From an uncultured Holophaga sp. (GTDB taxonomy: Bacteria > Acidobacteriota > Holophagae > Holophagales > Holophagaceae), in contig OY761614.1 of the NCBI GenBank assembly GCA_963664825.1, positions 1,408,710-1,472,709 of the forward strand: DNA of 64,000 nt, written 5' to 3'. The notes under the pieces were generated by a model. It made no database searches, was not told the origin of the DNA, and was given only the letters and a program-made list of their open reading frames with translations. Position numbers and translations under genes: made by a program. This document shows, piece after piece, positions 1 to 64,000 of the stretch. Positions within the stretch are counted from its first letter, which is position 1. The number at the start of each line of letters is the position of its first letter.

Positions 1-357
1 GATCTGGTACTCCTCGAAGATGAAGTCCCGGCGCAGGAGCGGCACCTTTACCTGCCCGCGCACCTCGGGAAGGTGCTTGTCCTCGCCGGAATAGAGGAAG
101 CGATCCGTGGCCACCGAAACCGCACGAGCGCCATTCTCCACGAGGCTCTTCGCATGAGTGGCCGGCCGGTAACTCGCACGCACCTGCCCCCGCAGCGGAT
201 TGCCCCCCGCCACCTCGGCAATCACGGAAATGCCCGGCTGGCTAAGCTCTTCCTTGAGAGAGTGGTGCCCCCGGTACGCGTCCTTAACTGCGGCGGGACC
301 CTTTTGCTTCTTGATCTCGATGTCCAGCGCCTTGAATATCTGGACTTTTTTCAGCAT
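1..357 (-). CDS. trpC: indole-3-glycerol phosphate synthase, N-terminal part (gene runs off left edge)
   Basis: Own minus-strand translation from ATG at 357-355: MLKKVQIFKALDIEIKKQKGPAAVKDAYRGHHSLKEELSQPGISVIAEVAGGNPLRG...GARAVSVATDRFLYSGEDKHLPEVRGQVKVPLLRRDFIFEEYQI. The ISVIAE, A.SV.TD..F.G and P.LR.DFI...YQI blocks are typical of IGPS. Absent from the ORF track because it is open at the window edge. Confidence 0.7.
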   Translation of the reverse strand, partial: MLKKVQIFKALDIEIKKQKGPAAVKDAYRGHHSLKEELSQPGISVIAEVAGGNPLRGQVRASYRPATHAKSLVENGARAVSVATDRFLYSGEDKHLPEVRGQVKVPLLRRDFIFEEYQI

Positions 358-651
358 TTACGCTCCCTCGGAGGCCCGTGATCGCGGGATCGATTGTTCT
401 GTAGATCTCAAAAGATGATACGACGTCTGATGTTCAACTAAAGCAGCGTTCTCTTACAGGTCAACAAAATTTCGAGTTGCTCGAACAAAATGTAATCCCC
501 GGTTCCGCCTCGCTCAACCCTTTGCGTGTCGACCGAAGCGGAGGACACTACAGGGAGAACGCCCCGTGCATGTGCCGCACACTCCCGTTTCCACTCGATT
601 TCGCACCATTCAACGCCCTTCGACAACCCCTCACCCCAAGGAGAAAACAGG

Positions 652-1278
652 ATGGACGCGATCGTTCTGGATCATCCCCTCGCACACCACAAGCTCACGT
701 TGGCGAGAGACCGGAAGACCAACGGGAGTCTCTTCCGGCAGCTGATGGAGGAACTCGGACTCCTCCTCGCGGTGGAATGCACGCGCGATCTGCCCACGGT
801 CATGATCGTCGTGGAAACACCCATGGAACGCACCCAGGGCCGCTGTTTGAACCCTCTCGATCCGGTGCTCGTACCCGTGCTCCGTGCGGGCCTTGGACTC
901 CTTCCCGCCTTCCTCCAGCTCCTCCCGACAGCAAAGGTCGGCCATCTGGGTCTCTACCGGGATCACGATTCCCTGGTCCCTGTCCCCTACTACCGCAACT
1001 TCCCCCCTCTCCTGGAAGAGCGCCCCGTCTTCGTGCTGGACCCCATGCTCGCCACGGGTGGCAGCGCCTCCGAGGCCGTAAGGCAACTGAAGGCGGCAGG
1101 TGCCCGAAGCATCACACTGGCCTCCGTCCTGGCAGCACCTGAGGGCATCACGCGCCTGCAGGAGGATCACCCCGATCTTCGGATGGTCATCGGCGCGGTC
1201 GATCGCCAGCTGAATGAACGGGGCTACATCCTCCCCGGGCTGGGCGACGCTGGGGACCGCATCTTCGGCACCGCCTGA
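652..1278 (+). CDS. upp: uracil phosphoribosyltransferase
   Basis: Track ORF 526..1278. Internal ATG at 652 is preceded by AAGGAGAAAACAGG. MDAIVLDHPLAHHKLTLARDRKTN...VLDPMLATGGSA...GYILPGLGDAGDRIFGT is the UPRTase pattern. Confidence 0.9.
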   Translation: MDAIVLDHPLAHHKLTLARDRKTNGSLFRQLMEELGLLLAVECTRDLPTVMIVVETPMERTQGRCLNPLDPVLVPVLRAGLGLLPAFLQLLPTAKVGHLGLYRDHDSLVPVPYYRNFPPLLEERPVFVLDPMLATGGSASEAVRQLKAAGARSITLASVLAAPEGITRLQEDHPDLRMVIGAVDRQLNERGYILPGLGDAGDRIFGTA

Positions 1279-1298
1279 CATGGACTGAAGGGAAGGAC

Positions 1299-1326
1299 TA
1301 ATCACCATCCAGTGGGTAGCCGATAG
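1299..1326 (+). promoter_or_regulatory. candidate sigma28 (FliA)-type promoter upstream of fliS
   Basis: TAAT (1299-1302), 16-nt spacer, GCCGATAG (1319-1326), against consensus TAAA-N15-GCCGATAA. The -10 box matches 7 of 8 and the spacer is 1 nt long. It lies 18 nt before the fliS ATG. Confidence 0.4.
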
Positions 1327-1343
1327 GAATCCAGAGGGTAGGC

Positions 1344-1781
1344 ATGCAGACAGACGTCGAAGGGAAGGCCGCAAATCAATATCTGGCCCAACGCATCCAG
1401 GGCGCGAGCCCGGAGCAGATTGTGGCCATGCTTCTGGAAGGGGGGCAGCGCTTCCTCAATCTAGCCCTCAAGGCCATGAAGGACCGCGATCTTCCGAACC
1501 AGGCCCGCTATGTGAACCGCGTCGCCGATATCCTCGTCGGCCTGAGTGAGCGGCTCAATCACGAAGAGGGTGGCGAACTGGTCGAGAACCTCGTCCGTAT
1601 CTACGATTGGTGGACCAACGAACTCTTCGATGGCGCCATGAACAGCCAGCCGGATCGGCTCCAGAGGATTCTCAATCAGATGGGTGAGCTGCGAGGCACT
1701 TGGGAAGAACTGCATAGGCGTAAGACCCAAGGTGGACAGGTCTCGAATCCCACCAATTCCCTGGGCGAGCTGACGGTTTGA
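1344..1781 (+). CDS. fliS: flagellar export chaperone FliS
   Basis: 145 aa. NQYLAQRIQGASPEQIVAMLLEGGQRFLNLA...ARYVNRVADILVGLSERLNHEEGGELVENLVRIYDWWTNEL matches the FliS four-helix-bundle family pattern. It lies in a flagellar filament locus. Confidence 0.85.
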   Translation: MQTDVEGKAANQYLAQRIQGASPEQIVAMLLEGGQRFLNLALKAMKDRDLPNQARYVNRVADILVGLSERLNHEEGGELVENLVRIYDWWTNELFDGAMNSQPDRLQRILNQMGELRGTWEELHRRKTQGGQVSNPTNSLGELTV

Positions 1782-2065
1782 GCGATGAGGAAGTGAGGTC
1801 CGCCCTGGATTCCATGGAGCAGATGCTTCAGGGGGAACCCATGGATGCGGAGGCCATCGCGGCCTGGCGGCAGCGCTATGCCGCGGCCCTGGCTACTGCG
1901 GAAAAAGGGGAAGGGTGGTCCGAAACCACAGCCCGTGCCCGAGGTTTAGCGGAGCAACTCCACGCTGCCGTGAAAGTCCTTTCCCTTCGAAAAGCCGCGC
2001 TGCAAAAAGCGCAGGGCCTCCAGGCTCAGGGTGCCCGCGCCCTCAAGGGCTATCGACCCTATTGA
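1778..2065 (+). CDS. hypothetical small helical protein downstream of fliS
   Basis: 95-aa ORF with a TTG start overlapping the fliS stop (TTGA). Ala/Gln-rich helical sequence with no family recognised. Its position suggests a FliT-like or flagellar accessory role, but that is inference only. Its 3' end overlaps the convergent GT gene by 7 nt. Confidence 0.35.
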   Translation: MSDEEVRSALDSMEQMLQGEPMDAEAIAAWRQRYAAALATAEKGEGWSETTARARGLAEQLHAAVKVLSLRKAALQKAQGLQAQGARALKGYRPY

Positions 2066-3525
2066 CCGCCCCCTAGATCAGCAAGGACTCGTTGGATCAC
2101 GGATCCCCAGTCGCCGGGGCTGGGTTGACGGTAGATCTGCAGGTTCGGATACCAGGGGCTATCCTCCCGGTGGAGCATCCATCGGAAATCCGGTTGGAAG
2201 GGCAACAGGAGCAGGGTTGGAATGCCCAGGGCCCCAGCCAGATGGACCAGGACCGTGTCTACCGTGACCACCAGATCCATGCCGCTGAGGGCATAGGCGG
2301 TATCTGAAAAATTACTGAGCAGCGGAGCCAGGGAGGCCCAATTCCTCAAGGGTGGCTGCTCGGCCTGACCCAGTTGGAAACTGTGCCAATAAACGCCTGG
2401 AAGGCCGTCCAATGGACGGAGATCCTCCGGAGGAATGGATCGCTTGGCATCCCCTTTGTGATCGGGATTCCCCGCCCAGACCAACCCGACGCGAGCACCT
2501 CCATCAAAAGTTGCCAGGATTTCCTGGATGCTGTCCCGGTTCGGCACGCGCTCTGGCACATCCAGATAGGGCACGGCCCCAGGGATGCTCGCCAGGGTCG
2601 TCCGAAAGATCGCAGGCAGAGACATTAGGGACACCTGGAGATCGAAGGGCGGCAGTTCCGCGCCCTCTGGGATCACCCGATCCACCCCTGAGCAGGTGGC
2701 CACCAGATCCGCCAGTGGCGGCTGCACCATCAAGATGACCGTGCCCCCCAGAACCTTCACCAGGGGCAGGTACCGAATGAACATGAGCGTGTCCCCGAAG
2801 CCCTGTTCGAAGTGGACCAAGAGCGTTCGCCCTCGGAAGGGTTCGCCGTTCCAACGGGGCTCTGTGAAATTTCGTGGAGGCGTGATGCGACCTGGCACCC
2901 TCAGCCGGGATTCGGACTGGATCCAGCCCTGGGGCATCTCTCCGAACATCAGCTGCATGTGGCTTCGCTCGTACTCAGCCTCGGGACCGGAGAACACATC
3001 CAACTGGCGCTCCATGTCCTTGCGGAGTTCGGTCCAATCACCCTGCCAGATGTAGATGTTGTTCAAGCGGCGCCGTGCCATTTCATGGGAAGGCTGACCT
3101 TCCAGGAGTCGCTCCAGGATGGCACGGGCGCCTCCCAGATCCTTCGTCTTGACCAGAACATCGGCCATCACCAGCTGGGCATCCACATTCCGGGGATCCC
3201 TGGCCAACACGCATCGACTCAGGAATCCGGCCTCGTCCACCCTCTCCAGCTGCAACAAGGCATGAGCCAGGTTCACCATCGCCGAAGAGTGATATGGATC
3301 GAGACCCAGGGCCGTCCGACAGGATTTTTCGGCTTCATCCAGGCGGCCCATCACCAGCAGCAGGCCTCCGTAGTCCGCCCAGCCTTCCGCATGGCCAGGC
3401 TCCACCTCCAGGAACGCGCGATAGGCCTTCCGGGCCTCCTCCTGGCGCCCAGCCCTATCCAGCGCCTGTGCCTTGGCAAGCATCTCGATATGCGGCGAAC
3501 AGGGGAGGGAAGGCCTCTCCGACAT
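2059..3525 (-). CDS. TPR-repeat + GT-B (GT9/heptosyltransferase-like) glycosyltransferase, paralogue 1
   Basis: 488 aa. N-terminal TPR-like repeats (KAYRAFLEVEPGHAEGWADYGGLLLVMGRLDEAEKSCRTALGLDP...). C-terminal blocks HFEQGFGDTLMFIRY, NFSDTAYALSGMDLVVTVDTVLVHLAGALGIPTLLL, PDFRWML, DSPWYPNLQIYRQPSPGDW. Confidence 0.75.
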   Translation of the reverse strand: MSERPSLPCSPHIEMLAKAQALDRAGRQEEARKAYRAFLEVEPGHAEGWADYGGLLLVMGRLDEAEKSCRTALGLDPYHSSAMVNLAHALLQLERVDEAGFLSRCVLARDPRNVDAQLVMADVLVKTKDLGGARAILERLLEGQPSHEMARRRLNNIYIWQGDWTELRKDMERQLDVFSGPEAEYERSHMQLMFGEMPQGWIQSESRLRVPGRITPPRNFTEPRWNGEPFRGRTLLVHFEQGFGDTLMFIRYLPLVKVLGGTVILMVQPPLADLVATCSGVDRVIPEGAELPPFDLQVSLMSLPAIFRTTLASIPGAVPYLDVPERVPNRDSIQEILATFDGGARVGLVWAGNPDHKGDAKRSIPPEDLRPLDGLPGVYWHSFQLGQAEQPPLRNWASLAPLLSNFSDTAYALSGMDLVVTVDTVLVHLAGALGIPTLLLLPFQPDFRWMLHREDSPWYPNLQIYRQPSPGDWGSVIQRVLADLGGGQ

Positions 3526-4713
3526 CTAGGCACTCTCCATCAAGTCGCCCAGCACCTCCTGAATCACGGAATTCCAATCCCCCGGAATACTCTGTCGGTA
3601 GATCCGAAGGGTCGGATACCAGGGGCTATCCTCCCGGTAGAGCATCCACCGAAAGTCCGGCTGGAAATGCACCAGCAGAAGGGTCGGGATACCCATGGCG
3701 CCGGCGAGATGAGCCAGGGCCGTATCCACGGTGATCACCAGGTCCATGCCGCTGAGGGCATAGGCCGTATCCGAGAAGGATTGCAGCGCTGGCGCGAGTG
3801 GGACGATACCAGGCAGGGGTGCGTCGGCCAGGACCCCGAACTGGAAACTGTGCCAGGCCGCCCCGGGGATTGCCCCCAGGGGTTCCAACGCCTTGCGCGG
3901 AATGGATCTCTCCTTGTCCCGGGCATGATTGGGACTGCCAGCCCAGGCACACCCGATCCGAAGTTTCCCCTGGGAAGCTACAAGAGCTCTGGCGATGCGA
4001 TCCCGGTTGGGCACCCGCTCCGGCACATCCAGGTAGGGGATTGCCGCCGGAATCGTGCCCAACTCCGTCCGGAAGACATGGGGTAGGGAAGGCAGTGGAA
4101 GCTGAAGATCAAAATCCGGAAGGGGAGCTCCCTCCGCAATGACTTCGTCGAACCCCACACAGGTGGCAATCACGTCCGCCAGCGGTTTCTGGGCAAGCAA
4201 AATCACCCGCCCCCCCAGGGCCTTCACCATCGGCGCGTAGCGGGCAAACATGAAGGTATCGCCAAAGCCCTGTTCGAAGTGCAGGAGCAGCGTCCTACCC
4301 GGAAAGAGTTCTCCCTGCCAACGAGGCTGCGCGAAGGCTCGCTTGGGCTTCACCTTCCCAGGGATCCGAAGCCTGGATTCATACTGGTCCCATCCCTTGG
4401 GCATCTCGCCGAAGAGCAGGCTCAAGTAGCCGCGCTCGTACTCGGCCACGTCAGCGGGGTACTTTTTCTTCAAGATATCCCGCTCCATTTCGGAACGAAG
4501 ACCCAGCCAGTTGATTTCCCGAATATAAAGAGCCGCCCTGACCCCGTGGGCCTGAGCATGATCCGGGTCCAACGCAAGGGCGGCCTGAATCGCCTCTCCC
4601 GCCTGGTCCAATTCCCCTTCGGCCAGGAAACGCTGAGCCTGGCCGATGAGTCCCTCGAGACCCGTGGCAATGGCCTGCTGCCCCTTGAGGTTTTTCGCTG
4701 GATGCGGATTCAC
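3526..4713 (-). CDS. TPR-repeat + GT-B glycosyltransferase, paralogue 2 (short TPR region)
   Basis: 395 aa with a GTG start at 4713 and an AGGTGA-like RBS. Its TAG stop directly abuts the ATG of paralogue 1. HFEQGFGDTFMFARY, SFSDTAYALSGMDLVITVDTALAHLAGAMGIPTLLL, DSPWYPTLRIYRQ. Confidence 0.75.
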   Translation of the reverse strand: MNPHPAKNLKGQQAIATGLEGLIGQAQRFLAEGELDQAGEAIQAALALDPDHAQAHGVRAALYIREINWLGLRSEMERDILKKKYPADVAEYERGYLSLLFGEMPKGWDQYESRLRIPGKVKPKRAFAQPRWQGELFPGRTLLLHFEQGFGDTFMFARYAPMVKALGGRVILLAQKPLADVIATCVGFDEVIAEGAPLPDFDLQLPLPSLPHVFRTELGTIPAAIPYLDVPERVPNRDRIARALVASQGKLRIGCAWAGSPNHARDKERSIPRKALEPLGAIPGAAWHSFQFGVLADAPLPGIVPLAPALQSFSDTAYALSGMDLVITVDTALAHLAGAMGIPTLLLVHFQPDFRWMLYREDSPWYPTLRIYRQSIPGDWNSVIQEVLGDLMESA

Positions 4714-4743
4714 ATTTCACCTTTCATGACATCCGTTTCGGAA

Positions 4744-6204
4744 TTATGCCTCGGGCTCACTCAGATCCCGAAGGATATCCCCGATGACTGATGCCCAATC
4801 CCCAGGGCGAGGCTGGCGGTAGATCCGCATCGCGGGATACCAGGGACTATCTGAACGCCCCAACATCCAACGCCAATCAGGGAGGTAGGAGATCAGGAGC
4901 AGCGTAGGAATACCCAGAGCCCCAGCGAGATGGGCCAAGGCAGTATCCACCGTGATCACTAGGTCCATGCCACTGAGGGCGTAGGCGGTGTCCGAGAAGT
5001 TGTTCAACAAGGGGCCCAGGGAAATGAGGTTGGAAACCGAAGGGAGTTCCCTCACCCCTGGCTGGAGGACACACCAAGTCACATTGGGCAGAACATCGAG
5101 GGGTGCGAGGAGTTCAAGAGGGATGGAGCGCTGGGAATCCCTGACATGGGCGGAGCTACCAGCCCAAGAAAGCCCCACCCGCGTCTGGCCCTGGGAAGGC
5201 ACTAGGATCTCAGCAATCCCTTCCCGGTTTGGCACATGTTCCGGAATACCCAAATAGGGAACCTCGGCAGGAATGGAATCGAGGTCTGTTTGAAACACTC
5301 TCGGAAGGCTGAGCAAGGGCAGATGGAAATCGAAGCCCGGCAGGGGAGCTCCTTCGGGGATAACCTCATCCACCCCGGGACAAGTCCCCATTAGATCCTT
5401 CAACTCTGCCTGGGCCAGCAATAGGACTCTCCCGCCACGGCGCTTCACCATGGATGCGTAACGCACGAACATCAGGGTGTCGCCCAATCCCTGTTCACAG
5501 TGCAACAACAGAGTCTGACCCTCGAAAGATTGCCCGTTCCAGAGCGGCTGGGGAAATTCCCGTTTTAAGGCTTCGACGCCCGGAAGCTCCCAGCGGGACT
5601 CCTGTTGTTCCCAGCCCTCGGCCGTGGCCCCAAAAGCGAGATTCACGCAGCTTCGCTCCCATTCCGCCTGGGCACCGATATAATCAGTGTTCACGCGGCG
5701 GAGCATCTCTAGGCGCAAGGCTGGCCAGTCCTCCTGCTGGATGAGGACCTGGATGAGCAGATGAGTGACCATCGGATTGCCGGGCGCCTGCGCCGCAGCC
5801 CGTTCCAGGACAGACCGAGCCTGCGCCAAGTGGTTTCGCTGCATCAAGGACCACGCCAGATCCAAGCGGGCTTCCAATCTCTCAGGAACCGCCGCCAGCA
5901 ACCGTTCAAACAGGGCCCCAGATTCCTCCCAGTGACCCAATCTGTGATGAGCCTTCGCGAGATTGGCCAGGATGCGAGGATTGTTCGGATCCATTCCAAG
6001 GGCTCTGGCAAGGGCCTCTCGGGCATCCTCAAGTCGATTCATGGAGAGCAGCAGGTCACCATACTCGGCCCAGGCTTCGAACATTTCCGGATGGAGCATC
6101 AACAGATTCCGATAAGCCGCGAGGGTCCGAGGGTCTTTGCCCAAACACCCCTGGACCCGGACTTTTTCAAGCATCTCCCAAGGGGTTTCAGGAACGTCCA
6201 TCAT
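4744..6204 (-). CDS. TPR-repeat + GT-B glycosyltransferase, paralogue 3
   Basis: Track ORF 4744..6300 trimmed to the ATG at 6204-6202, which forms an ATGA overlap with the stop of paralogue 4. HCEQGLGDTLMFVRY, NFSDTAYALSGMDLVITVDTALAHLAGALGIPTLLL, DSPWYPAMRIYRQPRPGDW. Confidence 0.75.
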   Translation of the reverse strand: MMDVPETPWEMLEKVRVQGCLGKDPRTLAAYRNLLMLHPEMFEAWAEYGDLLLSMNRLEDAREALARALGMDPNNPRILANLAKAHHRLGHWEESGALFERLLAAVPERLEARLDLAWSLMQRNHLAQARSVLERAAAQAPGNPMVTHLLIQVLIQQEDWPALRLEMLRRVNTDYIGAQAEWERSCVNLAFGATAEGWEQQESRWELPGVEALKREFPQPLWNGQSFEGQTLLLHCEQGLGDTLMFVRYASMVKRRGGRVLLLAQAELKDLMGTCPGVDEVIPEGAPLPGFDFHLPLLSLPRVFQTDLDSIPAEVPYLGIPEHVPNREGIAEILVPSQGQTRVGLSWAGSSAHVRDSQRSIPLELLAPLDVLPNVTWCVLQPGVRELPSVSNLISLGPLLNNFSDTAYALSGMDLVITVDTALAHLAGALGIPTLLLISYLPDWRWMLGRSDSPWYPAMRIYRQPRPGDWASVIGDILRDLSEPEA

Positions 6205-7673
6205 GCTTCGCCCTGGCCCAAATCCCGAAGGATCTCCCCAATGACCGATTCCCAATCCCCGGGCCGGGGCTGCCGGTAGATCCGCATCGTGGGGTACCAA
6301 GGGCTATCCGATCGCTCCAACAACCACCTCCAATCGGGGAAGAAGGGAAGCATCAGGAGGGTCGGAATCCCCAGAGCCCCGGCCGCATGGGCCAGGGCCG
6401 TATCCACGGTAATCACTAGATCCATGCCGCTGAGGGCGTAGGCCGTGTCTGAAAAATTGCTCAACAACGGGGCCAGGGAAACGCTGGGAAGAGGCAACAC
6501 CTCTGTCTCCGGCAGCTGGAAGCTATGCCAAGCAACCCCTGGCAACTCTGCCAGGGGGGCCAACAGACTGGGAGCAATGGATCGCCTCTTGTCGTTTCGG
6601 AAGGCCGAATTCCCTGCCCAGGCATAGCCGATTCTCGTTCGGCCTTCGGAGGCCGCGAGGACCTGGGCCAGCCACTCACGGTTGGGCACACGCCCGGGCA
6701 CGTCGAGATAGGGGATATTGCCGGGAATTTCATCCAGGCTGGTACGGAATACCCTGGGAAGAGAGAGCAGCGATAAATGGAAGTCGAAGGAGGGAAGCGG
6801 ATCCCCATAGGCCACCACCTGGTCCACCCCTGGGCAAGTGCCAACCAGATCCACAAGCGGCGCCTGGACCACCACAACCACTTGGCCGCCTCGAGCCTTG
6901 GCGAGAGGGGCGAAGCGAATGAACATCAGGGTGTCACCGAAGCCTTGTTCCCAGTGGAGGAGTACGGTTTTCCCCGGAAACGGTTCCCCATCCCAAACGG
7001 GCTGTTGGGATGGACCTAACTTGAATTTGAACTGGCGCAAAACTTGGAAACGTACCTCGTACTGCTCCCATCCCAGCGGTAGCTTCCCGAATCTCAGATT
7101 CAGATAACTCTGCTCCAACAGCGCCTCGGGGCATCCCGGCATGGCCCTCAATCGGCGCTCTATCTCCGCCCCCAGGGCCTCCCAATCACCCCGACTGGAA
7201 TGGAGATAGGCCAAATTATTAAAGGCTTCAAAATTATCAGGCTGCCGGGACAGAATCATTTCCAAGTGTTTGAGGGCATCCTCTGGATCCCCTTTCCTGA
7301 TGAGACATTCGGAAAGATCTACTTCCGCATCGATCCGTCGCAGATTCGCGGCCAGGATCTGCCGGAATATGTGCTCGGCCTCCTCCAGGCGTTCCTGTTT
7401 CAGTCTCGTACAACCGAGGTTGATTTGGGCTTCAGGATGAGCGGCATCCATTCCTAAGGCCCTTTCGCAAGCCTTGGAGGCCTCATCCAGGCGGTTCATG
7501 TTCAGCAACAGACCTCCCAGATCCGCCCAGGCCCCCACGCAGGAGGGCTGGACTACCAGGAAATGTCGATAGGCTTCAAGGGCTTCCGCGGTACGGCCAG
7601 CTCGTTGCAAAGCCTGGGCCTCCTCCCATTGGGCCCATCGGTCATGCGCCACAATCATCCCCTTCTTATCCAA
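6201..7673 (-). CDS. TPR-repeat + GT-B glycosyltransferase, paralogue 4
   Basis: 490 aa from a TTG at 7673. An ATG 5 codons in (7658) with an AAGGGG RBS is an alternative start. HWEQGFGDTLMFIRF, NFSDTAYALSGMDLVITVDTALAHAAGALGIPTLLM, DSPWYPTMRIYRQPRPGDW. Confidence 0.75.
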   Translation of the reverse strand: MDKKGMIVAHDRWAQWEEAQALQRAGRTAEALEAYRHFLVVQPSCVGAWADLGGLLLNMNRLDEASKACERALGMDAAHPEAQINLGCTRLKQERLEEAEHIFRQILAANLRRIDAEVDLSECLIRKGDPEDALKHLEMILSRQPDNFEAFNNLAYLHSSRGDWEALGAEIERRLRAMPGCPEALLEQSYLNLRFGKLPLGWEQYEVRFQVLRQFKFKLGPSQQPVWDGEPFPGKTVLLHWEQGFGDTLMFIRFAPLAKARGGQVVVVVQAPLVDLVGTCPGVDQVVAYGDPLPSFDFHLSLLSLPRVFRTSLDEIPGNIPYLDVPGRVPNREWLAQVLAASEGRTRIGYAWAGNSAFRNDKRRSIAPSLLAPLAELPGVAWHSFQLPETEVLPLPSVSLAPLLSNFSDTAYALSGMDLVITVDTALAHAAGALGIPTLLMLPFFPDWRWLLERSDSPWYPTMRIYRQPRPGDWESVIGEILRDLGQGEA

Positions 7674-7718
7674 GAGAGTCCCGCCATTGGGTTCATTTCA
7701 TCCTGTCATGCAAATCAC

Positions 7719-9173
7719 CTATATTCCATCCGTGAGGCCTCGCACCAGCTCGTTCATCACCGAATCCCAATCGCCCGGACTCGGCTGCCGGAAAATCCGC
7801 AAGGTGGGATACCAGGGACTGTCGTCCCGGTCCAGTAGCCATCGGAAATCCGGGACGTACGTCACCAAAAGCAGGGTGGGAATCCCCATGGCACCTGCAA
7901 GGTGGGCAAGCGCGGTATCCACGCTGATCACGAGGTCCATCCCGCTGAGCGCATAGGCCGTGTCGGAAAAATCACTCAAGAGAGGCGTCAGTGAGACGCA
8001 ACCCGGCAAGGAGGGCTCGTCGGATTGCCCGATTTGGAAACTGTGCCAAGCCACATCCGGCACTGCCTCCAGACAGTTGAGGAGCGCCATCGGGAGCGAA
8101 CGCTCCGCATCCCGAGCGTGGCCAGAATTGCCTGTCCAGACCAGACCAATACGAGTGCGGCCCTCAGAAGCGGCCAGGACCTCGGCAATGGGCCGACGAT
8201 TGGGAACCTGAGGGGGAATTCCCACGTAGGGGATCTCCGACGGTATCGAGCCCAGGTCGGTTTGAAACACCCTCGGAAGTGAATACAGGGAAATCTGCAG
8301 ATCAAAATGCGGTAGGGGGTCCCCTTGAGCAAGGACCTGATCCATACCCTGGCAGGTGGTCAGTAGGCCCGCGAGGGAAGGCTGGACCAGCAATAAGACC
8401 CTGCCCCCCCGCCCCTTCACCAGGGGCAGGAAGCGAACGAGCATCAAGGTGTCCCCGAACCCTTGTTCGTAGTGGACCAGCAGGGTCCTGTCGGCAAAGG
8501 GTTCCCCATTCCAGCAGGGCTCCACGAAATCCCGCTGTGGCGCCACACAACCTGGCACCCGAAGGCGAGCCTCCCACTGCTGCCAGCCGAGAGGCATGAC
8601 GCCCTGGAGGAGGTTCGCGAAACCGCGCTCGAATTCCAGATAGGCCGAGAATGGGTCCTGCCTCTCGTAGCGCTGGAGTTCGGCTCCGAACTCCGCCCAT
8701 TGGCCCTGTCCGTAGAAGATTTGCCCCAAATACTGATGCGCCGACACATTTGCTGGATTCCCCTGGAGAACCTTCTCCAAGACTGTACGGGCCGCCTCCC
8801 AATCCTTTTTCCCTAGTAGGCATTTCGCCAAGGAGAGGCGAACCTCGACCCGGTCAGGCTCCACCGCGAGGACCTTCCTGAACAGCTCTTCAGCCTCGTC
8901 CAGCCGACCATGATGCAGGGAAACGCAGCCCAAATGGTATTGGGCCGATATCTGACCTGGATTCAGGGACAGGGCCTTGCGACAAGCCTTCAGGGCCTCA
9001 TCGTAGCGTTGGAGCCCCAGCAAGATCCCCGCGAAATCCGTCCAGGCCAAAGCATCCAGCGGCTGAGCCTCCAGATACCTCACGAAGGCTTGGGCTATTT
9101 CCTCAGATTCACCGCCCTGTAGAGATTCCCTGAGCAGGGCGAGCAACCTAAGAGCCTTAGCCTTCACACTCAC
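7719..9173 (-). CDS. TPR-repeat + GT-B glycosyltransferase, paralogue 5
   Basis: 484 aa with a GTG start at 9173. HYEQGFGDTLMLVRF, DFSDTAYALSGMDLVISVDTALAHLAGAMGIPTLLL, DSPWYPTLRIFRQPSPGDW. First gene after fliD on the same strand. Confidence 0.75.
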   Translation of the reverse strand: MSVKAKALRLLALLRESLQGGESEEIAQAFVRYLEAQPLDALAWTDFAGILLGLQRYDEALKACRKALSLNPGQISAQYHLGCVSLHHGRLDEAEELFRKVLAVEPDRVEVRLSLAKCLLGKKDWEAARTVLEKVLQGNPANVSAHQYLGQIFYGQGQWAEFGAELQRYERQDPFSAYLEFERGFANLLQGVMPLGWQQWEARLRVPGCVAPQRDFVEPCWNGEPFADRTLLVHYEQGFGDTLMLVRFLPLVKGRGGRVLLLVQPSLAGLLTTCQGMDQVLAQGDPLPHFDLQISLYSLPRVFQTDLGSIPSEIPYVGIPPQVPNRRPIAEVLAASEGRTRIGLVWTGNSGHARDAERSLPMALLNCLEAVPDVAWHSFQIGQSDEPSLPGCVSLTPLLSDFSDTAYALSGMDLVISVDTALAHLAGAMGIPTLLLVTYVPDFRWLLDRDDSPWYPTLRIFRQPSPGDWDSVMNELVRGLTDGI

Positions 9174-9182
9174 TCCTCATGT

Positions 9183-9211
9183 CCGCCTCTTTTGTCTCAC
9201 AAAAAGGGCGG
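9183..9211 (-). other. imperfect stem-loop between fliD and the first GT paralogue
   Basis: Plus-strand ccgcctcttttgt (9183-9195), loop ctc, acaaaaagggcgg (9199-9211). 11 of 13 positions pair. There is no U-run on the transcribed strand. Confidence 0.35.
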
Positions 9212-9236
9212 ATGTGAGCGGGCTATCACCAAATCC

Positions 9237-10943
9237 TCAGCTCAAGAGAGAAGCGGCGGCTTTCATCTCGGTCATCGTCGACTCCATCTTGTCGAATTGC
9301 TCCTTGAGCGCGGCCTCCTTCTTGTCGAGGCGGGCCTGAGCCACCTCGATCTGGGTGGCCAAATTCGTGTTCTGGGCATCGATGCTGGCCCGAGTCTTTT
9401 CAATGGTTCCCGAGTACGAGGTGAGGCTCGAGATCAGGTCCTGCAGCTTCTGACCCACACCGCGGCTGATGGTCAACGTGCCGCTCCCAGAGGCCGTCAC
9501 AGCCAGACTGAGCCCTTCCAGGGGGGTGCCGGTGGGCCCCAGGAGGGTGCCATTGGTCCCAGTCAGGCCACTGTACGTGGTCCCACCATAGGTCAACGAA
9601 CCGCTCACGGCCCCGCCTGTCCCATAGGTCAGATCAAAATCTACGGCTCCCGTTGAGGTCGCAGTGGTGCCTGAACCGAAGGTGACGGTTCCATTGGTGG
9701 ATGTGCCCGAGAAGGAGAACACCTTGCTTACGGCGTCGGGGTCCTTGTCCAGGGCCGCCTTGAACGCAGTGGTATCCAGGGTAAGGGTGCCATCGGAGTT
9801 GGTCTTGAGGCCGATTTGCCCTGCGGACGTGAACGTGGCCGAGGAGGAGAGTCCATCCGCCCCACTGCCCAGAGTCGTCCGCAACTGGCTAATGACCGAA
9901 CGGGCCACGTAATCACCCGCGAGGGGACCCGATGTGGTGTCACCGGTGTCCGCATCCTTGGTGACGGTCGAAGCATCCTTGTAGGTCTTGATGATTGCAT
10001 TATACTTCGTGACCAGATCCTGGAGAGCAGTCGTTGCCGTCGCCTTATCCTGGGCCACCGTGAGCGTCGTGGCATTGGTGGCATCGCCCTTTTTTAGGGT
10101 GAAGGTGACGCCATCCACCACGTCCTTGACTGTGTTGGTCTGGCGGGTGAGGGCGATACCATTCACAGAAAAGAGCGCGTCCTGGGCGATGCCGCTGCTA
10201 GAAGAGGACAGGCCTCCACTCAACCCCGTGGGCGCAGCGATGGTCCCGGCCAAGGTTCCACTGGTGATGCCCAGGGAAGCAACCACCGTAGTGGCGGTAT
10301 TGCCCGCATCCTCGTTATTGACGGCGGCCAACTCAACCACGCCCCCAGTCGTGCCCGTGCCTGTTTCCTTGGCGGTCACCACCAATTGGTAGGGGTTGGT
10401 TCCTGAGCCGGTATTGATGATCGAGGCCGTGACCCCGGCCCCGGAGGCGTTGATCGCATCCCGCAGCCCGTTGAGACTGTTATTAGTGAGTTTGAAGGCC
10501 TTGACGACACCATCCGTGCCTTTCACGGCAAAGCTTCCGCTAGTGCTGGTCAGGATGGCCGCATTGGGGTCCGAGACAACCATGTTGGTGGGCGTGGAAC
10601 CCAACATGACGGGGCCCAATTTCCCCTTGGTGGCCACCTGGGTGACTTTTACCTCATAGCTGCCCGAGACTGCCCCGGTGGCAGTAGCGGTGGCATAGGT
10701 ATTATCGGCATCCGTGCTGGAAACGGCCTTGGCATTGAGGGCATCGTAAACCTTGGCCATGCTGAGCGTGAGATCCGACAAACCCGTGCGCATGGAATTT
10801 AGTGCAGTGGAACGTGCAGTGTTTGTGGTCTTGCGAGCCTTCAGGCGATCCATAGCCCCACTATCGGCCGAGATGATGGCCGCAACGAGCTTGTCCGTCT
10901 GGAGCCCAGAGGTTACGCCTTGGAAACTAAGGGCTGATGTCAT
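9237..10943 (-). CDS. fliD: flagellar filament cap protein FliD
   Basis: 568 aa with a GGAGGTG RBS. N-terminus SFQGVTSGLQTDKLVAAIISADSGAMDRLKARK and C-terminus ...IDAQNTNLATQIEVAQARLDKKEAALKEQFDKMESTMTEMKAAASLL are the FliD N- and C-terminal domain patterns. The middle is Thr/Gly/Ser-rich. Confidence 0.9.
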   Translation of the reverse strand: MTSALSFQGVTSGLQTDKLVAAIISADSGAMDRLKARKTTNTARSTALNSMRTGLSDLTLSMAKVYDALNAKAVSSTDADNTYATATATGAVSGSYEVKVTQVATKGKLGPVMLGSTPTNMVVSDPNAAILTSTSGSFAVKGTDGVVKAFKLTNNSLNGLRDAINASGAGVTASIINTGSGTNPYQLVVTAKETGTGTTGGVVELAAVNNEDAGNTATTVVASLGITSGTLAGTIAAPTGLSGGLSSSSSGIAQDALFSVNGIALTRQTNTVKDVVDGVTFTLKKGDATNATTLTVAQDKATATTALQDLVTKYNAIIKTYKDASTVTKDADTGDTTSGPLAGDYVARSVISQLRTTLGSGADGLSSSATFTSAGQIGLKTNSDGTLTLDTTAFKAALDKDPDAVSKVFSFSGTSTNGTVTFGSGTTATSTGAVDFDLTYGTGGAVSGSLTYGGTTYSGLTGTNGTLLGPTGTPLEGLSLAVTASGSGTLTISRGVGQKLQDLISSLTSYSGTIEKTRASIDAQNTNLATQIEVAQARLDKKEAALKEQFDKMESTMTEMKAAASLLS

Positions 10944-10982
10944 GACCCACCTCCATCCAGGACATAGACTCCTCGCGGAACC

Positions 10983-11375
10983 TCAGCCTTGTTTGTCCAT
11001 CAGAACACCTGAAGCATCTTTGGTGCCATTTAGTTCCCGCAGTCTCTTAGCCATGGCCAGAACTTCTTCGGAAGGCACCTGACGAATCGTTTTCTGGGTC
11101 TTCGGATCTACCACCTTGAAGTAATACTCCCCGGTTTCCTTATCCACCCCAAACTCGAGATCCCTGGAGGATTGCTGCAGATATTCCTCTACACTCTTGG
11201 CCGCCTCTCGGAGACTGTCCTCAGACATACCCACAGCCTGTTGATCCTCAGCCTTGGGCTTGGATTCAACAGGTCTAGCTTGAAGGGATTTTGACGGAGA
11301 GGTAACAGCGAGAGCCTGCAGTGTCTGGGCCATCCCCGACGCCAAGCCCCCCGTTGGGTCAACTTGAGCGGCCAT
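10983..11375 (-). CDS. flaG: flagellar protein FlaG
   Basis: 130 aa with an AAGGAGG RBS. C-terminal EFGVDKETGEYYFKVVDPKTQKTIRQVPSEEVLAMAKRL matches the FlaG family. Sits between the flagellin gene and fliD. Confidence 0.8.
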   Translation of the reverse strand: MAAQVDPTGGLASGMAQTLQALAVTSPSKSLQARPVESKPKAEDQQAVGMSEDSLREAAKSVEEYLQQSSRDLEFGVDKETGEYYFKVVDPKTQKTIRQVPSEEVLAMAKRLRELNGTKDASGVLMDKQG

Positions 11376-11394
11376 GGAATTCCTCCTTATGATG

Positions 11395-11431
11395 CATCAT
11401 TGGGGACAGGCCTAGCCCGTCCCCAATGATG
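11395..11431 (-). other. 13-bp perfect stem-loop between flagellin stop and flaG RBS (attenuator or mRNA-stabiliser candidate)
   Basis: catcattggggac (11395-11407), 11-nt loop, gtccccaatgatg (11419-11431). Begins 15 nt after the fliC TAG stop. Not followed by a U-tract on the minus strand. Immediately precedes the flaG AAGGAGG. Confidence 0.5.
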
Positions 11432-11445
11432 ATCATAAAACCCGG

Positions 11446-12096
11446 CTACTTGAGGAGGCCCAGGACCGTCTGGCTGGCCGAGTTGGCATTGCTCAGCGCG
11501 CTGGTGCCGGCCTGGCTCAGGATCTGCCACTTGGTGAGCGAAACCACCTCGGCTCCGATATCGGCATCCATGATGTTGCTCATCTGGGCGGTCTTGTTCT
11601 CAGACTCGATGCCGTAGAGGTTGGCATTGGACTGGGCCGTAGCCATGGCGCTGGCGACCGTGGCGCGAGCCGTGGCAATGGCGGTGAGCGCGGTGCTGGC
11701 AGTGGCAAGGTCCGTGACGGCGCTCAAGGTTACGCTGGCCTTGGTCGCAGCTGCCAGGGCCAGAGTGCTGGTGGACGACATCTCGGCCGCGGTCGTATTG
11801 CCGCCGGAAGCCAACTCTACGGCTCGCAGCACAAGGTTGGTGGCCTCGTCCAGATACCCATCCTGAGCGGCGGCGGCATAGTAGTTGTTGTTCTCAATTT
11901 TCCGTTTCTCGGTGGCCACGCGGGAATCGGCGCTGAGGTTATTGGCCTGAGCCAGACCGGTGGCGTCATCGGAAGCGCTGTTGATGCGCTTGCCCGTGGT
12001 CAGCCGCTGGATGGTCTTGGACATCCCGGCATTGGTGATGCCCAACTGACGAGTGGCCTGCAGGGCGGAAACGTTATTGAGAATTGAAGCTGCCAT
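11446..12096 (-). CDS. fliC: flagellin, minimal-length (216 aa)
   Basis: Track ORF 11446..12186 trimmed to the ATG at 12096, which has GGAGGA 4 nt upstream. N-terminus MAASILNNVSALQATRQLGITNAGMSKTIQRLTTGKRINSASDDATGLAQANNL. C-terminus NIMDADIGAEVVSLTKWQILSQAGTSALSNANSASQTVLGLLK. These are canonical flagellin D0/D1 termini. Confidence 0.9.
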   Translation of the reverse strand: MAASILNNVSALQATRQLGITNAGMSKTIQRLTTGKRINSASDDATGLAQANNLSADSRVATEKRKIENNNYYAAAAQDGYLDEATNLVLRAVELASGGNTTAAEMSSTSTLALAAATKASVTLSAVTDLATASTALTAIATARATVASAMATAQSNANLYGIESENKTAQMSNIMDADIGAEVVSLTKWQILSQAGTSALSNANSASQTVLGLLK

Positions 12097-12100
12097 GACA

Positions 12101-12134
12101 TCCTCCGTGATGTGGCTCGGCAGCATCCGTGCTG
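12101..12134 (-). promoter_or_regulatory. flagellin 5' leader: GGA-loop hairpin plus GGAGGA Shine-Dalgarno (CsrA-type dual site candidate)
   Basis: Minus-strand leader reads CAGCA-CGGA-UGCUG (12134-12121), a 5-bp stem with GGA in a 4-nt loop. It is followed 14 nt later by the GGAGGA SD (12106-12101). Confidence 0.4.
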
Positions 12135-12168
12135 CCTGGTTGATGTGGGGAGTCCCCCGACATGACTC

Positions 12169-12195
12169 TCTTCGGGTAATGTCCATGGCTTCTTA
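12169..12195 (-). promoter_or_regulatory. weak sigma28-like promoter candidate for the flagellin gene
   Basis: Minus strand reads TAAG (12195-12192), N15, CCCGAAGA (12176-12169), against TAAA-N15-GCCGATAA. Only a partial -10 match. About 73 nt upstream of the ATG. Confidence 0.3.
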
Positions 12196-12198
12196 AGC

Positions 12199-12207
12199 TT
12201 TTTTTTT
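12199..12207. repeat. T9/A9 homopolymer tract in the fliC / GT2-MT divergent intergenic region
   Basis: Nine consecutive T at 12199-12207 (aagcTTTTTTTTTggg). On the fliC strand this is A9, 3 nt upstream of the candidate -35. Confidence 0.9.
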
Positions 12208-12365
12208 GGGCCAACCAAAAATTCCCGAGCAGTCTGATGGAGAATGATGGGGAATAGACCTCCTCATGGATCTCCTCTTGTTCTGTTCTATTGGCGTACA
12301 CGGGTACGGCTGCCCTCGTTCGCCCGGAGAAGCCTCCGCCCCCCTTACCGGTCCCGGAAAGGCCC

Positions 12366-14249
12366 ATGCCCATGAAACTCCTGGTTGTCATCCCCACATG
12401 GAATCGCGCGGATTACCTGGATAAAGCCATCAGTGCCATTTCTGCCGCCCGCTCCCGTGCTCGAAACTGCCATGTGGAGCTGTTCGTCTCGGATAACTGT
12501 TCATCGGATCACACCTCCGACGTGATGGCTCGATGGCAGGAGATCGGCCCATGGATTCACTACCTCCGCTGGGAAGAACATACAGGCGACTGGGCCGAAA
12601 TTTTGAGAAGGGCCTTCCTGAGCTCTCAACTCGAATATGACTATCTGTGGCTTCAGGGGGATGATGATTACGTTTGCGACACAACAGCGTACATTCAGCT
12701 CCAAGAAGCCCTGATGACCTACACGGAGAATCCACCGGCCCTTGTCCACTGTTGCCAGGCCCGGCGTTCCCTGCCTGGAGATCGGCGCGTTCTCGAAGGC
12801 AACACCGAAGACCTTTGCAATACCTATGGCTGGCATGACCTGCTCGGCTGGGTTTCTAGCCTCGTAATATCCAAGGGAACTGTCGGCCGAATGATGGCCT
12901 CTCCCCAATGGGAGACGCCCGCCCCCTCCGCCTTCATCCATTCAGAGGCCCTGCTCGAGGCAGCCTACGGTCGGACCATGCTTATCCTCACAGCTGGGCT
13001 CATCGACCCCCAGGACGAGCAGCAGACCGCCGAAAGCCTACAACGCTGGGCAGAGGCCAATGTGGGGGAGCGTTACTGGCGCATTATTCCAGGGCTCCTG
13101 AATCTAAGACAGCGTGGCGTTCTGACAACCCCCATGACTCTGGGATTCTTCCGCTACCTCACCGGAACTTTTTGGGATCGCTTCGCAACGGAGGTGATGT
13201 CTCGAGCCTCCATGCCGGACACGCCCGAGGAAGAGCTCCGGAATAAGCTCCGCCTGCTCAGCTTCTTCTCGGTAATGACGGCATCCGGCCAAGATCAGAA
13301 GCTCTACGAGGACTGGTTCGATGGATTCCAGGATGACGTTTGGGAGGTCCGTCGAGCCATTCACTTGATCCAGAAACGCATTGAAGGTTCTACGCGCCCT
13401 TCCCGCTCCTTCAGTCTCCTCACTCCACCATCGGTCAGTAGCCCAACACCGGCAAAGAATGCCATCCATCCGGAATCAACCCTTAACTGTAAATGTTGTG
13501 GCAGCATATCTTCCTACCTCGGTTATCTTGATTTCAACAAATCATGTTCAGATAGAAATGGACGAGTACTCCCACTGAGTGAAGAAAGAGTACCATACTA
13601 TGGATGTCCAAATTGTGGGTTTGTATTTACAAATTACTGCGATAAATGGTCATCCAATGACTTTAAAGAGCTTATTTACAATAAAGAATATTCAAGAGTA
13701 GATTTTGACCCAAATATTGCTGACGGGATAGAAGCTACAATATCTTATAAAAACGGAAAGGCTCTGGCTTCATACCTGGATGGAGGCCAGGGCAAACTCA
13801 GGTTGTTAGATTTTGGCGCGGGCGGAAATCCAGGAACAATGGGACATGCACTTATCGACAGCGGATTTGACGTAACATCCTTCGAACCCTATTTTTCCGA
13901 CACTGCAGACACCTTAAAGCTATCCGGCAAATATGACGTCATTTACGCCATAGAGGTTTTTGAACATTGTCACGATCTGCCTGCTGTACTAAAAATTATA
14001 GATAAATATTTGTCAAATAACGGAATTTTATACTTTTCAACACTTTTGCATCCTTTTCCACCTACTGGAAATGTCCTAGACTCATGGTACATAGCGCCAC
14101 GAAACGGACACGTGTCAATTTTTACAGAACAAGCTATTACAACATTATTTAAACAAATAGGAATCAACATAATGCACCACACTCTGGGCTGGATAGGATT
14201 CAAAAATCCACCCAATTTCCACAACGCTTTTTTTATAGACCATGATTAA
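12366..14249 (+). CDS. fusion protein: family-2 glycosyltransferase + Cys4 zinc-ribbon + class I SAM methyltransferase
   Basis: Track ORF 12291..14249, with ATG at 12366 preferred (GGAAAGG RBS). GT2 part: KLLVVIPTWNRADYLDKAISAI...FVSDNCSSDHT...LQGDDDYV. Zinc ribbon: CKCCGS...CPNCGF. MT part: LRLLDFGAGGNPG...DVTSFEP...YDVIYAIEVFEHCHDL. Confidence 0.75.
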   Translation: MPMKLLVVIPTWNRADYLDKAISAISAARSRARNCHVELFVSDNCSSDHTSDVMARWQEIGPWIHYLRWEEHTGDWAEILRRAFLSSQLEYDYLWLQGDDDYVCDTTAYIQLQEALMTYTENPPALVHCCQARRSLPGDRRVLEGNTEDLCNTYGWHDLLGWVSSLVISKGTVGRMMASPQWETPAPSAFIHSEALLEAAYGRTMLILTAGLIDPQDEQQTAESLQRWAEANVGERYWRIIPGLLNLRQRGVLTTPMTLGFFRYLTGTFWDRFATEVMSRASMPDTPEEELRNKLRLLSFFSVMTASGQDQKLYEDWFDGFQDDVWEVRRAIHLIQKRIEGSTRPSRSFSLLTPPSVSSPTPAKNAIHPESTLNCKCCGSISSYLGYLDFNKSCSDRNGRVLPLSEERVPYYGCPNCGFVFTNYCDKWSSNDFKELIYNKEYSRVDFDPNIADGIEATISYKNGKALASYLDGGQGKLRLLDFGAGGNPGTMGHALIDSGFDVTSFEPYFSDTADTLKLSGKYDVIYAIEVFEHCHDLPAVLKIIDKYLSNNGILYFSTLLHPFPPTGNVLDSWYIAPRNGHVSIFTEQAITTLFKQIGINIMHHTLGWIGFKNPPNFHNAFFIDHD

Positions 14250-14318
14250 TTATTTAAATTATAATTTAGGATACTTTTTGCGGGATCACACTTGCGCTGA
14301 CGCAATTGGGAGCCAATA

Positions 14319-15128
14319 ATGCCTTTCAACGTATGCCAACCCTTCCCCTCCTTCGTAGAACTGACGCCAAGTCGTTATGGCCGCATGCTCTACCCGAAGA
14401 ACGATCAGTACGTGGGACGTTCCTTCAAGGAATACGGAGAGTTCAGTGAAGGTGAGGTCGAAATCTTCACCCACTTTGTCCAGCCGGGGGCCATCGTCCT
14501 GGACGTGGGAGCCAATATCGGCGCCCATACCGTGCCCCTAGCGCAATTAGTCGGACCCGGGGGCGTGGTGGTTGCCTTCGAGCCCCAGCCAGTCCTACAC
14601 CAAATCCTGTGTGCAAACTTGGCGCTCAACAGTATCCCCAATACCCTTACGCACGCCATGGCCCTTGGTGACCGCCAAGGCTCCTGTCAGATACCCTTCC
14701 TGGATTATGCCTCCTCGTTTAATTTTGGAGGCGTGAGCATGGATATGGTAAAGGAGGGAGAAACGGTCCCCATGGGCACGCTGGATGCCTTCCATTTGCA
14801 GCGGATTGATTTCATTAAGCTGGACGTGGAAGGCTTTGAATCCAAGGTTCTGAAGGGAGGCACCAAGACCATCGACCGGTGCCGTCCCGTCATCTACCTT
14901 GAAAACGACCGGGCCGAGAAATCCGCCAACTTGATTCAACTGCTTTTTGAAATGGGCTATCGCCTTTGGTGGCATCGCCCCCCACTCTTCAATCCTGATA
15001 ACTTCAAGGCCAATTCGGAAAACGTCTTCCCGAACATTGGCTCTATGAATATGCTGGGCATTCACCGCGATCAGAAACCAGTGACAGGCCTCAGACCCAT
15101 CCTGACCGCGGAAGATCAATGTCTATGA
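14319..15128 (+). CDS. FkbM-family SAM-dependent methyltransferase
   Basis: 269 aa. VLDVGANIGAHTVPLAQLVGPGGVVVAFEPQP...ALGDRQG...IDFIKLDVEGFESKVLKGG is the FkbM (Methyltransf_21) pattern. Confidence 0.85.
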   Translation: MPFNVCQPFPSFVELTPSRYGRMLYPKNDQYVGRSFKEYGEFSEGEVEIFTHFVQPGAIVLDVGANIGAHTVPLAQLVGPGGVVVAFEPQPVLHQILCANLALNSIPNTLTHAMALGDRQGSCQIPFLDYASSFNFGGVSMDMVKEGETVPMGTLDAFHLQRIDFIKLDVEGFESKVLKGGTKTIDRCRPVIYLENDRAEKSANLIQLLFEMGYRLWWHRPPLFNPDNFKANSENVFPNIGSMNMLGIHRDQKPVTGLRPILTAEDQCL

Positions 15129-15188
15129 AAATTTAAGATATTCACGATTCCAGCACTAAGGCTGAAATCCCGGAGTTGATCACGGGGT

Positions 15189-16556
15189 TCAATCCTTGTC
15201 CTTGCCGCCTCCCAGCATGGCCTTGAATCGATTAAAGAGTCCGCCGGATTCCGAGGGATCGATGTCTTCTTCCTTGAGATTGATTTCGGGAGGAACGGGG
15301 ACAGATGGGTCGAGTTCCAAGGCCTTCTGATAACAGGCCTTGGCGTTGGCCTTGAAGCCCTTTCGGTGATAGACCTCGCCCATGAGGGCCCAGGGCTCGG
15401 CGGCCCTGGGTTTGAGGCGAGAGGCCACCTGGAGGGCCTCGATGGCCCGGGTGGACCAGGCCGGATTAATAAGTCGGTGCTTGCCAAGCAGAAGCCAGGG
15501 TTCGTAGGCATGCTCCGTATCCGGATCCAGCCTCACGCTCTCCTCCAGAAGCCGGATGGCCTCCACGGTCCGGTCCTGCACCAGCAGAGCCTTCGCCTTG
15601 GCAAAGAACTTCCTCGCCCTGAGACTCGAATTCTCCCCAAGGGCCTCGACCTCTTGCAGGGGGATAGATGGGATCTCCCCATAACTGGGGAATGCAACCC
15701 CGGGCGCAGTGTCCTCGACCGAGGGCTCCGGCTCAATGCGAGGGGAGAACTCCAGCGGGGGAAGGGGTGGCGGCACCGCAAGGGGAATCACTGGGGGCGG
15801 AGGCTCCAGCACCAGCGGTTCGGCCACCGGCACCACCTGGGGCATCTCGCCCTGGGAGAGAGTCAGCGCACCCAGGGCCCAGAGGGTCACCAACAGACGC
15901 GCGGCCTCGGCTTCATCCAGGCTATTGAGGGACAGGAAGGTCTCGAAACCCATGGGCTCCCGGCCCAGGAAGGAGAGGGCATAGGCCGTGGAGGGTGTGA
16001 GGGGCAAATCGCTGAGGGACGAGAGGAGATCTGAATGCGCCTCCCAACGCCATTCGCTCTCCTGGAAGAGGAGATCGCAGAGATCGTCCTCATTGTGGGC
16101 CTCGTGGAAGGTGGTCCAGACAAAGTGCCGGTGGTTTACCTGAAAGCGCAGATCATCACTCAGTTGGCGTTGCAGGGCCCCGGGCTTCCACTCCATCTGG
16201 ATGATGGGATGTTCCAAGGCATGGATCATCACCTGCTCCTGGAGGGAACGCAGATGCAGATCCCGCTCTTCAATCGACATCAGGCCCCATTGGATGACCT
16301 TTTCTCCCAACCGGAAGCGTTCCTCGTTGGCGAGCAGCTCGTTCAACGACGGGAAATCCAGGATCCCCTGGCGTAGCAGGTAGTTGCCGAACTGTTCCCC
16401 AGCCACATCGCTCTGGAGGTAGATGATGTTCCCGTCCACCCAATAGAGACGTCGACACCCATCGTTCTGCTCGAGAATGAGCGTGCCCTCGGCCTTCTGC
16501 TGACAGAGGGTTCCCATGATGGCGGGCAGGATCTGGGGTGGATCCGGTCGGGTCAC
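15189..16556 (-). CDS. DUF4388 (PATAN-like) domain protein with Pro-rich linker and C-terminal TPR
   Basis: Track ORF 15189..16901 trimmed because its upstream part overlaps the divergent kinase start. GTG at 16556 has GGAGAA 4 nt upstream. ILPAIMGTLCQQKAEGTLILEQNDGCRRLYWVDGNIIYLQSDVAGEQFGNYLLRQGIL resembles DUF4388. The C-terminus has TPR-like repeats. Confidence 0.6.
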   Translation of the reverse strand: MTRPDPPQILPAIMGTLCQQKAEGTLILEQNDGCRRLYWVDGNIIYLQSDVAGEQFGNYLLRQGILDFPSLNELLANEERFRLGEKVIQWGLMSIEERDLHLRSLQEQVMIHALEHPIIQMEWKPGALQRQLSDDLRFQVNHRHFVWTTFHEAHNEDDLCDLLFQESEWRWEAHSDLLSSLSDLPLTPSTAYALSFLGREPMGFETFLSLNSLDEAEAARLLVTLWALGALTLSQGEMPQVVPVAEPLVLEPPPPVIPLAVPPPLPPLEFSPRIEPEPSVEDTAPGVAFPSYGEIPSIPLQEVEALGENSSLRARKFFAKAKALLVQDRTVEAIRLLEESVRLDPDTEHAYEPWLLLGKHRLINPAWSTRAIEALQVASRLKPRAAEPWALMGEVYHRKGFKANAKACYQKALELDPSVPVPPEINLKEEDIDPSESGGLFNRFKAMLGGGKDKD

Positions 16557-16700
16557 AGGTTCTCCGAAAATGGAATTGACGAGTAAATCATGCAAATAGT
16601 CCTGATATTGACGCGGGAGCGGCCACCCTTGTCTTGGCCCCGCACGGGGTAGGCCGTATTCTTGTTCGTGTTTCCATTTTGCACCGAACCCGGTGGTTTC

Positions 16701-18212
16701 ATGTTTGAAAAACTTGGCAGATTCCAGATCAAGCGACTCCTGGGGCAAGGCGCCATGGGGGAGGTCTACCTTGCCCTTGACCCCACCATCGGACGTGAAG
16801 TGGCCATCAAGACCATCCTCCCCACGGCGGCTCAAGGGCCGGAGGCCAAGGCGCGTTTCGAGCGCGAGGCGCGGGCCGCGGGGGCCCTGAACCACCCTCA
16901 TCTGGTGACCATCTACGAATTCGGCGAAGACCAGGGCGTGCTCTATATCGCCATGGAATACCTCGAAGGGCAGGATCTGGAAGAGCTATTCCGGCAGCGG
17001 ATGCTCAGCCCCAGGGAAGCCCTGGAGGTCTTGGCCCAGGCCTGCGACGGACTGAACTTCGCCCATCGCCATGGCATCGTGCACCGCGATATCAAGCCAG
17101 CCAATGTGCGTGTGACCCGGGACGGGAAGCGCCTCCACGCCAAGGTGATGGATTTCGGCGTGGCCCGGATCAGCAATTCCGATATGACCGCCACGGGCAT
17201 GGTGATGGGCACCGTCAGCTACATGGCCCCCGAATACATCCGCACCGGCAAGCCCGATTCCAGGTCCGATCTCTTCGCCATCGGCGTGATGCTCTATGAA
17301 GCGCTCTCGGGCCGCAAACCCTTTGCGGGAGACACGACCCCCACCATCCTCTACAAGATCGTCAACGAAGCCCCGGAGGCTCTCGATGCCCGGGCCCTAC
17401 AGGGCCTCAGCCCGGCCATTCGCAGGGTCCTGGACCGAGCCCTGGCCAAGGATCCCGAGGCTCGCTTCCAGACCGCCGAAGACCTAGCCAGGGCCCTGAG
17501 AGCCGTCCAGGATCCCACGTGGAGAGGCGATGCCGAGGAGGCCACCTCGTACCTCGGGGTCGAGGTTCCGACTGCGCCCATGCCTCTGCCGGCCGCTCCC
17601 CATCCTCGGCACCGATCCCGCACGGCCCTGGCCATCGGCCTGGGATGCCTCGCGCTCTTGGCCGGAGGGAGCTATGCCGCGCACCGGTTCTTGGGAACCA
17701 GGAGGATCCCTTCCAAGGGCATCACACCCGCGATGAACGAGGCCAGCGCCGCCTCCACAGCACATCCCGTCTCAACAATGCCACCCAAGGCTGTCCACCC
17801 CCCTCCAGAATCCCCCCAGGGAACGCCCCCTTCCCGCATCGCCCCGACCCCACCCCCTCGGGAAGAGCCTCAGTTCGCACCCGAGGCCCTGCGCCGGATG
17901 GATGTCCCGGAGCGCAAGAGCCTCAGCAACCTGACCATGAGCGAGGCGATCCAGCTGGCGGATAAGGACCCGACCCGCGCCCTTGAGGGCCTCCGCAACG
18001 CCATTTCAGCCAATCCCACGAACCCCAACGCCTACGCCTGGACCATCGCCCTCCTCTACGAGAACGGCCGCTACTCGGAGATCCCGCCGGTCTTCGCCAA
18101 GGCCCGCCAGCATGGCATTTCGAGGACACAGATGAACGCCAACCTCCGCTTCCGCATGGCCATGAACCGCGAGGCCCTCAACCACAGCCTCCCTGGCGAG
18201 GGGGACCAATGA
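16701..18212 (+). CDS. Hanks-type Ser/Thr protein kinase with one TM segment and a C-terminal extracytoplasmic domain
   Basis: ATG at 16701 (track ORF starts at 16662). GQGAMGEVYLA, VAIK, HRDIKPANV, DFGVA, SYMAPE. TM segment ALAIGLGCLALLAGGSYAA. Confidence 0.9.
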   Translation: MFEKLGRFQIKRLLGQGAMGEVYLALDPTIGREVAIKTILPTAAQGPEAKARFEREARAAGALNHPHLVTIYEFGEDQGVLYIAMEYLEGQDLEELFRQRMLSPREALEVLAQACDGLNFAHRHGIVHRDIKPANVRVTRDGKRLHAKVMDFGVARISNSDMTATGMVMGTVSYMAPEYIRTGKPDSRSDLFAIGVMLYEALSGRKPFAGDTTPTILYKIVNEAPEALDARALQGLSPAIRRVLDRALAKDPEARFQTAEDLARALRAVQDPTWRGDAEEATSYLGVEVPTAPMPLPAAPHPRHRSRTALAIGLGCLALLAGGSYAAHRFLGTRRIPSKGITPAMNEASAASTAHPVSTMPPKAVHPPPESPQGTPPSRIAPTPPPREEPQFAPEALRRMDVPERKSLSNLTMSEAIQLADKDPTRALEGLRNAISANPTNPNAYAWTIALLYENGRYSEIPPVFAKARQHGISRTQMNANLRFRMAMNREALNHSLPGEGDQ

Positions 18213-18910
18213 GCGCCACGTCCACCAGCTTGGAGGGCCGTCTGGGCTACCAATTCCATGACCCCTCCCTGCTGCGCCAGGCCCTGACCCACCCCTCCAG
18301 CGGCATCCAACCGGATAATCAGCGCCTGGAATTCCTCGGAGACGCCCTCTTCGGGGCGGCCCTGTCATTGCTTCTCTACCGGGAGAAGCCCCAGTGGCCT
18401 GAAGGGGCGATGACCAAGCTGGGCCATCTGCTGGTGAGCACCGATTCCCTGTTCGACTGGGCCCAGGATCTCCAACTGCGCCTCCAGCTCCCCCCCAAGG
18501 CCGACCCCAGCCACCTGAAGACCTCCTTCAGAAAGCCCCAGGCCGATGCCGTAGAAGCCCTGTTGGCGGCCATCTTCCTCGACTGCAACCAGGTCGGCGA
18601 GGACGGGTTCCAAGCGGTCTACAGGCTCATCGAGCACCGCTTCCAGGAGCCCATACGCCAGGCCGGAGCCGATTCCTGGGAGAGCCACGACACCAAGACC
18701 ACCCTGCAGGAGCGAGCCGCCAGCCGGGGGCTCCCCGCCCCGAAATATGAACTGGTGGAACGTTCAGGACCCGATCACGCCCCCACCTTCCTGGTGCGCG
18801 TCACCGTCGGGCCTCACCGGGGTCAGGCCGCGGCACGCTCACTGAAACAGGCCCAGGCAGAGGCGGCACGCAAGGTGCTGGAGTCGCTGCCCCCCCTATC
18901 CAAAGCCTAG
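18209..18910 (+). CDS. rnc: ribonuclease III
   Basis: 233 aa with an ATGA overlap on the kinase stop. NQRLEFLGDALFGAALS signature plus a C-terminal dsRBD (DTKTTLQERAASRGLPAPKYELVERSGPDHAPTFLVRV). Confidence 0.9.
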   Translation: MSATSTSLEGRLGYQFHDPSLLRQALTHPSSGIQPDNQRLEFLGDALFGAALSLLLYREKPQWPEGAMTKLGHLLVSTDSLFDWAQDLQLRLQLPPKADPSHLKTSFRKPQADAVEALLAAIFLDCNQVGEDGFQAVYRLIEHRFQEPIRQAGADSWESHDTKTTLQERAASRGLPAPKYELVERSGPDHAPTFLVRVTVGPHRGQAAARSLKQAQAEAARKVLESLPPLSKA

Positions 18911-18974
18911 TTATCTCCTCAAGGCGGGCCGCATGGGTTAAGATCCGGAGGGTGCGTCAGGGAAAGGTGTTCCT

Positions 18975-19688
18975 TTGAAGGTTTTGCCCACCCTCCAAAT
19001 CCAGAATGGATCACTTCTGCCTCGCGTCGGCTGCGACACAGGCGCTGAGGATCCCATGGAAATCACGGCCTCCCTGCTGGATCGCGGATGCAACCGTCTC
19101 TGCCTGCTGGATGTGGATGCCGCGCGGAACCAGGGCCACAACCGAGAGCTGCTCTCGCGGATCATCCGCCGCTTTCGCCAATCCACGCCAAGGGTCTGCA
19201 TCCAGGTCGGGGGGGGCATCCGGAGTTCGGACCAGGCCCAGTTCTTCCTGGACCTGGGCGTCACCTGGCTCCTGGTGGGCACCATCCTGCATCGCTCTCC
19301 GCTCATCGTGAACCAGCTCCTGGCGAGGTTCCGGGAAAACCTGACCGCAGCTATCGATGTCCGGGATGGGAAGGTCCAGGCCTCGGGATGGAAGGAGACC
19401 ATCCAGTTCAGCCCGGAGGAAGCCGCCGCCCGCATCCGAGAGCAGGGCTTCCGCCGCATCCTCTTCTCGGATATCCCAAACGGCAAGGGCGCCGCACCGG
19501 ACTTTTCCACCGCGGCCCGGATCGCCGAAGGCGGAAGGCTGCCCATGCTCATGGGTGGAAGCATCTCCGCTGCCCAACACATCGCCCAGGCTTCCACCGT
19601 GCCTGGGATCCAGGGCGTTCTCGTGGATTGCCGGATCGTCCTCCAGGGGCCGGATCTGCTTGATGCCCAGGCTCAGGCCTGCGGGTAG
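18975..19688 (+). CDS. HisA/HisF-family (beta/alpha)8 barrel protein, non-canonical
   Basis: 237 aa with a TTG start. LLDVDAARNQG..., IQVGGGIRS, AIDVRDGKV..SGW and MGGSIS blocks follow the HisA layout. The N-terminal catalytic Asp position reads QIQNG (see findings). Confidence 0.6.
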   Translation: MKVLPTLQIQNGSLLPRVGCDTGAEDPMEITASLLDRGCNRLCLLDVDAARNQGHNRELLSRIIRRFRQSTPRVCIQVGGGIRSSDQAQFFLDLGVTWLLVGTILHRSPLIVNQLLARFRENLTAAIDVRDGKVQASGWKETIQFSPEEAAARIREQGFRRILFSDIPNGKGAAPDFSTAARIAEGGRLPMLMGGSISAAQHIAQASTVPGIQGVLVDCRIVLQGPDLLDAQAQACG

Positions 19689-19696
19689 GAGACCCT

Positions 19697-21484
19697 GTGG
19701 CGGAATTCGAAGCTCCCTTCCTGGCGGGCCTATCCGAGCAGGAGAGGCTCCATTTCCGGAACCTAGCGCTCATTCGGCCTCAGCTCCCCTCCGAAAGGCA
19801 ATTCCAGCTGATCGAGGGACTGGCCCGCAATCTGACCCAGCCTCGGCTGCTCACCCTCATTGCGCGCACGCCCCACTGGCTCATCCACCCCCCCGTACTC
19901 CAGGCCCTGGCCGAGAACGAGGCGACCCCTGAACCCATCCGGCGGGATCTGGAACTGGCCGTCTCCCTGTTCGATCTCATGCACACCATGGATCGCACCC
20001 CGCCCTCCGAACGGGAGGAACGGGCCGAGACAGCCAAGGTCGTATACGCGCAGCTGCCTCCAGAGCTGAAGCCCATCGTCAAGCAGCAGCTCAAGCAACT
20101 GGCGCGGCAGGTGAACCCCACCGGGATGACTCAGGAACTTCCGGCCCTTCCCGGAGAGAATCCGGACTGGGAGAAACTCACCGAGCTCCCCTTCAGCCGT
20201 GGGGCCACCCAACCCATCACCCTTCAGGCCTCCAAGGACGAGCTCGTCTCCCGGGCCGGCAGCACCCACGTGGTCGAGGATCTGCTGGAGAGTCTGGCCA
20301 GCCCGGAGGCCGAAGTCCGCCAGGCTGCCCTGCACAATCCGATGATTTCAGAAGAACTCCTGGTGGAGGCCCTCCGCAGCTCAAGCAGCCTCGATTTTTT
20401 CGAAGAGGTCTACGGCGAGGCCCGCTGGTATTTCCGGGAGCCCATCCGCGAGGCCCTCTACGAGGCCCCGGGCCTCCCCGATTCCTTCGCGAAGAAACTG
20501 CGGGTGAGCCGAGATCTCCTCGCTCAATTATCCCAGGGTGCCAAGGGGCCCCGGACCCTCAACGAAATCGCCAGCCTCTTCACCCAACTCGATGAGACCG
20601 AATACCAGTTCATCACCTTCTGGGCCAAACGAAGCGCACCGAATCTGCTGCGGGTCATCAAGATCTTCTACGACCGTTTGCAACGCAAGCGCACTACCCA
20701 GGTCAGCGGGCTGGGCTCCCAGCCCGAGGGCCGCTGGGCCTCCCTCGAAGAGCGCGTCTTCATGGCCAATCAGTCCACTCAGCCCGAGCAGATGATGGCC
20801 GCCCTGCGGGATCCCAACCCCACGGTTTTCACCGTTGTCCTGGAGAATCCGGGCCTCACCCCCCGGGAGCTGCTCTCCGCCATCCCTGTACTGGACCAAT
20901 TCCGGGTGGAGAAGGTGGCCCATCACCACACTTGGGGAGAGATCCCGGCCATCCAGGAGGCCCTCCTCCATAGCCCAAACCTGACTCTCTCCACGGCCTT
21001 GGGGCTGCTCCATCACCTGAACACCTCCAGAGCCCTGCTGGATCTACTGAGGGACGCCCGCATTTCCCATTTGGAGGTCAAGCAGCAGGCCCTGGAAGCC
21101 CTCCGAACCCTCTACCTCTCCATGTCCATCCCCCAGCGGATCATCGCGCTCCGGGCCAGCGGGGGTGAGCTCATTCGTCACCTGCCCCAGGACGTCTTGA
21201 AGGACGAGGAGACTCTGCAGCAGATGGTGACGGATCGGCAGCTGGATCCGAGCATCCTGCTGCGCCTCGCCCGCAACAAGCAGACCCCCCGCTCAATCCT
21301 GGAGGCCATCGCCTCCCATCCCACGTTGATGGCTCATCCGCCGATCATGTCCGAACTGCTCCTCAACCCCAAGACGCCCAGGGAATCGGCGACCCGCGTC
21401 TGGGGCCTTCTCTCCGAGAGCGAACAACTCCAGCTTTTGCGCAGCCCCCATCTCCCGGCCACCCTCCGTCACCTGGCGTCCTGA
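19697..21484 (+). CDS. hypothetical alpha-helical repeat protein (LRV/HEAT-like)
   Basis: 595 aa. Recurrent (A/L)L.NP..(T)P.ELL motifs, for example ALHNPMISEELLVEAL, LENPGLTPRELLSAI, LLHSPNLTLSTALGLL, LLNPKTPRESA. No enzyme motifs. Confidence 0.45.
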   Translation: MAEFEAPFLAGLSEQERLHFRNLALIRPQLPSERQFQLIEGLARNLTQPRLLTLIARTPHWLIHPPVLQALAENEATPEPIRRDLELAVSLFDLMHTMDRTPPSEREERAETAKVVYAQLPPELKPIVKQQLKQLARQVNPTGMTQELPALPGENPDWEKLTELPFSRGATQPITLQASKDELVSRAGSTHVVEDLLESLASPEAEVRQAALHNPMISEELLVEALRSSSSLDFFEEVYGEARWYFREPIREALYEAPGLPDSFAKKLRVSRDLLAQLSQGAKGPRTLNEIASLFTQLDETEYQFITFWAKRSAPNLLRVIKIFYDRLQRKRTTQVSGLGSQPEGRWASLEERVFMANQSTQPEQMMAALRDPNPTVFTVVLENPGLTPRELLSAIPVLDQFRVEKVAHHHTWGEIPAIQEALLHSPNLTLSTALGLLHHLNTSRALLDLLRDARISHLEVKQQALEALRTLYLSMSIPQRIIALRASGGELIRHLPQDVLKDEETLQQMVTDRQLDPSILLRLARNKQTPRSILEAIASHPTLMAHPPIMSELLLNPKTPRESATRVWGLLSESEQLQLLRSPHLPATLRHLAS

Positions 21485-21492
21485 CTAAGCCC

Positions 21493-22494
21493 ATGTGCAG
21501 CGCCCGCGTAGCCATGAGGCCCAGGAACATCATGAGAATCCCCACCACCCTGATCCTCTCCACCACCCTCCTCGTCCTTGCGGGGTGTGGGACGAGGCGC
21601 CACAAAGGGCCCGACTGGGCTCTTTCGGCCCCCGATGGCACCGTCATGGCCATCTCCACCCAGGCCGGTTGGGCCATCCAGCAAAAGGAATTCCAGGGCC
21701 TCCTGGGCCGATTTCCCGTGGCCGAGCAGGCCCTCGATCTCTTCCTCAAGCGGGCCCACGTCAACCCAGCGGGGGAGACCGGACGCATCTCGCTGTATGT
21801 CACGGACCTGCATATCAATACCACCCTTCCCCGGGCCGGGGTGGAGAGCTCCAGCTTCCTCCTCCAGATGGGCGGCTTCCGGGACCCCAAGAGCCTCCTC
21901 CTGGCCGTCACCGAGGCCTTTCCCCTGGAGGGTTCGCTCCAGGTGGGAAAGCGGGAATTGCCGCTGTACGTGATCCTGGACTACAACCAGCACCACATGC
22001 GCCTCCTCTTCGACGACCAGGGGCGGATCTGGATCGGGGAACTCTCGGTTCTCGCCAGCCTTGGCAAGGTGTCGGCCCCGGCCACCCCAACCCTGCGCGC
22101 CATCGAATGGATCAATCCCCAGGCCCCCGTTCAGGGGCTTCTGCTGCCCGAAAGCCTGCTGAGGAAGGCTCCCCAAGGGTTCACCAAGGAACTCCCCAAG
22201 GGCATCCAGGCCCTGGCCTGGAGCGTGACACCGGGTTCCACCAAGGATTCGCCCCATGCCTTTGAACTGGCCATCACCGGCACCCCCGAGGGCGTCCAGC
22301 AGGTTTCCCCCTGGATCCAACGCCTAGTAGCCTTCATCAGCAGCATGCCGGGTGCGCCTTCCCGCCCCGCGGATGTCCTTGAAGAGAAAACCCGCGTGGG
22401 ACTGAGGGCCCAGCTGAACGCCTCCCAACTGGAGGCCGTCATGGCCCGCATCTCCCAGCCGGGGATCTTCAAATCCGCAGAACGGAAGCCATGA
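21493..22494 (+). CDS. hypothetical lipoprotein
   Basis: 333 aa. The signal peptide MRIPTTLILSTTLLVLAGCG has a lipobox. Start is ambiguous among three in-frame ATGs. The stop overlaps the sigma factor start (ATGA). Confidence 0.55.
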   Translation: MCSARVAMRPRNIMRIPTTLILSTTLLVLAGCGTRRHKGPDWALSAPDGTVMAISTQAGWAIQQKEFQGLLGRFPVAEQALDLFLKRAHVNPAGETGRISLYVTDLHINTTLPRAGVESSSFLLQMGGFRDPKSLLLAVTEAFPLEGSLQVGKRELPLYVILDYNQHHMRLLFDDQGRIWIGELSVLASLGKVSAPATPTLRAIEWINPQAPVQGLLLPESLLRKAPQGFTKELPKGIQALAWSVTPGSTKDSPHAFELAITGTPEGVQQVSPWIQRLVAFISSMPGAPSRPADVLEEKTRVGLRAQLNASQLEAVMARISQPGIFKSAERKP

Positions 22495-23063
22495 TCGGAG
22501 CCTTGGAGGCCCAAGCCGGGGCGGAATTCCCCCCGGAATTCTGGATGGAGCGCCTCAAGACGGGCCATGAAGAGGCCCTGGCCCATCTCATGACCCGCTT
22601 CGAGAGGCCCGTGTTTTCCTTCCTCTACCGTCGGCTCCAAGGAGAAATTGGGGTCGTGCAGGAGCTCACCCAGGAAGTATTCCTAAAGTGTCTGAAGCAC
22701 TGCGGGCGTTTCGAGGAGGGTCGACCGGTAGCGGCATGGATTTTCACCCTGGCGGCTAATGCGGCGACGGATCATCTCCGTAAACGTGGTCGGGAGCTAC
22801 CCACTCCCGAGACCTTTGACGCTCCTGACCCTCACCAGCCCTCCCCCTGGGATCAGGTGGACCAAGACCGGAGACTCCAGGCCCTCAAGGGGGCCCTGGA
22901 GGGCCTCACGCCCCGACAGCGCACGATGATCCTGGCCTACTACGTCCACGAGAGGCCCGTGAAACAGATCGCCGAGGAACTCGGATGCGCCGAGGGCACC
23001 GTCAAGGCCACCCTCTTCCAAAGCCTCGCCAAGCTACGCAAGAACCTGGATGTGACACCATGA
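22491..23063 (+). CDS. ECF-type RNA polymerase sigma factor
   Basis: 190 aa. Region 2: FERPVFSFLYRRL...QELTQEVFLKCLKH...AWIFTLAANAATDHLRKR. Region 4: LTPRQRTMILAYYVHERPVKQIAEELGCAEGTVKATLFQSLAKLRKNL. Confidence 0.85.
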   Translation: MIGALEAQAGAEFPPEFWMERLKTGHEEALAHLMTRFERPVFSFLYRRLQGEIGVVQELTQEVFLKCLKHCGRFEEGRPVAAWIFTLAANAATDHLRKRGRELPTPETFDAPDPHQPSPWDQVDQDRRLQALKGALEGLTPRQRTMILAYYVHERPVKQIAEELGCAEGTVKATLFQSLAKLRKNLDVTP

Positions 23064-23737
23064 ACTCCGCACAAGAAACCCGCCTCAAGCTTGATGCCGA
23101 GCGCTTCGAGCTTCTGGAGCACCCGGAGCAGTGGCCCGCGGACCCCGCGGTCCAGGCCGAGCTGGCCGAGCTGTTGGAGCTCCATCTGGCCCTCCAGGCC
23201 CACGCACCCGAGCTTCAGGCCTCCCTTCGCCCCGTTTCCCCAGTTCTCCGCCTGCGCTCCCACTGGCTCATGGCCGCCGCAGCCCTTTTCATGGCCATCC
23301 TACCGACCCTCTATGCCCTCCAGCACGCTCGTTCGCTCCAGCGCCAGGCTGGCCACCGGGCACGCATCGAAGCCTCCGCCCAGAAGCGCGCCCAGGGCCG
23401 TCTCTGGGCCGCCTTCTTCCAGCAATCCTCCGAGCTCATCCAGCGCTTCGGCCGGAATCCTCTGGTCTGTGAAAAGGATGGCGAAGACCGCAGTGAGGAA
23501 CGCCTGCTCGCCATGGCCCTCCTGGAGGCCAGTCGCCAGCTCGAGGGCCAGACCGTGGCCCTCCCCGAGGCCGAGACTGCCCGCAACGAGCTGCATTTCT
23601 GGCTCACCGAACTCTCCCTGGAGGATGGCTGCATGAGCCCTGAGCGCGCCGCCGAGCTCCGCCAACTGGCCAGCGCCCAGGATCTCGAAGGCCAGGCCCA
23701 GCGCCTGGGTGAAATCCTGAAAGCCCAGGGGTCCTGA
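23060..23737 (+). CDS. putative anti-sigma factor (single TM)
   Basis: Track ORF 22985..23737 trimmed to the ATG at 23060 (ATGA overlap with the sigma stop). TM segment WLMAAAALFMAILPTLYAL. The call rests on position and topology only. Confidence 0.5.
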   Translation: MNSAQETRLKLDAERFELLEHPEQWPADPAVQAELAELLELHLALQAHAPELQASLRPVSPVLRLRSHWLMAAAALFMAILPTLYALQHARSLQRQAGHRARIEASAQKRAQGRLWAAFFQQSSELIQRFGRNPLVCEKDGEDRSEERLLAMALLEASRQLEGQTVALPEAETARNELHFWLTELSLEDGCMSPERAAELRQLASAQDLEGQAQRLGEILKAQGS

Positions 23738-24552
23738 TGCTGCTCTGGGTTCTTATCGCCTTCGCGCCCTCGGGCTCCACACCGGAACCCCGGGAGCTCC
23801 CTCGCCGAGTGGTCCAGGAGGCCCCGGGAAGAGCGCTCGTACGGGAGGCGAAGTCCCTCCGTTACGCCCAACGATTCTTCGAAGCCGCCGCCCTCTATCG
23901 CCGCTACCTAGCCCAATACCCCAACTCCGATCAGAGCGCCGAAGCCCGCTTCTGGCTGGCGGCCACCCTGGAACAGGATCAGCGCTGGGACGAGGCCGCC
24001 AACGCCTATGGCGATTTTCTGGCCCGGCACCCTGACGAACGGATGCTGGGCAAGGAGGCCCGATTGAACCGGGTGCGCTGCTGGGGCATCCGCCAGGGGC
24101 AGTCCCCAGCGGCCACCCCAGGACTCCTGGGGGCCCTGGCCGACGAGGCCCCGGAGGTGCGCGTGGCCTCCGCGCTCCAGCTCGCCAAGACGCGGGATCG
24201 GCGTGCCGTGGATATCCTCCACCAGGGCCTCGGCATGTCGGCCTATGCCGATGCCTGCAGCTTGGCGCTCATCGGCTTCGGCGTGAAGCCCGGAACCGTG
24301 TCCAGCCAGACCAATCGTTTCCTGGTCATGCGCATCCGGGAGAAGAGCAAGGGCGAGCCCGTCACCATCCGCCTCGCCCTGGGACTCGCCCGGGCCCTGG
24401 AGAATTACCTCACCGACGAACAGATCCGCCAGGCCCGCACCAAGGGCATCGAACTGGGGAACCTCTCCGACCACGCAGCCAACCTGCCCAAGGGCTCCGT
24501 GCTGTTCTCCGTGGAAGACGGTAAGAGCAACGTCACCGTGACGGTGGAATAG
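23737..24552 (+). CDS. secreted TPR/HEAT-repeat protein
   Basis: 271 aa. N-terminal hydrophobic leader. TPR-like FFEAAALYRRYLAQYPNSDQSAEARFWLA. HEAT-like EVRVASALQLAKTRDRRAVDILHQGL. Start overlaps the anti-sigma stop (TGATG). Confidence 0.5.
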   Translation: MLLWVLIAFAPSGSTPEPRELPRRVVQEAPGRALVREAKSLRYAQRFFEAAALYRRYLAQYPNSDQSAEARFWLAATLEQDQRWDEAANAYGDFLARHPDERMLGKEARLNRVRCWGIRQGQSPAATPGLLGALADEAPEVRVASALQLAKTRDRRAVDILHQGLGMSAYADACSLALIGFGVKPGTVSSQTNRFLVMRIREKSKGEPVTIRLALGLARALENYLTDEQIRQARTKGIELGNLSDHAANLPKGSVLFSVEDGKSNVTVTVE

Positions 24553-24590
24553 TCCTCGGCGGGTAAGCTAGAGATCCCACAGGACAACCA

Positions 24591-26426
24591 ATGACCAATC
24601 TCTACCGCTTCTTCCGGGAACACCTTCGCGCCAACCTACCCCTCATCGCCTTGGGCTCCTTTCTCATGCTCCTGGCAGGGCTTTGCCAAGGCGCCCTGCT
24701 CTTCAGCCTCCAGTTTGTGTTCAAGAACCTGGGAGTGAACAGCTCGGAATTGCTCAACCACGCGGCATCCCAGGCTGTGCGGGCACCAGGGCATCTAGAC
24801 TTTGCCATGCGGGCCAAGGACGGGCTGATGAACCTCCTGCCCAGCCAGTCCTTCCTGGCCAGGGATGCCTATTTCGTTCCGGCCATGCTCCTGGTCATAT
24901 TTATTCTCAAGGGCATCTTCACCTACAGCGGCACCATGCTGATGGTTCGTTCGGGGTTGAAGGCGACGCTGGCCTTGCGCGCCCGGCTGTTCAGCCGAAT
25001 CCTGGACCAGGAGCCCGCCTTCTTCCAGAGGCACCCTGTCGGGGAGTTGCTCACTCGCTGCATCGGAGATGTTGGTGCCGTCCAGGGTATCGCTTCGAAC
25101 CAATTCGCCGCCGCCATACAGGAAATTATGCTGGCACTCGGCCTGTTCCTCACGGCGATGTACATGTTCCCCGGCCTCACCCTCGCAATCCTGGTGCTCG
25201 TTCCATTGGTGGTCTTTCCCATCAAAGCCCTCAGCCAGAGGATCCGCAAGATCAACCACCGCAACATGGAGGCTTCCAGCCGCCTCCTGCAGCGCATGAA
25301 GGAGGCTTTCGGAAATATCCGGGTGGTCATCGGATTCGCCCGAGAGGACTACGAGGTCGGGCGGTTCCACGGGATGAACCAGGAGTTGTACCGCCTTGGG
25401 ATGAAGAGCGCCCGAACTTCGGCCCTTTCCCATCCAATCATCGAGATCCTGGGAGGCTTCCTGATTGGCGGGCTCCTGGTCTACGCCACCCTCGGCATCC
25501 ATGCCGGGCGGATAGATGGCGCAAAATTTTTCTCCTACCTCATCGCCATCTTCAATTTCTACGAACCCATTCGCCGACTCACCAAACTCAACAACGAAGT
25601 GCAGGTGGCCCAAGCCAGTCTGGACCGCGTTTACACCATGCTTGACCGTCAACCGGAACTGCTGGGCCCCGCTCATCCCACGCCAGTTCCTGTCCAACCC
25701 GAGTCCATCCGCCTGGAGGGCGTCCATTTCTCGTACGACGACAAGCACCAGGTCCTGCGAGGCATCGATCTGGAGGTCCATCGGGGCGAGACGGTGGCTC
25801 TAGTGGGCGGCAGCGGGGGGGGAAAGACCACCCTGGTCAACCTGGTGCCGCGCTTCTTCGATCCCACGGAAGGTCGACTCACCCTGGATGGCATTGATCT
25901 GCGCCAATTCGATCCCCGCGAACTGCGGCGGCGCATCGGCATCGTGAACCAGGAGACGCTGCTCTTCATGGATTCCATCCACGACAATATCGCCTACGGC
26001 AAGGACGCCACCCGGGAGGCGGTGGTGGAAGCCGCCAAGCGGGCCCACGCCCACGACTTCATTTCGGCCCTCCCCAAGGGCTACGACACGCCCCTGGCGG
26101 AGACGGGCTCCAGCGTGAGCGGAGGTCAGCGCCAGCGCCTGGCCATCGCGCGGGCGCTGCTGCAGGATCCGCCGATCCTCATCCTGGACGAGGCCACTTC
26201 AGCGCTGGATACCGAGAGCGAGCGGGCGGTGCAGCTGGCCCTGGAAACCCTCATGCAGGATCGGACCACCCTGGTCATCGCCCACCGCCTCTCCACCATC
26301 CAGCGGGCCACCCGCATCTGCGTCCTCAAGCAGGGCCAAGTGGCCGAACAGGGGAGCCACGAGCAACTGCTTGCCCTGGGGGGCGAATACGCGCGGCTCC
26401 ACCGCCTTCAGTTCGCGGAAGCCTGA
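24591..26426 (+). CDS. ABC transporter, fused permease/ATPase (MsbA-like lipid exporter family)
   Basis: 611 aa. Six-TM N-terminal half. Walker A GGSGGGKTT, signature VSGGQRQRLAIARAL, Walker B ILILDEATSALD. Confidence 0.85.
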   Translation: MTNLYRFFREHLRANLPLIALGSFLMLLAGLCQGALLFSLQFVFKNLGVNSSELLNHAASQAVRAPGHLDFAMRAKDGLMNLLPSQSFLARDAYFVPAMLLVIFILKGIFTYSGTMLMVRSGLKATLALRARLFSRILDQEPAFFQRHPVGELLTRCIGDVGAVQGIASNQFAAAIQEIMLALGLFLTAMYMFPGLTLAILVLVPLVVFPIKALSQRIRKINHRNMEASSRLLQRMKEAFGNIRVVIGFAREDYEVGRFHGMNQELYRLGMKSARTSALSHPIIEILGGFLIGGLLVYATLGIHAGRIDGAKFFSYLIAIFNFYEPIRRLTKLNNEVQVAQASLDRVYTMLDRQPELLGPAHPTPVPVQPESIRLEGVHFSYDDKHQVLRGIDLEVHRGETVALVGGSGGGKTTLVNLVPRFFDPTEGRLTLDGIDLRQFDPRELRRRIGIVNQETLLFMDSIHDNIAYGKDATREAVVEAAKRAHAHDFISALPKGYDTPLAETGSSVSGGQRQRLAIARALLQDPPILILDEATSALDTESERAVQLALETLMQDRTTLVIAHRLSTIQRATRICVLKQGQVAEQGSHEQLLALGGEYARLHRLQFAEA

Positions 26427-27490
26427 TGAAGCGGACTGATTTCTCCTTCGAACTGCCCGAGGAACTCATCGCCCAGCACCCGGCGGCGGAGCGCGATGGG
26501 GCCCGCCTGCTGGTGGTGGACGCCCAGGCCCGCACCCTGCGCCACGCCACCATCCGCGATCTGCCGGATTTCATCCCGGCCCGGACCCTCTGCGTGCCCA
26601 ACGATGTGAAGGTGCGCCATGCGAGGCTTCTCCTGCGAAGATCCGGAGGCGGGGCAGGGGAGGCTCTCCTGCTCCGCGCCTTTCCGGATGGTTCCTTCGA
26701 AGCCCTGGTGCGCCCCGGCGTGAAGCTGAAGCCCGGGAAGACGACCACCGTCCTGGATCCCGCCAGCGGCGAGGCCATGGCCACCTGCCTGATCGAGGAC
26801 ACCCTCGAGGAGGGCCTTCGTCGGATCCGCATCCAACGCGATGGCAAGGACCTGGATTGGGACGCCGTGGACGCCATCGGCCGCCTGCCGCTGCCTCCCT
26901 ACATCCATCACGCCCCGGAGGGCGAAGACGAGACCCGCTACCAGACGTCTTTCCACGCAGCCGAAGGCGAGGCCGTGGCAGCACCCACGGCGGGCCTGCA
27001 CTTCACGCCCGAACTCATCGCGCGCCTGGAGGCCAAGGATTGTCTCTGGCGTCCCGTGCGCCTCCATGTGGGCCTCGGCACCTTCCGGCCCATGACGGCG
27101 GAAAATCTCGAAGACCACCCCATGCATGAGGAACGCTTCGAGATCCCCGAGGCCACGGCCACCCTGCTGGAGGCCCTGCTGGTGGAGCGCGACCGCGGCC
27201 TCCTCTCCATCGGCACCACGAGCCTGCGCACCCTGGAGGGTTCCTGGGATGGCGCGCATCTGCGGCGGAGCGGTGCCACGCGGATCTTCATCAAGCCCGG
27301 TCACACCCTGCGCACAGCCGATCACCTGCTCACCAATTTCCATCTGCCCGAGAGCACGCTCTTCGTGCTGGTCTGTGCCCTGCTGGGCCAGGATTTCGCC
27401 AAGGAGGCCTATTCGGAGGCCGTGCGGGAACGGTACCGATTCTTCTCCTATGGCGATGCCATGCTGATCCTCAACGCGCGAAAGCCCTGA
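26426..27490 (+). CDS. queA: S-adenosylmethionine:tRNA ribosyltransferase-isomerase
   Basis: 354 aa. MKRTDFSFELPEELIAQHPAAERDGARLLVV..., LPLPPYI, AAPTAGLHFT and GTTSLRTLE are QueA motifs. Confidence 0.9.
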   Translation: MKRTDFSFELPEELIAQHPAAERDGARLLVVDAQARTLRHATIRDLPDFIPARTLCVPNDVKVRHARLLLRRSGGGAGEALLLRAFPDGSFEALVRPGVKLKPGKTTTVLDPASGEAMATCLIEDTLEEGLRRIRIQRDGKDLDWDAVDAIGRLPLPPYIHHAPEGEDETRYQTSFHAAEGEAVAAPTAGLHFTPELIARLEAKDCLWRPVRLHVGLGTFRPMTAENLEDHPMHEERFEIPEATATLLEALLVERDRGLLSIGTTSLRTLEGSWDGAHLRRSGATRIFIKPGHTLRTADHLLTNFHLPESTLFVLVCALLGQDFAKEAYSEAVRERYRFFSYGDAMLILNARKP

Positions 27491-28276
27491 TCACCGCACC
27501 AGCAGAACGCCCGCGAGGAGAACCATGACCACGGCGAAGATCCTCTGGAGGCGCGGGCCCGCGATGCGCGTGGCCATCCTCGCGCCACCGAGAGCGCCGG
27601 CCTGGAAGCCCAGGGCCAGGCCAATGAGCACGATCCACGGAAAGAAGGCCTGGGAGCGGGCGTAGACGATGACGCCCGGCAGGCCCACCGGCGGCAGCAT
27701 GACGGCGATGCTGGCGAGCTGGGCCTCGTGCTGAGGCAGCTTGAGCCAGATCACCAGCAGCGGAATCATCACCACACCGCCTCCGAGGCCCAGCATCCCG
27801 GCGAAGAGTCCCCCCAGCAGACCGATGGCGAGTCCCGGCGCCCATCGCGGCGGTGGCAGCGGCTGGGTATCGCCTTTGGGCGCCTCTGGCTTTTGCAGGA
27901 ATGTGCGGGCCGCGAGCAGCAGCAGGAAGCATACGAAGCCGATGCGGAGAGGGCCCTCGGGGATCCGGTTGGCGATCTTCGCCCCCATCCAAACACCCGG
28001 GAGAAAGGCTACCATGAGGGCTCCCACCAGGGGCCAGTGGATGGGAATGCCCCGGTGGCGGAAGTGGAGCACGGCCGGTAGCCCATTGGGCAGCAGCATG
28101 GCCGCCAGGGTGACCCCTTGAGCCTGATGCTGGTTCAACCCCAGCAAAACGGCCAGCAACGGGATGAGGACGATGCCTCCGCCCACGCCGAAGAGCCCGG
28201 AGAGTGCGCCCCCACCTAGACCGGCCGCCATGCCCGCGAAGAACTGAAAGGTGGGGAGGAGGGGGCCGACCATCAT
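27491..28276 (-). CDS. TauE/SafE-family anion exporter membrane protein
   Basis: 261 aa, polytopic, with Gly-rich repeats (GLFGVGGGIVLIPLL and GMLGLGGGVVMIPLL) typical of TauE/SafE. Confidence 0.7.
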   Translation of the reverse strand: MMVGPLLPTFQFFAGMAAGLGGGALSGLFGVGGGIVLIPLLAVLLGLNQHQAQGVTLAAMLLPNGLPAVLHFRHRGIPIHWPLVGALMVAFLPGVWMGAKIANRIPEGPLRIGFVCFLLLLAARTFLQKPEAPKGDTQPLPPPRWAPGLAIGLLGGLFAGMLGLGGGVVMIPLLVIWLKLPQHEAQLASIAVMLPPVGLPGVIVYARSQAFFPWIVLIGLALGFQAGALGGARMATRIAGPRLQRIFAVVMVLLAGVLLVR

Positions 28277-28324
28277 CGAAGTTTACCCGGCTCCATGTTC
28301 CAATGGATGGGAATGGAATGACCC

Positions 28325-29110
28325 ATGCAGATCAACTTTTCCGATGATGTGATCCTCGATAGCCGCCGGGCCGTCATCCTGCCCAAGCAGGAGACGCTCG
28401 TCATCTCTGATCTCTTCCTGGGCCTGGGTGCCGGGCGGAGGAAACGCCCCGATGTCATCCCGGCAGGGCAGCACAGCGATCTCTGGGAACGCCTCTTCGG
28501 CCTCATCTCCGACTACCAGCCCAAGCGCATCGCCCTATTGGGAGATGTGAAGCCTGCTCAAGGGAACGTGGAGGGCGAGGAGGCCGAGGAACTGCGCAAT
28601 CTCTTCCGCAAACTCCAGGGTCCCGGCCGCGAAGTGGTGCAGATCGTGGGCCATCCCGAACGCAGCTGGGGACCGGCCCTGGAAGGCACCGATGTGCAGC
28701 CCGTGGACACCTACCGGGTGGGCAATCACACACTGATGCACCGTCGACGCATTTTCGTCTACCCGCGCCACGACCCGCCCCAGGGCTTCTGGATCAACGG
28801 CGGCCTCCATCCCCTCTTCGCCGTGCCCCTGGCCGGTCCCGATGGCCAGGAGGAGTTCCTGCGCTATCCAGCCTTCCTCTACACGGGCTTCGCCCTGGTG
28901 ATGCCGCCCTTCGTGAGCTACGCCCAAGGCTGGGAGGTCATGCAGCCCGAGCGGTTACCCCGCCAGGCCCGGGCCTGGAAGGTGCTCGGAGACCACCAGA
29001 TCACTCCAGTGGAGCTGCCCGCCCTGCCCCCCATCCCGGAGGCCCTGCGCACACTGGCTCGTCCCGCCAGCCGACGCAGGCCCGATCCCAAGGGCAATCC
29101 CGAGGCTTAG
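28325..29110 (+). CDS. metallophosphoesterase, PdeM-like (ligase-associated DNA damage response endonuclease family)
   Basis: 261 aa. AVILPKQETLVISDLFLG....IPAGQ...L.RL..LI..YQPKRIALLGDVKP resembles the PdeM N-terminal pattern. By-eye call only. Confidence 0.45.
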   Translation: MQINFSDDVILDSRRAVILPKQETLVISDLFLGLGAGRRKRPDVIPAGQHSDLWERLFGLISDYQPKRIALLGDVKPAQGNVEGEEAEELRNLFRKLQGPGREVVQIVGHPERSWGPALEGTDVQPVDTYRVGNHTLMHRRRIFVYPRHDPPQGFWINGGLHPLFAVPLAGPDGQEEFLRYPAFLYTGFALVMPPFVSYAQGWEVMQPERLPRQARAWKVLGDHQITPVELPALPPIPEALRTLARPASRRRPDPKGNPEA

Positions 29111-29113
29111 GGC

Positions 29114-29629
29114 TTACTTCCTGCGGGCCTTCCGGGCCTTGAGGCTTTCCTTCGGAAGCGGCGCGCCGCCTGTGAGGCCGCCGCCCTCCTTGAACTGCAG
29201 GTCCCAACCGATGCGCTCACCCACCTTGAGTTTCAGGCGCCGCACCGTGCCGACAGGGAATTCCACGAAATGGCGGGAGAGGACCTTGCCGCCGTAATTG
29301 GGGATATCCATCTCGGAACCCCGGAACATCATCGAGAGGGGAGGGGCGTTCTCCTTGATCTCCACCACCGTGCCATCGGCCTTCACCCACACCACATCCA
29401 GGGCGATGAGGCAGTTTTTCATCCAAATCGCGTGGTAGCTGTCCTCGTCATAGACGAAGAACATGCAGCGATCCTGCGCCAGGTTGGTGCGATACATCAA
29501 TCCCCTGGCCCGCTCCTGGTCCGTCCGGGCCACTTCAGCCAGGAAGCGCTGTCCCTTGACGCCGACGGAGCCTCCATCGGTCTGGTTGGGGTTGAGGGCG
29601 AGCAGGAGGCTCAAGAGGAAGGCATGCAT
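29114..29629 (-). CDS. DUF192 domain protein (secreted)
   Basis: 171 aa with a signal peptide. RARGLMYRTNLAQDRCMFFVYDEDSYHAIWMKNCLIALDVVWVKADGTVVEI matches the DUF192/COG1430 pattern. Confidence 0.7.
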   Translation of the reverse strand: MHAFLLSLLLALNPNQTDGGSVGVKGQRFLAEVARTDQERARGLMYRTNLAQDRCMFFVYDEDSYHAIWMKNCLIALDVVWVKADGTVVEIKENAPPLSMMFRGSEMDIPNYGGKVLSRHFVEFPVGTVRRLKLKVGERIGWDLQFKEGGGLTGGAPLPKESLKARKARRK

Positions 29630-29740
29630 GGCAGCTCCAGCGGATATCCAATCTTAGCGGAGCAGGTCCTCCTGGGCCGAAGATACCTCAAGTAAGGTGG
29701 TAAGCTGGAGCCCCGGCGACCCGGTTCCGACGGCTTCCTG

Positions 29741-32176
29741 ATGCTCCGCCACCCAGCTCTGCCCCTTTGTCTGGCCCTCTGCCTCTCCACCCAAGGGTTT
29801 GGAAATTCCCTGAGGGCCCTGCGCATCGCCACGCCCATCCGGATGGATGGTCGGCTCTCGGAAGCCGTCTGGGAGCGCGCCGAAGCCGCCACGGGCTTCA
29901 CCGTATCCTGGCCTGAATTCGGCAAGGAAGCAGGCCTGCCCACGGAAGTGAAGGTCCTCTACGATAGCAACTTCATCTATGTGGGCGCCCGGATGCACCA
30001 TCCCAAGGGCCAGGCCAAAGTCATCCGGCGCCTGCATCGCCGCGACCAGGACAGCTCCAGCGACTGGTTCACGGTGTACGTGGACAGCCTCAGGGACCGC
30101 CGCTCGGCCCTGGCCTTCGCCGTGAACGCCAGCGGCGTCCAGCGGGATGCCATCCACTCCGAGGACAGCGGCTCCGGGGATACCAGCTGGGATGGCGTCT
30201 GGGAGAGTTCCGTCTCGGTGGATCGCGATGGCTGGACCGCCAAGCTCAAGATCCCCCTTTCCCTCCTGCGGATCCGCCCCGGGCGCGAGGCCCAAGCCTG
30301 GGGCATCAACTTCAGCCGCTCCGATCAGGGGCCTGTGCGGGAAACGAGCTACTGGGAGCTCCCCCCCCGGGGGGAGAACGCCTTCGTGAGTCGCTTCCCG
30401 GAACTCACGGGCATCGAAGGCATCCGCCCTCAGCTCCGCCGCGAATGGGTGCCCTATGTGAGCCTGGAGCGGAAGTTCGAGACGACCCGGTCCTACGATG
30501 ACCGCACCTGGACGCCTCATGCGGGCTTCGATGCCCATTTGGGCCTCACGAGCAACTCCCAGCTGGATCTATCCCTGCGGCCGGACTTCGGACAGGTAGA
30601 GGTGGACCAGGCCGTCCTGAACCTGGGCACCTATGAGACCTACCTGACGGAAAAACGCCCCTTCTTCCTGGAAGGCATGGAGATCTTCCATGTGGCCGGC
30701 AATACCCTCCTCTACAGCCGACGCATCGGCCAGGGCCTTGCGGACCCGGACTTGAACCCCGGGGAGACCCTCACCGATAGGCCTCAGGCTACTGATATCA
30801 ACGGAGCCGCAAAATATACGGCCAAGCTGGAAGGCGGACTCAGCCTGGGCGTGCTGGGAGCCTCCGTGGCCCAGGCTAAGGCCACCCTTCGGGATGCTTC
30901 TGGCGATACCTTCCAACGGGAGATCTACCCCCTCACCAACTACGGGCTCCTGCGGGTACAGCAGACGCTGGGGGAGGGTGGGAGCTATGTGGGGGGCTTC
31001 GGTTCCTTCATGCGCCAGGCCAGTGTCGATGGCCGGGAGGCCCAGGTCCAGGCCCTGGATACGGTCCTCAAGAGCCGCGACCGCAGCACCACCGCGGAAT
31101 TCACCCTGGCCCGCAGCCAGGCGGGCACACGGGAGCCCGGAGATCAGGAGGAGGGCTACCGGGGGCGGTTCCGCCTGAATCGCCAATGGCATTCCGGATG
31201 GACCCTGGAATTCCAGGCCATCAACGCTTCTCATACCTTCAATCCCAACGACATGGGCTACCTGAGCCGGGCCGACGAACAGCGCACCTACCTGGGCATC
31301 GATCGGCGCTGGGACGGGAGCTTCGGCATCTTCCGCAACCCGGAGTGGCAGCTGGAGACCTCCCTGGCTCGGGATCAGGCGGGCCATGTATTCCAGCGCT
31401 ACATAGGGGCCTATGCCCGCACGGATTTCACCAATTTCTTCAGCACCTGGGTCAATGCCAGCCTGGATCTACCGGTCGACGACGACCGGGAACTGAGGAC
31501 CTTCGAGGATCCGGTGAAGAAGTATCTCCGCACGGATCGGATCCCCTCCCTCAACCTGGGTTTTGACACTCCCGGCAACCGCCCCTGGTACCTGCGCCTC
31601 GGAATCAGCCGGGCCTGGTACGAAGGGGGGCCCACCACGGACATGAGCCTGTACCAGTCCATCAAGCTGAATTCCGCCATCGAAGTGCAGCTCAGCAGCA
31701 CCACCACCCGCACCGAGGGGGAGCGGAAATACGTCACCCCCCCCGATGACACACCAGATGGCACAGCCCCCGTAACGGGCCTGCGCCGCCTGGGCGAGTT
31801 CGACCAGACCCTGCGCATCTCGTACGCCCTGAGTCCCTCCTTCAGCGTCCAGTTCTTCAGCCAATGGCTGGACGCCAACTGGGCCTTCCGGGACCTCAAA
31901 CACTACCTGGATGACCGCACACTGGCGCCGGGACTTCCAGATGGCATGGTCAATCCCCAGGACGCCTACAGCAACCGGGTCTGGAACCTGAACCTCATCA
32001 CCCGTTGGGAATTTAGGCCAGGCAGCGCCTTCTTCCTGGTATATACCCATGGGGTCGACACCGATGCGCTCATCAATAGCCGGGCCAGCCTCAGTCCCCG
32101 CCCAGATCTCGCCATCCTGCGCCATCTGCCCAGTGATGACGCCATCCAGATGAAACTCAGCTGGCTATTCCGCTGA
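29741..32176 (+). CDS. CBM9-like + DUF5916 outer-membrane/secreted protein
   Basis: 811 aa with a signal peptide. N-terminal IRMDGRLSEAVWERAEAATGFTVSWPEFGKEAGLPTEVKVLYDSNFIYVGARM is the carbohydrate-binding family 9-like block. The long beta-rich C-terminus ends in an aromatic residue (SWLFR). Confidence 0.6.
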   Translation: MLRHPALPLCLALCLSTQGFGNSLRALRIATPIRMDGRLSEAVWERAEAATGFTVSWPEFGKEAGLPTEVKVLYDSNFIYVGARMHHPKGQAKVIRRLHRRDQDSSSDWFTVYVDSLRDRRSALAFAVNASGVQRDAIHSEDSGSGDTSWDGVWESSVSVDRDGWTAKLKIPLSLLRIRPGREAQAWGINFSRSDQGPVRETSYWELPPRGENAFVSRFPELTGIEGIRPQLRREWVPYVSLERKFETTRSYDDRTWTPHAGFDAHLGLTSNSQLDLSLRPDFGQVEVDQAVLNLGTYETYLTEKRPFFLEGMEIFHVAGNTLLYSRRIGQGLADPDLNPGETLTDRPQATDINGAAKYTAKLEGGLSLGVLGASVAQAKATLRDASGDTFQREIYPLTNYGLLRVQQTLGEGGSYVGGFGSFMRQASVDGREAQVQALDTVLKSRDRSTTAEFTLARSQAGTREPGDQEEGYRGRFRLNRQWHSGWTLEFQAINASHTFNPNDMGYLSRADEQRTYLGIDRRWDGSFGIFRNPEWQLETSLARDQAGHVFQRYIGAYARTDFTNFFSTWVNASLDLPVDDDRELRTFEDPVKKYLRTDRIPSLNLGFDTPGNRPWYLRLGISRAWYEGGPTTDMSLYQSIKLNSAIEVQLSSTTTRTEGERKYVTPPDDTPDGTAPVTGLRRLGEFDQTLRISYALSPSFSVQFFSQWLDANWAFRDLKHYLDDRTLAPGLPDGMVNPQDAYSNRVWNLNLITRWEFRPGSAFFLVYTHGVDTDALINSRASLSPRPDLAILRHLPSDDAIQMKLSWLFR

Positions 32177-33374
32177 GCCATTCCGCCAGGCGCGAGATAT
32201 CCCCCTCTTCATGCCAGCCATGGAAGGCGATGCGCAGGTAGCCCTCGCGCGTGGAGGCGTAGATCCCGCGGTTCACGCCCTGGTCCAGGAGCTGCTGCAG
32301 GGCCTGGGGGCCGCGATCGCCGTGATGCAGGGCCAGGATGGGCCCCAGGCGCCCCCGCTCCAGCAGATCCCGGAGCCGGTAAGCCTCCTCCCGCCAGGCG
32401 GGCACGCCCCTGAGAGAGGCCAGGAATTGGTCCTGCATCTGCCATACATGGGCGGCGATGGCCTCCACGCCCACCCCCCGCAGCAGTTCGAGGGATTCCC
32501 CCAACCCCTTGCAGGCCATGAGATTGGGTGAACCCGGTTCCAGGCGACGCCCATCCTCCAGCCAGGCCCGGTCGTGGTCCGTGGAGGCTCGGGAGAAATC
32601 GGTGCCCCCTTCCACCGAGAGCCAGGTGCCCGTGGGGGTGAGCAGGGGTCGGAAATCCGGATGGGTCCACAGGAAACCGAGGCCCTGGGGGGCCAAGAGC
32701 CCCTTGTGTCCACCCGTGGAGAAGGCGCTCACATGCTGGAGATCAGGCAAGCCTGTGCCCGCGCCCTGGATGCCATCGACCACCAGGAAGACACCCCGCT
32801 CCGCGCAGGCCGCGCCTAGCCTGGCCAGATCAAGCTTGAGGCCATCCTGGAAGCGCACCCAGGAAAGGGCCACCATGCGCGTCCTCAGCCCCAGGGACTT
32901 CAGGATGCGGGCCTCGAAGTCCTCGTTCGTGGGCGGAGGGGCACTCTCCCAGGCCTGGGCACCCGCCCGCTGGCCCTTCCAGAGGGCGACCTCCCGGAAG
33001 GAGACGCCTCTCGATTCCAGGGCCTTCCAGGGGTAGACATTGCTGGGAAATTCCCCCAGGGGCACCAGCACCTCGTCCCCGGCCCGCCAGGGATAGGCCT
33101 GGGCGATGGTGACTAGCCCCGAGGAGGTCGTGGGTGTCAGGCTGAGATCCTCGGCACGGCATCCCAGCACGGCAGCTCCGGCCAGGCGGGTCGCCTCCGG
33201 AATACCCAGGCAATCCTCCTTCCACTGGACCTCCCAGGGCAGCAGCTCCTTGTGGAGCCAATCCCGCACGCCCTTGACTACGGCCCTGGGTACAGGGCCC
33301 TCGGAACAGTGCATCACCCAGAGATGGAAGGGATCCAGATGGAAGAGACCCGGGTTGAGGGGGGGAACGCTCAT
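32157..33374 (-). CDS. class V aminotransferase-fold PLP enzyme (cysteine desulfurase / epimerase-like)
   Basis: Track ORF 32157..33467 trimmed to the ATG at 33374 (ATGA overlap with the thyX stop). [11 protein letters not shown]...[21 protein letters not shown] contains the PLP-lysine motif. Confidence 0.7.
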
Positions 33375-34051
33375 GCCATGGGCGCCTTCATGAGGGCCTT
33401 CAGGCTTTCGGGAAAGAGGGGCTCGATGAGCTGGCGCACGGCTTCTGCATACTGACGGATCTCCCACTGGGCATGGCCATCCAGGCGCAGATGCAGGAAA
33501 TGGGCCGCGGCCTGGAGACTCACCGTCCAGTAGACCTCCGAGTAGAGTCCCAGGGGCAGGATGCAGCGGGCCTGTTCCCGGCAGACCCCCAGCTCGATCA
33601 GCTTCTTGTATTCGCTCACACTGTTCCGGCAGGCCGCCACGTAGCTTTCACGCGCCTGGGCACGATTGGCTTCGGCGATCTCCCCCTCGCTGCCTTGCTT
33701 ATTAACCTTGGCCTGCTGACGGAAGCTCTCGGGAACGAAGAATTCGTCTTCGGGAAACTCCACGTAGCGGCCGCTGATCTCGTTGAAATCCGAGGCGACC
33801 CGGTGCTTCATCCACTGGCGGAAAACGAAGATGGGCGCCTTCACATGGAAGGTCAAATAGGCGTGGCGGAAGGGCGCCGTGTGCTCATGGGCCGCCAGAT
33901 ACTCCACCAGATCGGCGTCCTTGGCGTCGAAGGCCTCCTTGCGCTTGCCGAAGGAGACCCGCGCCGCGTTCACCACCGTCAGGTCCGTGCCCATGTGATC
34001 GATGAGGCGCACGAAGCCGCGGTCGAGGACGGGGATCGAGGTAGGGGACAT
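33371..34051 (-). CDS. thyX: FAD-dependent thymidylate synthase
   Basis: Track ORF 33371..34708 trimmed to the ATG at 34051 (226 aa). [24 protein letters not shown]..., [34 protein letters not shown] (the RHRxxSxxxxSQRY-type ThyX motif region). Confidence 0.9.
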
Positions 34052-34120
34052 GGGAGACTCCAGGCTTTCAGCTTTGCGCCCGTCCTGAGAGAATGGAAGG
34101 GTTTCACCAAGGAGACTCCC

Positions 34121-34768
34121 ATGAAGTTCTTTATCGACACCGCCAATATCAACGAGATCAAGCGCATCAACGAATGGGGCATCCTGGATGGCGTTACGAC
34201 CAATCCCAGCCTCATCGCCAAGGAATCCGGCAAGCCCTTCGAGGCGATCATCGAGGAGATCTGCGGCATCGTGGACGGCCCCATCAGCGCCGAGGTCATC
34301 AGCCTGGAGGCCGCGGGCATGATCCTGGAGGGTAAGAAACTGGCCAAGATCCATAAGAACGTGGTCGTCAAGCTCCCCCTCATTCCGGAAGGCCTGAAGG
34401 CCTGCAAGGCCCTCACCGCCGAAGGCATCAAGACCAACGTGACCCTCTGCTTCAGTGCCACCCAGGGCCTCATGGCCGCCAAGGCGGGCGCCACCTATGT
34501 ATCGCCCTTCATCGGCCGCCTGGACGACTGCAACCATGTGGGCATGGAGCTCATTGAGGATCTGGTCAATATCTTCGCCAACTACGACCTGGACACCAAT
34601 GTCCTGGCGGCCTCCATCCGCGGCCCCCGCCACGTCACGGAAGCCGCCCTGGCCGGTGCCCACGTGGCCACCATCCCCACCAAGGTCTTCGATCAGATGA
34701 TCCAGCATCCCCTGACCGATAAAGGCATCGAGGGCTTCATGGCCGATTGGCGGAAGAGCGGCCGCTAG
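34121..34768 (+). CDS. tal: transaldolase type 3B / fructose-6-phosphate aldolase
   Basis: Track ORF 33473..34768 trimmed to the ATG at 34121 (AAGGAG RBS), 215 aa. [32 protein letters not shown]...[32 protein letters not shown]...[11 protein letters not shown]. Confidence 0.9.
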
Positions 34769-34790
34769 AACTTCCTTTTCTCTTTAAAAA

Positions 34791-34822
34791 GCGGGGATCG
34801 GCCATGCCGATTCCCGCTTTTT
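34791..34822 (+). terminator. rho-independent terminator after tal (A-run upstream makes it potentially bidirectional)
   Basis: aaaaa GCGGGGATCGG ccatg CCGATTCCCGC ttttt. 11-bp stem with one G-U pair and a T5 tail at 34818-34822. Confidence 0.8.
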
Positions 34823-34850
34823 AAGCGTATAAATGGCCCCGGAGGATCCC

Positions 34851-35327
34851 ATGACCGCCGAAGCCCGCGCCGAACGCCTTCTCGCCTATGCCCAGGGACC
34901 CGCTCATCTGCGGGAGTGCTTAGTGGCCTGCCCCGAGGAGGCCCTGGATTACCGTCCCGCTCCGGGCAAGTGGACGGTGCGGGAGGTGGTCTTTCACCTG
35001 GCTGAAGCCGAGCTCCAGGGTTATCTGCGGGCCCGCACCATCATGGCTCAGCCCCGCAGCCCGATACCAGCCTATGACCAAGATGCCTGGGCCTCCAGCC
35101 TGGACCCGACCCATCCACTGGAGGAGGCCCTGGAACTCTTCCGACTGCTCCGGGAAATCCTGGCCCGCCAGTTGCGAGGACTCCCAGAATCCGCATGGAG
35201 TCAGTGGGTCCTGCATCCGGAGCGGGGCGAGGTCAGCCTGGAAAGGTGGCTGGAGATCTACGAAAAACACCTGGGGGACCATCTGGCCCAGATCGCCCGC
35301 AACCTGGAAACCTGGAGGCGGCGCTGA
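34851..35327 (+). CDS. DinB-family (DinB_2) metal-dependent protein
   Basis: Track ORF starts at 34833. ATG at 34851 has GGAGGA 6 nt upstream. WTVREVVFHLAEAELQGYLRARTI...EKHLGDHLAQIARNL is the DinB four-helix pattern. Confidence 0.7.
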   Translation: MTAEARAERLLAYAQGPAHLRECLVACPEEALDYRPAPGKWTVREVVFHLAEAELQGYLRARTIMAQPRSPIPAYDQDAWASSLDPTHPLEEALELFRLLREILARQLRGLPESAWSQWVLHPERGEVSLERWLEIYEKHLGDHLAQIARNLETWRRR

Positions 35328-35681
35328 GTCCTTGAGAACCAAGGACCTTAGGGATTCTCTGCCGGGGGGCTATAATTCAAGGTTTTGATCCGGAACCATG
35401 ATGCTCACCCTCCTCCTCGCCAGCCTTGTCGCGGCTCCCCCTGCCGGGGACTCCTGGTCCGTCTCCATTCGTCCGGCCGTTGTGGTCGCGATGGAGGAAC
35501 AGGGCTCAGACCTGCCAGAGGCCCCCGAAGGCCGAGGGGCTCAGACCCAGGGTGCACCCCACCTGGCGCGCGCCCAGGCCCTGACGCCTAGATTACGCAC
35601 CCGTAAGTCCAGGGCCTCGCACAAGAAACGCGAGACGGGTTCCTTTCCGCCGAGAATTCGACGCCCCATTCAGGAGATTCC

Positions 35682-37217
35682 ATGACCCTTCACGTGAAGA
35701 TCGAGAAGCTACGCGCTAAATACGAGGCGGCCCTGAAGGGCGGCGGCCAGGCGCGCATCGAGAAGCAGCATCAGGGCGGCAAACTCACGGCCCGGGAGCG
35801 CATCGCCGCCTTCCTGGACGAGGGTTCCTTCGAGGAAGTGGATGCCCTCATGGTGAACCCCAATCCCGGCGAGCAGATCCCGGGGGATGGCGTCGTGACG
35901 GGCTTCGGCCGAGTGGAAGGCCGCCCCGTGGCCCTCTTCGCCCAGGACTTCACGGTGGTGGGTGGCAGCCTCTCCCTCACCCAAGCTAAGAAGATCTGCA
36001 AGGTCATGGATATGGCCATGAAGGTGGGCTGCCCCTGCATCGGCATGAACGATTCCGGCGGCGCCCGCATCCAGGAGGGCGTGAACTCCCTGGCGGGCTA
36101 CGCGGAGATCTTCCTGCGCAATACCATGGCCTCGGGGGTCATCCCCCAGATCAGCCTCATCATGGGCCCCTGCGCGGGAGGCGCGGTCTACAGCCCCGCC
36201 ATCACCGACTTCATCACCATGGTGCGCAATACCAGCTACATGTTCGTGACCGGTCCCGAAGTCATCAAGGCCGTCACCCACGAGGATGTGACCAAGGAGG
36301 AACTGGGTGGCGCCTCGGCCCATGGTTACAAGTCCGGCGTGGCCCATTTCGTGGTGCCCAGCGATCTGGCGGCCCTGGCCCACACACGGGAACTGCTCTC
36401 CTTCCTGCCCTCCAACAACATGGGCGAAGCGCCCCGCCGAGCCCCCCTGATGGATATGGCTCTGGAGAATGCGGCCCTGGACGAGATCGTGCCCGGCGAC
36501 CCAGGCAAACCCTACGATATGCGCCTGCTCATCAAGGGCATCGTGGACGACGCCCACTTCTTCGAAGTGATGGAAGGCTATGCGGGCAATATCGTCGTCG
36601 GCTTCGCCCGCCTCGAGGGCCGCTCCGTGGGCATCGTGGCCAACCAACCCGCCCACTTGGCCGGCGTGCTCGATATCTCCGCCTCGGAAAAGGGGGCCCG
36701 TTTCGTGCGCTTCTGTGACGCCTTCAACATCCCCCTCATCGTCTTCGAGGATGTGCCCGGCTTCCTCCCCGGCGTGAACCAGGAGCACCACGGACTCATC
36801 AAGAATGGCGCCAAGCTCCTCTACGCCTTCTGCGAGGCCACCGTGCCCAAGCTCACGGTGATCACGCGCAAGGCCTACGGTGGGGCCTACATCGTGATGG
36901 CCTCCAAGCACATCCGCACGGACTTCAACTTCGCCTACCCCACCGCGGAAATCGCCGTCATGGGCGCCGAGGGCGCCGCCAACGTGCTCTACGCCAAGGA
37001 GATCAGCAAGGCCGAAGATCCCATCGCCAAGCGCGCCGAGATCATCGCCAAATACAACGAGGACTTCGCCAATCCCTATGTGGCCGCGGGCCTGGGCTAC
37101 GTGGACGAGGTAATCCTGCCCCGGGAGACCCGCAAGAAGCTGGTGCGCGCCCTGGGATTGCTGGAGACCAAGCGTGATTCCATGCCCCCCAAGAAGCACG
37201 GGAACATCCCACTGTAG
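35682..37217 (+). CDS. acyl-CoA carboxylase carboxyltransferase (beta) subunit / methylmalonyl-CoA carboxyltransferase
   Basis: 511 aa. [25 protein letters not shown]..., [39 protein letters not shown]..., [13 protein letters not shown]. Confidence 0.9.
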
Positions 37218-37409
37218 GTAGCCCTCCCGACCTGCCGCTATTCTCGAACATCCTACCCCCGGAGGCTCCATGCAATTGTTGATCGCCTTCACCCTGGTCG
37301 CCCGAATCAACGAGAAACCCCTCGCCCCAACCCAGGGCGTCCTTTGATCAGGCTGCCGGGCCTGCCCCCGCTGCCCCACCCCTCCCATGCGGGCTGGCCC
37401 GCCTTCCTG

Positions 37410-38297
37410 ATGGCCTTTCTGCTGCGGAAGGACCGGCGCCTGCGGCAAGGTTGGCGCGTTCTGTTGTTCCTGATGGCCTGGTTCCTCCTGGGCCCCCTGA
37501 TCTCCACGCCCGTGGGCCTGATCTTCAATGGCCGGCAGATTTCCGAATGGATTACGCCCCTCCTGGCAGGCCTCGTGACCCTGCTGGTGAGCTGGGCCTT
37601 CCTGGCCCTGGAAGGCCGTCCCATCACCTCCCTGGGCCTCCTGCTCAACCGCCGATGGGTTCGCCAGCTCCTGGGCGGCCTCCTGGGAGGACTGCTACTG
37701 GCGGGACTTCCGGCCCTCTTCCTGGCCTCCCTGGGGGGTATTCACTGGCACGTCAGTGAAGCCCACGTGATCCCCGCCATTCTCAGCGGCCTCCTGCTGG
37801 CGGGAACCCAGGCCTTCAGCCAGGAGATCTTCGCCCGGGGCTACATCTTCCAGCGACTCATCGCAGGGGTAGGACGCTGGCCTGCTCAGATCATCGTGGC
37901 CCTCGGCTTCCTGCTCATGCATGGGCTCGCGCCCACGGCGACCGGACTCCCCCGCCTGCTGGACCTGCTGGCCCTGGCCCTGATGTCCCTCATGCTGGGT
38001 GAAGCTTGGCTGCGGGGTCGCAGCCTCGCCCTGCCCCTGGGCCTTCACGCGGGTTGGAGCTTTGCCCAGTGCACGCTCATGGGCTTCGCCATCAGCGGGC
38101 ATCACGCGCCGGGATTGTTTCTCCCCACACCCAATCCCGCCTTTCACCCCTGGCTCACAGGGGGTGCCTCCGGGTTCGAGGCTTCCCTGCCTGGCCTGGC
38201 CGTGGCCTCTCTCGCCCTCCTCCTCCTTCTCCTGGGCAACCGCCGCCTGAGGCAGACCCAAGCCCCCGATTGGGACGAGACCACGCGGATCTTTTAG
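37410..38297 (+). CDS. CPBP-family intramembrane glutamic endopeptidase, copy 1
   Basis: Track ORF starts at TTG 37344. ATG at 37410 gives MAFLLRKDRRLRQGWRVLLFL, parallel to the N-terminus of copy 2. SQEIFARGYIFQRL and FLLMHG motifs. Confidence 0.65.
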   Translation: MAFLLRKDRRLRQGWRVLLFLMAWFLLGPLISTPVGLIFNGRQISEWITPLLAGLVTLLVSWAFLALEGRPITSLGLLLNRRWVRQLLGGLLGGLLLAGLPALFLASLGGIHWHVSEAHVIPAILSGLLLAGTQAFSQEIFARGYIFQRLIAGVGRWPAQIIVALGFLLMHGLAPTATGLPRLLDLLALALMSLMLGEAWLRGRSLALPLGLHAGWSFAQCTLMGFAISGHHAPGLFLPTPNPAFHPWLTGGASGFEASLPGLAVASLALLLLLLGNRRLRQTQAPDWDETTRIF

Positions 38298-38298
38298 G

Positions 38299-39153
38299 AT
38301 GGAGCCCCGCATCTTCGGCCTGCTCCTGGATCCCGAGGGCCGCCTCCGCAGCGGCTGGAAGGCCTTGGCCTTCCTGGTCACCCTGTCCTTGGTCAACGGC
38401 CTAGCGCAATTCGGGTTCGGAAGATGGATGAACGGGCCTCTCGGAGAAGGGCTGCCCGCCCTCCTGGCCCTGGGCCTCAGCTGGGCCGCCCTGCGCCTCG
38501 AAGGCCGGACCCTGCCCAGCCTGGGCCTGCGCCTGGATCTCGCATGGGCTCGGGATCTGGCCCTGGGAATCCTGGCTGGAGGCACCATCATCGGAGCTGC
38601 CGCCCTGATCCTGAGGGCCGCAGGCGGCTTCACCTGGGAGACCTGCCCCCTGGCCAGCGGTCGTCCCCTGTTGCAGAGCGGCTGCGTCTTCCTCTTGGTG
38701 GCCATCAACGAGGAGGCGACCTTCCGGGGCTACCCCTTCCAGCGGATGGTCGAGGGGCTCGGCCCCTGGGCCGCCCAGCTGCTCTTCGCGGCCTTCTTCG
38801 CCCTCGGACACTGGAGCAACCCCGGCATCCAGTCTGCGGGCCCGGCCTTGAAGGTCGTGACTACCCTCAATATCGCCCTGGCGGCCGTCCTGCTGGGCCT
38901 GGCCTACCTCCGCACCCACAGCCTGGCCCTCCCCATGGGCATCCACTGGGCCTGGAATTGGACCCAGGGCAGCCTGTTGGGATTTCCAGTGAGCGGAACG
39001 GGCAGCCCCATCGCTCCCCTCAAGCCATTGTTGAATGCCCGTCCGGACTGGTTCACCGGCGGCCCCGTGGGACTCGAGGGCAGCCTCGCCTGCACCTTGG
39101 TCTGCCTCGGCTTCATCGGGCTGCTCCTCGCCTGGCGAGGCCGGGAGGCCTGA
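38299..39153 (+). CDS. CPBP-family intramembrane glutamic endopeptidase, copy 2
   Basis: 284 aa. AINEEATFRGYPFQRM (EExxxR), FALGHW, and WAWNW... motifs of the CAAX/CPBP family. Confidence 0.75.
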   Translation: MEPRIFGLLLDPEGRLRSGWKALAFLVTLSLVNGLAQFGFGRWMNGPLGEGLPALLALGLSWAALRLEGRTLPSLGLRLDLAWARDLALGILAGGTIIGAAALILRAAGGFTWETCPLASGRPLLQSGCVFLLVAINEEATFRGYPFQRMVEGLGPWAAQLLFAAFFALGHWSNPGIQSAGPALKVVTTLNIALAAVLLGLAYLRTHSLALPMGIHWAWNWTQGSLLGFPVSGTGSPIAPLKPLLNARPDWFTGGPVGLEGSLACTLVCLGFIGLLLAWRGREA

Positions 39154-39175
39154 CGCTTCGCGGTATCCTGAGACC

Positions 39176-39952
39176 ATGCGCTACGCCTCCCTCGCCTCGG
39201 GTTCCAAGGGGAACTGCCATGCTCTGACGGACGGGGACCGGACCCTGCTCATCGATGCGGGCCTCTCCTACCTGCAGATCCGCACGCGCCTGGAGATCCT
39301 GGGCTGGAGCCTAGCCACCGTGAAGGCCGTGGCCTTCACCCATGAGCATTCGGACCACATCGCAGCCCTTCCCGTGCTGCTCAAACACACGGACTGGTCC
39401 ATCCTCGCCACCGAGGAAACCCTGAAGGCCATCTGCCAAATCAAGGGCGTCCAGGTGCCCGCGGAGCGCTGGATCCCCCTGCGGCCGGGTCACGCCACGG
39501 ACTGGGAGGGTTGGCGCATCCTGCCCTTCTCGACCCCCCATGACGCCACCGATCCCGTGGCCTACCGGGTGGAGATGGGAGGCATGGCCGCCGCTGTCGT
39601 CACGGACCTGGGACATCCCACGGCCCTGGTGACCGATCACTGCCAGGGCCTGGACCTCCTGGCTCTGGAGGCCAATCACGATATCCGGATGCTGCGGGAG
39701 GGCGATTACCCGCCGGTCCTGAAGGCGCGCATCCTCAGCCGCGTGGGCCACCTCAGCAACGAATCCACAGCCGAGCTCCTGGACCGGGTGCGTTCCCCCC
39801 GTCTGCGCGCCGTGGTGCTGGCCCATCTCAGTGAGCAGAACAACGAACCCGCACTGGCCCGTTTCGCCGCGGAAGAAGCCCTGCGGGAATCCGGGATTCT
39901 CGTCCATGTGGCCTCCCAGCGGGAGCCCTTGGCCGTTGCGGCGACCTCCTAA
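39176..39952 (+). CDS. MBL-fold metallo-hydrolase
   Basis: Track ORF 39035..39952 trimmed to the ATG at 39176. MRYASLASGSKGNCHALTDGDRTLLIDAG..., FTHEHSDHI (HxHxDH). Confidence 0.8.
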   Translation: MRYASLASGSKGNCHALTDGDRTLLIDAGLSYLQIRTRLEILGWSLATVKAVAFTHEHSDHIAALPVLLKHTDWSILATEETLKAICQIKGVQVPAERWIPLRPGHATDWEGWRILPFSTPHDATDPVAYRVEMGGMAAAVVTDLGHPTALVTDHCQGLDLLALEANHDIRMLREGDYPPVLKARILSRVGHLSNESTAELLDRVRSPRLRAVVLAHLSEQNNEPALARFAAEEALRESGILVHVASQREPLAVAATS

Positions 39953-39970
39953 CCGGCGCAGGATGGCTCC

Positions 39971-41023
39971 ATGACACGCACACGACTGATCACCCTCCTG
40001 GCCCTGGCCTCTGGCGCGCTCTCGGCTCAGGCGCCGATCTTCGCCGATGGCGCGGCCCTGGGCGGTTCCCGGGTATTCTCCGAGGGCCTCAACCCCCTGG
40101 GCAATCCGGCCCGCTTCAATAAGCCCGCCACCGGCGTCTACCTGGGTTGGGCCGAGGGGGACGAGGGTTCCAAGGACACCAAGACGGCCCTCGAAGGTTT
40201 CTCCAATCCGGCCCGCTTCGCGAGCGACTTGGCCACTCTCGCCGATAAGTCCTGGGCCCAGCGCACCCGCAGCTTCGGCCTGGCGTACTCGGACAAGGGC
40301 ACCTACGGCTCCTATACGAGGGAGGAAAACACGGGCCTCATGGCGAGGCCGGATCTGGATCCCAACCATCTGGGCACGGGCCTCGCCCTGAATACGACCA
40401 CCGTGGATGTGCGGCGTACGGTGGTGGATCGAGTCTGCCTGGGGGCCGGGGCCTTTGACCAGGGCACGGGCTACGGCATCTCCCTCCGGGTGGAGCGATG
40501 GAAGACCGGCCAGGCCATCGCGGCCCTCAATCCGGCCCCGGATCAAATTCCCCTGGATGGACAGGATCTCCTCGCCTACCAGGACACCTTTGGCAAGACC
40601 CGGAACGTCCTCACCCTGGATCTCGGCTACATCCAGGAACTCGTGCAGGGCATTCGATTCGGCGCCACGGTGGACCGGCTCCTGGCCCGACACTTCGGGG
40701 ATGTTTACGAGGGCCCCCAGGCCCGGGCGGGCTTCCAGGTGGACCTGGGCGCGACCGTGCAATTGAGCGTGGACTCGGATATCAACAAGGCCATGCGCAT
40801 GCCCTTCCCCGTGCGACAGCGGATCTCCACGGCCTCCCTGCGAATGAATCCGAACGCCTCCTTCACCCTGGTCATCGGAGCCGAACGACGCGAACTGGAG
40901 GGCCAGGCCCTCATCCGGGGCGGCATAACCCTCTTCGTGCATGGGGGCGGATGGCACATTGGGGCAGGCATCCAGGCCAGCCAGGACCGCCCCATGAAGG
41001 GTGCCGCGCTCTCGGTGTTTTGA
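39971..41023 (+). CDS. hypothetical secreted / outer-membrane beta-rich protein
   Basis: 350 aa. Signal peptide MTRTRLITLLALASGALSAQA. Alternating beta-strand-like sequence with a terminal F. No family recognised. Confidence 0.45.
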   Translation: MTRTRLITLLALASGALSAQAPIFADGAALGGSRVFSEGLNPLGNPARFNKPATGVYLGWAEGDEGSKDTKTALEGFSNPARFASDLATLADKSWAQRTRSFGLAYSDKGTYGSYTREENTGLMARPDLDPNHLGTGLALNTTTVDVRRTVVDRVCLGAGAFDQGTGYGISLRVERWKTGQAIAALNPAPDQIPLDGQDLLAYQDTFGKTRNVLTLDLGYIQELVQGIRFGATVDRLLARHFGDVYEGPQARAGFQVDLGATVQLSVDSDINKAMRMPFPVRQRISTASLRMNPNASFTLVIGAERRELEGQALIRGGITLFVHGGGWHIGAGIQASQDRPMKGAALSVF

Positions 41024-41697
41024 TGAGGACCCGGATCCTTTCCTTGTTCACCGCCCTCACCCTGGGCGCCGCTGCCCCCCCCCCTAAGGAACTGGTGGAG
41101 CGCTTCGATGTGGCCCAAGCCAAGGTGGCCTCCCTTCAGGCCCCCTTCACCCTTACCCTGCGCCGGGCCATGCTCAGGACCCCTACCGTCACCCGGGGCA
41201 CCCTCTACCTCCAGGGTTCGGAATTCGTGCATTTCACCTTTTCGGCTCCCGAGGACCTGATCCTGCATATCACCCCCAAGGAACTCGTCTCCTACAGCCC
41301 CAGCGGGGGCACGGGGGAGCGGCTGAAGATCGGCTTCATCCGCAACCACGACCGCCGTTTCCTGGGGCTGGGTCAGAAGCTCTCCGATCTCTCGGATTAC
41401 TTCCGGCTCACCGTCGGCGAAGGCAGGGAGCTTCCAGGCTGCTACCTGGCCACGCTGATACCCCGAAGCTACAACATGAAAAAGCGCTTTCAGGCCCTCT
41501 ACATCTGGGTGGACCGGGAGAAATACCTCCCCCGCCAGGTCACCTGGGTGGAGCGCAGCGGGGATACCTGGCTCCTGGAATTGGGCACCCTCCAGATGAA
41601 CCAGCCCCTTCCTGCCACGGTCACGGGCTTCAGGGTGCCCACCGGGGTCCCCCTGCGCTCCGCATTCAGTTTTTTCGCCACCCGGAAGAGCAAGTAG
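41023..41697 (+). CDS. LolA-like outer-membrane lipoprotein carrier family protein
   Basis: Track ORF 40498..41697 trimmed to the ATG at 41023 (1-nt overlap with the upstream stop). Signal peptide present. FTLTLRRAMLRTPTVTRGTLYLQGSEFVHFTF...ITPKELVSYSP resembles the LolA fold family. Confidence 0.5.
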   Translation: MRTRILSLFTALTLGAAAPPPKELVERFDVAQAKVASLQAPFTLTLRRAMLRTPTVTRGTLYLQGSEFVHFTFSAPEDLILHITPKELVSYSPSGGTGERLKIGFIRNHDRRFLGLGQKLSDLSDYFRLTVGEGRELPGCYLATLIPRSYNMKKRFQALYIWVDREKYLPRQVTWVERSGDTWLLELGTLQMNQPLPATVTGFRVPTGVPLRSAFSFFATRKSK

Positions 41698-41839
41698 ACC
41701 CTTGCCAGAAGGCCCTCCTGCCCGCTTAACGGCGGCCTTGTCCTGGGGATCCCTGGCGGCAGGGAAAGAAAGGGTTATTTCCTAAGGGCTCCGCACCCGC
41801 GCCAACGCTAAACTAGCGACAATCAAGCTCGAGGCATCC

Positions 41840-42466
41840 ATGATCGTCGTCTGTCCGTCCTGCTCAGCCCGCTTCCAGTATGACGAGGCCCGCTTTCAGG
41901 GCGCCCCTCACAAGCGCTTCCGCTGTCCGAAGTGCGCTGCAGTGTTCGAGGTGCCCAACCCCGCCCCCCAGGAAGACCCCACCTCGCCGCTGGCCGTGTC
42001 CTCCCCCCCCCTGCCGCCAAATAGGCCCGGCCTTGGCCCAGAGGGCACGGAAACCGTGGCTCTCGCCTCTGCCCGGGAAACGACCGCTCAGCGGAGTCGG
42101 GAGTCCATGCTCTCCCAGGCCGGGCTCGGCGCTAGCCTCCCGGCTGGCATGCACTACAGCCTGGCCTTCCTCTCCGGGCCCATGTCCTCCACCGTGCGAC
42201 CGCTCACCACCTCCCAGACCATCATCGGCCGAGAGGAAGGCGATATCCTCACCAAGGACCCGGAATGCTCCCGGCGCCACTGCCGCGTGGACATCCACAC
42301 CAACGGGTCGGTTTGGCTCACGGATCTGGGTTCCACCAACGGCACCTTCGTGGACGGAGTCCAGATCTTCGGCACCATCCAACTCACAGACAGACAGGAG
42401 TTCACCTGCGGCCGCAGCACCTTCATGCTGCTGGTCCGCACGGATGACCCGCACATGATGATGTGA
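41840..42466 (+). CDS. MJ0042-type zinc-ribbon + FHA domain protein
   Basis: 208 aa. MIVVCPSCSARFQYDE...RFRCPKCAAVFEV zinc ribbon. FHA domain: TIIGREEGDILTKDPECSRRHCRVDIHTNGSVWLTDLGSTNGTFVDG. Confidence 0.8.
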   Translation: MIVVCPSCSARFQYDEARFQGAPHKRFRCPKCAAVFEVPNPAPQEDPTSPLAVSSPPLPPNRPGLGPEGTETVALASARETTAQRSRESMLSQAGLGASLPAGMHYSLAFLSGPMSSTVRPLTTSQTIIGREEGDILTKDPECSRRHCRVDIHTNGSVWLTDLGSTNGTFVDGVQIFGTIQLTDRQEFTCGRSTFMLLVRTDDPHMMM

Positions 42467-42469
42467 ACC

Positions 42470-44491
42470 ATGACAACCCGAGATCCCTTCGAATCCTATC
42501 TCAAGAAGGCAGCCGTGCTCTTCGAGGTCGGAGACGTGGTCCAGGCAGGCCAGATCTGGCAGGCCATCCTCAAGAAAGCACCCAATCATGCTGAGGCTCG
42601 GGCCGGTCTCTACAAGGTGAAGCTCTACTTCGACGCCCGGGCTACCCAGGATGGCCTCATCTCCGAAGCCAAGCAGGAACCGGTCGCCCAACCAGAGCCC
42701 CATCCCGCCCCACCGCCGGAGGTGGCAGTCCCCAACGAACTCGTCCGGATGCTGGAACAGGGCTGCACCCTCTATGACGCGGGGCACTTCGAAGATGCCA
42801 TCGCCAAGTGGGCCCTGGTCCTGGAGAGGGATCCCTCCAATGTGCTGGCCAAGGGCTACATCACAGGCGCCCAGCGGGCCCTGGGCCAACCCACCCCAGA
42901 AACGCCGAAGCAACCCAGTCCCCGCTCCACCGCCGCCCTGGCCCCGGAACTCTACCTGGGTACAGGGGCTATCCCCGCTCCGGCGCCTTCCGCACCGAAA
43001 GAGGCCCTGGCCCCAAATAAGGACGAGGTCGACCGGCTCCTCCGGGATGGCTGCACACTCTACGACATGGGCCAGCCCGAGGATGCCCTCCGCAAGTGGG
43101 AGCAGCTCCTCGGCATCGAACCCGAGCACCAGCTGGCCCGGGCCTACATCAAGGATGCCCGCCGGGATCTGGGCTTGGACACCCTCTCGGACGGGGCAAT
43201 CCCCGTGCCCCAGGAACTCCCCCCCACAGGCGTCCATCCCGGGGAACAGGCGGCGCGAATAGAACAACTGATGCGGGAGGGCACCCAGCTCTTCGATATG
43301 GGCATGAGCGCCGAGGCGATTCTCAAGTGGGAGGAGGTCCTCGCGCTGGAGCCTCACCACCCGGACGCCGAGGCCTACCGGGCCCTGGCCCTGAAGGAAT
43401 CCCAACCGCCCTCAGTGCCCATCGAAAAGCCCGCCGTGGAGCCTCTCTGGGAGGAGATCGAAACCCATCTTCGGAAGGCCGAATCCCTCCTCCATCAGGG
43501 ACGCTTCGAGGAATCGGCTTTCCTGTTCCAGGAGGCCCTGAAACTAGCCCCCCAGAATGTCAGGGCGCTCCAGGGCCTTCACCAGGCCGAGACCCTCCAG
43601 GAGGCCCGCAGGGGCACCCATGCCGCCCCTTCGGCCCAACTCTACCCCCCGACACCGCCCCTGCCAGGGGCCCAAAGGGATGCAGCCATAACCCCTCCCC
43701 TGCCCCTAGAACCGCCCCTTCCAGAAACCGATCCCGCCGAGCCGCCCTCCCTGCTCACGGCTCCGGCTCCTCCCCCACGCAAGGGCCTGGAATTACCCCG
43801 CCTGCTGCGGCAGTTGGAAGCCGAGATCCCACCCTGGCTCAAGGAGCCCAAGATCATTGGGGCCATCCTGGGGAGCGTGGTGGCCTTGAATGTGATCTAT
43901 CTGGTGATCCGGTGGAACCGGGGTGAGACGCTCCTGAAGCAGAAGACCATCTCCTTCAGGGAGACCGCCCTGGCCTCGGTGGCCCGGAACCTGGATATCA
44001 CGAACCTGGGCGAATCCCCCGAGGCCATCCGCCGGGAGGCCGAATCCGCCCTCAGCGACGATCCCCTCCGCGCCTATTACCGCGCCCAGGCACTCATCGT
44101 CCAGAATCCTCTGGATGCACCCGCCGCCCAGCTGATGGGACAGGCCAGCGCCGCCATGGCCCAATCCCCGGCCGGAGGCCAGGGCTCCATCCAGGAAGTG
44201 GACAAGCTCCTGCAGGGCGGTGAACTCGATGGCGCCGAGCGAATGCTGCTGGGCCTGCTGAAGAAGACCCCGGACGACGCAGATCTCAAGGCTCGCTTGG
44301 CCCGTCTCAGCCTCAACCTGACCCAGATCTATGCCCTCAAGGAACGCTGGGGGGATGCGGAGGACCAACTCAAGCGCGGCCGTGCCATGTTCCCCGCGGA
44401 CAAGGCCTGGGGGGCGCGACTGGTCTTCCTGGGGCGCATCAAGGCCATGAGCGCCGAGGAGCGCAGGGCCTGGATCCAATTCCTGGGGTGA
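42470..44491 (+). CDS. TPR-repeat protein with one TM segment
   Basis: 673 aa. Repeated L...G..L.D.G....A...WE..L...P....A units. TM segment IIGAILGSVVALNVIYLVI. Confidence 0.6.
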   Translation: MTTRDPFESYLKKAAVLFEVGDVVQAGQIWQAILKKAPNHAEARAGLYKVKLYFDARATQDGLISEAKQEPVAQPEPHPAPPPEVAVPNELVRMLEQGCTLYDAGHFEDAIAKWALVLERDPSNVLAKGYITGAQRALGQPTPETPKQPSPRSTAALAPELYLGTGAIPAPAPSAPKEALAPNKDEVDRLLRDGCTLYDMGQPEDALRKWEQLLGIEPEHQLARAYIKDARRDLGLDTLSDGAIPVPQELPPTGVHPGEQAARIEQLMREGTQLFDMGMSAEAILKWEEVLALEPHHPDAEAYRALALKESQPPSVPIEKPAVEPLWEEIETHLRKAESLLHQGRFEESAFLFQEALKLAPQNVRALQGLHQAETLQEARRGTHAAPSAQLYPPTPPLPGAQRDAAITPPLPLEPPLPETDPAEPPSLLTAPAPPPRKGLELPRLLRQLEAEIPPWLKEPKIIGAILGSVVALNVIYLVIRWNRGETLLKQKTISFRETALASVARNLDITNLGESPEAIRREAESALSDDPLRAYYRAQALIVQNPLDAPAAQLMGQASAAMAQSPAGGQGSIQEVDKLLQGGELDGAERMLLGLLKKTPDDADLKARLARLSLNLTQIYALKERWGDAEDQLKRGRAMFPADKAWGARLVFLGRIKAMSAEERRAWIQFLG

Positions 44492-45207
44492 GTCCAGCCG
44501 ACGTGTCTACCCGCAATCAATGTCCCAGTTGCCATTCCCGGCTTTCACCCTTCGCGGTGGAATGCCCGGTGTGTGGATTGAGCCTGGCCCGGCAGGCGCT
44601 CCCCCGCCCCCTCCTGTTCCAGGCCAGTGCCCTTCAGCATTCGATCCCCACCGAAGACCGGACCCAGGCCCTCTCGGTGCCGGCCCTGGGCCGCGTCACG
44701 CCCGTGCTGATTCCGGAACCCACCCCTGGGCTTCCCATAGAGCCCCTGCCCCTGCCCCTGCCCCCACCCCAGCCTTCCCCAGACCTAGAAGCCCAGGAGA
44801 CCTCCTTCTGGCCCCTGGTGCGCATGGAGCTCGCGGAACTGATGATCCTCGCCCTCCTCAACGGCCTCTTCGCCCTGCTGGCGGCCGCCCTCTGCCGGGC
44901 GCCCCTGGGGCGAGTCTACGGCGAACTCTGGCCCTTCCTGGTGCCTGTGCACGTCGGCATATCCTGGGCCTTCATCATGGTGCCCATGGCGCTCACGGGA
45001 CAGTCCCCCATGATGGGTTCCCAGGGCCTGCTGCTGGACACGGGCCAGCCCGAGCAGCGCCTCACCTTCTCTATATTCCATCTCCTCTCGGTGGCCCTCT
45101 TCCCGCTCTCCTTCCTCTGCCTGATCCTCACCCCCAATCACCGCACCTTGGCCGAGCTGCTCACGGGCCAGGAGATCCTGGCGCGGCCCCTGCCTAGGCT
45201 GCGCTAA
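44488..45207 (+). CDS. zinc-ribbon + RDD-like membrane protein
   Basis: 239 aa with an ATGA-type overlap on the upstream stop. CPSCHSRLSPFAVECPVCG. Three hydrophobic segments. The C-terminal HRTLAELLTGQ resembles the RDD-family tail. Confidence 0.4.
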   Translation: MSPADVSTRNQCPSCHSRLSPFAVECPVCGLSLARQALPRPLLFQASALQHSIPTEDRTQALSVPALGRVTPVLIPEPTPGLPIEPLPLPLPPPQPSPDLEAQETSFWPLVRMELAELMILALLNGLFALLAAALCRAPLGRVYGELWPFLVPVHVGISWAFIMVPMALTGQSPMMGSQGLLLDTGQPEQRLTFSIFHLLSVALFPLSFLCLILTPNHRTLAELLTGQEILARPLPRLR

Positions 45208-45221
45208 GCCGTCGGGGGCTC

Positions 45222-47165
45222 CTAATCCGGCAGGTGCATCCTCACGCTGGTGACGATGACTCCGGGCTTGAGCAGGAGCTGGGCCTTGATGCGCAGGGCC
45301 ATCTGGCCATGGAGCACGCGCTCCCACCAGTGGCGGGTGACGAATTCGGGAAGGATGATGGTGAGGCAGACATCGGGCTCGGCGAGACGGAAACGATCCA
45401 CTTCGGCCAGGATCGGCTCCACGATACGGCGATAGGGGCTTGGCACACTCCGGAGGGGCACACCCATGCCGTAGTAGACCCAATCGGCGCGGAGCTTCTG
45501 GATGGCGGGGCTATCGTTGTACCCGTCGGAGCCGAGGTCCACGGTGAGAGCCTCCACCCGATCACCACTGATCAGCCGGGCATAGCGCAGGGCCTGGACG
45601 ACCCCCTTGTGCAGGCTTGAGATGAGCACGATGGCGTGATGCTTGGTGGGTAGTGCCGCGTCCAGGCGGCTGGCGGCCAACTTGGCCGTGAGGCCGATAT
45701 AGTGGCGGTGGATATTCAGGAAGAGCACCACCAGGGCCGGGATGAGCACCACGATGAGCCAGGCGCCGTGGGCGAACTTGGTGATGGCGATATCGAGCAT
45801 CACGATGCCTGAGGTGAGCATCCCCAGACCGTTGACGAGGGCCTTGGTATGCCAGTGGGGCACCTTCCCCTTCAGGTTGATCCAGTGCATCACCATGCCC
45901 GCCTGGCTGAGGGTGAAGCCCGTGAATACGCCCAGCGCGTATAGCGGCAGCAGCAGATCCGTATTGGCGTTCATCATCCAGACCAGGCCGCAGGAGAGCA
46001 CCGTGAGGATAATGATGCCATTGGAGAAGACAAGCCGATCGCCCTGGACGGCGAACTGCTTGGGCATGTAGGCGTCGCGGCCGATAAGGGCGGCCAGGCG
46101 CGGGAAGTCGGCATAGGCCGTGTTGGCCGCCACCACCAGGATGGCGAAGGTGAAGCCCTGGGTCAGGTAGTACATGAGCTTGGGCAAGCCATGGGCCACA
46201 TCCCCATAGATGACCTTTGCCAACTTCGAGAGCAGGGTCTCCGCGACGATTTCAGGGTTCGCGCTATGGGCGTAAATCACGCCGAAGTGGTTCGAGAGGA
46301 GGGTGATGCCCAGGAACATGGTTCCCAGCAGGAGCACCATCCAGATCATGGTCTTAGAGGCGTTCCGTTCCGGCGGATCCCGGAAGGCCTGCACCCCATT
46401 GGAGATGGCCTCCACGCCGGTGAGGGCCGTGCATCCCGCGCTGAAGGCCCGCATGAAGATCCACACCAGCGCCAAACCCGAGAAGCGCTGGGCGTGATCG
46501 AGGGCCCCTTGTACCTGCTGAAGGCTGGGGGTGAGGGCCTCGCTCCCGAAGGCCCAGCGGGAGAATCCCACCGAAAGCAGGATCATCATGCAGATCACGA
46601 ATCCGTATGTGGGCACGGCGAAGAAGGCGCCACTCTCCTTCACCCCTCGCAGATTGGCCACGGCGATGAAGACGATGGCGACGATGGTGAGCAGGACGTT
46701 ATGACCCAACAGGAAGGGTGCCGCCGCCGTCACGGCTGCAACCCCTGAGGAGACCGAAGCCGCCACCGTCAGGATGTAGTCCGTGAGTAGGGAGGCCCCC
46801 GCCACCAGGGCCGCCAGTTCCCCCAGGTTCGCCTTGGCCACGATGTAGGCCCCGCCTCCCGTGGGATAGGCCAGGATGGTCTGCCGGTAGCTCACCCCCA
46901 GGATGAGCAGCAGACCCGCGATGCCAAGGGCCACGGGAATGGACATCCCGAAGAGCGGCTGGGCCAAACCCGCCACAGACACGACCGCCACACCCTGGGG
47001 CAGGGCCATGGACAGGGAGGCCATGATCTCCTGGGTGGCATAGGCCACCGAGGAGAGGGCATCCGAGCTGAATACCGAAAGGCCGACAAAGTTGTTCAGC
47101 TTGGTGTGATGGGTCTCGTCGCTGGCTAGGCGTCGGCCGAGGAGGAAGCGCTTGAGTTCAGACAT
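45222..47165 (-). CDS. kimA: KimA-like K+/H+ symporter (APC superfamily), copy 1
   Basis: Track ORF trimmed to the ATG at 47165. MSELKRFLLGRRLASDE...SSDALSSVAYATQEI, YRQTILAYPTGGGAYIVAKANLGE, LTDYILTVAASVSSG, SAGCTALTGVEAISNGV, ANTAYADFPRLA, GDRLVFSNGI, and the C-terminal cytoplasmic domain ILPEFV..WWE. Collinear with my recollection of B. subtilis KimA (YdaO). Confidence 0.75.
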   Translation of the reverse strand: MSELKRFLLGRRLASDETHHTKLNNFVGLSVFSSDALSSVAYATQEIMASLSMALPQGVAVVSVAGLAQPLFGMSIPVALGIAGLLLILGVSYRQTILAYPTGGGAYIVAKANLGELAALVAGASLLTDYILTVAASVSSGVAAVTAAAPFLLGHNVLLTIVAIVFIAVANLRGVKESGAFFAVPTYGFVICMMILLSVGFSRWAFGSEALTPSLQQVQGALDHAQRFSGLALVWIFMRAFSAGCTALTGVEAISNGVQAFRDPPERNASKTMIWMVLLLGTMFLGITLLSNHFGVIYAHSANPEIVAETLLSKLAKVIYGDVAHGLPKLMYYLTQGFTFAILVVAANTAYADFPRLAALIGRDAYMPKQFAVQGDRLVFSNGIIILTVLSCGLVWMMNANTDLLLPLYALGVFTGFTLSQAGMVMHWINLKGKVPHWHTKALVNGLGMLTSGIVMLDIAITKFAHGAWLIVVLIPALVVLFLNIHRHYIGLTAKLAASRLDAALPTKHHAIVLISSLHKGVVQALRYARLISGDRVEALTVDLGSDGYNDSPAIQKLRADWVYYGMGVPLRSVPSPYRRIVEPILAEVDRFRLAEPDVCLTIILPEFVTRHWWERVLHGQMALRIKAQLLLKPGVIVTSVRMHLPD

Positions 47166-47230
47166 AGGGCGGAATTGGGCTAAGCATAAGCCATCGCCCA
47201 CTGCCTGGGGAGATCAATCCATTGGAAAGT

Positions 47231-49174
47231 TCACTCCATCTCTGAATCCAGATGGTAGGGGATGGAGATGACCACCGTTTTGGGCCTGGAGAGGAGGGTC
47301 GCCTTGAGGCGCAGGGCCGTCTGATTGTGGAGGAGGTTGCCCCACCAGTGCTCGGTGACGAATTCCGGCAACACCACGGTGAAGGTGCACTCCGGCTCTG
47401 CGGCCCTCATGCGATCCAACTCCTCCGCCACCGGTTCGACGATCTTCCGGAAGGAATTCTCCAAGACCCGGAGGGGAATGCCTTCGCAGTACCGGTGCCA
47501 GTCGGCCTCGAGGCGCGCGCGCTCGGCGCTGGGTTTCCCGTAGGCATCCAGGAAATCCACCGTGAGGGCCTCCACCTGGCCGCGCTCGGCAATGGTCTTG
47601 GCGTATCGAATGGCTTCCAGCGTGCCCCGATGGATTCTCGAAACCAGCACAATGACACGGTTCTTCCGGGCATAGATGTGTTCCGTGCGGCTGGCGGCCA
47701 ACCGTGAACGGACGCGAATGTAGTGGCGGTGGATACGGAAGAAGACGACAACCAGTCCTGGCACCAGGAGCACGATGATCCAGGCCCCATGCACGAACTT
47801 CGTGATGCCGATATCCAGCATCACGATCCCCGCCGCAGCCGCGCCGAAGGCGTTCACCACGGCCTTCAGGAGCCACTTCGGTTCCGACTTCTTCCGGTTG
47901 AGCCAGTGCACCACCATGCCCGTCTGGCTGATGGTGAAGCCGATGAACACGCCCAGGGCGTAGAGCGGGAGCAGGAGATCGGTGTTGGCGTGGCAGATCC
48001 AGACCAGGGCACAACTCACGAGGGTCAGGAGGAGGATGCCATTGCTGAAGACCAGACGGTCGCCCTGGCTGCTGAGCTGCTTGGGCAGGAAGCCATCCCC
48101 CGCATGAAGGGCGGCCAGTCTCGGGAAATCCGCATAGGCGGTGTTGGCTGCCACCACCAGAACGGCGAAGGTGAAGCCCTGGGTCAGGTAGTAGATCAGC
48201 TTGGGCAGACCATGGGTGACATCGCCATAGATGGCCTTGGCCAGCTTGGAGAGCAGTGTCTCCGCGACATGGCTCGGATCGGCGCTATGGGCGTAGACCA
48301 CGCCGAACTTACTGGAGAGGAGCGTGATCCCCAGGAACATCACGGCCAACAGCGTGATCATCCAAACCATGGTCTTGGCGGCATTCCTGGAGGCCGGTTC
48401 CTTGAAGGCCGTCACGCCATTAGAGATGGCCTCCACACCCGTCAGAGCCGTGCAACCCGCGCTGTAAGCCCGCATGAAGACCCACACCAGGGCGAATCCC
48501 GAGATATTGGTGGCCTGCTGCACCGACTGATGGACCTGCACAGGGGTCGGTCCCCCGCCCAGGATGGCCTTCACAGATCCCACGGCCAGCATGAGCATCA
48601 TCAGGAAGATGAACCCATAGGTGGGAATGCTGAAGAGAGCGCCGGATTCCTTGACGCCCCGGAGATTGGCCACGGCGATGAAGAGGATGGCGGCGATGGT
48701 GATGGTGACGTTGTAGCCGCCAAGAGAAGGCACGGCGGAGCTGACGGCCGCGACGCCCGAGGAAACGCTGGCCGCCACGGTGAGGATGTAGTCCATCAGG
48801 AGCGCGGCTCCCGCGGTCTGGGCCGCCACTTCACCCAGGTTCTCCTTGGCCACGATGTAGGCCCCGCCGCCGCCGGGGTAGGCCATCACCGTCTGCCGGT
48901 AGCCGATGCCGAGGATGACCAGTAGGCCCACGATGCTGAGAGCCACGGGAATGGAGAGCCCCATAAGGGCCGCCGTCGCACCCGCGAGGGTGATCCCGAC
49001 CAAACCATGGAGATTGCTCGAGAGGCTGGCCATGATTTCCTGGGTGGCATAGGCCACGGAGGAAAGGGCGTCCGAACTGAAGACCGCCAGCCCCACGAAA
49101 TTATTCACCTTCGTGTTGTGCATCTCATCGCTGGCGAGCCGACGACCGAGAACGAAACGTTTGAACTGAGGCAT
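47231..49174 (-). CDS. kimA: KimA-like K+/H+ symporter (APC superfamily), copy 2
   Basis: ATG at 49174 (track start is GTG 49180). MPQFKRFVLGRRLASDE...SSDALSSVAYATQEI and the same motif set as copy 1. Confidence 0.75.
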   Translation of the reverse strand: MPQFKRFVLGRRLASDEMHNTKVNNFVGLAVFSSDALSSVAYATQEIMASLSSNLHGLVGITLAGATAALMGLSIPVALSIVGLLVILGIGYRQTVMAYPGGGGAYIVAKENLGEVAAQTAGAALLMDYILTVAASVSSGVAAVSSAVPSLGGYNVTITIAAILFIAVANLRGVKESGALFSIPTYGFIFLMMLMLAVGSVKAILGGGPTPVQVHQSVQQATNISGFALVWVFMRAYSAGCTALTGVEAISNGVTAFKEPASRNAAKTMVWMITLLAVMFLGITLLSSKFGVVYAHSADPSHVAETLLSKLAKAIYGDVTHGLPKLIYYLTQGFTFAVLVVAANTAYADFPRLAALHAGDGFLPKQLSSQGDRLVFSNGILLLTLVSCALVWICHANTDLLLPLYALGVFIGFTISQTGMVVHWLNRKKSEPKWLLKAVVNAFGAAAAGIVMLDIGITKFVHGAWIIVLLVPGLVVVFFRIHRHYIRVRSRLAASRTEHIYARKNRVIVLVSRIHRGTLEAIRYAKTIAERGQVEALTVDFLDAYGKPSAERARLEADWHRYCEGIPLRVLENSFRKIVEPVAEELDRMRAAEPECTFTVVLPEFVTEHWWGNLLHNQTALRLKATLLSRPKTVVISIPYHLDSEME

Positions 49175-49280
49175 AGGCACCTGAAGGAGCTACCAACCCG
49201 TAGCCGCAAAGGATCCATTTGAACACAGATCCCGCCCTCTTCCAGGGCAAGTGGCCACGAAGGGGGAGATTTGTCCCGGC

Positions 49281-50168
49281 TCAGCAGGCCAGCGCTTCCA
49301 CCACGTGCAGCTGCCCTGGCCCGAGGGGCCATAGCCAACGCTTCCCATGAAGGAGGGGCCGGCCCTGGAGAGCAGCCATCACATCCACACCCACCAAGGG
49401 ATCGATGATTTCCAGGGGACCCGCGGCCCGCAACTGGGCCTTCCATTCCGCCGTGAAGGCCCCCAACTCCACCATAGGTCCCTCACCCAGCACGGCCCTG
49501 TCATGCACCATCCAGAGCCTGGCATCGCTCTCCTGCAACACCTCGAGGAGGCGCTTCAGGAGGCGGGCCGTCCAGAGATCCAGGGCCACCGCCAGAGGAT
49601 CCACCTCGTCCGGATCGAATCCCCAGGGTCCCTCGGGGGCGAAGGCGCCTTCCACGATGCGCTGGGCCAAGGGCGCCAGCTGGCCCATGAAATTGGCGGC
49701 CAGGATGGTGCCGGGATGATGGTGCGCGATCCAAGCCTCCAGGGGGAGCGGTTCCACAGGCAGGGAGGGCAGCAGGGCCGCGAGTCGGAGGCGGGCGATC
49801 TCCCAGCGGCGGCGGCGTCCCGACCAGCTTTCCCGCACAGCCCGCTGGGCGGCGCACTGCAAGGGAACAAAGGCCCCCGTGATATCTCCGAAGACCCAAG
49901 GAGCCCGGCGGCCATGCCGGAGCAAGGTCCGCACCCGACTGAATGGATCGGCATCCCAGCCGGTGCTGCCCTTGGGGGCCCTATCCCAGGGCACTTCCAG
50001 GCCCGAGCCAGCCCCCAGGATGAGGATGGGCCGCTGAGGATCGGCGCATTCCAGGCCCTCGCCCAGGAAATCCCGGACCTGCAACAGGTGCTCCACCCAG
50101 TCCCGGCGATTCCTGGCCAGGAAGGCCCGCTGCTCCCGGGCTAGCATGCGCTGAAGGGGACTGAACAT
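49281..50168 (-). CDS. hypothetical protein
   Basis: 295-aa ORF whose coding-like composition fills the gap between kimA copy 2 and lipA. PILILGAGSGLE could be a dinucleotide or SAM-binding loop. No family recognised. Confidence 0.35.
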   Translation of the reverse strand: MFSPLQRMLAREQRAFLARNRRDWVEHLLQVRDFLGEGLECADPQRPILILGAGSGLEVPWDRAPKGSTGWDADPFSRVRTLLRHGRRAPWVFGDITGAFVPLQCAAQRAVRESWSGRRRRWEIARLRLAALLPSLPVEPLPLEAWIAHHHPGTILAANFMGQLAPLAQRIVEGAFAPEGPWGFDPDEVDPLAVALDLWTARLLKRLLEVLQESDARLWMVHDRAVLGEGPMVELGAFTAEWKAQLRAAGPLEIIDPLVGVDVMAALQGRPLLHGKRWLWPLGPGQLHVVEALAC

Positions 50169-50236
50169 CCCTCCACTTTACAGCGGCCGTGACCCACTCC
50201 CGGATCCCAGGGTTCAAACTGGAGGGGAGGTGTCCA

Positions 50237-51163
50237 ATGCCCCGTTTCTCCAAGCGTGCCGGTCGGGAGGTCCTGAATGGCCATGTGCGGCTTCCTGAAT
50301 GGATCACCCGGGACCGCGTGAAGCTCTCGGAACTGCACGCGATGAAGACTGATTTGAGGTCCTCCGGTCTGCACACGGTCTGCGAGGAGGCTCGCTGTCC
50401 AAACCGCAATCACTGTTTCACCCATGGCACGGCCACCTTCCTGCTGATGGGTGACACCTGCACACGGGCCTGTGGCTTTTGTGCGATCCAGAGCGGGCGA
50501 CCGAACCCCCTGAACGCCTGTGAACCCGAGGAAACGGCCGCTCGGGTCTCGGAGCTGGAGCTGAAGTTCGCCGTGCTCACCTCGGTGAATCGCGATGATC
50601 TGCCCGATGGCGGCGCCGCCCACTTCGCCGAGACGATCCGGGCGATCCGTCGGCGCTGCCCCGGCGTGGGCGTGGAGGTCCTGGTGCCCGATTTCCTGGG
50701 AGATCTGGAGGCCGTGGCCACCGTGGTCGCCGCAGGCCCCGCCGTCTTCAACCACAACACGGAAACCGTGCCCAGCCTCTATTCAACGGTGCGCCCTTCC
50801 GCCCGCTACGAGCGCACTCTGAGGGTCTTGAAGGAAGCCAAGAGCCTGGGCAAGGCCCTCTACGGCGACGAGTTCCGCACCAAATCGGGCCTGATGCTGG
50901 GCCTGGGTGAGACCGAAGAGGAGTTGATGGTGGTCTTCGCCGCCCTGGTGGAGGCGGGCGTGGACATCCTGACCCTGGGCCAGTATTTGAGGCCCACCCG
51001 CCACCAATTGCCCGTCCAGGCCTACATCCACCCGGACGAGTTCGCCGCGCTGGGCCGCAGGGCCAAGGCCCTGGGATTTCGCACCGTCTATGCCGGCCCC
51101 CTGGTGAGATCGAGCTTCAATGCCCAGGAAGTGAGCCAGTACGAAGGCATCTCCATTGCGTGA
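50237..51163 (+). CDS. lipA: lipoyl synthase
   Basis: Track ORF starts at GTG 50189. ATG at 50237 has GGAGGGGAGG upstream. CEEARCPNRNHCF and TATFLLMGDTCTRACGFCAI (radical-SAM CxxxCxxC). Confidence 0.9.
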   Translation: MPRFSKRAGREVLNGHVRLPEWITRDRVKLSELHAMKTDLRSSGLHTVCEEARCPNRNHCFTHGTATFLLMGDTCTRACGFCAIQSGRPNPLNACEPEETAARVSELELKFAVLTSVNRDDLPDGGAAHFAETIRAIRRRCPGVGVEVLVPDFLGDLEAVATVVAAGPAVFNHNTETVPSLYSTVRPSARYERTLRVLKEAKSLGKALYGDEFRTKSGLMLGLGETEEELMVVFAALVEAGVDILTLGQYLRPTRHQLPVQAYIHPDEFAALGRRAKALGFRTVYAGPLVRSSFNAQEVSQYEGISIA

Positions 51164-51182
51164 TCTTAACATTTCTTAACAT
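51164..51182 (+). promoter_or_regulatory. tandem direct repeat TCTTAACAT-T-TCTTAACAT upstream of the C10 protease gene
   Basis: Exact 9-nt repeat at 51164-51172 and 51174-51182 (10-bp phasing). AT-rich in a GC-rich context. Lies right after the lipA stop and 136 nt before the protease ATG. Confidence 0.4.
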
Positions 51183-51317
51183 CGCAATCTGAGCCCCTCC
51201 TGGACAATGAAGGATCGGAGCCAGATGGCATCGCTTAGGCCATGTTCGAATCGAAAAGAATGGGGTCCACTCCCCCATTCGATGTTGGATCACACTATGG
51301 ATCGCCTCGGAGAGCCT

Positions 51318-54300
51318 ATGCAATTCTCGCGCAACCGTTCCGCCTTCACCTCCCTGGGGCTCCTGCTCGTGGCAAGCACCGCGGCCCTGGCGGCCCCGGT
51401 CAATTCCATGCAGGTCAATCAAGCCGTCCAGACGTGGCTCCAACGCACGCCTGCCCCCTTGAGGACCCCCCTCGGGGCCGATATCGCCACCATCGAAACC
51501 CACAGGGACGTCGATGGTCAGATCCTCTTCCACGAGGTTCGCCTAGCCCCCGAGGGATTCGTAATCGTGGCCCCGGATGATCTCCTGGAGCCCATCGTCG
51601 CGTTCTCGGCCCACGGGGTTCTCAAGACGGATGCCGAGAGCCATCTCTACCTGCTGCTCCAGCGGGATCTCCGGACACGCCTGGCCCGCATCGCCCCCAC
51701 CTTGAATGGCAAGGCTCCGCACTTATCGCAGACCAGCACCCGTGCGACCCAGGCCAAATGGGAGGCGCTGGCGGGGAATGCCAACACCGTTTCCCTGAAC
51801 ACCGTCAACGATGTGCGCGTCGCGCCCCTGGTCGCCAGTAAATGGAGCCAGAGCACCGTCAATGATTCCAGCAATGGGCTCATTGCCTACAACTACTGGA
51901 CGCCGAGCCACTACGTCTGCGGCTGCGTAGCCACGGCCATGGCCCAACTGATGCGCTTCCATTCCTTCCCAAGCACTGGGATCGGCGTCAATACCTTCAC
52001 GGTCAAGGTGAAAACAGGGACTACGACCGTGACTAAGACCTTGAGCACACGGGGCGGGGATGGCCTGGGCGGTGCCTACGACTGGTCCTTGATGTCCTTC
52101 ACGCTCAACTCCTCCACACCCGATGCCCAACGTGGGATGGTTGGATCCCTCTGCTATGACGCGGGCCTGTCGGTCAAGATGAGCTATGCCAGCGATGGAT
52201 CTGGCGCCTACAGTGCCGATGTGTCGGGAGCTTTGAAGAATACCTTCAAATACACCAATGCCATCTACGGCTCCAACGGCGGCTCGCTGAGCGGCTCTGG
52301 CCTGACGGAAATGGTCCAACCCAATCTGGACGCCGGCTACCCCGTCATCTTCGGGATTTCCAGCGCCGATGGAGATGGCCACGAGATCGTCTGCGACGGC
52401 TACGGCTATGCGAGCTCAACCCTCTACCACCATCTCAATATGGGTTGGAGCGGTAGCGACGACGCCTGGTACAACCTGCCAGATATCGAGACTTCCCAGG
52501 GCACGTACAACGTAATCGATGATTGCATCTACAACGTGTTCAAGATTGGCACCGGGGAAATCCTCAGCGGCCGCGTCACCGATGGCTCCGGAAGCCCAGT
52601 AGCAGGCGTTGCGGTCGCCAGCGGCGCTGTCAATTCCACCACCAATACCAATGGAATCTACGCCCTGAAGGGCCTCAAAGCAGGCCCCCAGACGCTCACG
52701 GCAACCAAAACAGGCCTCTCCTTCCCCACCGCCGTGCGCGTGATGGGCACTTCCAGTGAGGGTGGCAGCGTGGGCAATATCTGGGGCGTGGACCTGGTCC
52801 AGGGGACTGGAGCCACACCCACGATCTTCCCCCAACCCCTGACCCAGGATGTGAAGCTGGGCGGCTCGGTCACCTTCGTCGCGGGAGCAACAGGCGTGGG
52901 CCCCCTCTCCTTCCAGTGGACCAAGAACGGCACCTCCGTAGGTGCCGATAATCCGACCTACACCCTCGACAACGCCGCAGACACCGACGACCAAGCCCAA
53001 GTCGTCCTGCACACAAACGGTGGCTCGGGCTCCGCTGATAGCACACCGGCAACCCTCAATGTGGTGCGGCTCTTCAATGGTGATTTCGAGAAGGGCAATA
53101 TCGGCTGGACCCTCATCAATCCGGGAGACAACTCTGGACCAAACGCCAATGTGATCCTTGGCCCGTCCTCCTATGCGGAAGTGACACCCCATGGCAGCAG
53201 CTGGCTCTGCATCGGTGACTGGAGCGCGTCCTGCACGGACTACGCCTCCCAGGAGATCGTCCTCCCCAACGCCAGCGCCATCGATCTGAGCTTCTGGGTG
53301 GGCATCGCGAACAAGACCAAGACACCCAGCTCCGCCGCCAATATCTTCACGGTGAAGATCCTAGACACGAACGACAACCTGCTGACCACGCTGAAGACCC
53401 TCGATAACACCAACGCAGAGGTGGATGCCAACACGAAGGTGGTCTGGAAATCATATAGCGCGGATCTGAAGGCCTACGCCGGAAAGACCGTTAAGCTGCG
53501 CATCGAGTCCTATCAGCCCGGAGGTTCGGACACGGGCACCATCTTCGCGGTCGATGACGTGGCCCTCACCATCACCAAGGGACCCAAGGCCACACTCAGC
53601 CAGGGGCCCCTCACGCTGATCACAGGCGGACAGGCCTCCTTCACGGCCACCGTAAGCGGGGCTGCCTCCGATAATTCGGTGAACTGGACCACGACCCCTG
53701 TCGGCGGCAGTTTCAATCCCGCCCAGACAGCCGGGGACGGAGCCGCGGCCACCCTGTTCACGGCCGGTCCCAGCGTGGGCACCTACACCGTCACGGCGAC
53801 GCCCGTGGAAGCCAACGGCACAGCCGCGAGCACGGCGGTCACCCTGGTGGATCCCTCCACGGTGAAGGTGACCCTCACTCCCAGTGCCACGGCGGTCAAA
53901 CTCGGCCAGGATGTCTCCCTGACGGCCTCCGTCACGCCCCTCACGGACACAAGCGTGGACTGGTCCTGTAGCCCGGGCGGCCAAGGCACATTCGCCAGCA
54001 CTAGTGCCACTGCGGCCTCATGGTCCTCCAACACCGCAGGCACCTTCAACCTCACGGCCACCAGCCATGGGGCTCCCACACGAAGCGACATCAAGCAGAT
54101 CCGGGTCGTCGACACCTCCGCCATCGCGCTGGTCCTCGACCCAGCAGCGGCCACCCTGCTATCAGGAACCTCCGCGACCTTCACGGCCAGCGGCGACCTG
54201 GGCCTCGGCGTGAACTGGACGCTCACAACGCCCGCTTCCAAAACGGACAACGGTCTCAGTACCCTGGTCACCGTCCCCACTGCGGCGCCCTTGAAGACGG

Positions 54301-55112
54301 TCACCTACACGCTCACGGCCACCCACAAGCTGGATGCTTCCAAGTTTGCTATGGCCACCCTCACGGTGAAGGGCATGGATCTAATCGTGGATGGTGTCCT
54401 GGATCCCTTGGATCTGCTGGGATTTGCTGCAGAGTGGGGGAAGGACACCTCCAGCGCCGCCAATTTCAAGGGCAGTGGCACGGTGGATGAGACCGACCTG
54501 TCCGCCCTCCTGACCAGCTCAAGTAGGCCTGGAGAAGCTATGAACACACGCCTCATTCTCATTCCCACCCTCCTGCTGGGCGCCCTCTTGGCCTGCGGCG
54601 GAGGCGGCGGTTCATCCCCCGCAGGTCCCACCACCGCCACCAAACTCACCTATACGAACCCCACCTCTGGCGACTACCAGCTCAAGCAGAACACCACCCT
54701 CAGCACCGGCACCCACCTAGTGCTGGAGCTATGGGGGCCCGCCGCCACCAGCGGTTGCGGGATCAATGCCTCCTTCACCCTCGGCGGCAGCGGCGCCGCT
54801 TGGCGAAACGTGAATTCGACCGATGCCGCCAATACGTTCGTGGCGAAGGGCACCGCCTTCGATCTGGGAACGGGCGCACCGATCCTCAAGGCCAAGGTCA
54901 GCGGCAACACCTTGATGGCCACCATCGCCGAGAAGGGCCTCGCCTCCCCCAAGGTCCTGGACAAGCCGCTGCTCCAGGTGGCCGTGGATCTTCAGTCCGG
55001 CACCACCACCGGTACGGTGATCACCCTCACCCCCGGCGCCTCCAAGGTCCTCCTGGCCAACGGGACCCCATCTCCCATCACGGTCACGGCCTCCAGCATC
55101 ACAGCTCAATAG
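51318..55112 (+). CDS. very large secreted multidomain protein: C10 (streptopain/SpeB-like) cysteine peptidase + CarboxypepD_reg-like + Ig/BIG-like repeats. Reads through in frame into a lipoprotein module
   Basis: Track ORF 51207..55112. ATG at 51318 (GGAGAG RBS) gives the signal peptide MQFSRNRSAFTSLGLLLVASTAALAAP. C10 nucleophile block YVCGCVATAMAQLMRFHSFP and His block GDGHEIVCDGYGY. SGRVTDGSGSPVAGVAV...GIYALKGLKAG. Multiple Ig-like repeats (FTATVSG..., VTLTP...). Confidence 0.8.
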   Translation: MQFSRNRSAFTSLGLLLVASTAALAAPVNSMQVNQAVQTWLQRTPAPLRTPLGADIATIETHRDVDGQILFHEVRLAPEGFVIVAPDDLLEPIVAFSAHGVLKTDAESHLYLLLQRDLRTRLARIAPTLNGKAPHLSQTSTRATQAKWEALAGNANTVSLNTVNDVRVAPLVASKWSQSTVNDSSNGLIAYNYWTPSHYVCGCVATAMAQLMRFHSFPSTGIGVNTFTVKVKTGTTTVTKTLSTRGGDGLGGAYDWSLMSFTLNSSTPDAQRGMVGSLCYDAGLSVKMSYASDGSGAYSADVSGALKNTFKYTNAIYGSNGGSLSGSGLTEMVQPNLDAGYPVIFGISSADGDGHEIVCDGYGYASSTLYHHLNMGWSGSDDAWYNLPDIETSQGTYNVIDDCIYNVFKIGTGEILSGRVTDGSGSPVAGVAVASGAVNSTTNTNGIYALKGLKAGPQTLTATKTGLSFPTAVRVMGTSSEGGSVGNIWGVDLVQGTGATPTIFPQPLTQDVKLGGSVTFVAGATGVGPLSFQWTKNGTSVGADNPTYTLDNAADTDDQAQVVLHTNGGSGSADSTPATLNVVRLFNGDFEKGNIGWTLINPGDNSGPNANVILGPSSYAEVTPHGSSWLCIGDWSASCTDYASQEIVLPNASAIDLSFWVGIANKTKTPSSAANIFTVKILDTNDNLLTTLKTLDNTNAEVDANTKVVWKSYSADLKAYAGKTVKLRIESYQPGGSDTGTIFAVDDVALTITKGPKATLSQGPLTLITGGQASFTATVSGAASDNSVNWTTTPVGGSFNPAQTAGDGAAATLFTAGPSVGTYTVTATPVEANGTAASTAVTLVDPSTVKVTLTPSATAVKLGQDVSLTASVTPLTDTSVDWSCSPGGQGTFASTSATAASWSSNTAGTFNLTATSHGAPTRSDIKQIRVVDTSAIALVLDPAAATLLSGTSATFTASGDLGLGVNWTLTTPASKTDNGLSTLVTVPTAAPLKTVTYTLTATHKLDASKFAMATLTVKGMDLIVDGVLDPLDLLGFAAEWGKDTSSAANFKGSGTVDETDLSALLTSSSRPGEAMNTRLILIPTLLLGALLACGGGGGSSPAGPTTATKLTYTNPTSGDYQLKQNTTLSTGTHLVLELWGPAATSGCGINASFTLGGSGAAWRNVNSTDAANTFVAKGTAFDLGTGAPILKAKVSGNTLMATIAEKGLASPKVLDKPLLQVAVDLQSGTTTGTVITLTPGASKVLLANGTPSPITVTASSITAQ
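54540..55112 (+). CDS. possible independently initiated lipoprotein, in frame inside the 3' end of the protease ORF
   Basis: GGAGAA RBS 4 nt before the ATG at 54540. MNTRLILIPTLLLGALLACGGGGGSS is a complete Sec/SPII signal with a lipobox Cys. 190 aa to the shared stop. Confidence 0.45.
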   Translation: MNTRLILIPTLLLGALLACGGGGGSSPAGPTTATKLTYTNPTSGDYQLKQNTTLSTGTHLVLELWGPAATSGCGINASFTLGGSGAAWRNVNSTDAANTFVAKGTAFDLGTGAPILKAKVSGNTLMATIAEKGLASPKVLDKPLLQVAVDLQSGTTTGTVITLTPGASKVLLANGTPSPITVTASSITAQ

Positions 55113-55161
55113 TGCCGGTCGAGGCTCACGGTATGCTCAAGGCTGTAGCCTGAGGCAGCCC

Positions 55162-55572
55162 GTGACCAAGATTCTGGTGATCGACGATAGCTCGCTGATG
55201 CGGGTGTTGGTGAGGGACTACCTGGAATATGCGGGGTTCGAGGTGGAGGATTGGCTGCCCATGTCCGTCATGGAGATCCCTGAACGGATCGAGAGCTCCA
55301 AGCCGGACCTGATCCTCAGCGATTTCCGGATGCCTGGCGTCAACGGCCTCAGCCTGGCCCAGGCCGCTCAACGGGCCAATGCGGCCCTGCCCGTGGTGAT
55401 CCTCACGGCCCTTCGGGAACCCGAGACGGAAGCCCGACTGCTGAAGTTCGGCGTGAAGCGGATCCTCTACAAGCCCATCGATCAGGACACCCTGGTGCAA
55501 GCCTTGAGGGAACTGCTCCCGGAAGCCCTTCCTGATTCCGCCCCCCCGACCGGAGAAGCGCCCCATGGTTGA
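55162..55572 (+). CDS. single-domain response regulator (CheY-like receiver)
   Basis: 136 aa with a GTG start. KILVIDDSSLMR..., PDLILSDFRMPGVNG, VVILTA, YKP. Confidence 0.8.
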   Translation: MTKILVIDDSSLMRVLVRDYLEYAGFEVEDWLPMSVMEIPERIESSKPDLILSDFRMPGVNGLSLAQAAQRANAALPVVILTALREPETEARLLKFGVKRILYKPIDQDTLVQALRELLPEALPDSAPPTGEAPHG

Positions 55573-55774
55573 AGTGATCACTCCCCTGCAAATGGCCCTT
55601 CTCCAACTGGTGGCCAAGAATCCCGGGATTCGCCGGGAACGCCTCCTGGCCACCAAGGGCGCCACGGCGGCTGACCTGGCCTATCTGGAGCAGCACGACA
55701 TGATCCGGGAACGGGAAATCGATTGTTTCCGCATCTCCCATTTCGGAGAGATGGTCCTGCGGAGGGGCCTCTAG
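55565..55774 (+). CDS. small hypothetical protein, possibly winged-helix
   Basis: 69 aa, overlapping the receiver stop by 8 nt. LQMALLQLVAKNPGIRRERLL....AADLAYLEQHDMI is MarR/wHTH-like. Weak call. Confidence 0.35.
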   Translation: MVEVITPLQMALLQLVAKNPGIRRERLLATKGATAADLAYLEQHDMIREREIDCFRISHFGEMVLRRGL

Positions 55775-55783
55775 TCCGGAACC

Positions 55784-56635
55784 TCAGACCTTGGCCAGTT
55801 CCTCCAGCATCTGCTGGAATACGTTGCCCGTGACCACTCGCCGATAGTGGGCCGTGGAACGGATATCGTCGATGGGACTGAAGTCGGTCATCAGGGCCTC
55901 CCGGGCCCCTTCCAGAGGCAGGGCGGCCAGGGCACTGCCCAGGACCACAGCCTCGGCGTTCTTCGCCCGCACAGGAGTGGGCGCCACGGCGCCCAGGCCC
56001 ACACGGAATTCCATCACCACGCCGTCCTCGATCCGCGCATAGGCCGATAGGCATAGCTTGGAGATGGCCATCGCCTGGCGGGTGCCTACCTTGCGGTAGA
56101 AGTGGAAGCCACGGCCCTGGGGCTTGGGCACGCGGATCCCCGCCAGCAGCTCATCGGGGGCCAGGTCCATCCGCTTGTAACCCAGGTGGAAGGCCTCATA
56201 GGGGACCCTTCGATTCCCGCGCAGGGACACCAACTCCAGCTCCGCCCCATAGGCCAAGAGGCTGGGGGGCGTGTCCGCAGCCGGGCTGGCATTGACGATA
56301 TTGCCCCCCAGGGTGCCCCGGTTCTGGATGGCCAGGGCCCCCGTGGCCCGGGCGCTCTTCACCAGGTTGGGGAAGTGGCGATGGAGGGCAGGGCAATCCA
56401 GCATTTCGCTGAAGGTCGTCAGGGCGCCGAAATGCATCCCCGTGTCGTCCTCGGTGATGCCGCCCAGGGCCTGAATCCGGGTGAGATCCAGGAAGCGCCC
56501 AGTGTTGAAGCGCACCATCAGATCCGTGGCGCCGGCCATGGGGCGCCAGGCGCCCGGCTCGGAAGCCAGGACTTCCAAGGCCTCGGCCAGTGTGGCGGGA
56601 CTCCTCACCTCGCAATCCGGGACCTGACCCCTCAT
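55784..56635 (-). CDS. xanthine dehydrogenase-family FAD-binding (medium) subunit
   Basis: Track ORF trimmed to the ATG at 56635 (ATGA overlap with the 2Fe-2S subunit stop). AGATDLMV, GALAIQNRGTLGGNIVNASPAADT, DDIRSTAHYRR. Confidence 0.8.
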   Translation of the reverse strand: MRGQVPDCEVRSPATLAEALEVLASEPGAWRPMAGATDLMVRFNTGRFLDLTRIQALGGITEDDTGMHFGALTTFSEMLDCPALHRHFPNLVKSARATGALAIQNRGTLGGNIVNASPAADTPPSLLAYGAELELVSLRGNRRVPYEAFHLGYKRMDLAPDELLAGIRVPKPQGRGFHFYRKVGTRQAMAISKLCLSAYARIEDGVVMEFRVGLGAVAPTPVRAKNAEAVVLGSALAALPLEGAREALMTDFSPIDDIRSTAHYRRVVTGNVFQQMLEELAKV

Positions 56636-57111
56636 AGCGATTCCTCTTGGGCCGAGGCCGCCTGCACGGCCTCCACGATCTTCACGTAGCCGGTGCAGCG
56701 ACAGAGATTGCCCGCGAGAGCCTCCCGGACCTGAGTCTCCCCTGGATGGGGGCAGCGCCGCAGGAGATCTTCGGCGGCGATGAGCATACCGGGAGTGCAG
56801 AAGCCGCACTGGGTGCCGTTATGACGATGGAAGGCCTCCTGTAGCGGATGGAGCCGTTCGCCCGTGGCCAGGCCCTCCACGGTCAGGAGTTCCGCCCCTT
56901 GGGCCTGGATGGCCGGAATCAGGCAGCTGTTCACGATGCGTCCATCGAGGCTCACGGTGCAGGCGCCGCACTCCCCTTGGCCGCAGCCCTCCTTGGTGCC
57001 CGTGAGTTTGAGTTCCTCCCGGATCACGTCCAGGAGCCGCGCCATGGGGAAGACCTCCACCCCCCGGGCTTCCCCATTGACCCTGAGCTGGAGACGGATC
57101 TTCTCAGCCAT
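56632..57111 (-). CDS. xanthine dehydrogenase-family [2Fe-2S] (small) subunit
   Basis: 159 aa. GCGQGECGACTV and CGFCTPGM ... CRCTGY motifs. Confidence 0.85.
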   Translation of the reverse strand: MAEKIRLQLRVNGEARGVEVFPMARLLDVIREELKLTGTKEGCGQGECGACTVSLDGRIVNSCLIPAIQAQGAELLTVEGLATGERLHPLQEAFHRHNGTQCGFCTPGMLIAAEDLLRRCPHPGETQVREALAGNLCRCTGYVKIVEAVQAASAQEESL

Positions 57112-59407
57112 GGGCCGCCTCCACCCGCTCCAGCAGCCGCTCCGGCGTCATGGGCAGCTCGTCCAGGCGCAGCTCACCCCCCAGGGCGTTCTGGAGGGCG
57201 TTCAAAAGGGCAGGCGCGGGCCCGTCCATGGGCAGTTCGCCCAGACCCTTGCCCCCCCCTGGCCCGGCGGGGTGGGGATTTTCCAGGAAAGCCACCCGGA
57301 TCCTCGGCAGATCGACGCTGGTGGGAATGGCGTAGTTGGTCATCTGGGTATTCGCCATGCGTCCCCCCTTCCATTCCACCTTCTCCAGGAGCGCCCATCC
57401 GATGCCTTGGGTCACGCCGCCCTCGATCTGGCCCGCGGCAAGCACAGGGTTGACGACCCGGCCAACTTCCTGGATCGCCACGAAGTCCTCCACCTTCACC
57501 TCCCAGGTGACGGTATCCACGGCCACCTCGGCGGCCTGGCAGGCCCAGGCATAGGTGGGATAGGCGTCGCCTCGATGGGTCTGCTCATCCCAATGGATAT
57601 TGGGCAGAGGATGGTATTGGGTGTAGCACTTCACGGTGCCGAAGCGCGCGTGGGAGCGACGCACAGCCTCCCCGAAGGCCTCTAGACTGTAGGGCTCCCG
57701 GAGGAAGTCCTGCTGGATCAGGGCCTGTTTGAAGGCGTAGGCCGCCTCTTCCAGGAGGCGACCCACCACCATGGTGGTGCGGGAAGCCACGGTGGGACCA
57801 CTGTCGGGCACGATCTTCGTATCGGGCTGGGCCACATCCACCATCTCGATCGGAATCTGCAGCGCCTCGGCAACGATCTGGGCGAAGACCGTGTCCTTGC
57901 CCTGGCCGATCTCCGTGGAAGCCGCCAGCACGGCCACCTTTCCATCCGCCAACCCCTCGATGCCCACCACAGAGGCGAGGTCGGCCTCCCCGCCGCCCGT
58001 GAAGCCGCAACCGTGCATGAAGGCGGAGAAGCCCACGCCCCGCTTAATGGGATCGTCCCCGAGATTGCTGGCCGCAAAGCGTTTGCGCTTCTCGGCGTAC
58101 CCGATCTCCAGGAGCGCCCGGTCCATCAATCCTTCCAGGTCCAAGGACTCCCGAATGACCTGGCCCGTGGCCGTGGTATCACCCATCTTGAGGAAATTTC
58201 TGCGGCGCAACTCGGCGGGCTCGAGACCCAGGCTGGCAGCGCAGACATCCATGTGGCGTTCCAGGGCGAAGAGGCTCTGGGGCGCCCCGAAGCCCCGGAA
58301 GGCGCCGCTGGGCGGCGTGTTGGTGGCCACGGCGCGGGCCCAGATGTGCGTGTGGGGACAGCGGTAGACGCCCGACGCATGGATGGCTCCGCGGCTCAGC
58401 ACCACCGGCGAGAGCGTCGCATAGGCACCCCCATCCAGGACGAAATCGATATCCAGCGCGAGCATTCGGCCTTCCCCGTCAAAGGCCGTCTTGATCCGAG
58501 TGCGGGAGGGATGGCGCTTGGGGGTGGCCGCCATGTCTTCTTCCCGGTCGTAGATGAGCTTCACGGGCTTGCCCGCTTTCCAGGCCAGCAGCGCCGCGTG
58601 ACCCGCGATGAGCGAGGGGTATTCCTCCTTGCCGCCAAAGGCGCCCCCGGTCTCCATCTGCACGATGCGGATCTTGTCTCCGGCTAGGCCGAAGAGCTGC
58701 ATCAGGGCCTTCTGCACATAATAGGGGCACTGCATGGATCCGCAGACCGTCACTAGGTCCTCGTGATCGCCATGGGTCACGATGGCCAGCATGCCGTTGG
58801 TCTCCAGATAGAGGTGCTCCTGGGCCCCGGTGCGATACTCGCCCTCGATGATGCGGGCCGCGCCATCCCAAAGGGCATCGGGATCTCCCTTCTGGATATG
58901 GATCTCCTTGAAGAGATTGCCTTCTCCTCCCAGGAGCTCCGCCTGGTCCAGGCTGCTCTGGATATCCAGGACGGCGGGCCTTTCCTCCACCTCCAGAATC
59001 ACGGCCCGAAGAGCCTGCTCCAGCAGGTAGCGGTCCCCATGGGCCAGGAGCAGGACGGGCTCCTGGGGATGCTGGATCATGCCCCCCACTTCCACGAGGA
59101 AGGGTTGGTCCCCGGAAACCCGGTTCTCGCCAGGGATATCCTGGGCCGTGACGATGGTGAATTCCTTCCAGGGGATGCCCTCCCCGAAGCGAATGGCCTT
59201 CAGGAGGCCCCGCGGCACCTGGGAGCGCACCGTGGCTCCGTGGAGGACGCCGCGGAAGGTCTTATCGTCGGTGTAGCGGGCCCGACCGAGCACCTTGGCC
59301 CGGCCCTCTTTGCGGATGGCGGAAGTCCCGATCACGTCGGCCTCGATGAACTGTGGAAATTTGACCGATTGTGACGCGGCGGAACGCGGATGGGAAGAGC
59401 CAGCCAT
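57104..59407 (-). CDS. xanthine dehydrogenase-family molybdopterin-binding (large) subunit
   Basis: Track ORF 57104..59908 trimmed to the ATG at 59407, because the upstream part overlaps the ferredoxin gene in another frame. IGTSAIRKEGRAKVLGRARYTDD (a/b hammerhead), GGAFGGKE, GQGKDTVFAQIVAE. Confidence 0.85.
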   Translation of the reverse strand: MAGSSHPRSAASQSVKFPQFIEADVIGTSAIRKEGRAKVLGRARYTDDKTFRGVLHGATVRSQVPRGLLKAIRFGEGIPWKEFTIVTAQDIPGENRVSGDQPFLVEVGGMIQHPQEPVLLLAHGDRYLLEQALRAVILEVEERPAVLDIQSSLDQAELLGGEGNLFKEIHIQKGDPDALWDGAARIIEGEYRTGAQEHLYLETNGMLAIVTHGDHEDLVTVCGSMQCPYYVQKALMQLFGLAGDKIRIVQMETGGAFGGKEEYPSLIAGHAALLAWKAGKPVKLIYDREEDMAATPKRHPSRTRIKTAFDGEGRMLALDIDFVLDGGAYATLSPVVLSRGAIHASGVYRCPHTHIWARAVATNTPPSGAFRGFGAPQSLFALERHMDVCAASLGLEPAELRRRNFLKMGDTTATGQVIRESLDLEGLMDRALLEIGYAEKRKRFAASNLGDDPIKRGVGFSAFMHGCGFTGGGEADLASVVGIEGLADGKVAVLAASTEIGQGKDTVFAQIVAEALQIPIEMVDVAQPDTKIVPDSGPTVASRTTMVVGRLLEEAAYAFKQALIQQDFLREPYSLEAFGEAVRRSHARFGTVKCYTQYHPLPNIHWDEQTHRGDAYPTYAWACQAAEVAVDTVTWEVKVEDFVAIQEVGRVVNPVLAAGQIEGGVTQGIGWALLEKVEWKGGRMANTQMTNYAIPTSVDLPRIRVAFLENPHPAGPGGGKGLGELPMDGPAPALLNALQNALGGELRLDELPMTPERLLERVEAAHG

Positions 59408-59439
59408 CTCGCCAATCCCTGCCTTTTCTTCGCGTTCGC

Positions 59440-59473
59440 GGTGGAACCGCAAAATCAGCCTCGCGGTTCCACC
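59440..59473 (-). other. perfect 11-bp stem-loop spanning the ferredoxin stop codon
   Basis: ggtggaaccgc (59440-59450), 12-nt loop containing the TGA (59457-59455, minus strand), gcggttccacc (59463-59473). No U-tract. 33 nt upstream of the large-subunit ATG. Confidence 0.5.
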
Positions 59474-60093
59474 ACGATCGCCGATTGGGGGGTGGGGCAT
59501 CCGAATTCGCAGAGGCCGCATCCTGTGCAGATTTCGGGATCCACCAGGGGATGCGCGGGTCCGCCTGGGACCTCTGCCACCATGCGGAGGGCCTCCTCGG
59601 GATAGGGGCAGCGCTCCACGCAGATGCGGCAGATCTGAGCGGGGCGATCCTCCCGGGCCCAGGTCAGGCAGCGCTCCTCGCTGACCTGGGCCGTGCCCAT
59701 CCTTACAGCCCTGGCGCCGTTCACGGCGACGCCCTTCGAGTTGCGCTGGGGCCACACCAGGGCGCCCTCGGGACAGGCGGAAATGCAGGGCAGCTCCTCG
59801 CAGAGGAAGCAGGGCAGGGCCCGAGGCTCGATGTAGGGCGTGCCCAGCGCCAGCCGGGCGCTCCCCAGCGCCCGGAGGAGCGCTCCCTGCGGGCAGGCGC
59901 CCAGGCACCTATCGCACCTCGTACAGGCCGTCAGGAAGGCGAATTCCCCCAGGGCCCCCGGCGGGCGCAGCAACTTAGGACCCGAACCCACCACCGCCTC
60001 TTCCACCTTGTCGGCCACGAAACCCGCCATGACGGAGCCCAAGGCCTTCAGGAAGCCCAACCGGTCCTGGGGTTCGTCGAGTTTTTTAGCCAT
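59455..60093 (-). CDS. 4Fe-4S multi-cluster ferredoxin-type protein
   Basis: 212 aa. CTRCDRCLGACP, CFLCEELPCISACP, CRICVERCP, CTGCGLCEFGCP. Confidence 0.75.
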   Translation of the reverse strand: MAKKLDEPQDRLGFLKALGSVMAGFVADKVEEAVVGSGPKLLRPPGALGEFAFLTACTRCDRCLGACPQGALLRALGSARLALGTPYIEPRALPCFLCEELPCISACPEGALVWPQRNSKGVAVNGARAVRMGTAQVSEERCLTWAREDRPAQICRICVERCPYPEEALRMVAEVPGGPAHPLVDPEICTGCGLCEFGCPTPQSAIVVEPRG

Positions 60094-60097
60094 GGGC

Positions 60098-60928
60098 CTA
60101 GTTCAGCCCACCCAGTTCCAGAAGCCGCAGCACGGGCCGCAGCATGCCCCAGAGGATGGGATCGAAACCCAGGGTGAGGATGGCTGTGCGCCCATCGGGG
60201 CCCAGGGCCATGTGGGCCAGGAGATCGGAACTGACGGCCACCTCCCGGCTCGTGGGAGGCCGCTCGACCCACTCCACGCCCTCCCGGGCAGTGCGGGGTT
60301 TCAGGGTCTTCCCCTCCTCCGCCCGCAGATGCAGGATGAGCAGATCCCCATGAAAGACCGGCACGCGGACTTCGATCAGGGCTCCCCGGGGCGCCTGGGG
60401 CACGACTTCGAAAGCGGCGCGGTATCCCAGCGACTCCGTATCAGGATCATCGCCCTTGAGGACAGCCACTGTCTGCTGGCTGAGCCCTTCCAGGCCTTGA
60501 TCCCCCAGGGAGGCCACCGAACGCAGATGGGTGCCGGAGATATCACCCAGGCCCTCCACCAACCCCGGCAGGAGCGTGAGGACCATCTCCAGGGCCGGGC
60601 GCCCTCGCAGAATGCGGTGCGCCTCGGGCCAGATGCCGGTCAGGGGCATGGGTTCGACGGCGGGATCCGGTTCTTCCCGCAGATCCAGCACGCGCCCCGG
60701 GAAGAGCACCACCATCTCCGGGTCCAGGGGCGTCGCCGCCAGGATCACCAGGTCCAGGCCTTCCAGCAGCGCAGGGGAAGGGGCAAATACCACCAGATCT
60801 CCGACCTCCTGGGCCACGGTGAGAGGCCCCATGGAGAGGGGGAGCACGGAGCATTCCTGGGCCTCCAGGACCTGCACCAATTCACGACCCAATACCGTCT
60901 GGGCACCGATGACTGCGACTTTCAACAT
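60098..60928 (-). CDS. aspartate-semialdehyde dehydrogenase-like protein lacking the catalytic Cys
   Basis: ATG at 60928 (AAAGGTGG RBS; track start is GTG 60937). MLKVAVIGAQTVLGRELVQVL resembles an NAD(P)-binding N-terminus. RVPVFHGDLLILHLRAE resembles the Asd dimerisation-domain block. The protein has a single Cys, which is not at the active-site position. Confidence 0.4.
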   Translation of the reverse strand: MLKVAVIGAQTVLGRELVQVLEAQECSVLPLSMGPLTVAQEVGDLVVFAPSPALLEGLDLVILAATPLDPEMVVLFPGRVLDLREEPDPAVEPMPLTGIWPEAHRILRGRPALEMVLTLLPGLVEGLGDISGTHLRSVASLGDQGLEGLSQQTVAVLKGDDPDTESLGYRAAFEVVPQAPRGALIEVRVPVFHGDLLILHLRAEEGKTLKPRTAREGVEWVERPPTSREVAVSSDLLAHMALGPDGRTAILTLGFDPILWGMLRPVLRLLELGGLN

Positions 60929-60970
60929 GGGGACCACCTTTCATTCCTGCGTTTCATTCGTGGGTTGGAT

Positions 60971-62422
60971 TCAGACTCTCACTTCAGCTGCTTCCGCGGC
61001 CCGGTGCCCCTTCAGCGCCGAGGCCACCTCTCGGGCGAGGAAGGCCTTCACCTGCTCCTCCGCGCGCCCGGTGAAGCGCCGGGCGTCCAGCATCGCCTTC
61101 AGCTCGGCCTCATCCATCTTCCAGACGGGATCCACCGCCAAGAGTGCGAGCAGCTCGTTGCCCTTGCCTTCCTGCTTGATGCGCCGCCCGGCCTCCAGGG
61201 AGGCCCTGCGGAAGCTCTCGTGGAGGTCCTGACGATCCCCTCCGCGCTTCACGCCCTCCATCAGCAGCACCTCGGCGGCCATGAAGGGCAGCTCCTGGGC
61301 GAGGCGGGCTTCGATCATCCGCGGGTTCACCATCAGCCCCGAGGCCACGTTCCGGTAGAGCACCAGGATGGCATCCACCGCCAGCAGTCCCTGGGAGATG
61401 GTCAGGCGGCGGTGGGCGCTGTCATCGAGCGTGCGCTCCATCCACTGGGTGGCCGTGGTCTGGTAGGTGGAGGGCATCAGGCCCAGGACGAAGCGGGCCA
61501 GGGAATTGACACGCTCGCTGCGCATGGGATTGCGCTTGTAGGGCATGGCGGAGGAACCGACTTGACTGGCCTCGAAGGGCTCTTCCACTTCTTTCAGGTG
61601 CTGGAGCAGCCGCAGATCACAGGCAAATTTGCTGGCGCTGGCCGCGATGCCACAGAGCACCTGGCCGATGCGGTCCTCCAGTTTGCGCGTGGCCGTTTGC
61701 CCCGACACGGGAATGGCGGGAAAACCCACCTTCTCGCAAAAACACTGCTCAAGGGCATCCACCTTGGAACCGTCCCCCTCGAAGAGTTCCAGGAAGGAGG
61801 CCTGTGTGCCCGTTGTGCCCTTGACGCCCCTCACGGGTGTGGTGGCGATGACATGATCCAGATCCTCCAAATCCAGCAGCAGATCCTGGATCCAGAGACA
61901 GGCGCGCTTGCCCACGGTGGTGGGCTGAGCGGGCTGGAAGTGGGTGAACCCCAGGGTCGGCTGATCCTTCCAGTCCTCCGCGAAACGTCCCAGGGCCGCG
62001 ATCACATCCTGCAGGCGGCGGCGCAGCAGTTGAAGCGCCTCCTGGCAGATGAGCAGGTCGCCGTTATCGGTGACGAAGCAACTGGTGGCCCCCAGATGGA
62101 TGATGGGCCGCGCGGCTGGGGCCTGTTCCCCCCAGGCATGGATGGCGGCCATCACGTCGTGGCGCAATTCGGCCTCGAAACGGGCGATGGCCCCCAGATC
62201 CACATCGTCCTGGGTGGCGCGCATCTCGGCGAGCTGAGCCTCGCTGATGGGCAGGCCCAGCTCCGCTTCGCTCTCGGCCAGGGCAACCCAGAGCCGCCGC
62301 CATAGGCGCATGCGGTACATGGGAGACAAGAGCCGCACCATGGCCTTAGAGGCATAGCGGCTCGATAGGGGATGCTCGAAATGTTCGAGTTCGGGCAGGT
62401 CGGAGGGAGGGAGGAAGGGCAT
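60971..62422 (-). CDS. purB: adenylosuccinate lyase
   Basis: Track ORF 60971..63790 trimmed to the ATG at 62422 (483 aa). LSSRYASKAMVRLLSP..., HLGATSCFVTDN, GVKGTTGTQASF, SSAMPYKRNPMRSE (fumarate-lyase signature). Confidence 0.9.
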   Translation of the reverse strand: MPFLPPSDLPELEHFEHPLSSRYASKAMVRLLSPMYRMRLWRRLWVALAESEAELGLPISEAQLAEMRATQDDVDLGAIARFEAELRHDVMAAIHAWGEQAPAARPIIHLGATSCFVTDNGDLLICQEALQLLRRRLQDVIAALGRFAEDWKDQPTLGFTHFQPAQPTTVGKRACLWIQDLLLDLEDLDHVIATTPVRGVKGTTGTQASFLELFEGDGSKVDALEQCFCEKVGFPAIPVSGQTATRKLEDRIGQVLCGIAASASKFACDLRLLQHLKEVEEPFEASQVGSSAMPYKRNPMRSERVNSLARFVLGLMPSTYQTTATQWMERTLDDSAHRRLTISQGLLAVDAILVLYRNVASGLMVNPRMIEARLAQELPFMAAEVLLMEGVKRGGDRQDLHESFRRASLEAGRRIKQEGKGNELLALLAVDPVWKMDEAELKAMLDARRFTGRAEEQVKAFLAREVASALKGHRAAEAAEVRV

Positions 62423-62542
62423 GGCTGGGCTCCACTCCCAGTTTCGCACAGGCGGAAGTGTGACCGAAGGACGCGGCTTTGAGGATGTTCCACATGGAAC
62501 ATGGGGCTGCCTTCTGAGAAAATGAATCCTCGAGGTGAAACC

Positions 62543-63781
62543 ATGTATGAAGCCCTGAAACAGTGTGACCCCAGCATATTCCAGGCGCTGGACCTGGAAC
62601 TCCAGCGACAGCGACATCATCTGGAGCTGATCGCCTCCGAGAACTATGCTTCCACGGCCGTCCTGCAGGCCATGGGCAGCCACTTCACCAATAAATACGC
62701 CGAGGGTTATCCCGGTCGCCGCTACTACGGCGGCTGCATCAACGTCGACACGGTGGAGAACATCGCCCGGGATCGCGCCAAGCAGCTCTTCGGCGCCGAT
62801 CATGCCAATGTCCAGCCCCACAGCGGCGCCCAGGCCAACATGAGCGTCTACCTCTCCGCGCTGAAGCCCGGCGACACGGTGCTGGGCATGGATCTGGCCC
62901 ACGGCGGCCACCTTACCCATGGCCATCCCCTCAACAGCAGCGGCATCCTCTACAAGTTCATCGGCTACCAGGTCCGCAAGGACACGGAACGCGTGGACAT
63001 GGACCAGGTGCGCTCCCTGGCGCGCGAGCACAAGCCCAAGATGATCGTGGTGGGCGCCTCGGCCTATTCCCGAACCTTCGATTTCCCAGCCTTCCGAGCC
63101 ATCTGTGACGAAGTAGGGGCCCTCATGATGGTCGATATGGCCCACATCGCGGGCCTCGTGGCCACGGGCAATCACCCGAGCCCGGTGCCCTTCGCCGATT
63201 TCGTGACCACGACCACCCACAAGACCCTGCGCGGCCCTCGGGGCGGACTGATCCTCTGCAAGGAACAGTATGCGAAAAGCCTGGATCGCGCTGTCTTCCC
63301 CGGCATCCAGGGTGGCCCCTTGATGCATGTCATCGCCGCCAAGGCCGTGGCCTTCGGCGAAGCCCTCAGGCCCGAATTTAAGACCTACCAGCAGCAGGTG
63401 GTCAAGAACGCCAAGGTGCTGGCCGATTCCCTGGCCGCCAAGGGCTGGCGCATCGTCAGCGGCGGCACAGACAACCACCTGATGCTGCTGGATGTCTTCC
63501 AGCAGGGCATCCTCGGCAGCGAAGCCGAGAAGGCTCTCGATATCGCCGGGATCACCGCCAACAAGAACGGCATCCCCTTCGACCCCAACCCGCCCCTCAA
63601 GCCCAGCGGCATCCGCCTCGGCAGCCCCGCCGTCACCACCCGCGGCATGAAGGAAGCCGAGATGGTCCTGATCGCCAACTGGATCGATCAGACCCTCCGG
63701 AACCGCGCCGACGAGGCCGCCCTCAAGGGCATCTACAACGATGTGGTCGCCCTCACCGCCAAGTACCCCATTCCCGAGTAG
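62543..63781 (+). CDS. glyA: serine hydroxymethyltransferase
   Basis: Track ORF trimmed to the ATG at 62543 (GAGGTGA RBS). [51 protein letters not shown]. Confidence 0.95.
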
Positions 63782-63799
63782 GCAGCTCACTTCTCATTT

Positions 63800-63828
63800 A
63801 GAGGGCCCGGACAACATCCGGGCCCTCT
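63800..63828 (+). terminator. stem-loop terminator candidate after glyA
   Basis: agagggcccgg (63800-63810), loop acaacat, ccgggccctct (63818-63828). Perfect 11-bp GC-rich stem 19 nt after the stop. The downstream tract is only weakly T-rich. Confidence 0.55.
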
Positions 63829-64000
63829 GCGTTCAAGAGGAACGGCCCCAACCCTCGAAAACCAAGTGTAGGTTCCCGGAAATACGTGGACCATTCTGTG
63901 CGGCGCGAGCACGGGCCGAGGCCCTAGGGAAGGCATTGGAGGAGGGGAACGGAGACTTCCTGCAGCGGGTGAATCACCGGAACGGCTACAGGGAGCCGGA

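Follow-up and report, generated by a model that had tools for sequence, protein, structure and literature searches.

We propose that five consecutive genes situated behind fliC-flaG-fliD, in the 64-kb stretch of DNA analysed here (the window), probably encode FlmG-type O-glycosyltransferases that act on protein in the cytoplasm and would modify the filament protein before its export. The proposal is grounded in the architecture and fold of the proteins, in their homology to FlmG and to GT9 enzymes and in a conserved linkage to flagellin.

Five tandem paralogues beside a minimal flagellin gene

The array consists of the following genes, numbered by position.

2059..3525, minus strand: paralogue 1, 488 aa; start codon immediately behind the stop of paralogue 2 (TAG, then ATG)
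3526..4713, minus strand: paralogue 2, 395 aa; TPR arm reduced to about 94 aa
4744..6204, minus strand: paralogue 3, 486 aa from the ATG at 6204; the ORF extends to 6300
6201..7673, minus strand: paralogue 4, 490 aa (public gene calls: 485 aa, start at 7658)
7719..9173, minus strand: paralogue 5, the first past fliD, TPR (about 6 repeats) plus GT9-like GT-B domain, 484 aa (public gene calls: 482 aa, start at 9167)

[quoted passage not shown] The abutting codons at 3525/3526 are visible in the sequence, as is the ATGA at 6201-6204 in which the stop of paralogue 4 overlaps the start of paralogue 3, and copy 2 is indeed short by about 90 N-terminal residues. The window holds exactly five copies, all of them intact.

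The genes and spacers around the array are these.

1344..1781, plus strand: fliS, flagellin export chaperone (NCBIfam TIGR00208; Pfam FliS in L001), convergent with the array
1778..2065, plus strand: small conserved ORF of 83-95 aa between fliS and paralogue 1, overlapping the 3' end of the latter by 7 nt
9174..9236, minus strand: fliD-paralogue 5 spacer with a hairpin (CCGCCCTTTTTGTGAGACAAAAGAGGCGG)
9237..10943, minus strand: fliD, filament cap, 568 aa, Ser/Thr/Gly-rich (Pfam FliD_N, FliD_C)
10983..11375, minus strand: flaG (Pfam FlaG)
11376..11445, minus strand: fliC-flaG spacer with a long perfect hairpin (CATCATTGGGGACGGGC...GCCTGTCCCCAATGATG), from sequence reading
11446..12096, minus strand: fliC, minimal flagellin of 216 aa (Pfam Flagellin_N, Flagellin_C; NCBIfam), presumed acceptor
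12291..14249, plus strand: GT2 glycosyltransferase-class I methyltransferase fusion (Pfam Glycos_transf_2 and Methyltransf_23), divergent from fliC
14319..15128, plus strand: FkbM-family methyltransferase (Pfam Methyltransf_21)

Positions and strands agree with the claim that the array lies downstream of fliC-flaG-fliD on the same strand. Its description as inserted between fliD and fliS holds by position, but fliS is read from the plus strand and relatives are arranged differently. The single short flagellin of the prediction was recovered as the only flagellin gene within the window; Ser and Thr make up 23% of its residues, and of the 65 residues from 101 to 165, 22 are Ser/Thr and 20 are Ala. 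A 216-aa flagellin is also called at locus L002. The small ORF next to fliS gave no family match.

The catalytic domain is predicted to be a GT9-like GT-B fold

Confident AlphaFold2 models of the proteins have 12 TPR-type helices and, after them, two Rossmann-like lobes, with a pLDDT for paralogue 5 of 94.2 at full length and 95.5 for the CTD alone. In a CTD-only Foldseek search the top matches were 3tov, 1psw, 2h1h, 6dfe and 2gt1, and the domain resembles the GT9 protein 3tov, WaaF, WaaC and TibC (E 3e-9 to 1e-5, TM 0.45-0.58; TibC at E about 1e-6). As modelled, the CTD thus has a GT-B fold, and among solved structures the GT9 heptosyltransferases and TibC come closest to it, in keeping with the GT9-type assignment made originally. 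Pfam searches found several TPR families and, at the FSDTAYAL..VDT motif, Glyco_transf_9 (PF01075) in all five proteins, with 20.7-24.5 bits against a cut-off of 22 over only about 35-40 of 247 profile positions; the NCBIfam heptosyltransferase I profile scored 17-23 against a cut-off of 185. In the HMMER alignment with WaaC residues 245-276, the invariant Asp of VDTALAH falls on D261 and the His on H266 of the D261-T262-G263..H266 motif, which, like the Asp of the N-terminal G-D motif, has a catalytic or donor-site role. EQG[FL]GD and VDT[AV]L[AV]H are invariant in the five copies, as are the other conserved blocks quoted in the prediction, and the EQGFGD motif is conserved across 75 homologues together with an invariant R-S pair.

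The likeness to characterised GT9 enzymes (WaaC, WaaF) and to the uncharacterised GT9 protein 3tov lies in the CTD fold, the D261-T-G..H266 motif and the N-terminal G-D motif; unlike the array proteins, GT9 enzymes lack a TPR arm and act on lipid A-core oligosaccharides, and sequence similarity is significant over about 35 residues only. TibC and Aah, bacterial autotransporter heptosyltransferases (BAHT), are likewise GT9-like GT-B enzymes; in the cytoplasm they O-glycosylate Ser/Thr residues of a protein destined for secretion, the role predicted for the array. Identity is 13-15%, and TibC differs in being an iron-containing dodecamer that lacks a TPR arm and modifies an autotransporter passenger domain.

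At full length, the top structural matches are the TPR plus GT-B protein glycosyltransferases SPINDLY and OGT, and the array shares with GT41 (OGT, SPINDLY, Xanthomonas XcOGT) the design of a GT-B catalytic domain supplied by a TPR superhelix. None of the proteins matched Glyco_transf_41 (PF13844) and no GT41 entry was among the 50 CTD-only fold matches listed; GT41 is an analogue and a separate family, the full-length likeness coming from the TPR arm and a generic GT-B fold. Maf (MAF_flag10) enzymes also occur as several paralogous flagellin glycosyltransferases at one flagellar locus, as predicted here, but with an unrelated GT-A-like catalytic fold, a C-terminal TPR and nonulosonic-acid donors, and no MAF_flag10/DUF115 Pfam match was obtained with any of the five proteins.

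The array proteins are distant homologues of FlmG

Caulobacter FlmG had been put forward as the comparable enzyme, and the relationship proved stronger than stated. With the Cc-TPR/Bs-GT chimera sequence from a preprint supplement as the FlmG query, BLASTP gave E values of 1e-13 to 1e-18 for all five proteins, collinear across both domains, and when the CTD profile was aligned by hhalign with the GT-B domain of FlmG-Bs, the probability was 98.4% (E 7.5e-15, 290 columns, 26% identity). As judged from these alignments, the homology of the five proteins to FlmG is genuine and distant, and it runs collinearly through both domains. To our knowledge, FlmG is the sole TPR-plus-GT-B flagellin glycosyltransferase studied to date.

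Like FlmG (Caulobacter crescentus CCNA_01524; Brevundimonas subvibrioides Bresu_2406), the array proteins carry an N-terminal TPR and then a C-terminal GT-B domain and are encoded with flagellin genes. They too appear cytoplasmic, as no obvious hydrophobic signal or membrane segment was seen at the N-termini when the translations were read by eye, and their presumed acceptor is, as for FlmG, a short flagellin without outer domains. In contrast, identity to FlmG is only about 25%, the TPR arm measures about 185 aa and not about 300 aa, EQGFGD replaces EQGIAD, VDT..H replaces GPG..N and DSPWYP replaces DRYPFYP; there are five paralogues where FlmG is one gene, the neighbourhood lacks a Pse/Leg synthase gene, and the phylum is Acidobacteriota, FlmG belonging to Caulobacterales. 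In FlmG the TPR domain binds flagellin and donor specificity lies with the GT-B domain; modification requires the enzyme, which also suffices for it (PMC7591256; bioRxiv 10.1101/2022.03.25.485807). FlmG has been described as confined to Caulobacterales (bioRxiv 10.1101/2023.12.03.569772); our locus and the survey below suggest a wider range.

The N-terminal TPR superhelix would dock an unfolded or partly folded acceptor, most likely the Ser/Thr-rich flagellin whose gene lies three genes upstream, and the C-terminal GT9-type domain would move a sugar from a nucleotide-sugar onto Ser/Thr hydroxyls. CMP-pseudaminic and CMP-legionaminic acid, the donors of FlmG, are probably not used here; the donor-site motifs of the array (VDT..H) are those of NDP-sugar GT9 enzymes and not the GPG..N of FlmG. 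A nonulosonic-acid synthase (NeuB-like) gene was found neither in the window nor at 80 related loci, and sugar-nucleotide biosynthesis genes were likewise not found in the window. In Caulobacter, too, the nonulosonic-acid pathway genes are presumably not beside flmG.

Conserved catalytic halves and divergent TPR arms

The CTDs are 57-64% identical among the five paralogues whereas the TPR halves are 17-40% identical, which bears out the earlier claim that the latter are the more diverged; on these alignments, paralogy across about 480 aa far exceeds chance. Good conservation of the CTDs, in which every catalytic-site motif is invariant, together with strong divergence of the TPR arms points to the same or similar donor chemistry combined with different ways of holding the acceptor, so that the copies would serve different flagellin sites and/or different flagellar proteins. 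A division of labour is plausible, and by analogy Shewanella Maf-1 and Maf-2, which prefer different serines and of which Maf-1 binds flagellin through its TPR domain, are a precedent for it (bioRxiv 10.1101/2023.12.03.569772). In its most specific form, which we advance tentatively as one possibility, each TPR arm would present a different flagellin stretch to a common GT9-type active site, and the sugar would come from an NDP-sugar (e.g. heptose/hexose, later methylated) and not from a nonulosonic acid. Such a site-addressed array, if true, would mean that FlmG-type flagellin glycosylation has a second branch with a different chemistry. One catalytic domain with five TPR arms by a single 216-aa flagellin is a compact system for studying how acceptor-site specificity is programmed in cytoplasmic O-glycosylation. 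It could also uncover a donor other than a sialic acid for such enzymes and become a source of modular parts in glyco-engineering.

Flagellin glycans elsewhere are often oligosaccharides made by several transferases, and here one paralogue might add the first sugar and the others extend it, the TPR arms holding all of them on one substrate. GT2 and methyltransferase genes adjoin the array, and the family includes fusion proteins with 4-6 CTDs that would suit an assembly line. Such stepwise assembly is nevertheless unlikely, as the five CTDs share invariant active-site motifs and are about equally diverged, whereas such motifs usually vary between enzymes that use different donors and sugar acceptors, and as the divergence is strongest in the protein-binding arm and not in the catalytic half.

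The low identity of the TPR arms would also fit paralogues that each modify another flagellar protein (FliC, FliD, FlaG, hook/junction proteins or flagellins encoded elsewhere) and not sites on one flagellin. FliD is very Ser/Thr/Gly-rich, the window is part of a genome, and Caulobacter FlmG modifies six flagellins (PMC7591256). We are nonetheless rather doubtful of this explanation, since relatives with the same fliC-flaG-fliD-fliS set have 1 or 2 copies and a second flagellin gene is absent from the 64 kb.

A further explanation, fairly improbable in our estimate, is that the copies are largely interchangeable, are kept for dosage or by selection for a variable surface glycan coat that evades phages or predators, and are often gained and lost; the array would then simply be a gene-family expansion. 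At about 60% CTD identity the duplications are old, every copy is intact, phase-variable homopolymer tracts were searched for and not found, and two of the five have well-supported orthologues in other genera (bootstrap 98% and 86%), which argues for maintained distinct roles; the closest orthologue of paralogue 2, L004_2, has a longer TPR arm. Pointing the other way, copy number among Holophagaceae ranges from 1 to 5, orthology between their copies is partial with lineage-specific duplications such as L007_1 and L007_2, accessory genes vary between relatives and one stretch is low in GC. In addition, the last 282 nt of paralogue 3 share 80% DNA identity with their counterpart in paralogue 4, which hints at gene conversion.

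Linkage to flagellin across the family

The copy-number survey found 1-4 copies beside fliC-flaG-fliD-fliS at all five of the other Holophagaceae loci, despite rearrangements. Across many phyla, 19 of 80 family loci (24%) have a flagellin-family gene within 10 kb, against about 1% by chance (rough estimate), and the linkage recurs in at least seven lineages beyond Holophagaceae. The family comprises about 43,000 clusters, and most of its members are not near flagellar genes, some being found in flagellum-less cyanobacteria and in unrelated neighbourhoods, so that membership alone is no proof of a flagellin acceptor. These members, and the fact that LPS heptosyltransferases are the nearest solved folds, would suit enzymes that glycosylate another protein or a glycolipid and neighbour flagellin by coincidence. 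We regard this as highly improbable, as the adjacency is kept at six of six Holophagaceae loci and recurs in the other lineages well above the chance estimate, the sole characterised homologue is a flagellin glycosyltransferase, and a TPR arm implies a protein partner.

The original prediction had presented the five-member array as unusual. Five copies by one flagellin are indeed present, but the claim was overstated, as multiplicity is general in the family: flagellin-adjacent arrays of 2-4 genes occur in relatives and in Oryzomonas, and elsewhere tandem arrays reach 9 genes and single polypeptides contain 4-6 modules, with cyanobacteria that lack flagella among the hosts. Rather than a new kind of system, the array represents a large expansion, at one locus, of a huge family that has hardly been studied. 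Judged by sequence, FlmG appears to be one divergent branch of this very large, essentially unannotated family of TPR-guided GT9-like glycosyltransferases, which is linked to flagellin in many phyla and habitually multiplies as tandem genes or fused modules. Were the TPR arms shown to address different flagellin sites, the array would offer a first way into a family in which specificity for acceptor sites is encoded by multi-module organisation.

Accessory genes and transcription signals

The GT2-methyltransferase fusion is likely an accessory glycan-modifying enzyme, and together with the FkbM methyltransferase it would probably extend or methylate the glycan. TPR-methyltransferase fusions are found at the equivalent locus in relatives, and a Methyltransf_21 domain is fused to TPR-CTD proteins at L102, L111 and L140. 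No promoter was recognised for the array. Hairpins are present after fliC and fliD, the one in the fliC-flaG spacer being a probable attenuator or stabiliser behind fliC, and the array may be transcribed by read-through from fliD or from a separate promoter.

A tandem array with like catalytic halves and unlike TPR arms

The ORF calls place five consecutive genes, encoding TPR + GT-B proteins, and fliS as follows:

1344-1781, plus strand: fliS, convergent with the array
2059-3525, minus strand: gene 1
3526-4713, minus strand: gene 2
4744-6204, minus strand: gene 3
6201-7673, minus strand: gene 4
7719-9173, minus strand: gene 5, the first after fliD

Metagenome contigs identical to the window carry the same five genes in their public gene calls (488, 395, 486, 485 and 482 aa), bearing out the original prediction as to their number, strand and positions. 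The spacers of the array are short (63, 45, -4, 30 and 0 nt), and the sequence itself shows both junctions described earlier, TAG|ATG where two genes abut and ATGA where two overlap. By Pfam, fliD, flaG and the flagellin gene lie upstream on the same strand, so the array does sit downstream of fliC-flaG-fliD, but its predicted place between fliD and fliS holds only in part, as fliS is on the plus strand and runs convergently. A small conserved ORF follows fliS and overlaps the end of gene 1.

The 64-kb window contains exactly five family copies and one flagellin gene. The flagellin (216 aa with the most plausible start, MAASILNN) is 23% Ser+Thr, residues 101-165 comprising 22 Ser/Thr and 20 Ala, and this minimal, Ser/Thr-rich protein resembles the short Caulobacter flagellins that are modified by FlmG, a TPR + GT-B flagellin glycosyltransferase.

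In a MAFFT alignment of the five proteins full-length identity to copy 1 is 50-55%, and the sequence blocks noticed at first reading are present and invariant in all five (EQG[FL]GDT, FSDTAYALSGMDLV..VDT.L.H.AGA.GIPTLL, PD.RW and DSPWYP...I.RQ..PGDW.SV). Splitting the alignment at the domain border shows that the TPR halves are indeed more diverged than the catalytic halves, with 17-40% identity among the five as against 57-64% in the ~300-aa C-terminal sugar-transfer domain (CTD), and that copy 2 is shortened as had been claimed, its N-terminal arm measuring 94 aa versus 183-188 aa in the other four. Over their final 282 nt (4743-5024 and 6200-6481) paralogues 3 and 4 share 80% DNA identity, compared with ~65% for the other copies, hinting that local gene conversion may have taken place between the two 3' ends.

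A GT9-type domain distantly related to FlmG

Pfam and NCBIfam searches detect TPR repeats and a borderline match to Glyco_transf_9 / heptosyltransferase I of ~35 residues at FSDTAYAL..VDT, while ~260 residues of the CTD lie outside every curated model. As PDB sequence searches were uninformative, full-length queries being swamped by TPR matches and CTD-only phmmer giving no match, a fold search was required. The AlphaFold2 models, built on a 75-sequence alignment, are confident (pLDDT 94.2 for gene 5 at full length, 95.5 for the isolated CTD); in them twelve TPR-type helices lead into two Rossmann-like lobes. In Foldseek the full-length model matched the TPR+GT-B protein glycosyltransferases SPINDLY, OGT and XcOGT, and the CTD alone matched GT9 structures first, namely Veillonella 3tov, WaaF, WaaC and the protein O-heptosyltransferase TibC (E 3e-9 to 1e-5, TM 0.45-0.58). 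When the CTD profile was compared with PDB sequences, SDTAYALSGMDLVITVDTALAHLAGALGIPTL aligned to WaaC 245-276 with the invariant Asp on D261 and the invariant His on H266, a short match whose E-value alone is non-significant. The fold, domain and motif matches together support the GT9-type GT-B assignment made from the sequence; membership in GT41 and in Maf was rejected by the Pfam search and the CTD-only fold search.

In Caulobacter FlmG (596 aa) the TPR domain (1-313) binds flagellins, the GT-B domain (309-596) sets the specificity for pseudaminic or legionaminic acid, and the enzyme is necessary and sufficient for flagellin modification (PMC7591256; bioRxiv 10.1101/2022.03.25.485807). The reference was a translation of the flmG Cc-Bs chimera, a codon-optimised gene given in the supplement to that 2022 preprint (bioRxiv 10.1101/2022.03.25.485807). 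All five window proteins are collinear with it over TPR and GT (BLASTP E 1e-13 to 1e-18, 24-26% identity), and the CTD profile aligns with the Brevundimonas GT-B domain (FlmG-Bs) over 290 columns (hhalign probability 98.4%, E 7.5e-15). Judged by these matches, which cover both domains and substantiate the likeness to FlmG proposed earlier, the window proteins are true but distant FlmG homologues.

The donor-site motifs of the two groups differ, as the window family has EQGFGD where FlmG-Bs has EQGIAD, VDT..H in place of GPG..N and DSPWYP in place of DRYPFYP; the GT9 NDP-sugar signature is kept in the window family, whereas it is absent from FlmG, a CMP-sugar user. This is a hint, not proof, that the donor of the window enzymes may be other than that of FlmG. 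No NeuB/PseI/LegI-like gene was found in the 64 kb of the window or less than 10 kb from any of 80 related loci, nor were sugar-nucleotide pathway genes found in the window; just two genes with a link to sugars lie nearby, one for a GT2-methyltransferase fusion and one for an FkbM methyltransferase, both divergent from fliC.

Three peptides derived from FlmG primers (MSRKSALESSA, FQIPGVRWSGQDLRGK and ALRDFAAS) fit the family motifs, not decisively. Scanning metagenome contigs with degenerate DNA for WSGQDLR did not find C. crescentus flmG and matched only fusions of TPR, CTD and an FkbM domain, and a 46-aa composite FlmG query in a large protein search returned one irrelevant fragment. A family member from a Caulobacteraceae MAG (L065) was rejected as the FlmG orthologue because its context is non-flagellar.

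Proposed division of labour

All functional claims for the array rest on homology and context. We propose that each enzyme would use its TPR arm to bind flagellin in the cytoplasm and would O-glycosylate flagellin Ser/Thr before export; read by eye, the N-termini of the five proteins have no obvious signal or membrane segment. With conservation in the catalytic halves and divergence in the arms, the simplest reading would be that all five share one chemistry and that each holds the acceptor in its own way, directed at different sites and/or different flagellar proteins. [quoted passage not shown] That the paralogues each serve a separate protein substrate is an unlikely account of the array, and stepwise assembly of a glycan by the five, whose catalytic motifs are invariant, seems distinctly unlikely.

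TPR-guided flagellin glycosyltransferases with a GT-B domain, the FlmG class, are already a known kind of enzyme; the novelty lies in a branch with GT9 motifs that occurs in Acidobacteriota and has five paralogues beside one flagellin gene. In the literature searched FlmG is described as confined to Caulobacterales (bioRxiv 10.1101/2023.12.03.569772), and our literature search found no description of multi-copy arrays of the FlmG-like type. Site-addressed division of labour together with a non-sialic-acid donor would, if true, be the most interesting outcome.

Distribution of the family and its linkage to flagellin

Named homologues of the window proteins belong to Holophagaceae (Acidobacteriota); the assembly that contains the window is 3.47 Mb. 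When the CTD profile was run against a single genome of each species, at least 578 loci were found. Five of these are from Holophagaceae and carry 1, 2, 2, 2 and 4 copies, in every case beside fliC-flaG-fliD-fliS with varying order and orientation, which supplies the survey of copy number in related genomes that the original prediction had suggested. In a neighbour-joining tree window gene 2 pairs with a gene of a related Holophaga locus (L004_2; 98% bootstrap, 73% identity) and window gene 3 with L007_4 from another locus (86% bootstrap), whereas L007_1 and L007_2 are a recent duplicate. The pairings and the duplicate indicate that the paralogues are old, partly orthologous across genera, and gained and lost; redundancy or diversification of the gene family is, in our estimate, an improbable explanation of the array.

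The same island in relatives holds TPR-methyltransferase fusions, a GT4-like gene and other methyltransferases, and these fusions and variable accessory genes fit a variable flagellin-modification island in which TPR arms are the targeting device. Two TPR-methyltransferase fusions (719 and 579 aa; L004 1069-5003) lie immediately upstream of fliC in the related Holophaga genome; they are candidates for methyltransferases that a TPR arm directs to flagellin or to a glycan. A C-terminal-TPR ORF and a Ser/Thr protein kinase flank the L004 island, and their order matches that in the window, where the flagellin island is bordered at 15189-18212 by a DUF4388(PATAN-like)+TPR protein on the minus strand and, in overlapping ORFs on the plus strand, a Ser/Thr protein kinase.

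With iterated HMMs, a flagellin-family gene was found within 10 kb of a family member in 19 of 80 loci, the chance expectation being ~1% by a rough estimate. The linked loci include delta-, alpha- and betaproteobacteria, Verrucomicrobiota, Gemmatimonadota and Neomarinimicrobiota, and Oryzomonas japonica Red96 (L027) has four tandem copies upstream of a flagellin gene. The family as a whole is very large and tends to occur in multiples. A HMMER scan of 1.84 billion cluster representatives matched 43,477 clusters at E<=1e-3, of which 22,579 reach E<=1e-30, and the top matches are proteins of 2,000-3,100 aa with 4-6 CTD modules per chain. Tandem arrays run to as many as nine genes, found in an alphaproteobacterial MAG (L038 461-17147), with seven in the cyanobacterium Hormoscilla (L044 10022-20856), which is without flagella, neither with a flagellin gene nearby; Azospirillum replicons carry 10-12 copies under the RefSeq name 'tetratricopeptide repeat(-containing glycosyltransferase family) protein'. 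The five-gene array is thus at the upper end among the flagellin-linked loci of our sample and not unique in kind. One giant protein and a member on a Paraburkholderia chromid have non-flagellar neighbourhoods, and family membership alone does not fix the acceptor.

In the giant proteins (P0131-P0280 and L142 75-7973) the 4-6 CTD modules are complete, with TPR stretches between them, and the gene for P0131 has a TPR+Glyco_transf_41 gene as its neighbour and no flagellin gene in sight. Three metagenome contigs (L102, L111 and L140) encode proteins of ~840-900 aa that join TPR and the same CTD to a C-terminal FkbM-type methyltransferase domain, tying the family to the methyltransferase type found beside fliC in the window.

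Other features of the region

Searches for sigma-70, sigma-28 and sigma-54 promoters and for intrinsic terminators gave none above the background of shuffled controls, and as regards phase variation no long homopolymers were found. Strong hairpins lie 3' of fliC and 3' of fliD; the former, a long perfect hairpin at 11376-11445 directly past the fliC stop and followed by the GGAGG ribosome-binding site of flaG, is a candidate attenuator or mRNA stabiliser. G+C falls to 41-48% at 13000-15000, compared with ~60% around, covering the GT2-methyltransferase gene in its 3' half as well as the FkbM methyltransferase gene, a drop that suggests recent acquisition of accessory glycan-modification genes. 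Farther along, three plus-strand ORFs at 19697-23737 (595, 333 and 250 aa) went unmatched in Pfam at E<=1e-5, and a 1,301-aa protein at 51207-55112 carries a C10 (streptopain-like) peptidase domain along with others of carboxypeptidase-regulatory-like and Ig-like type.
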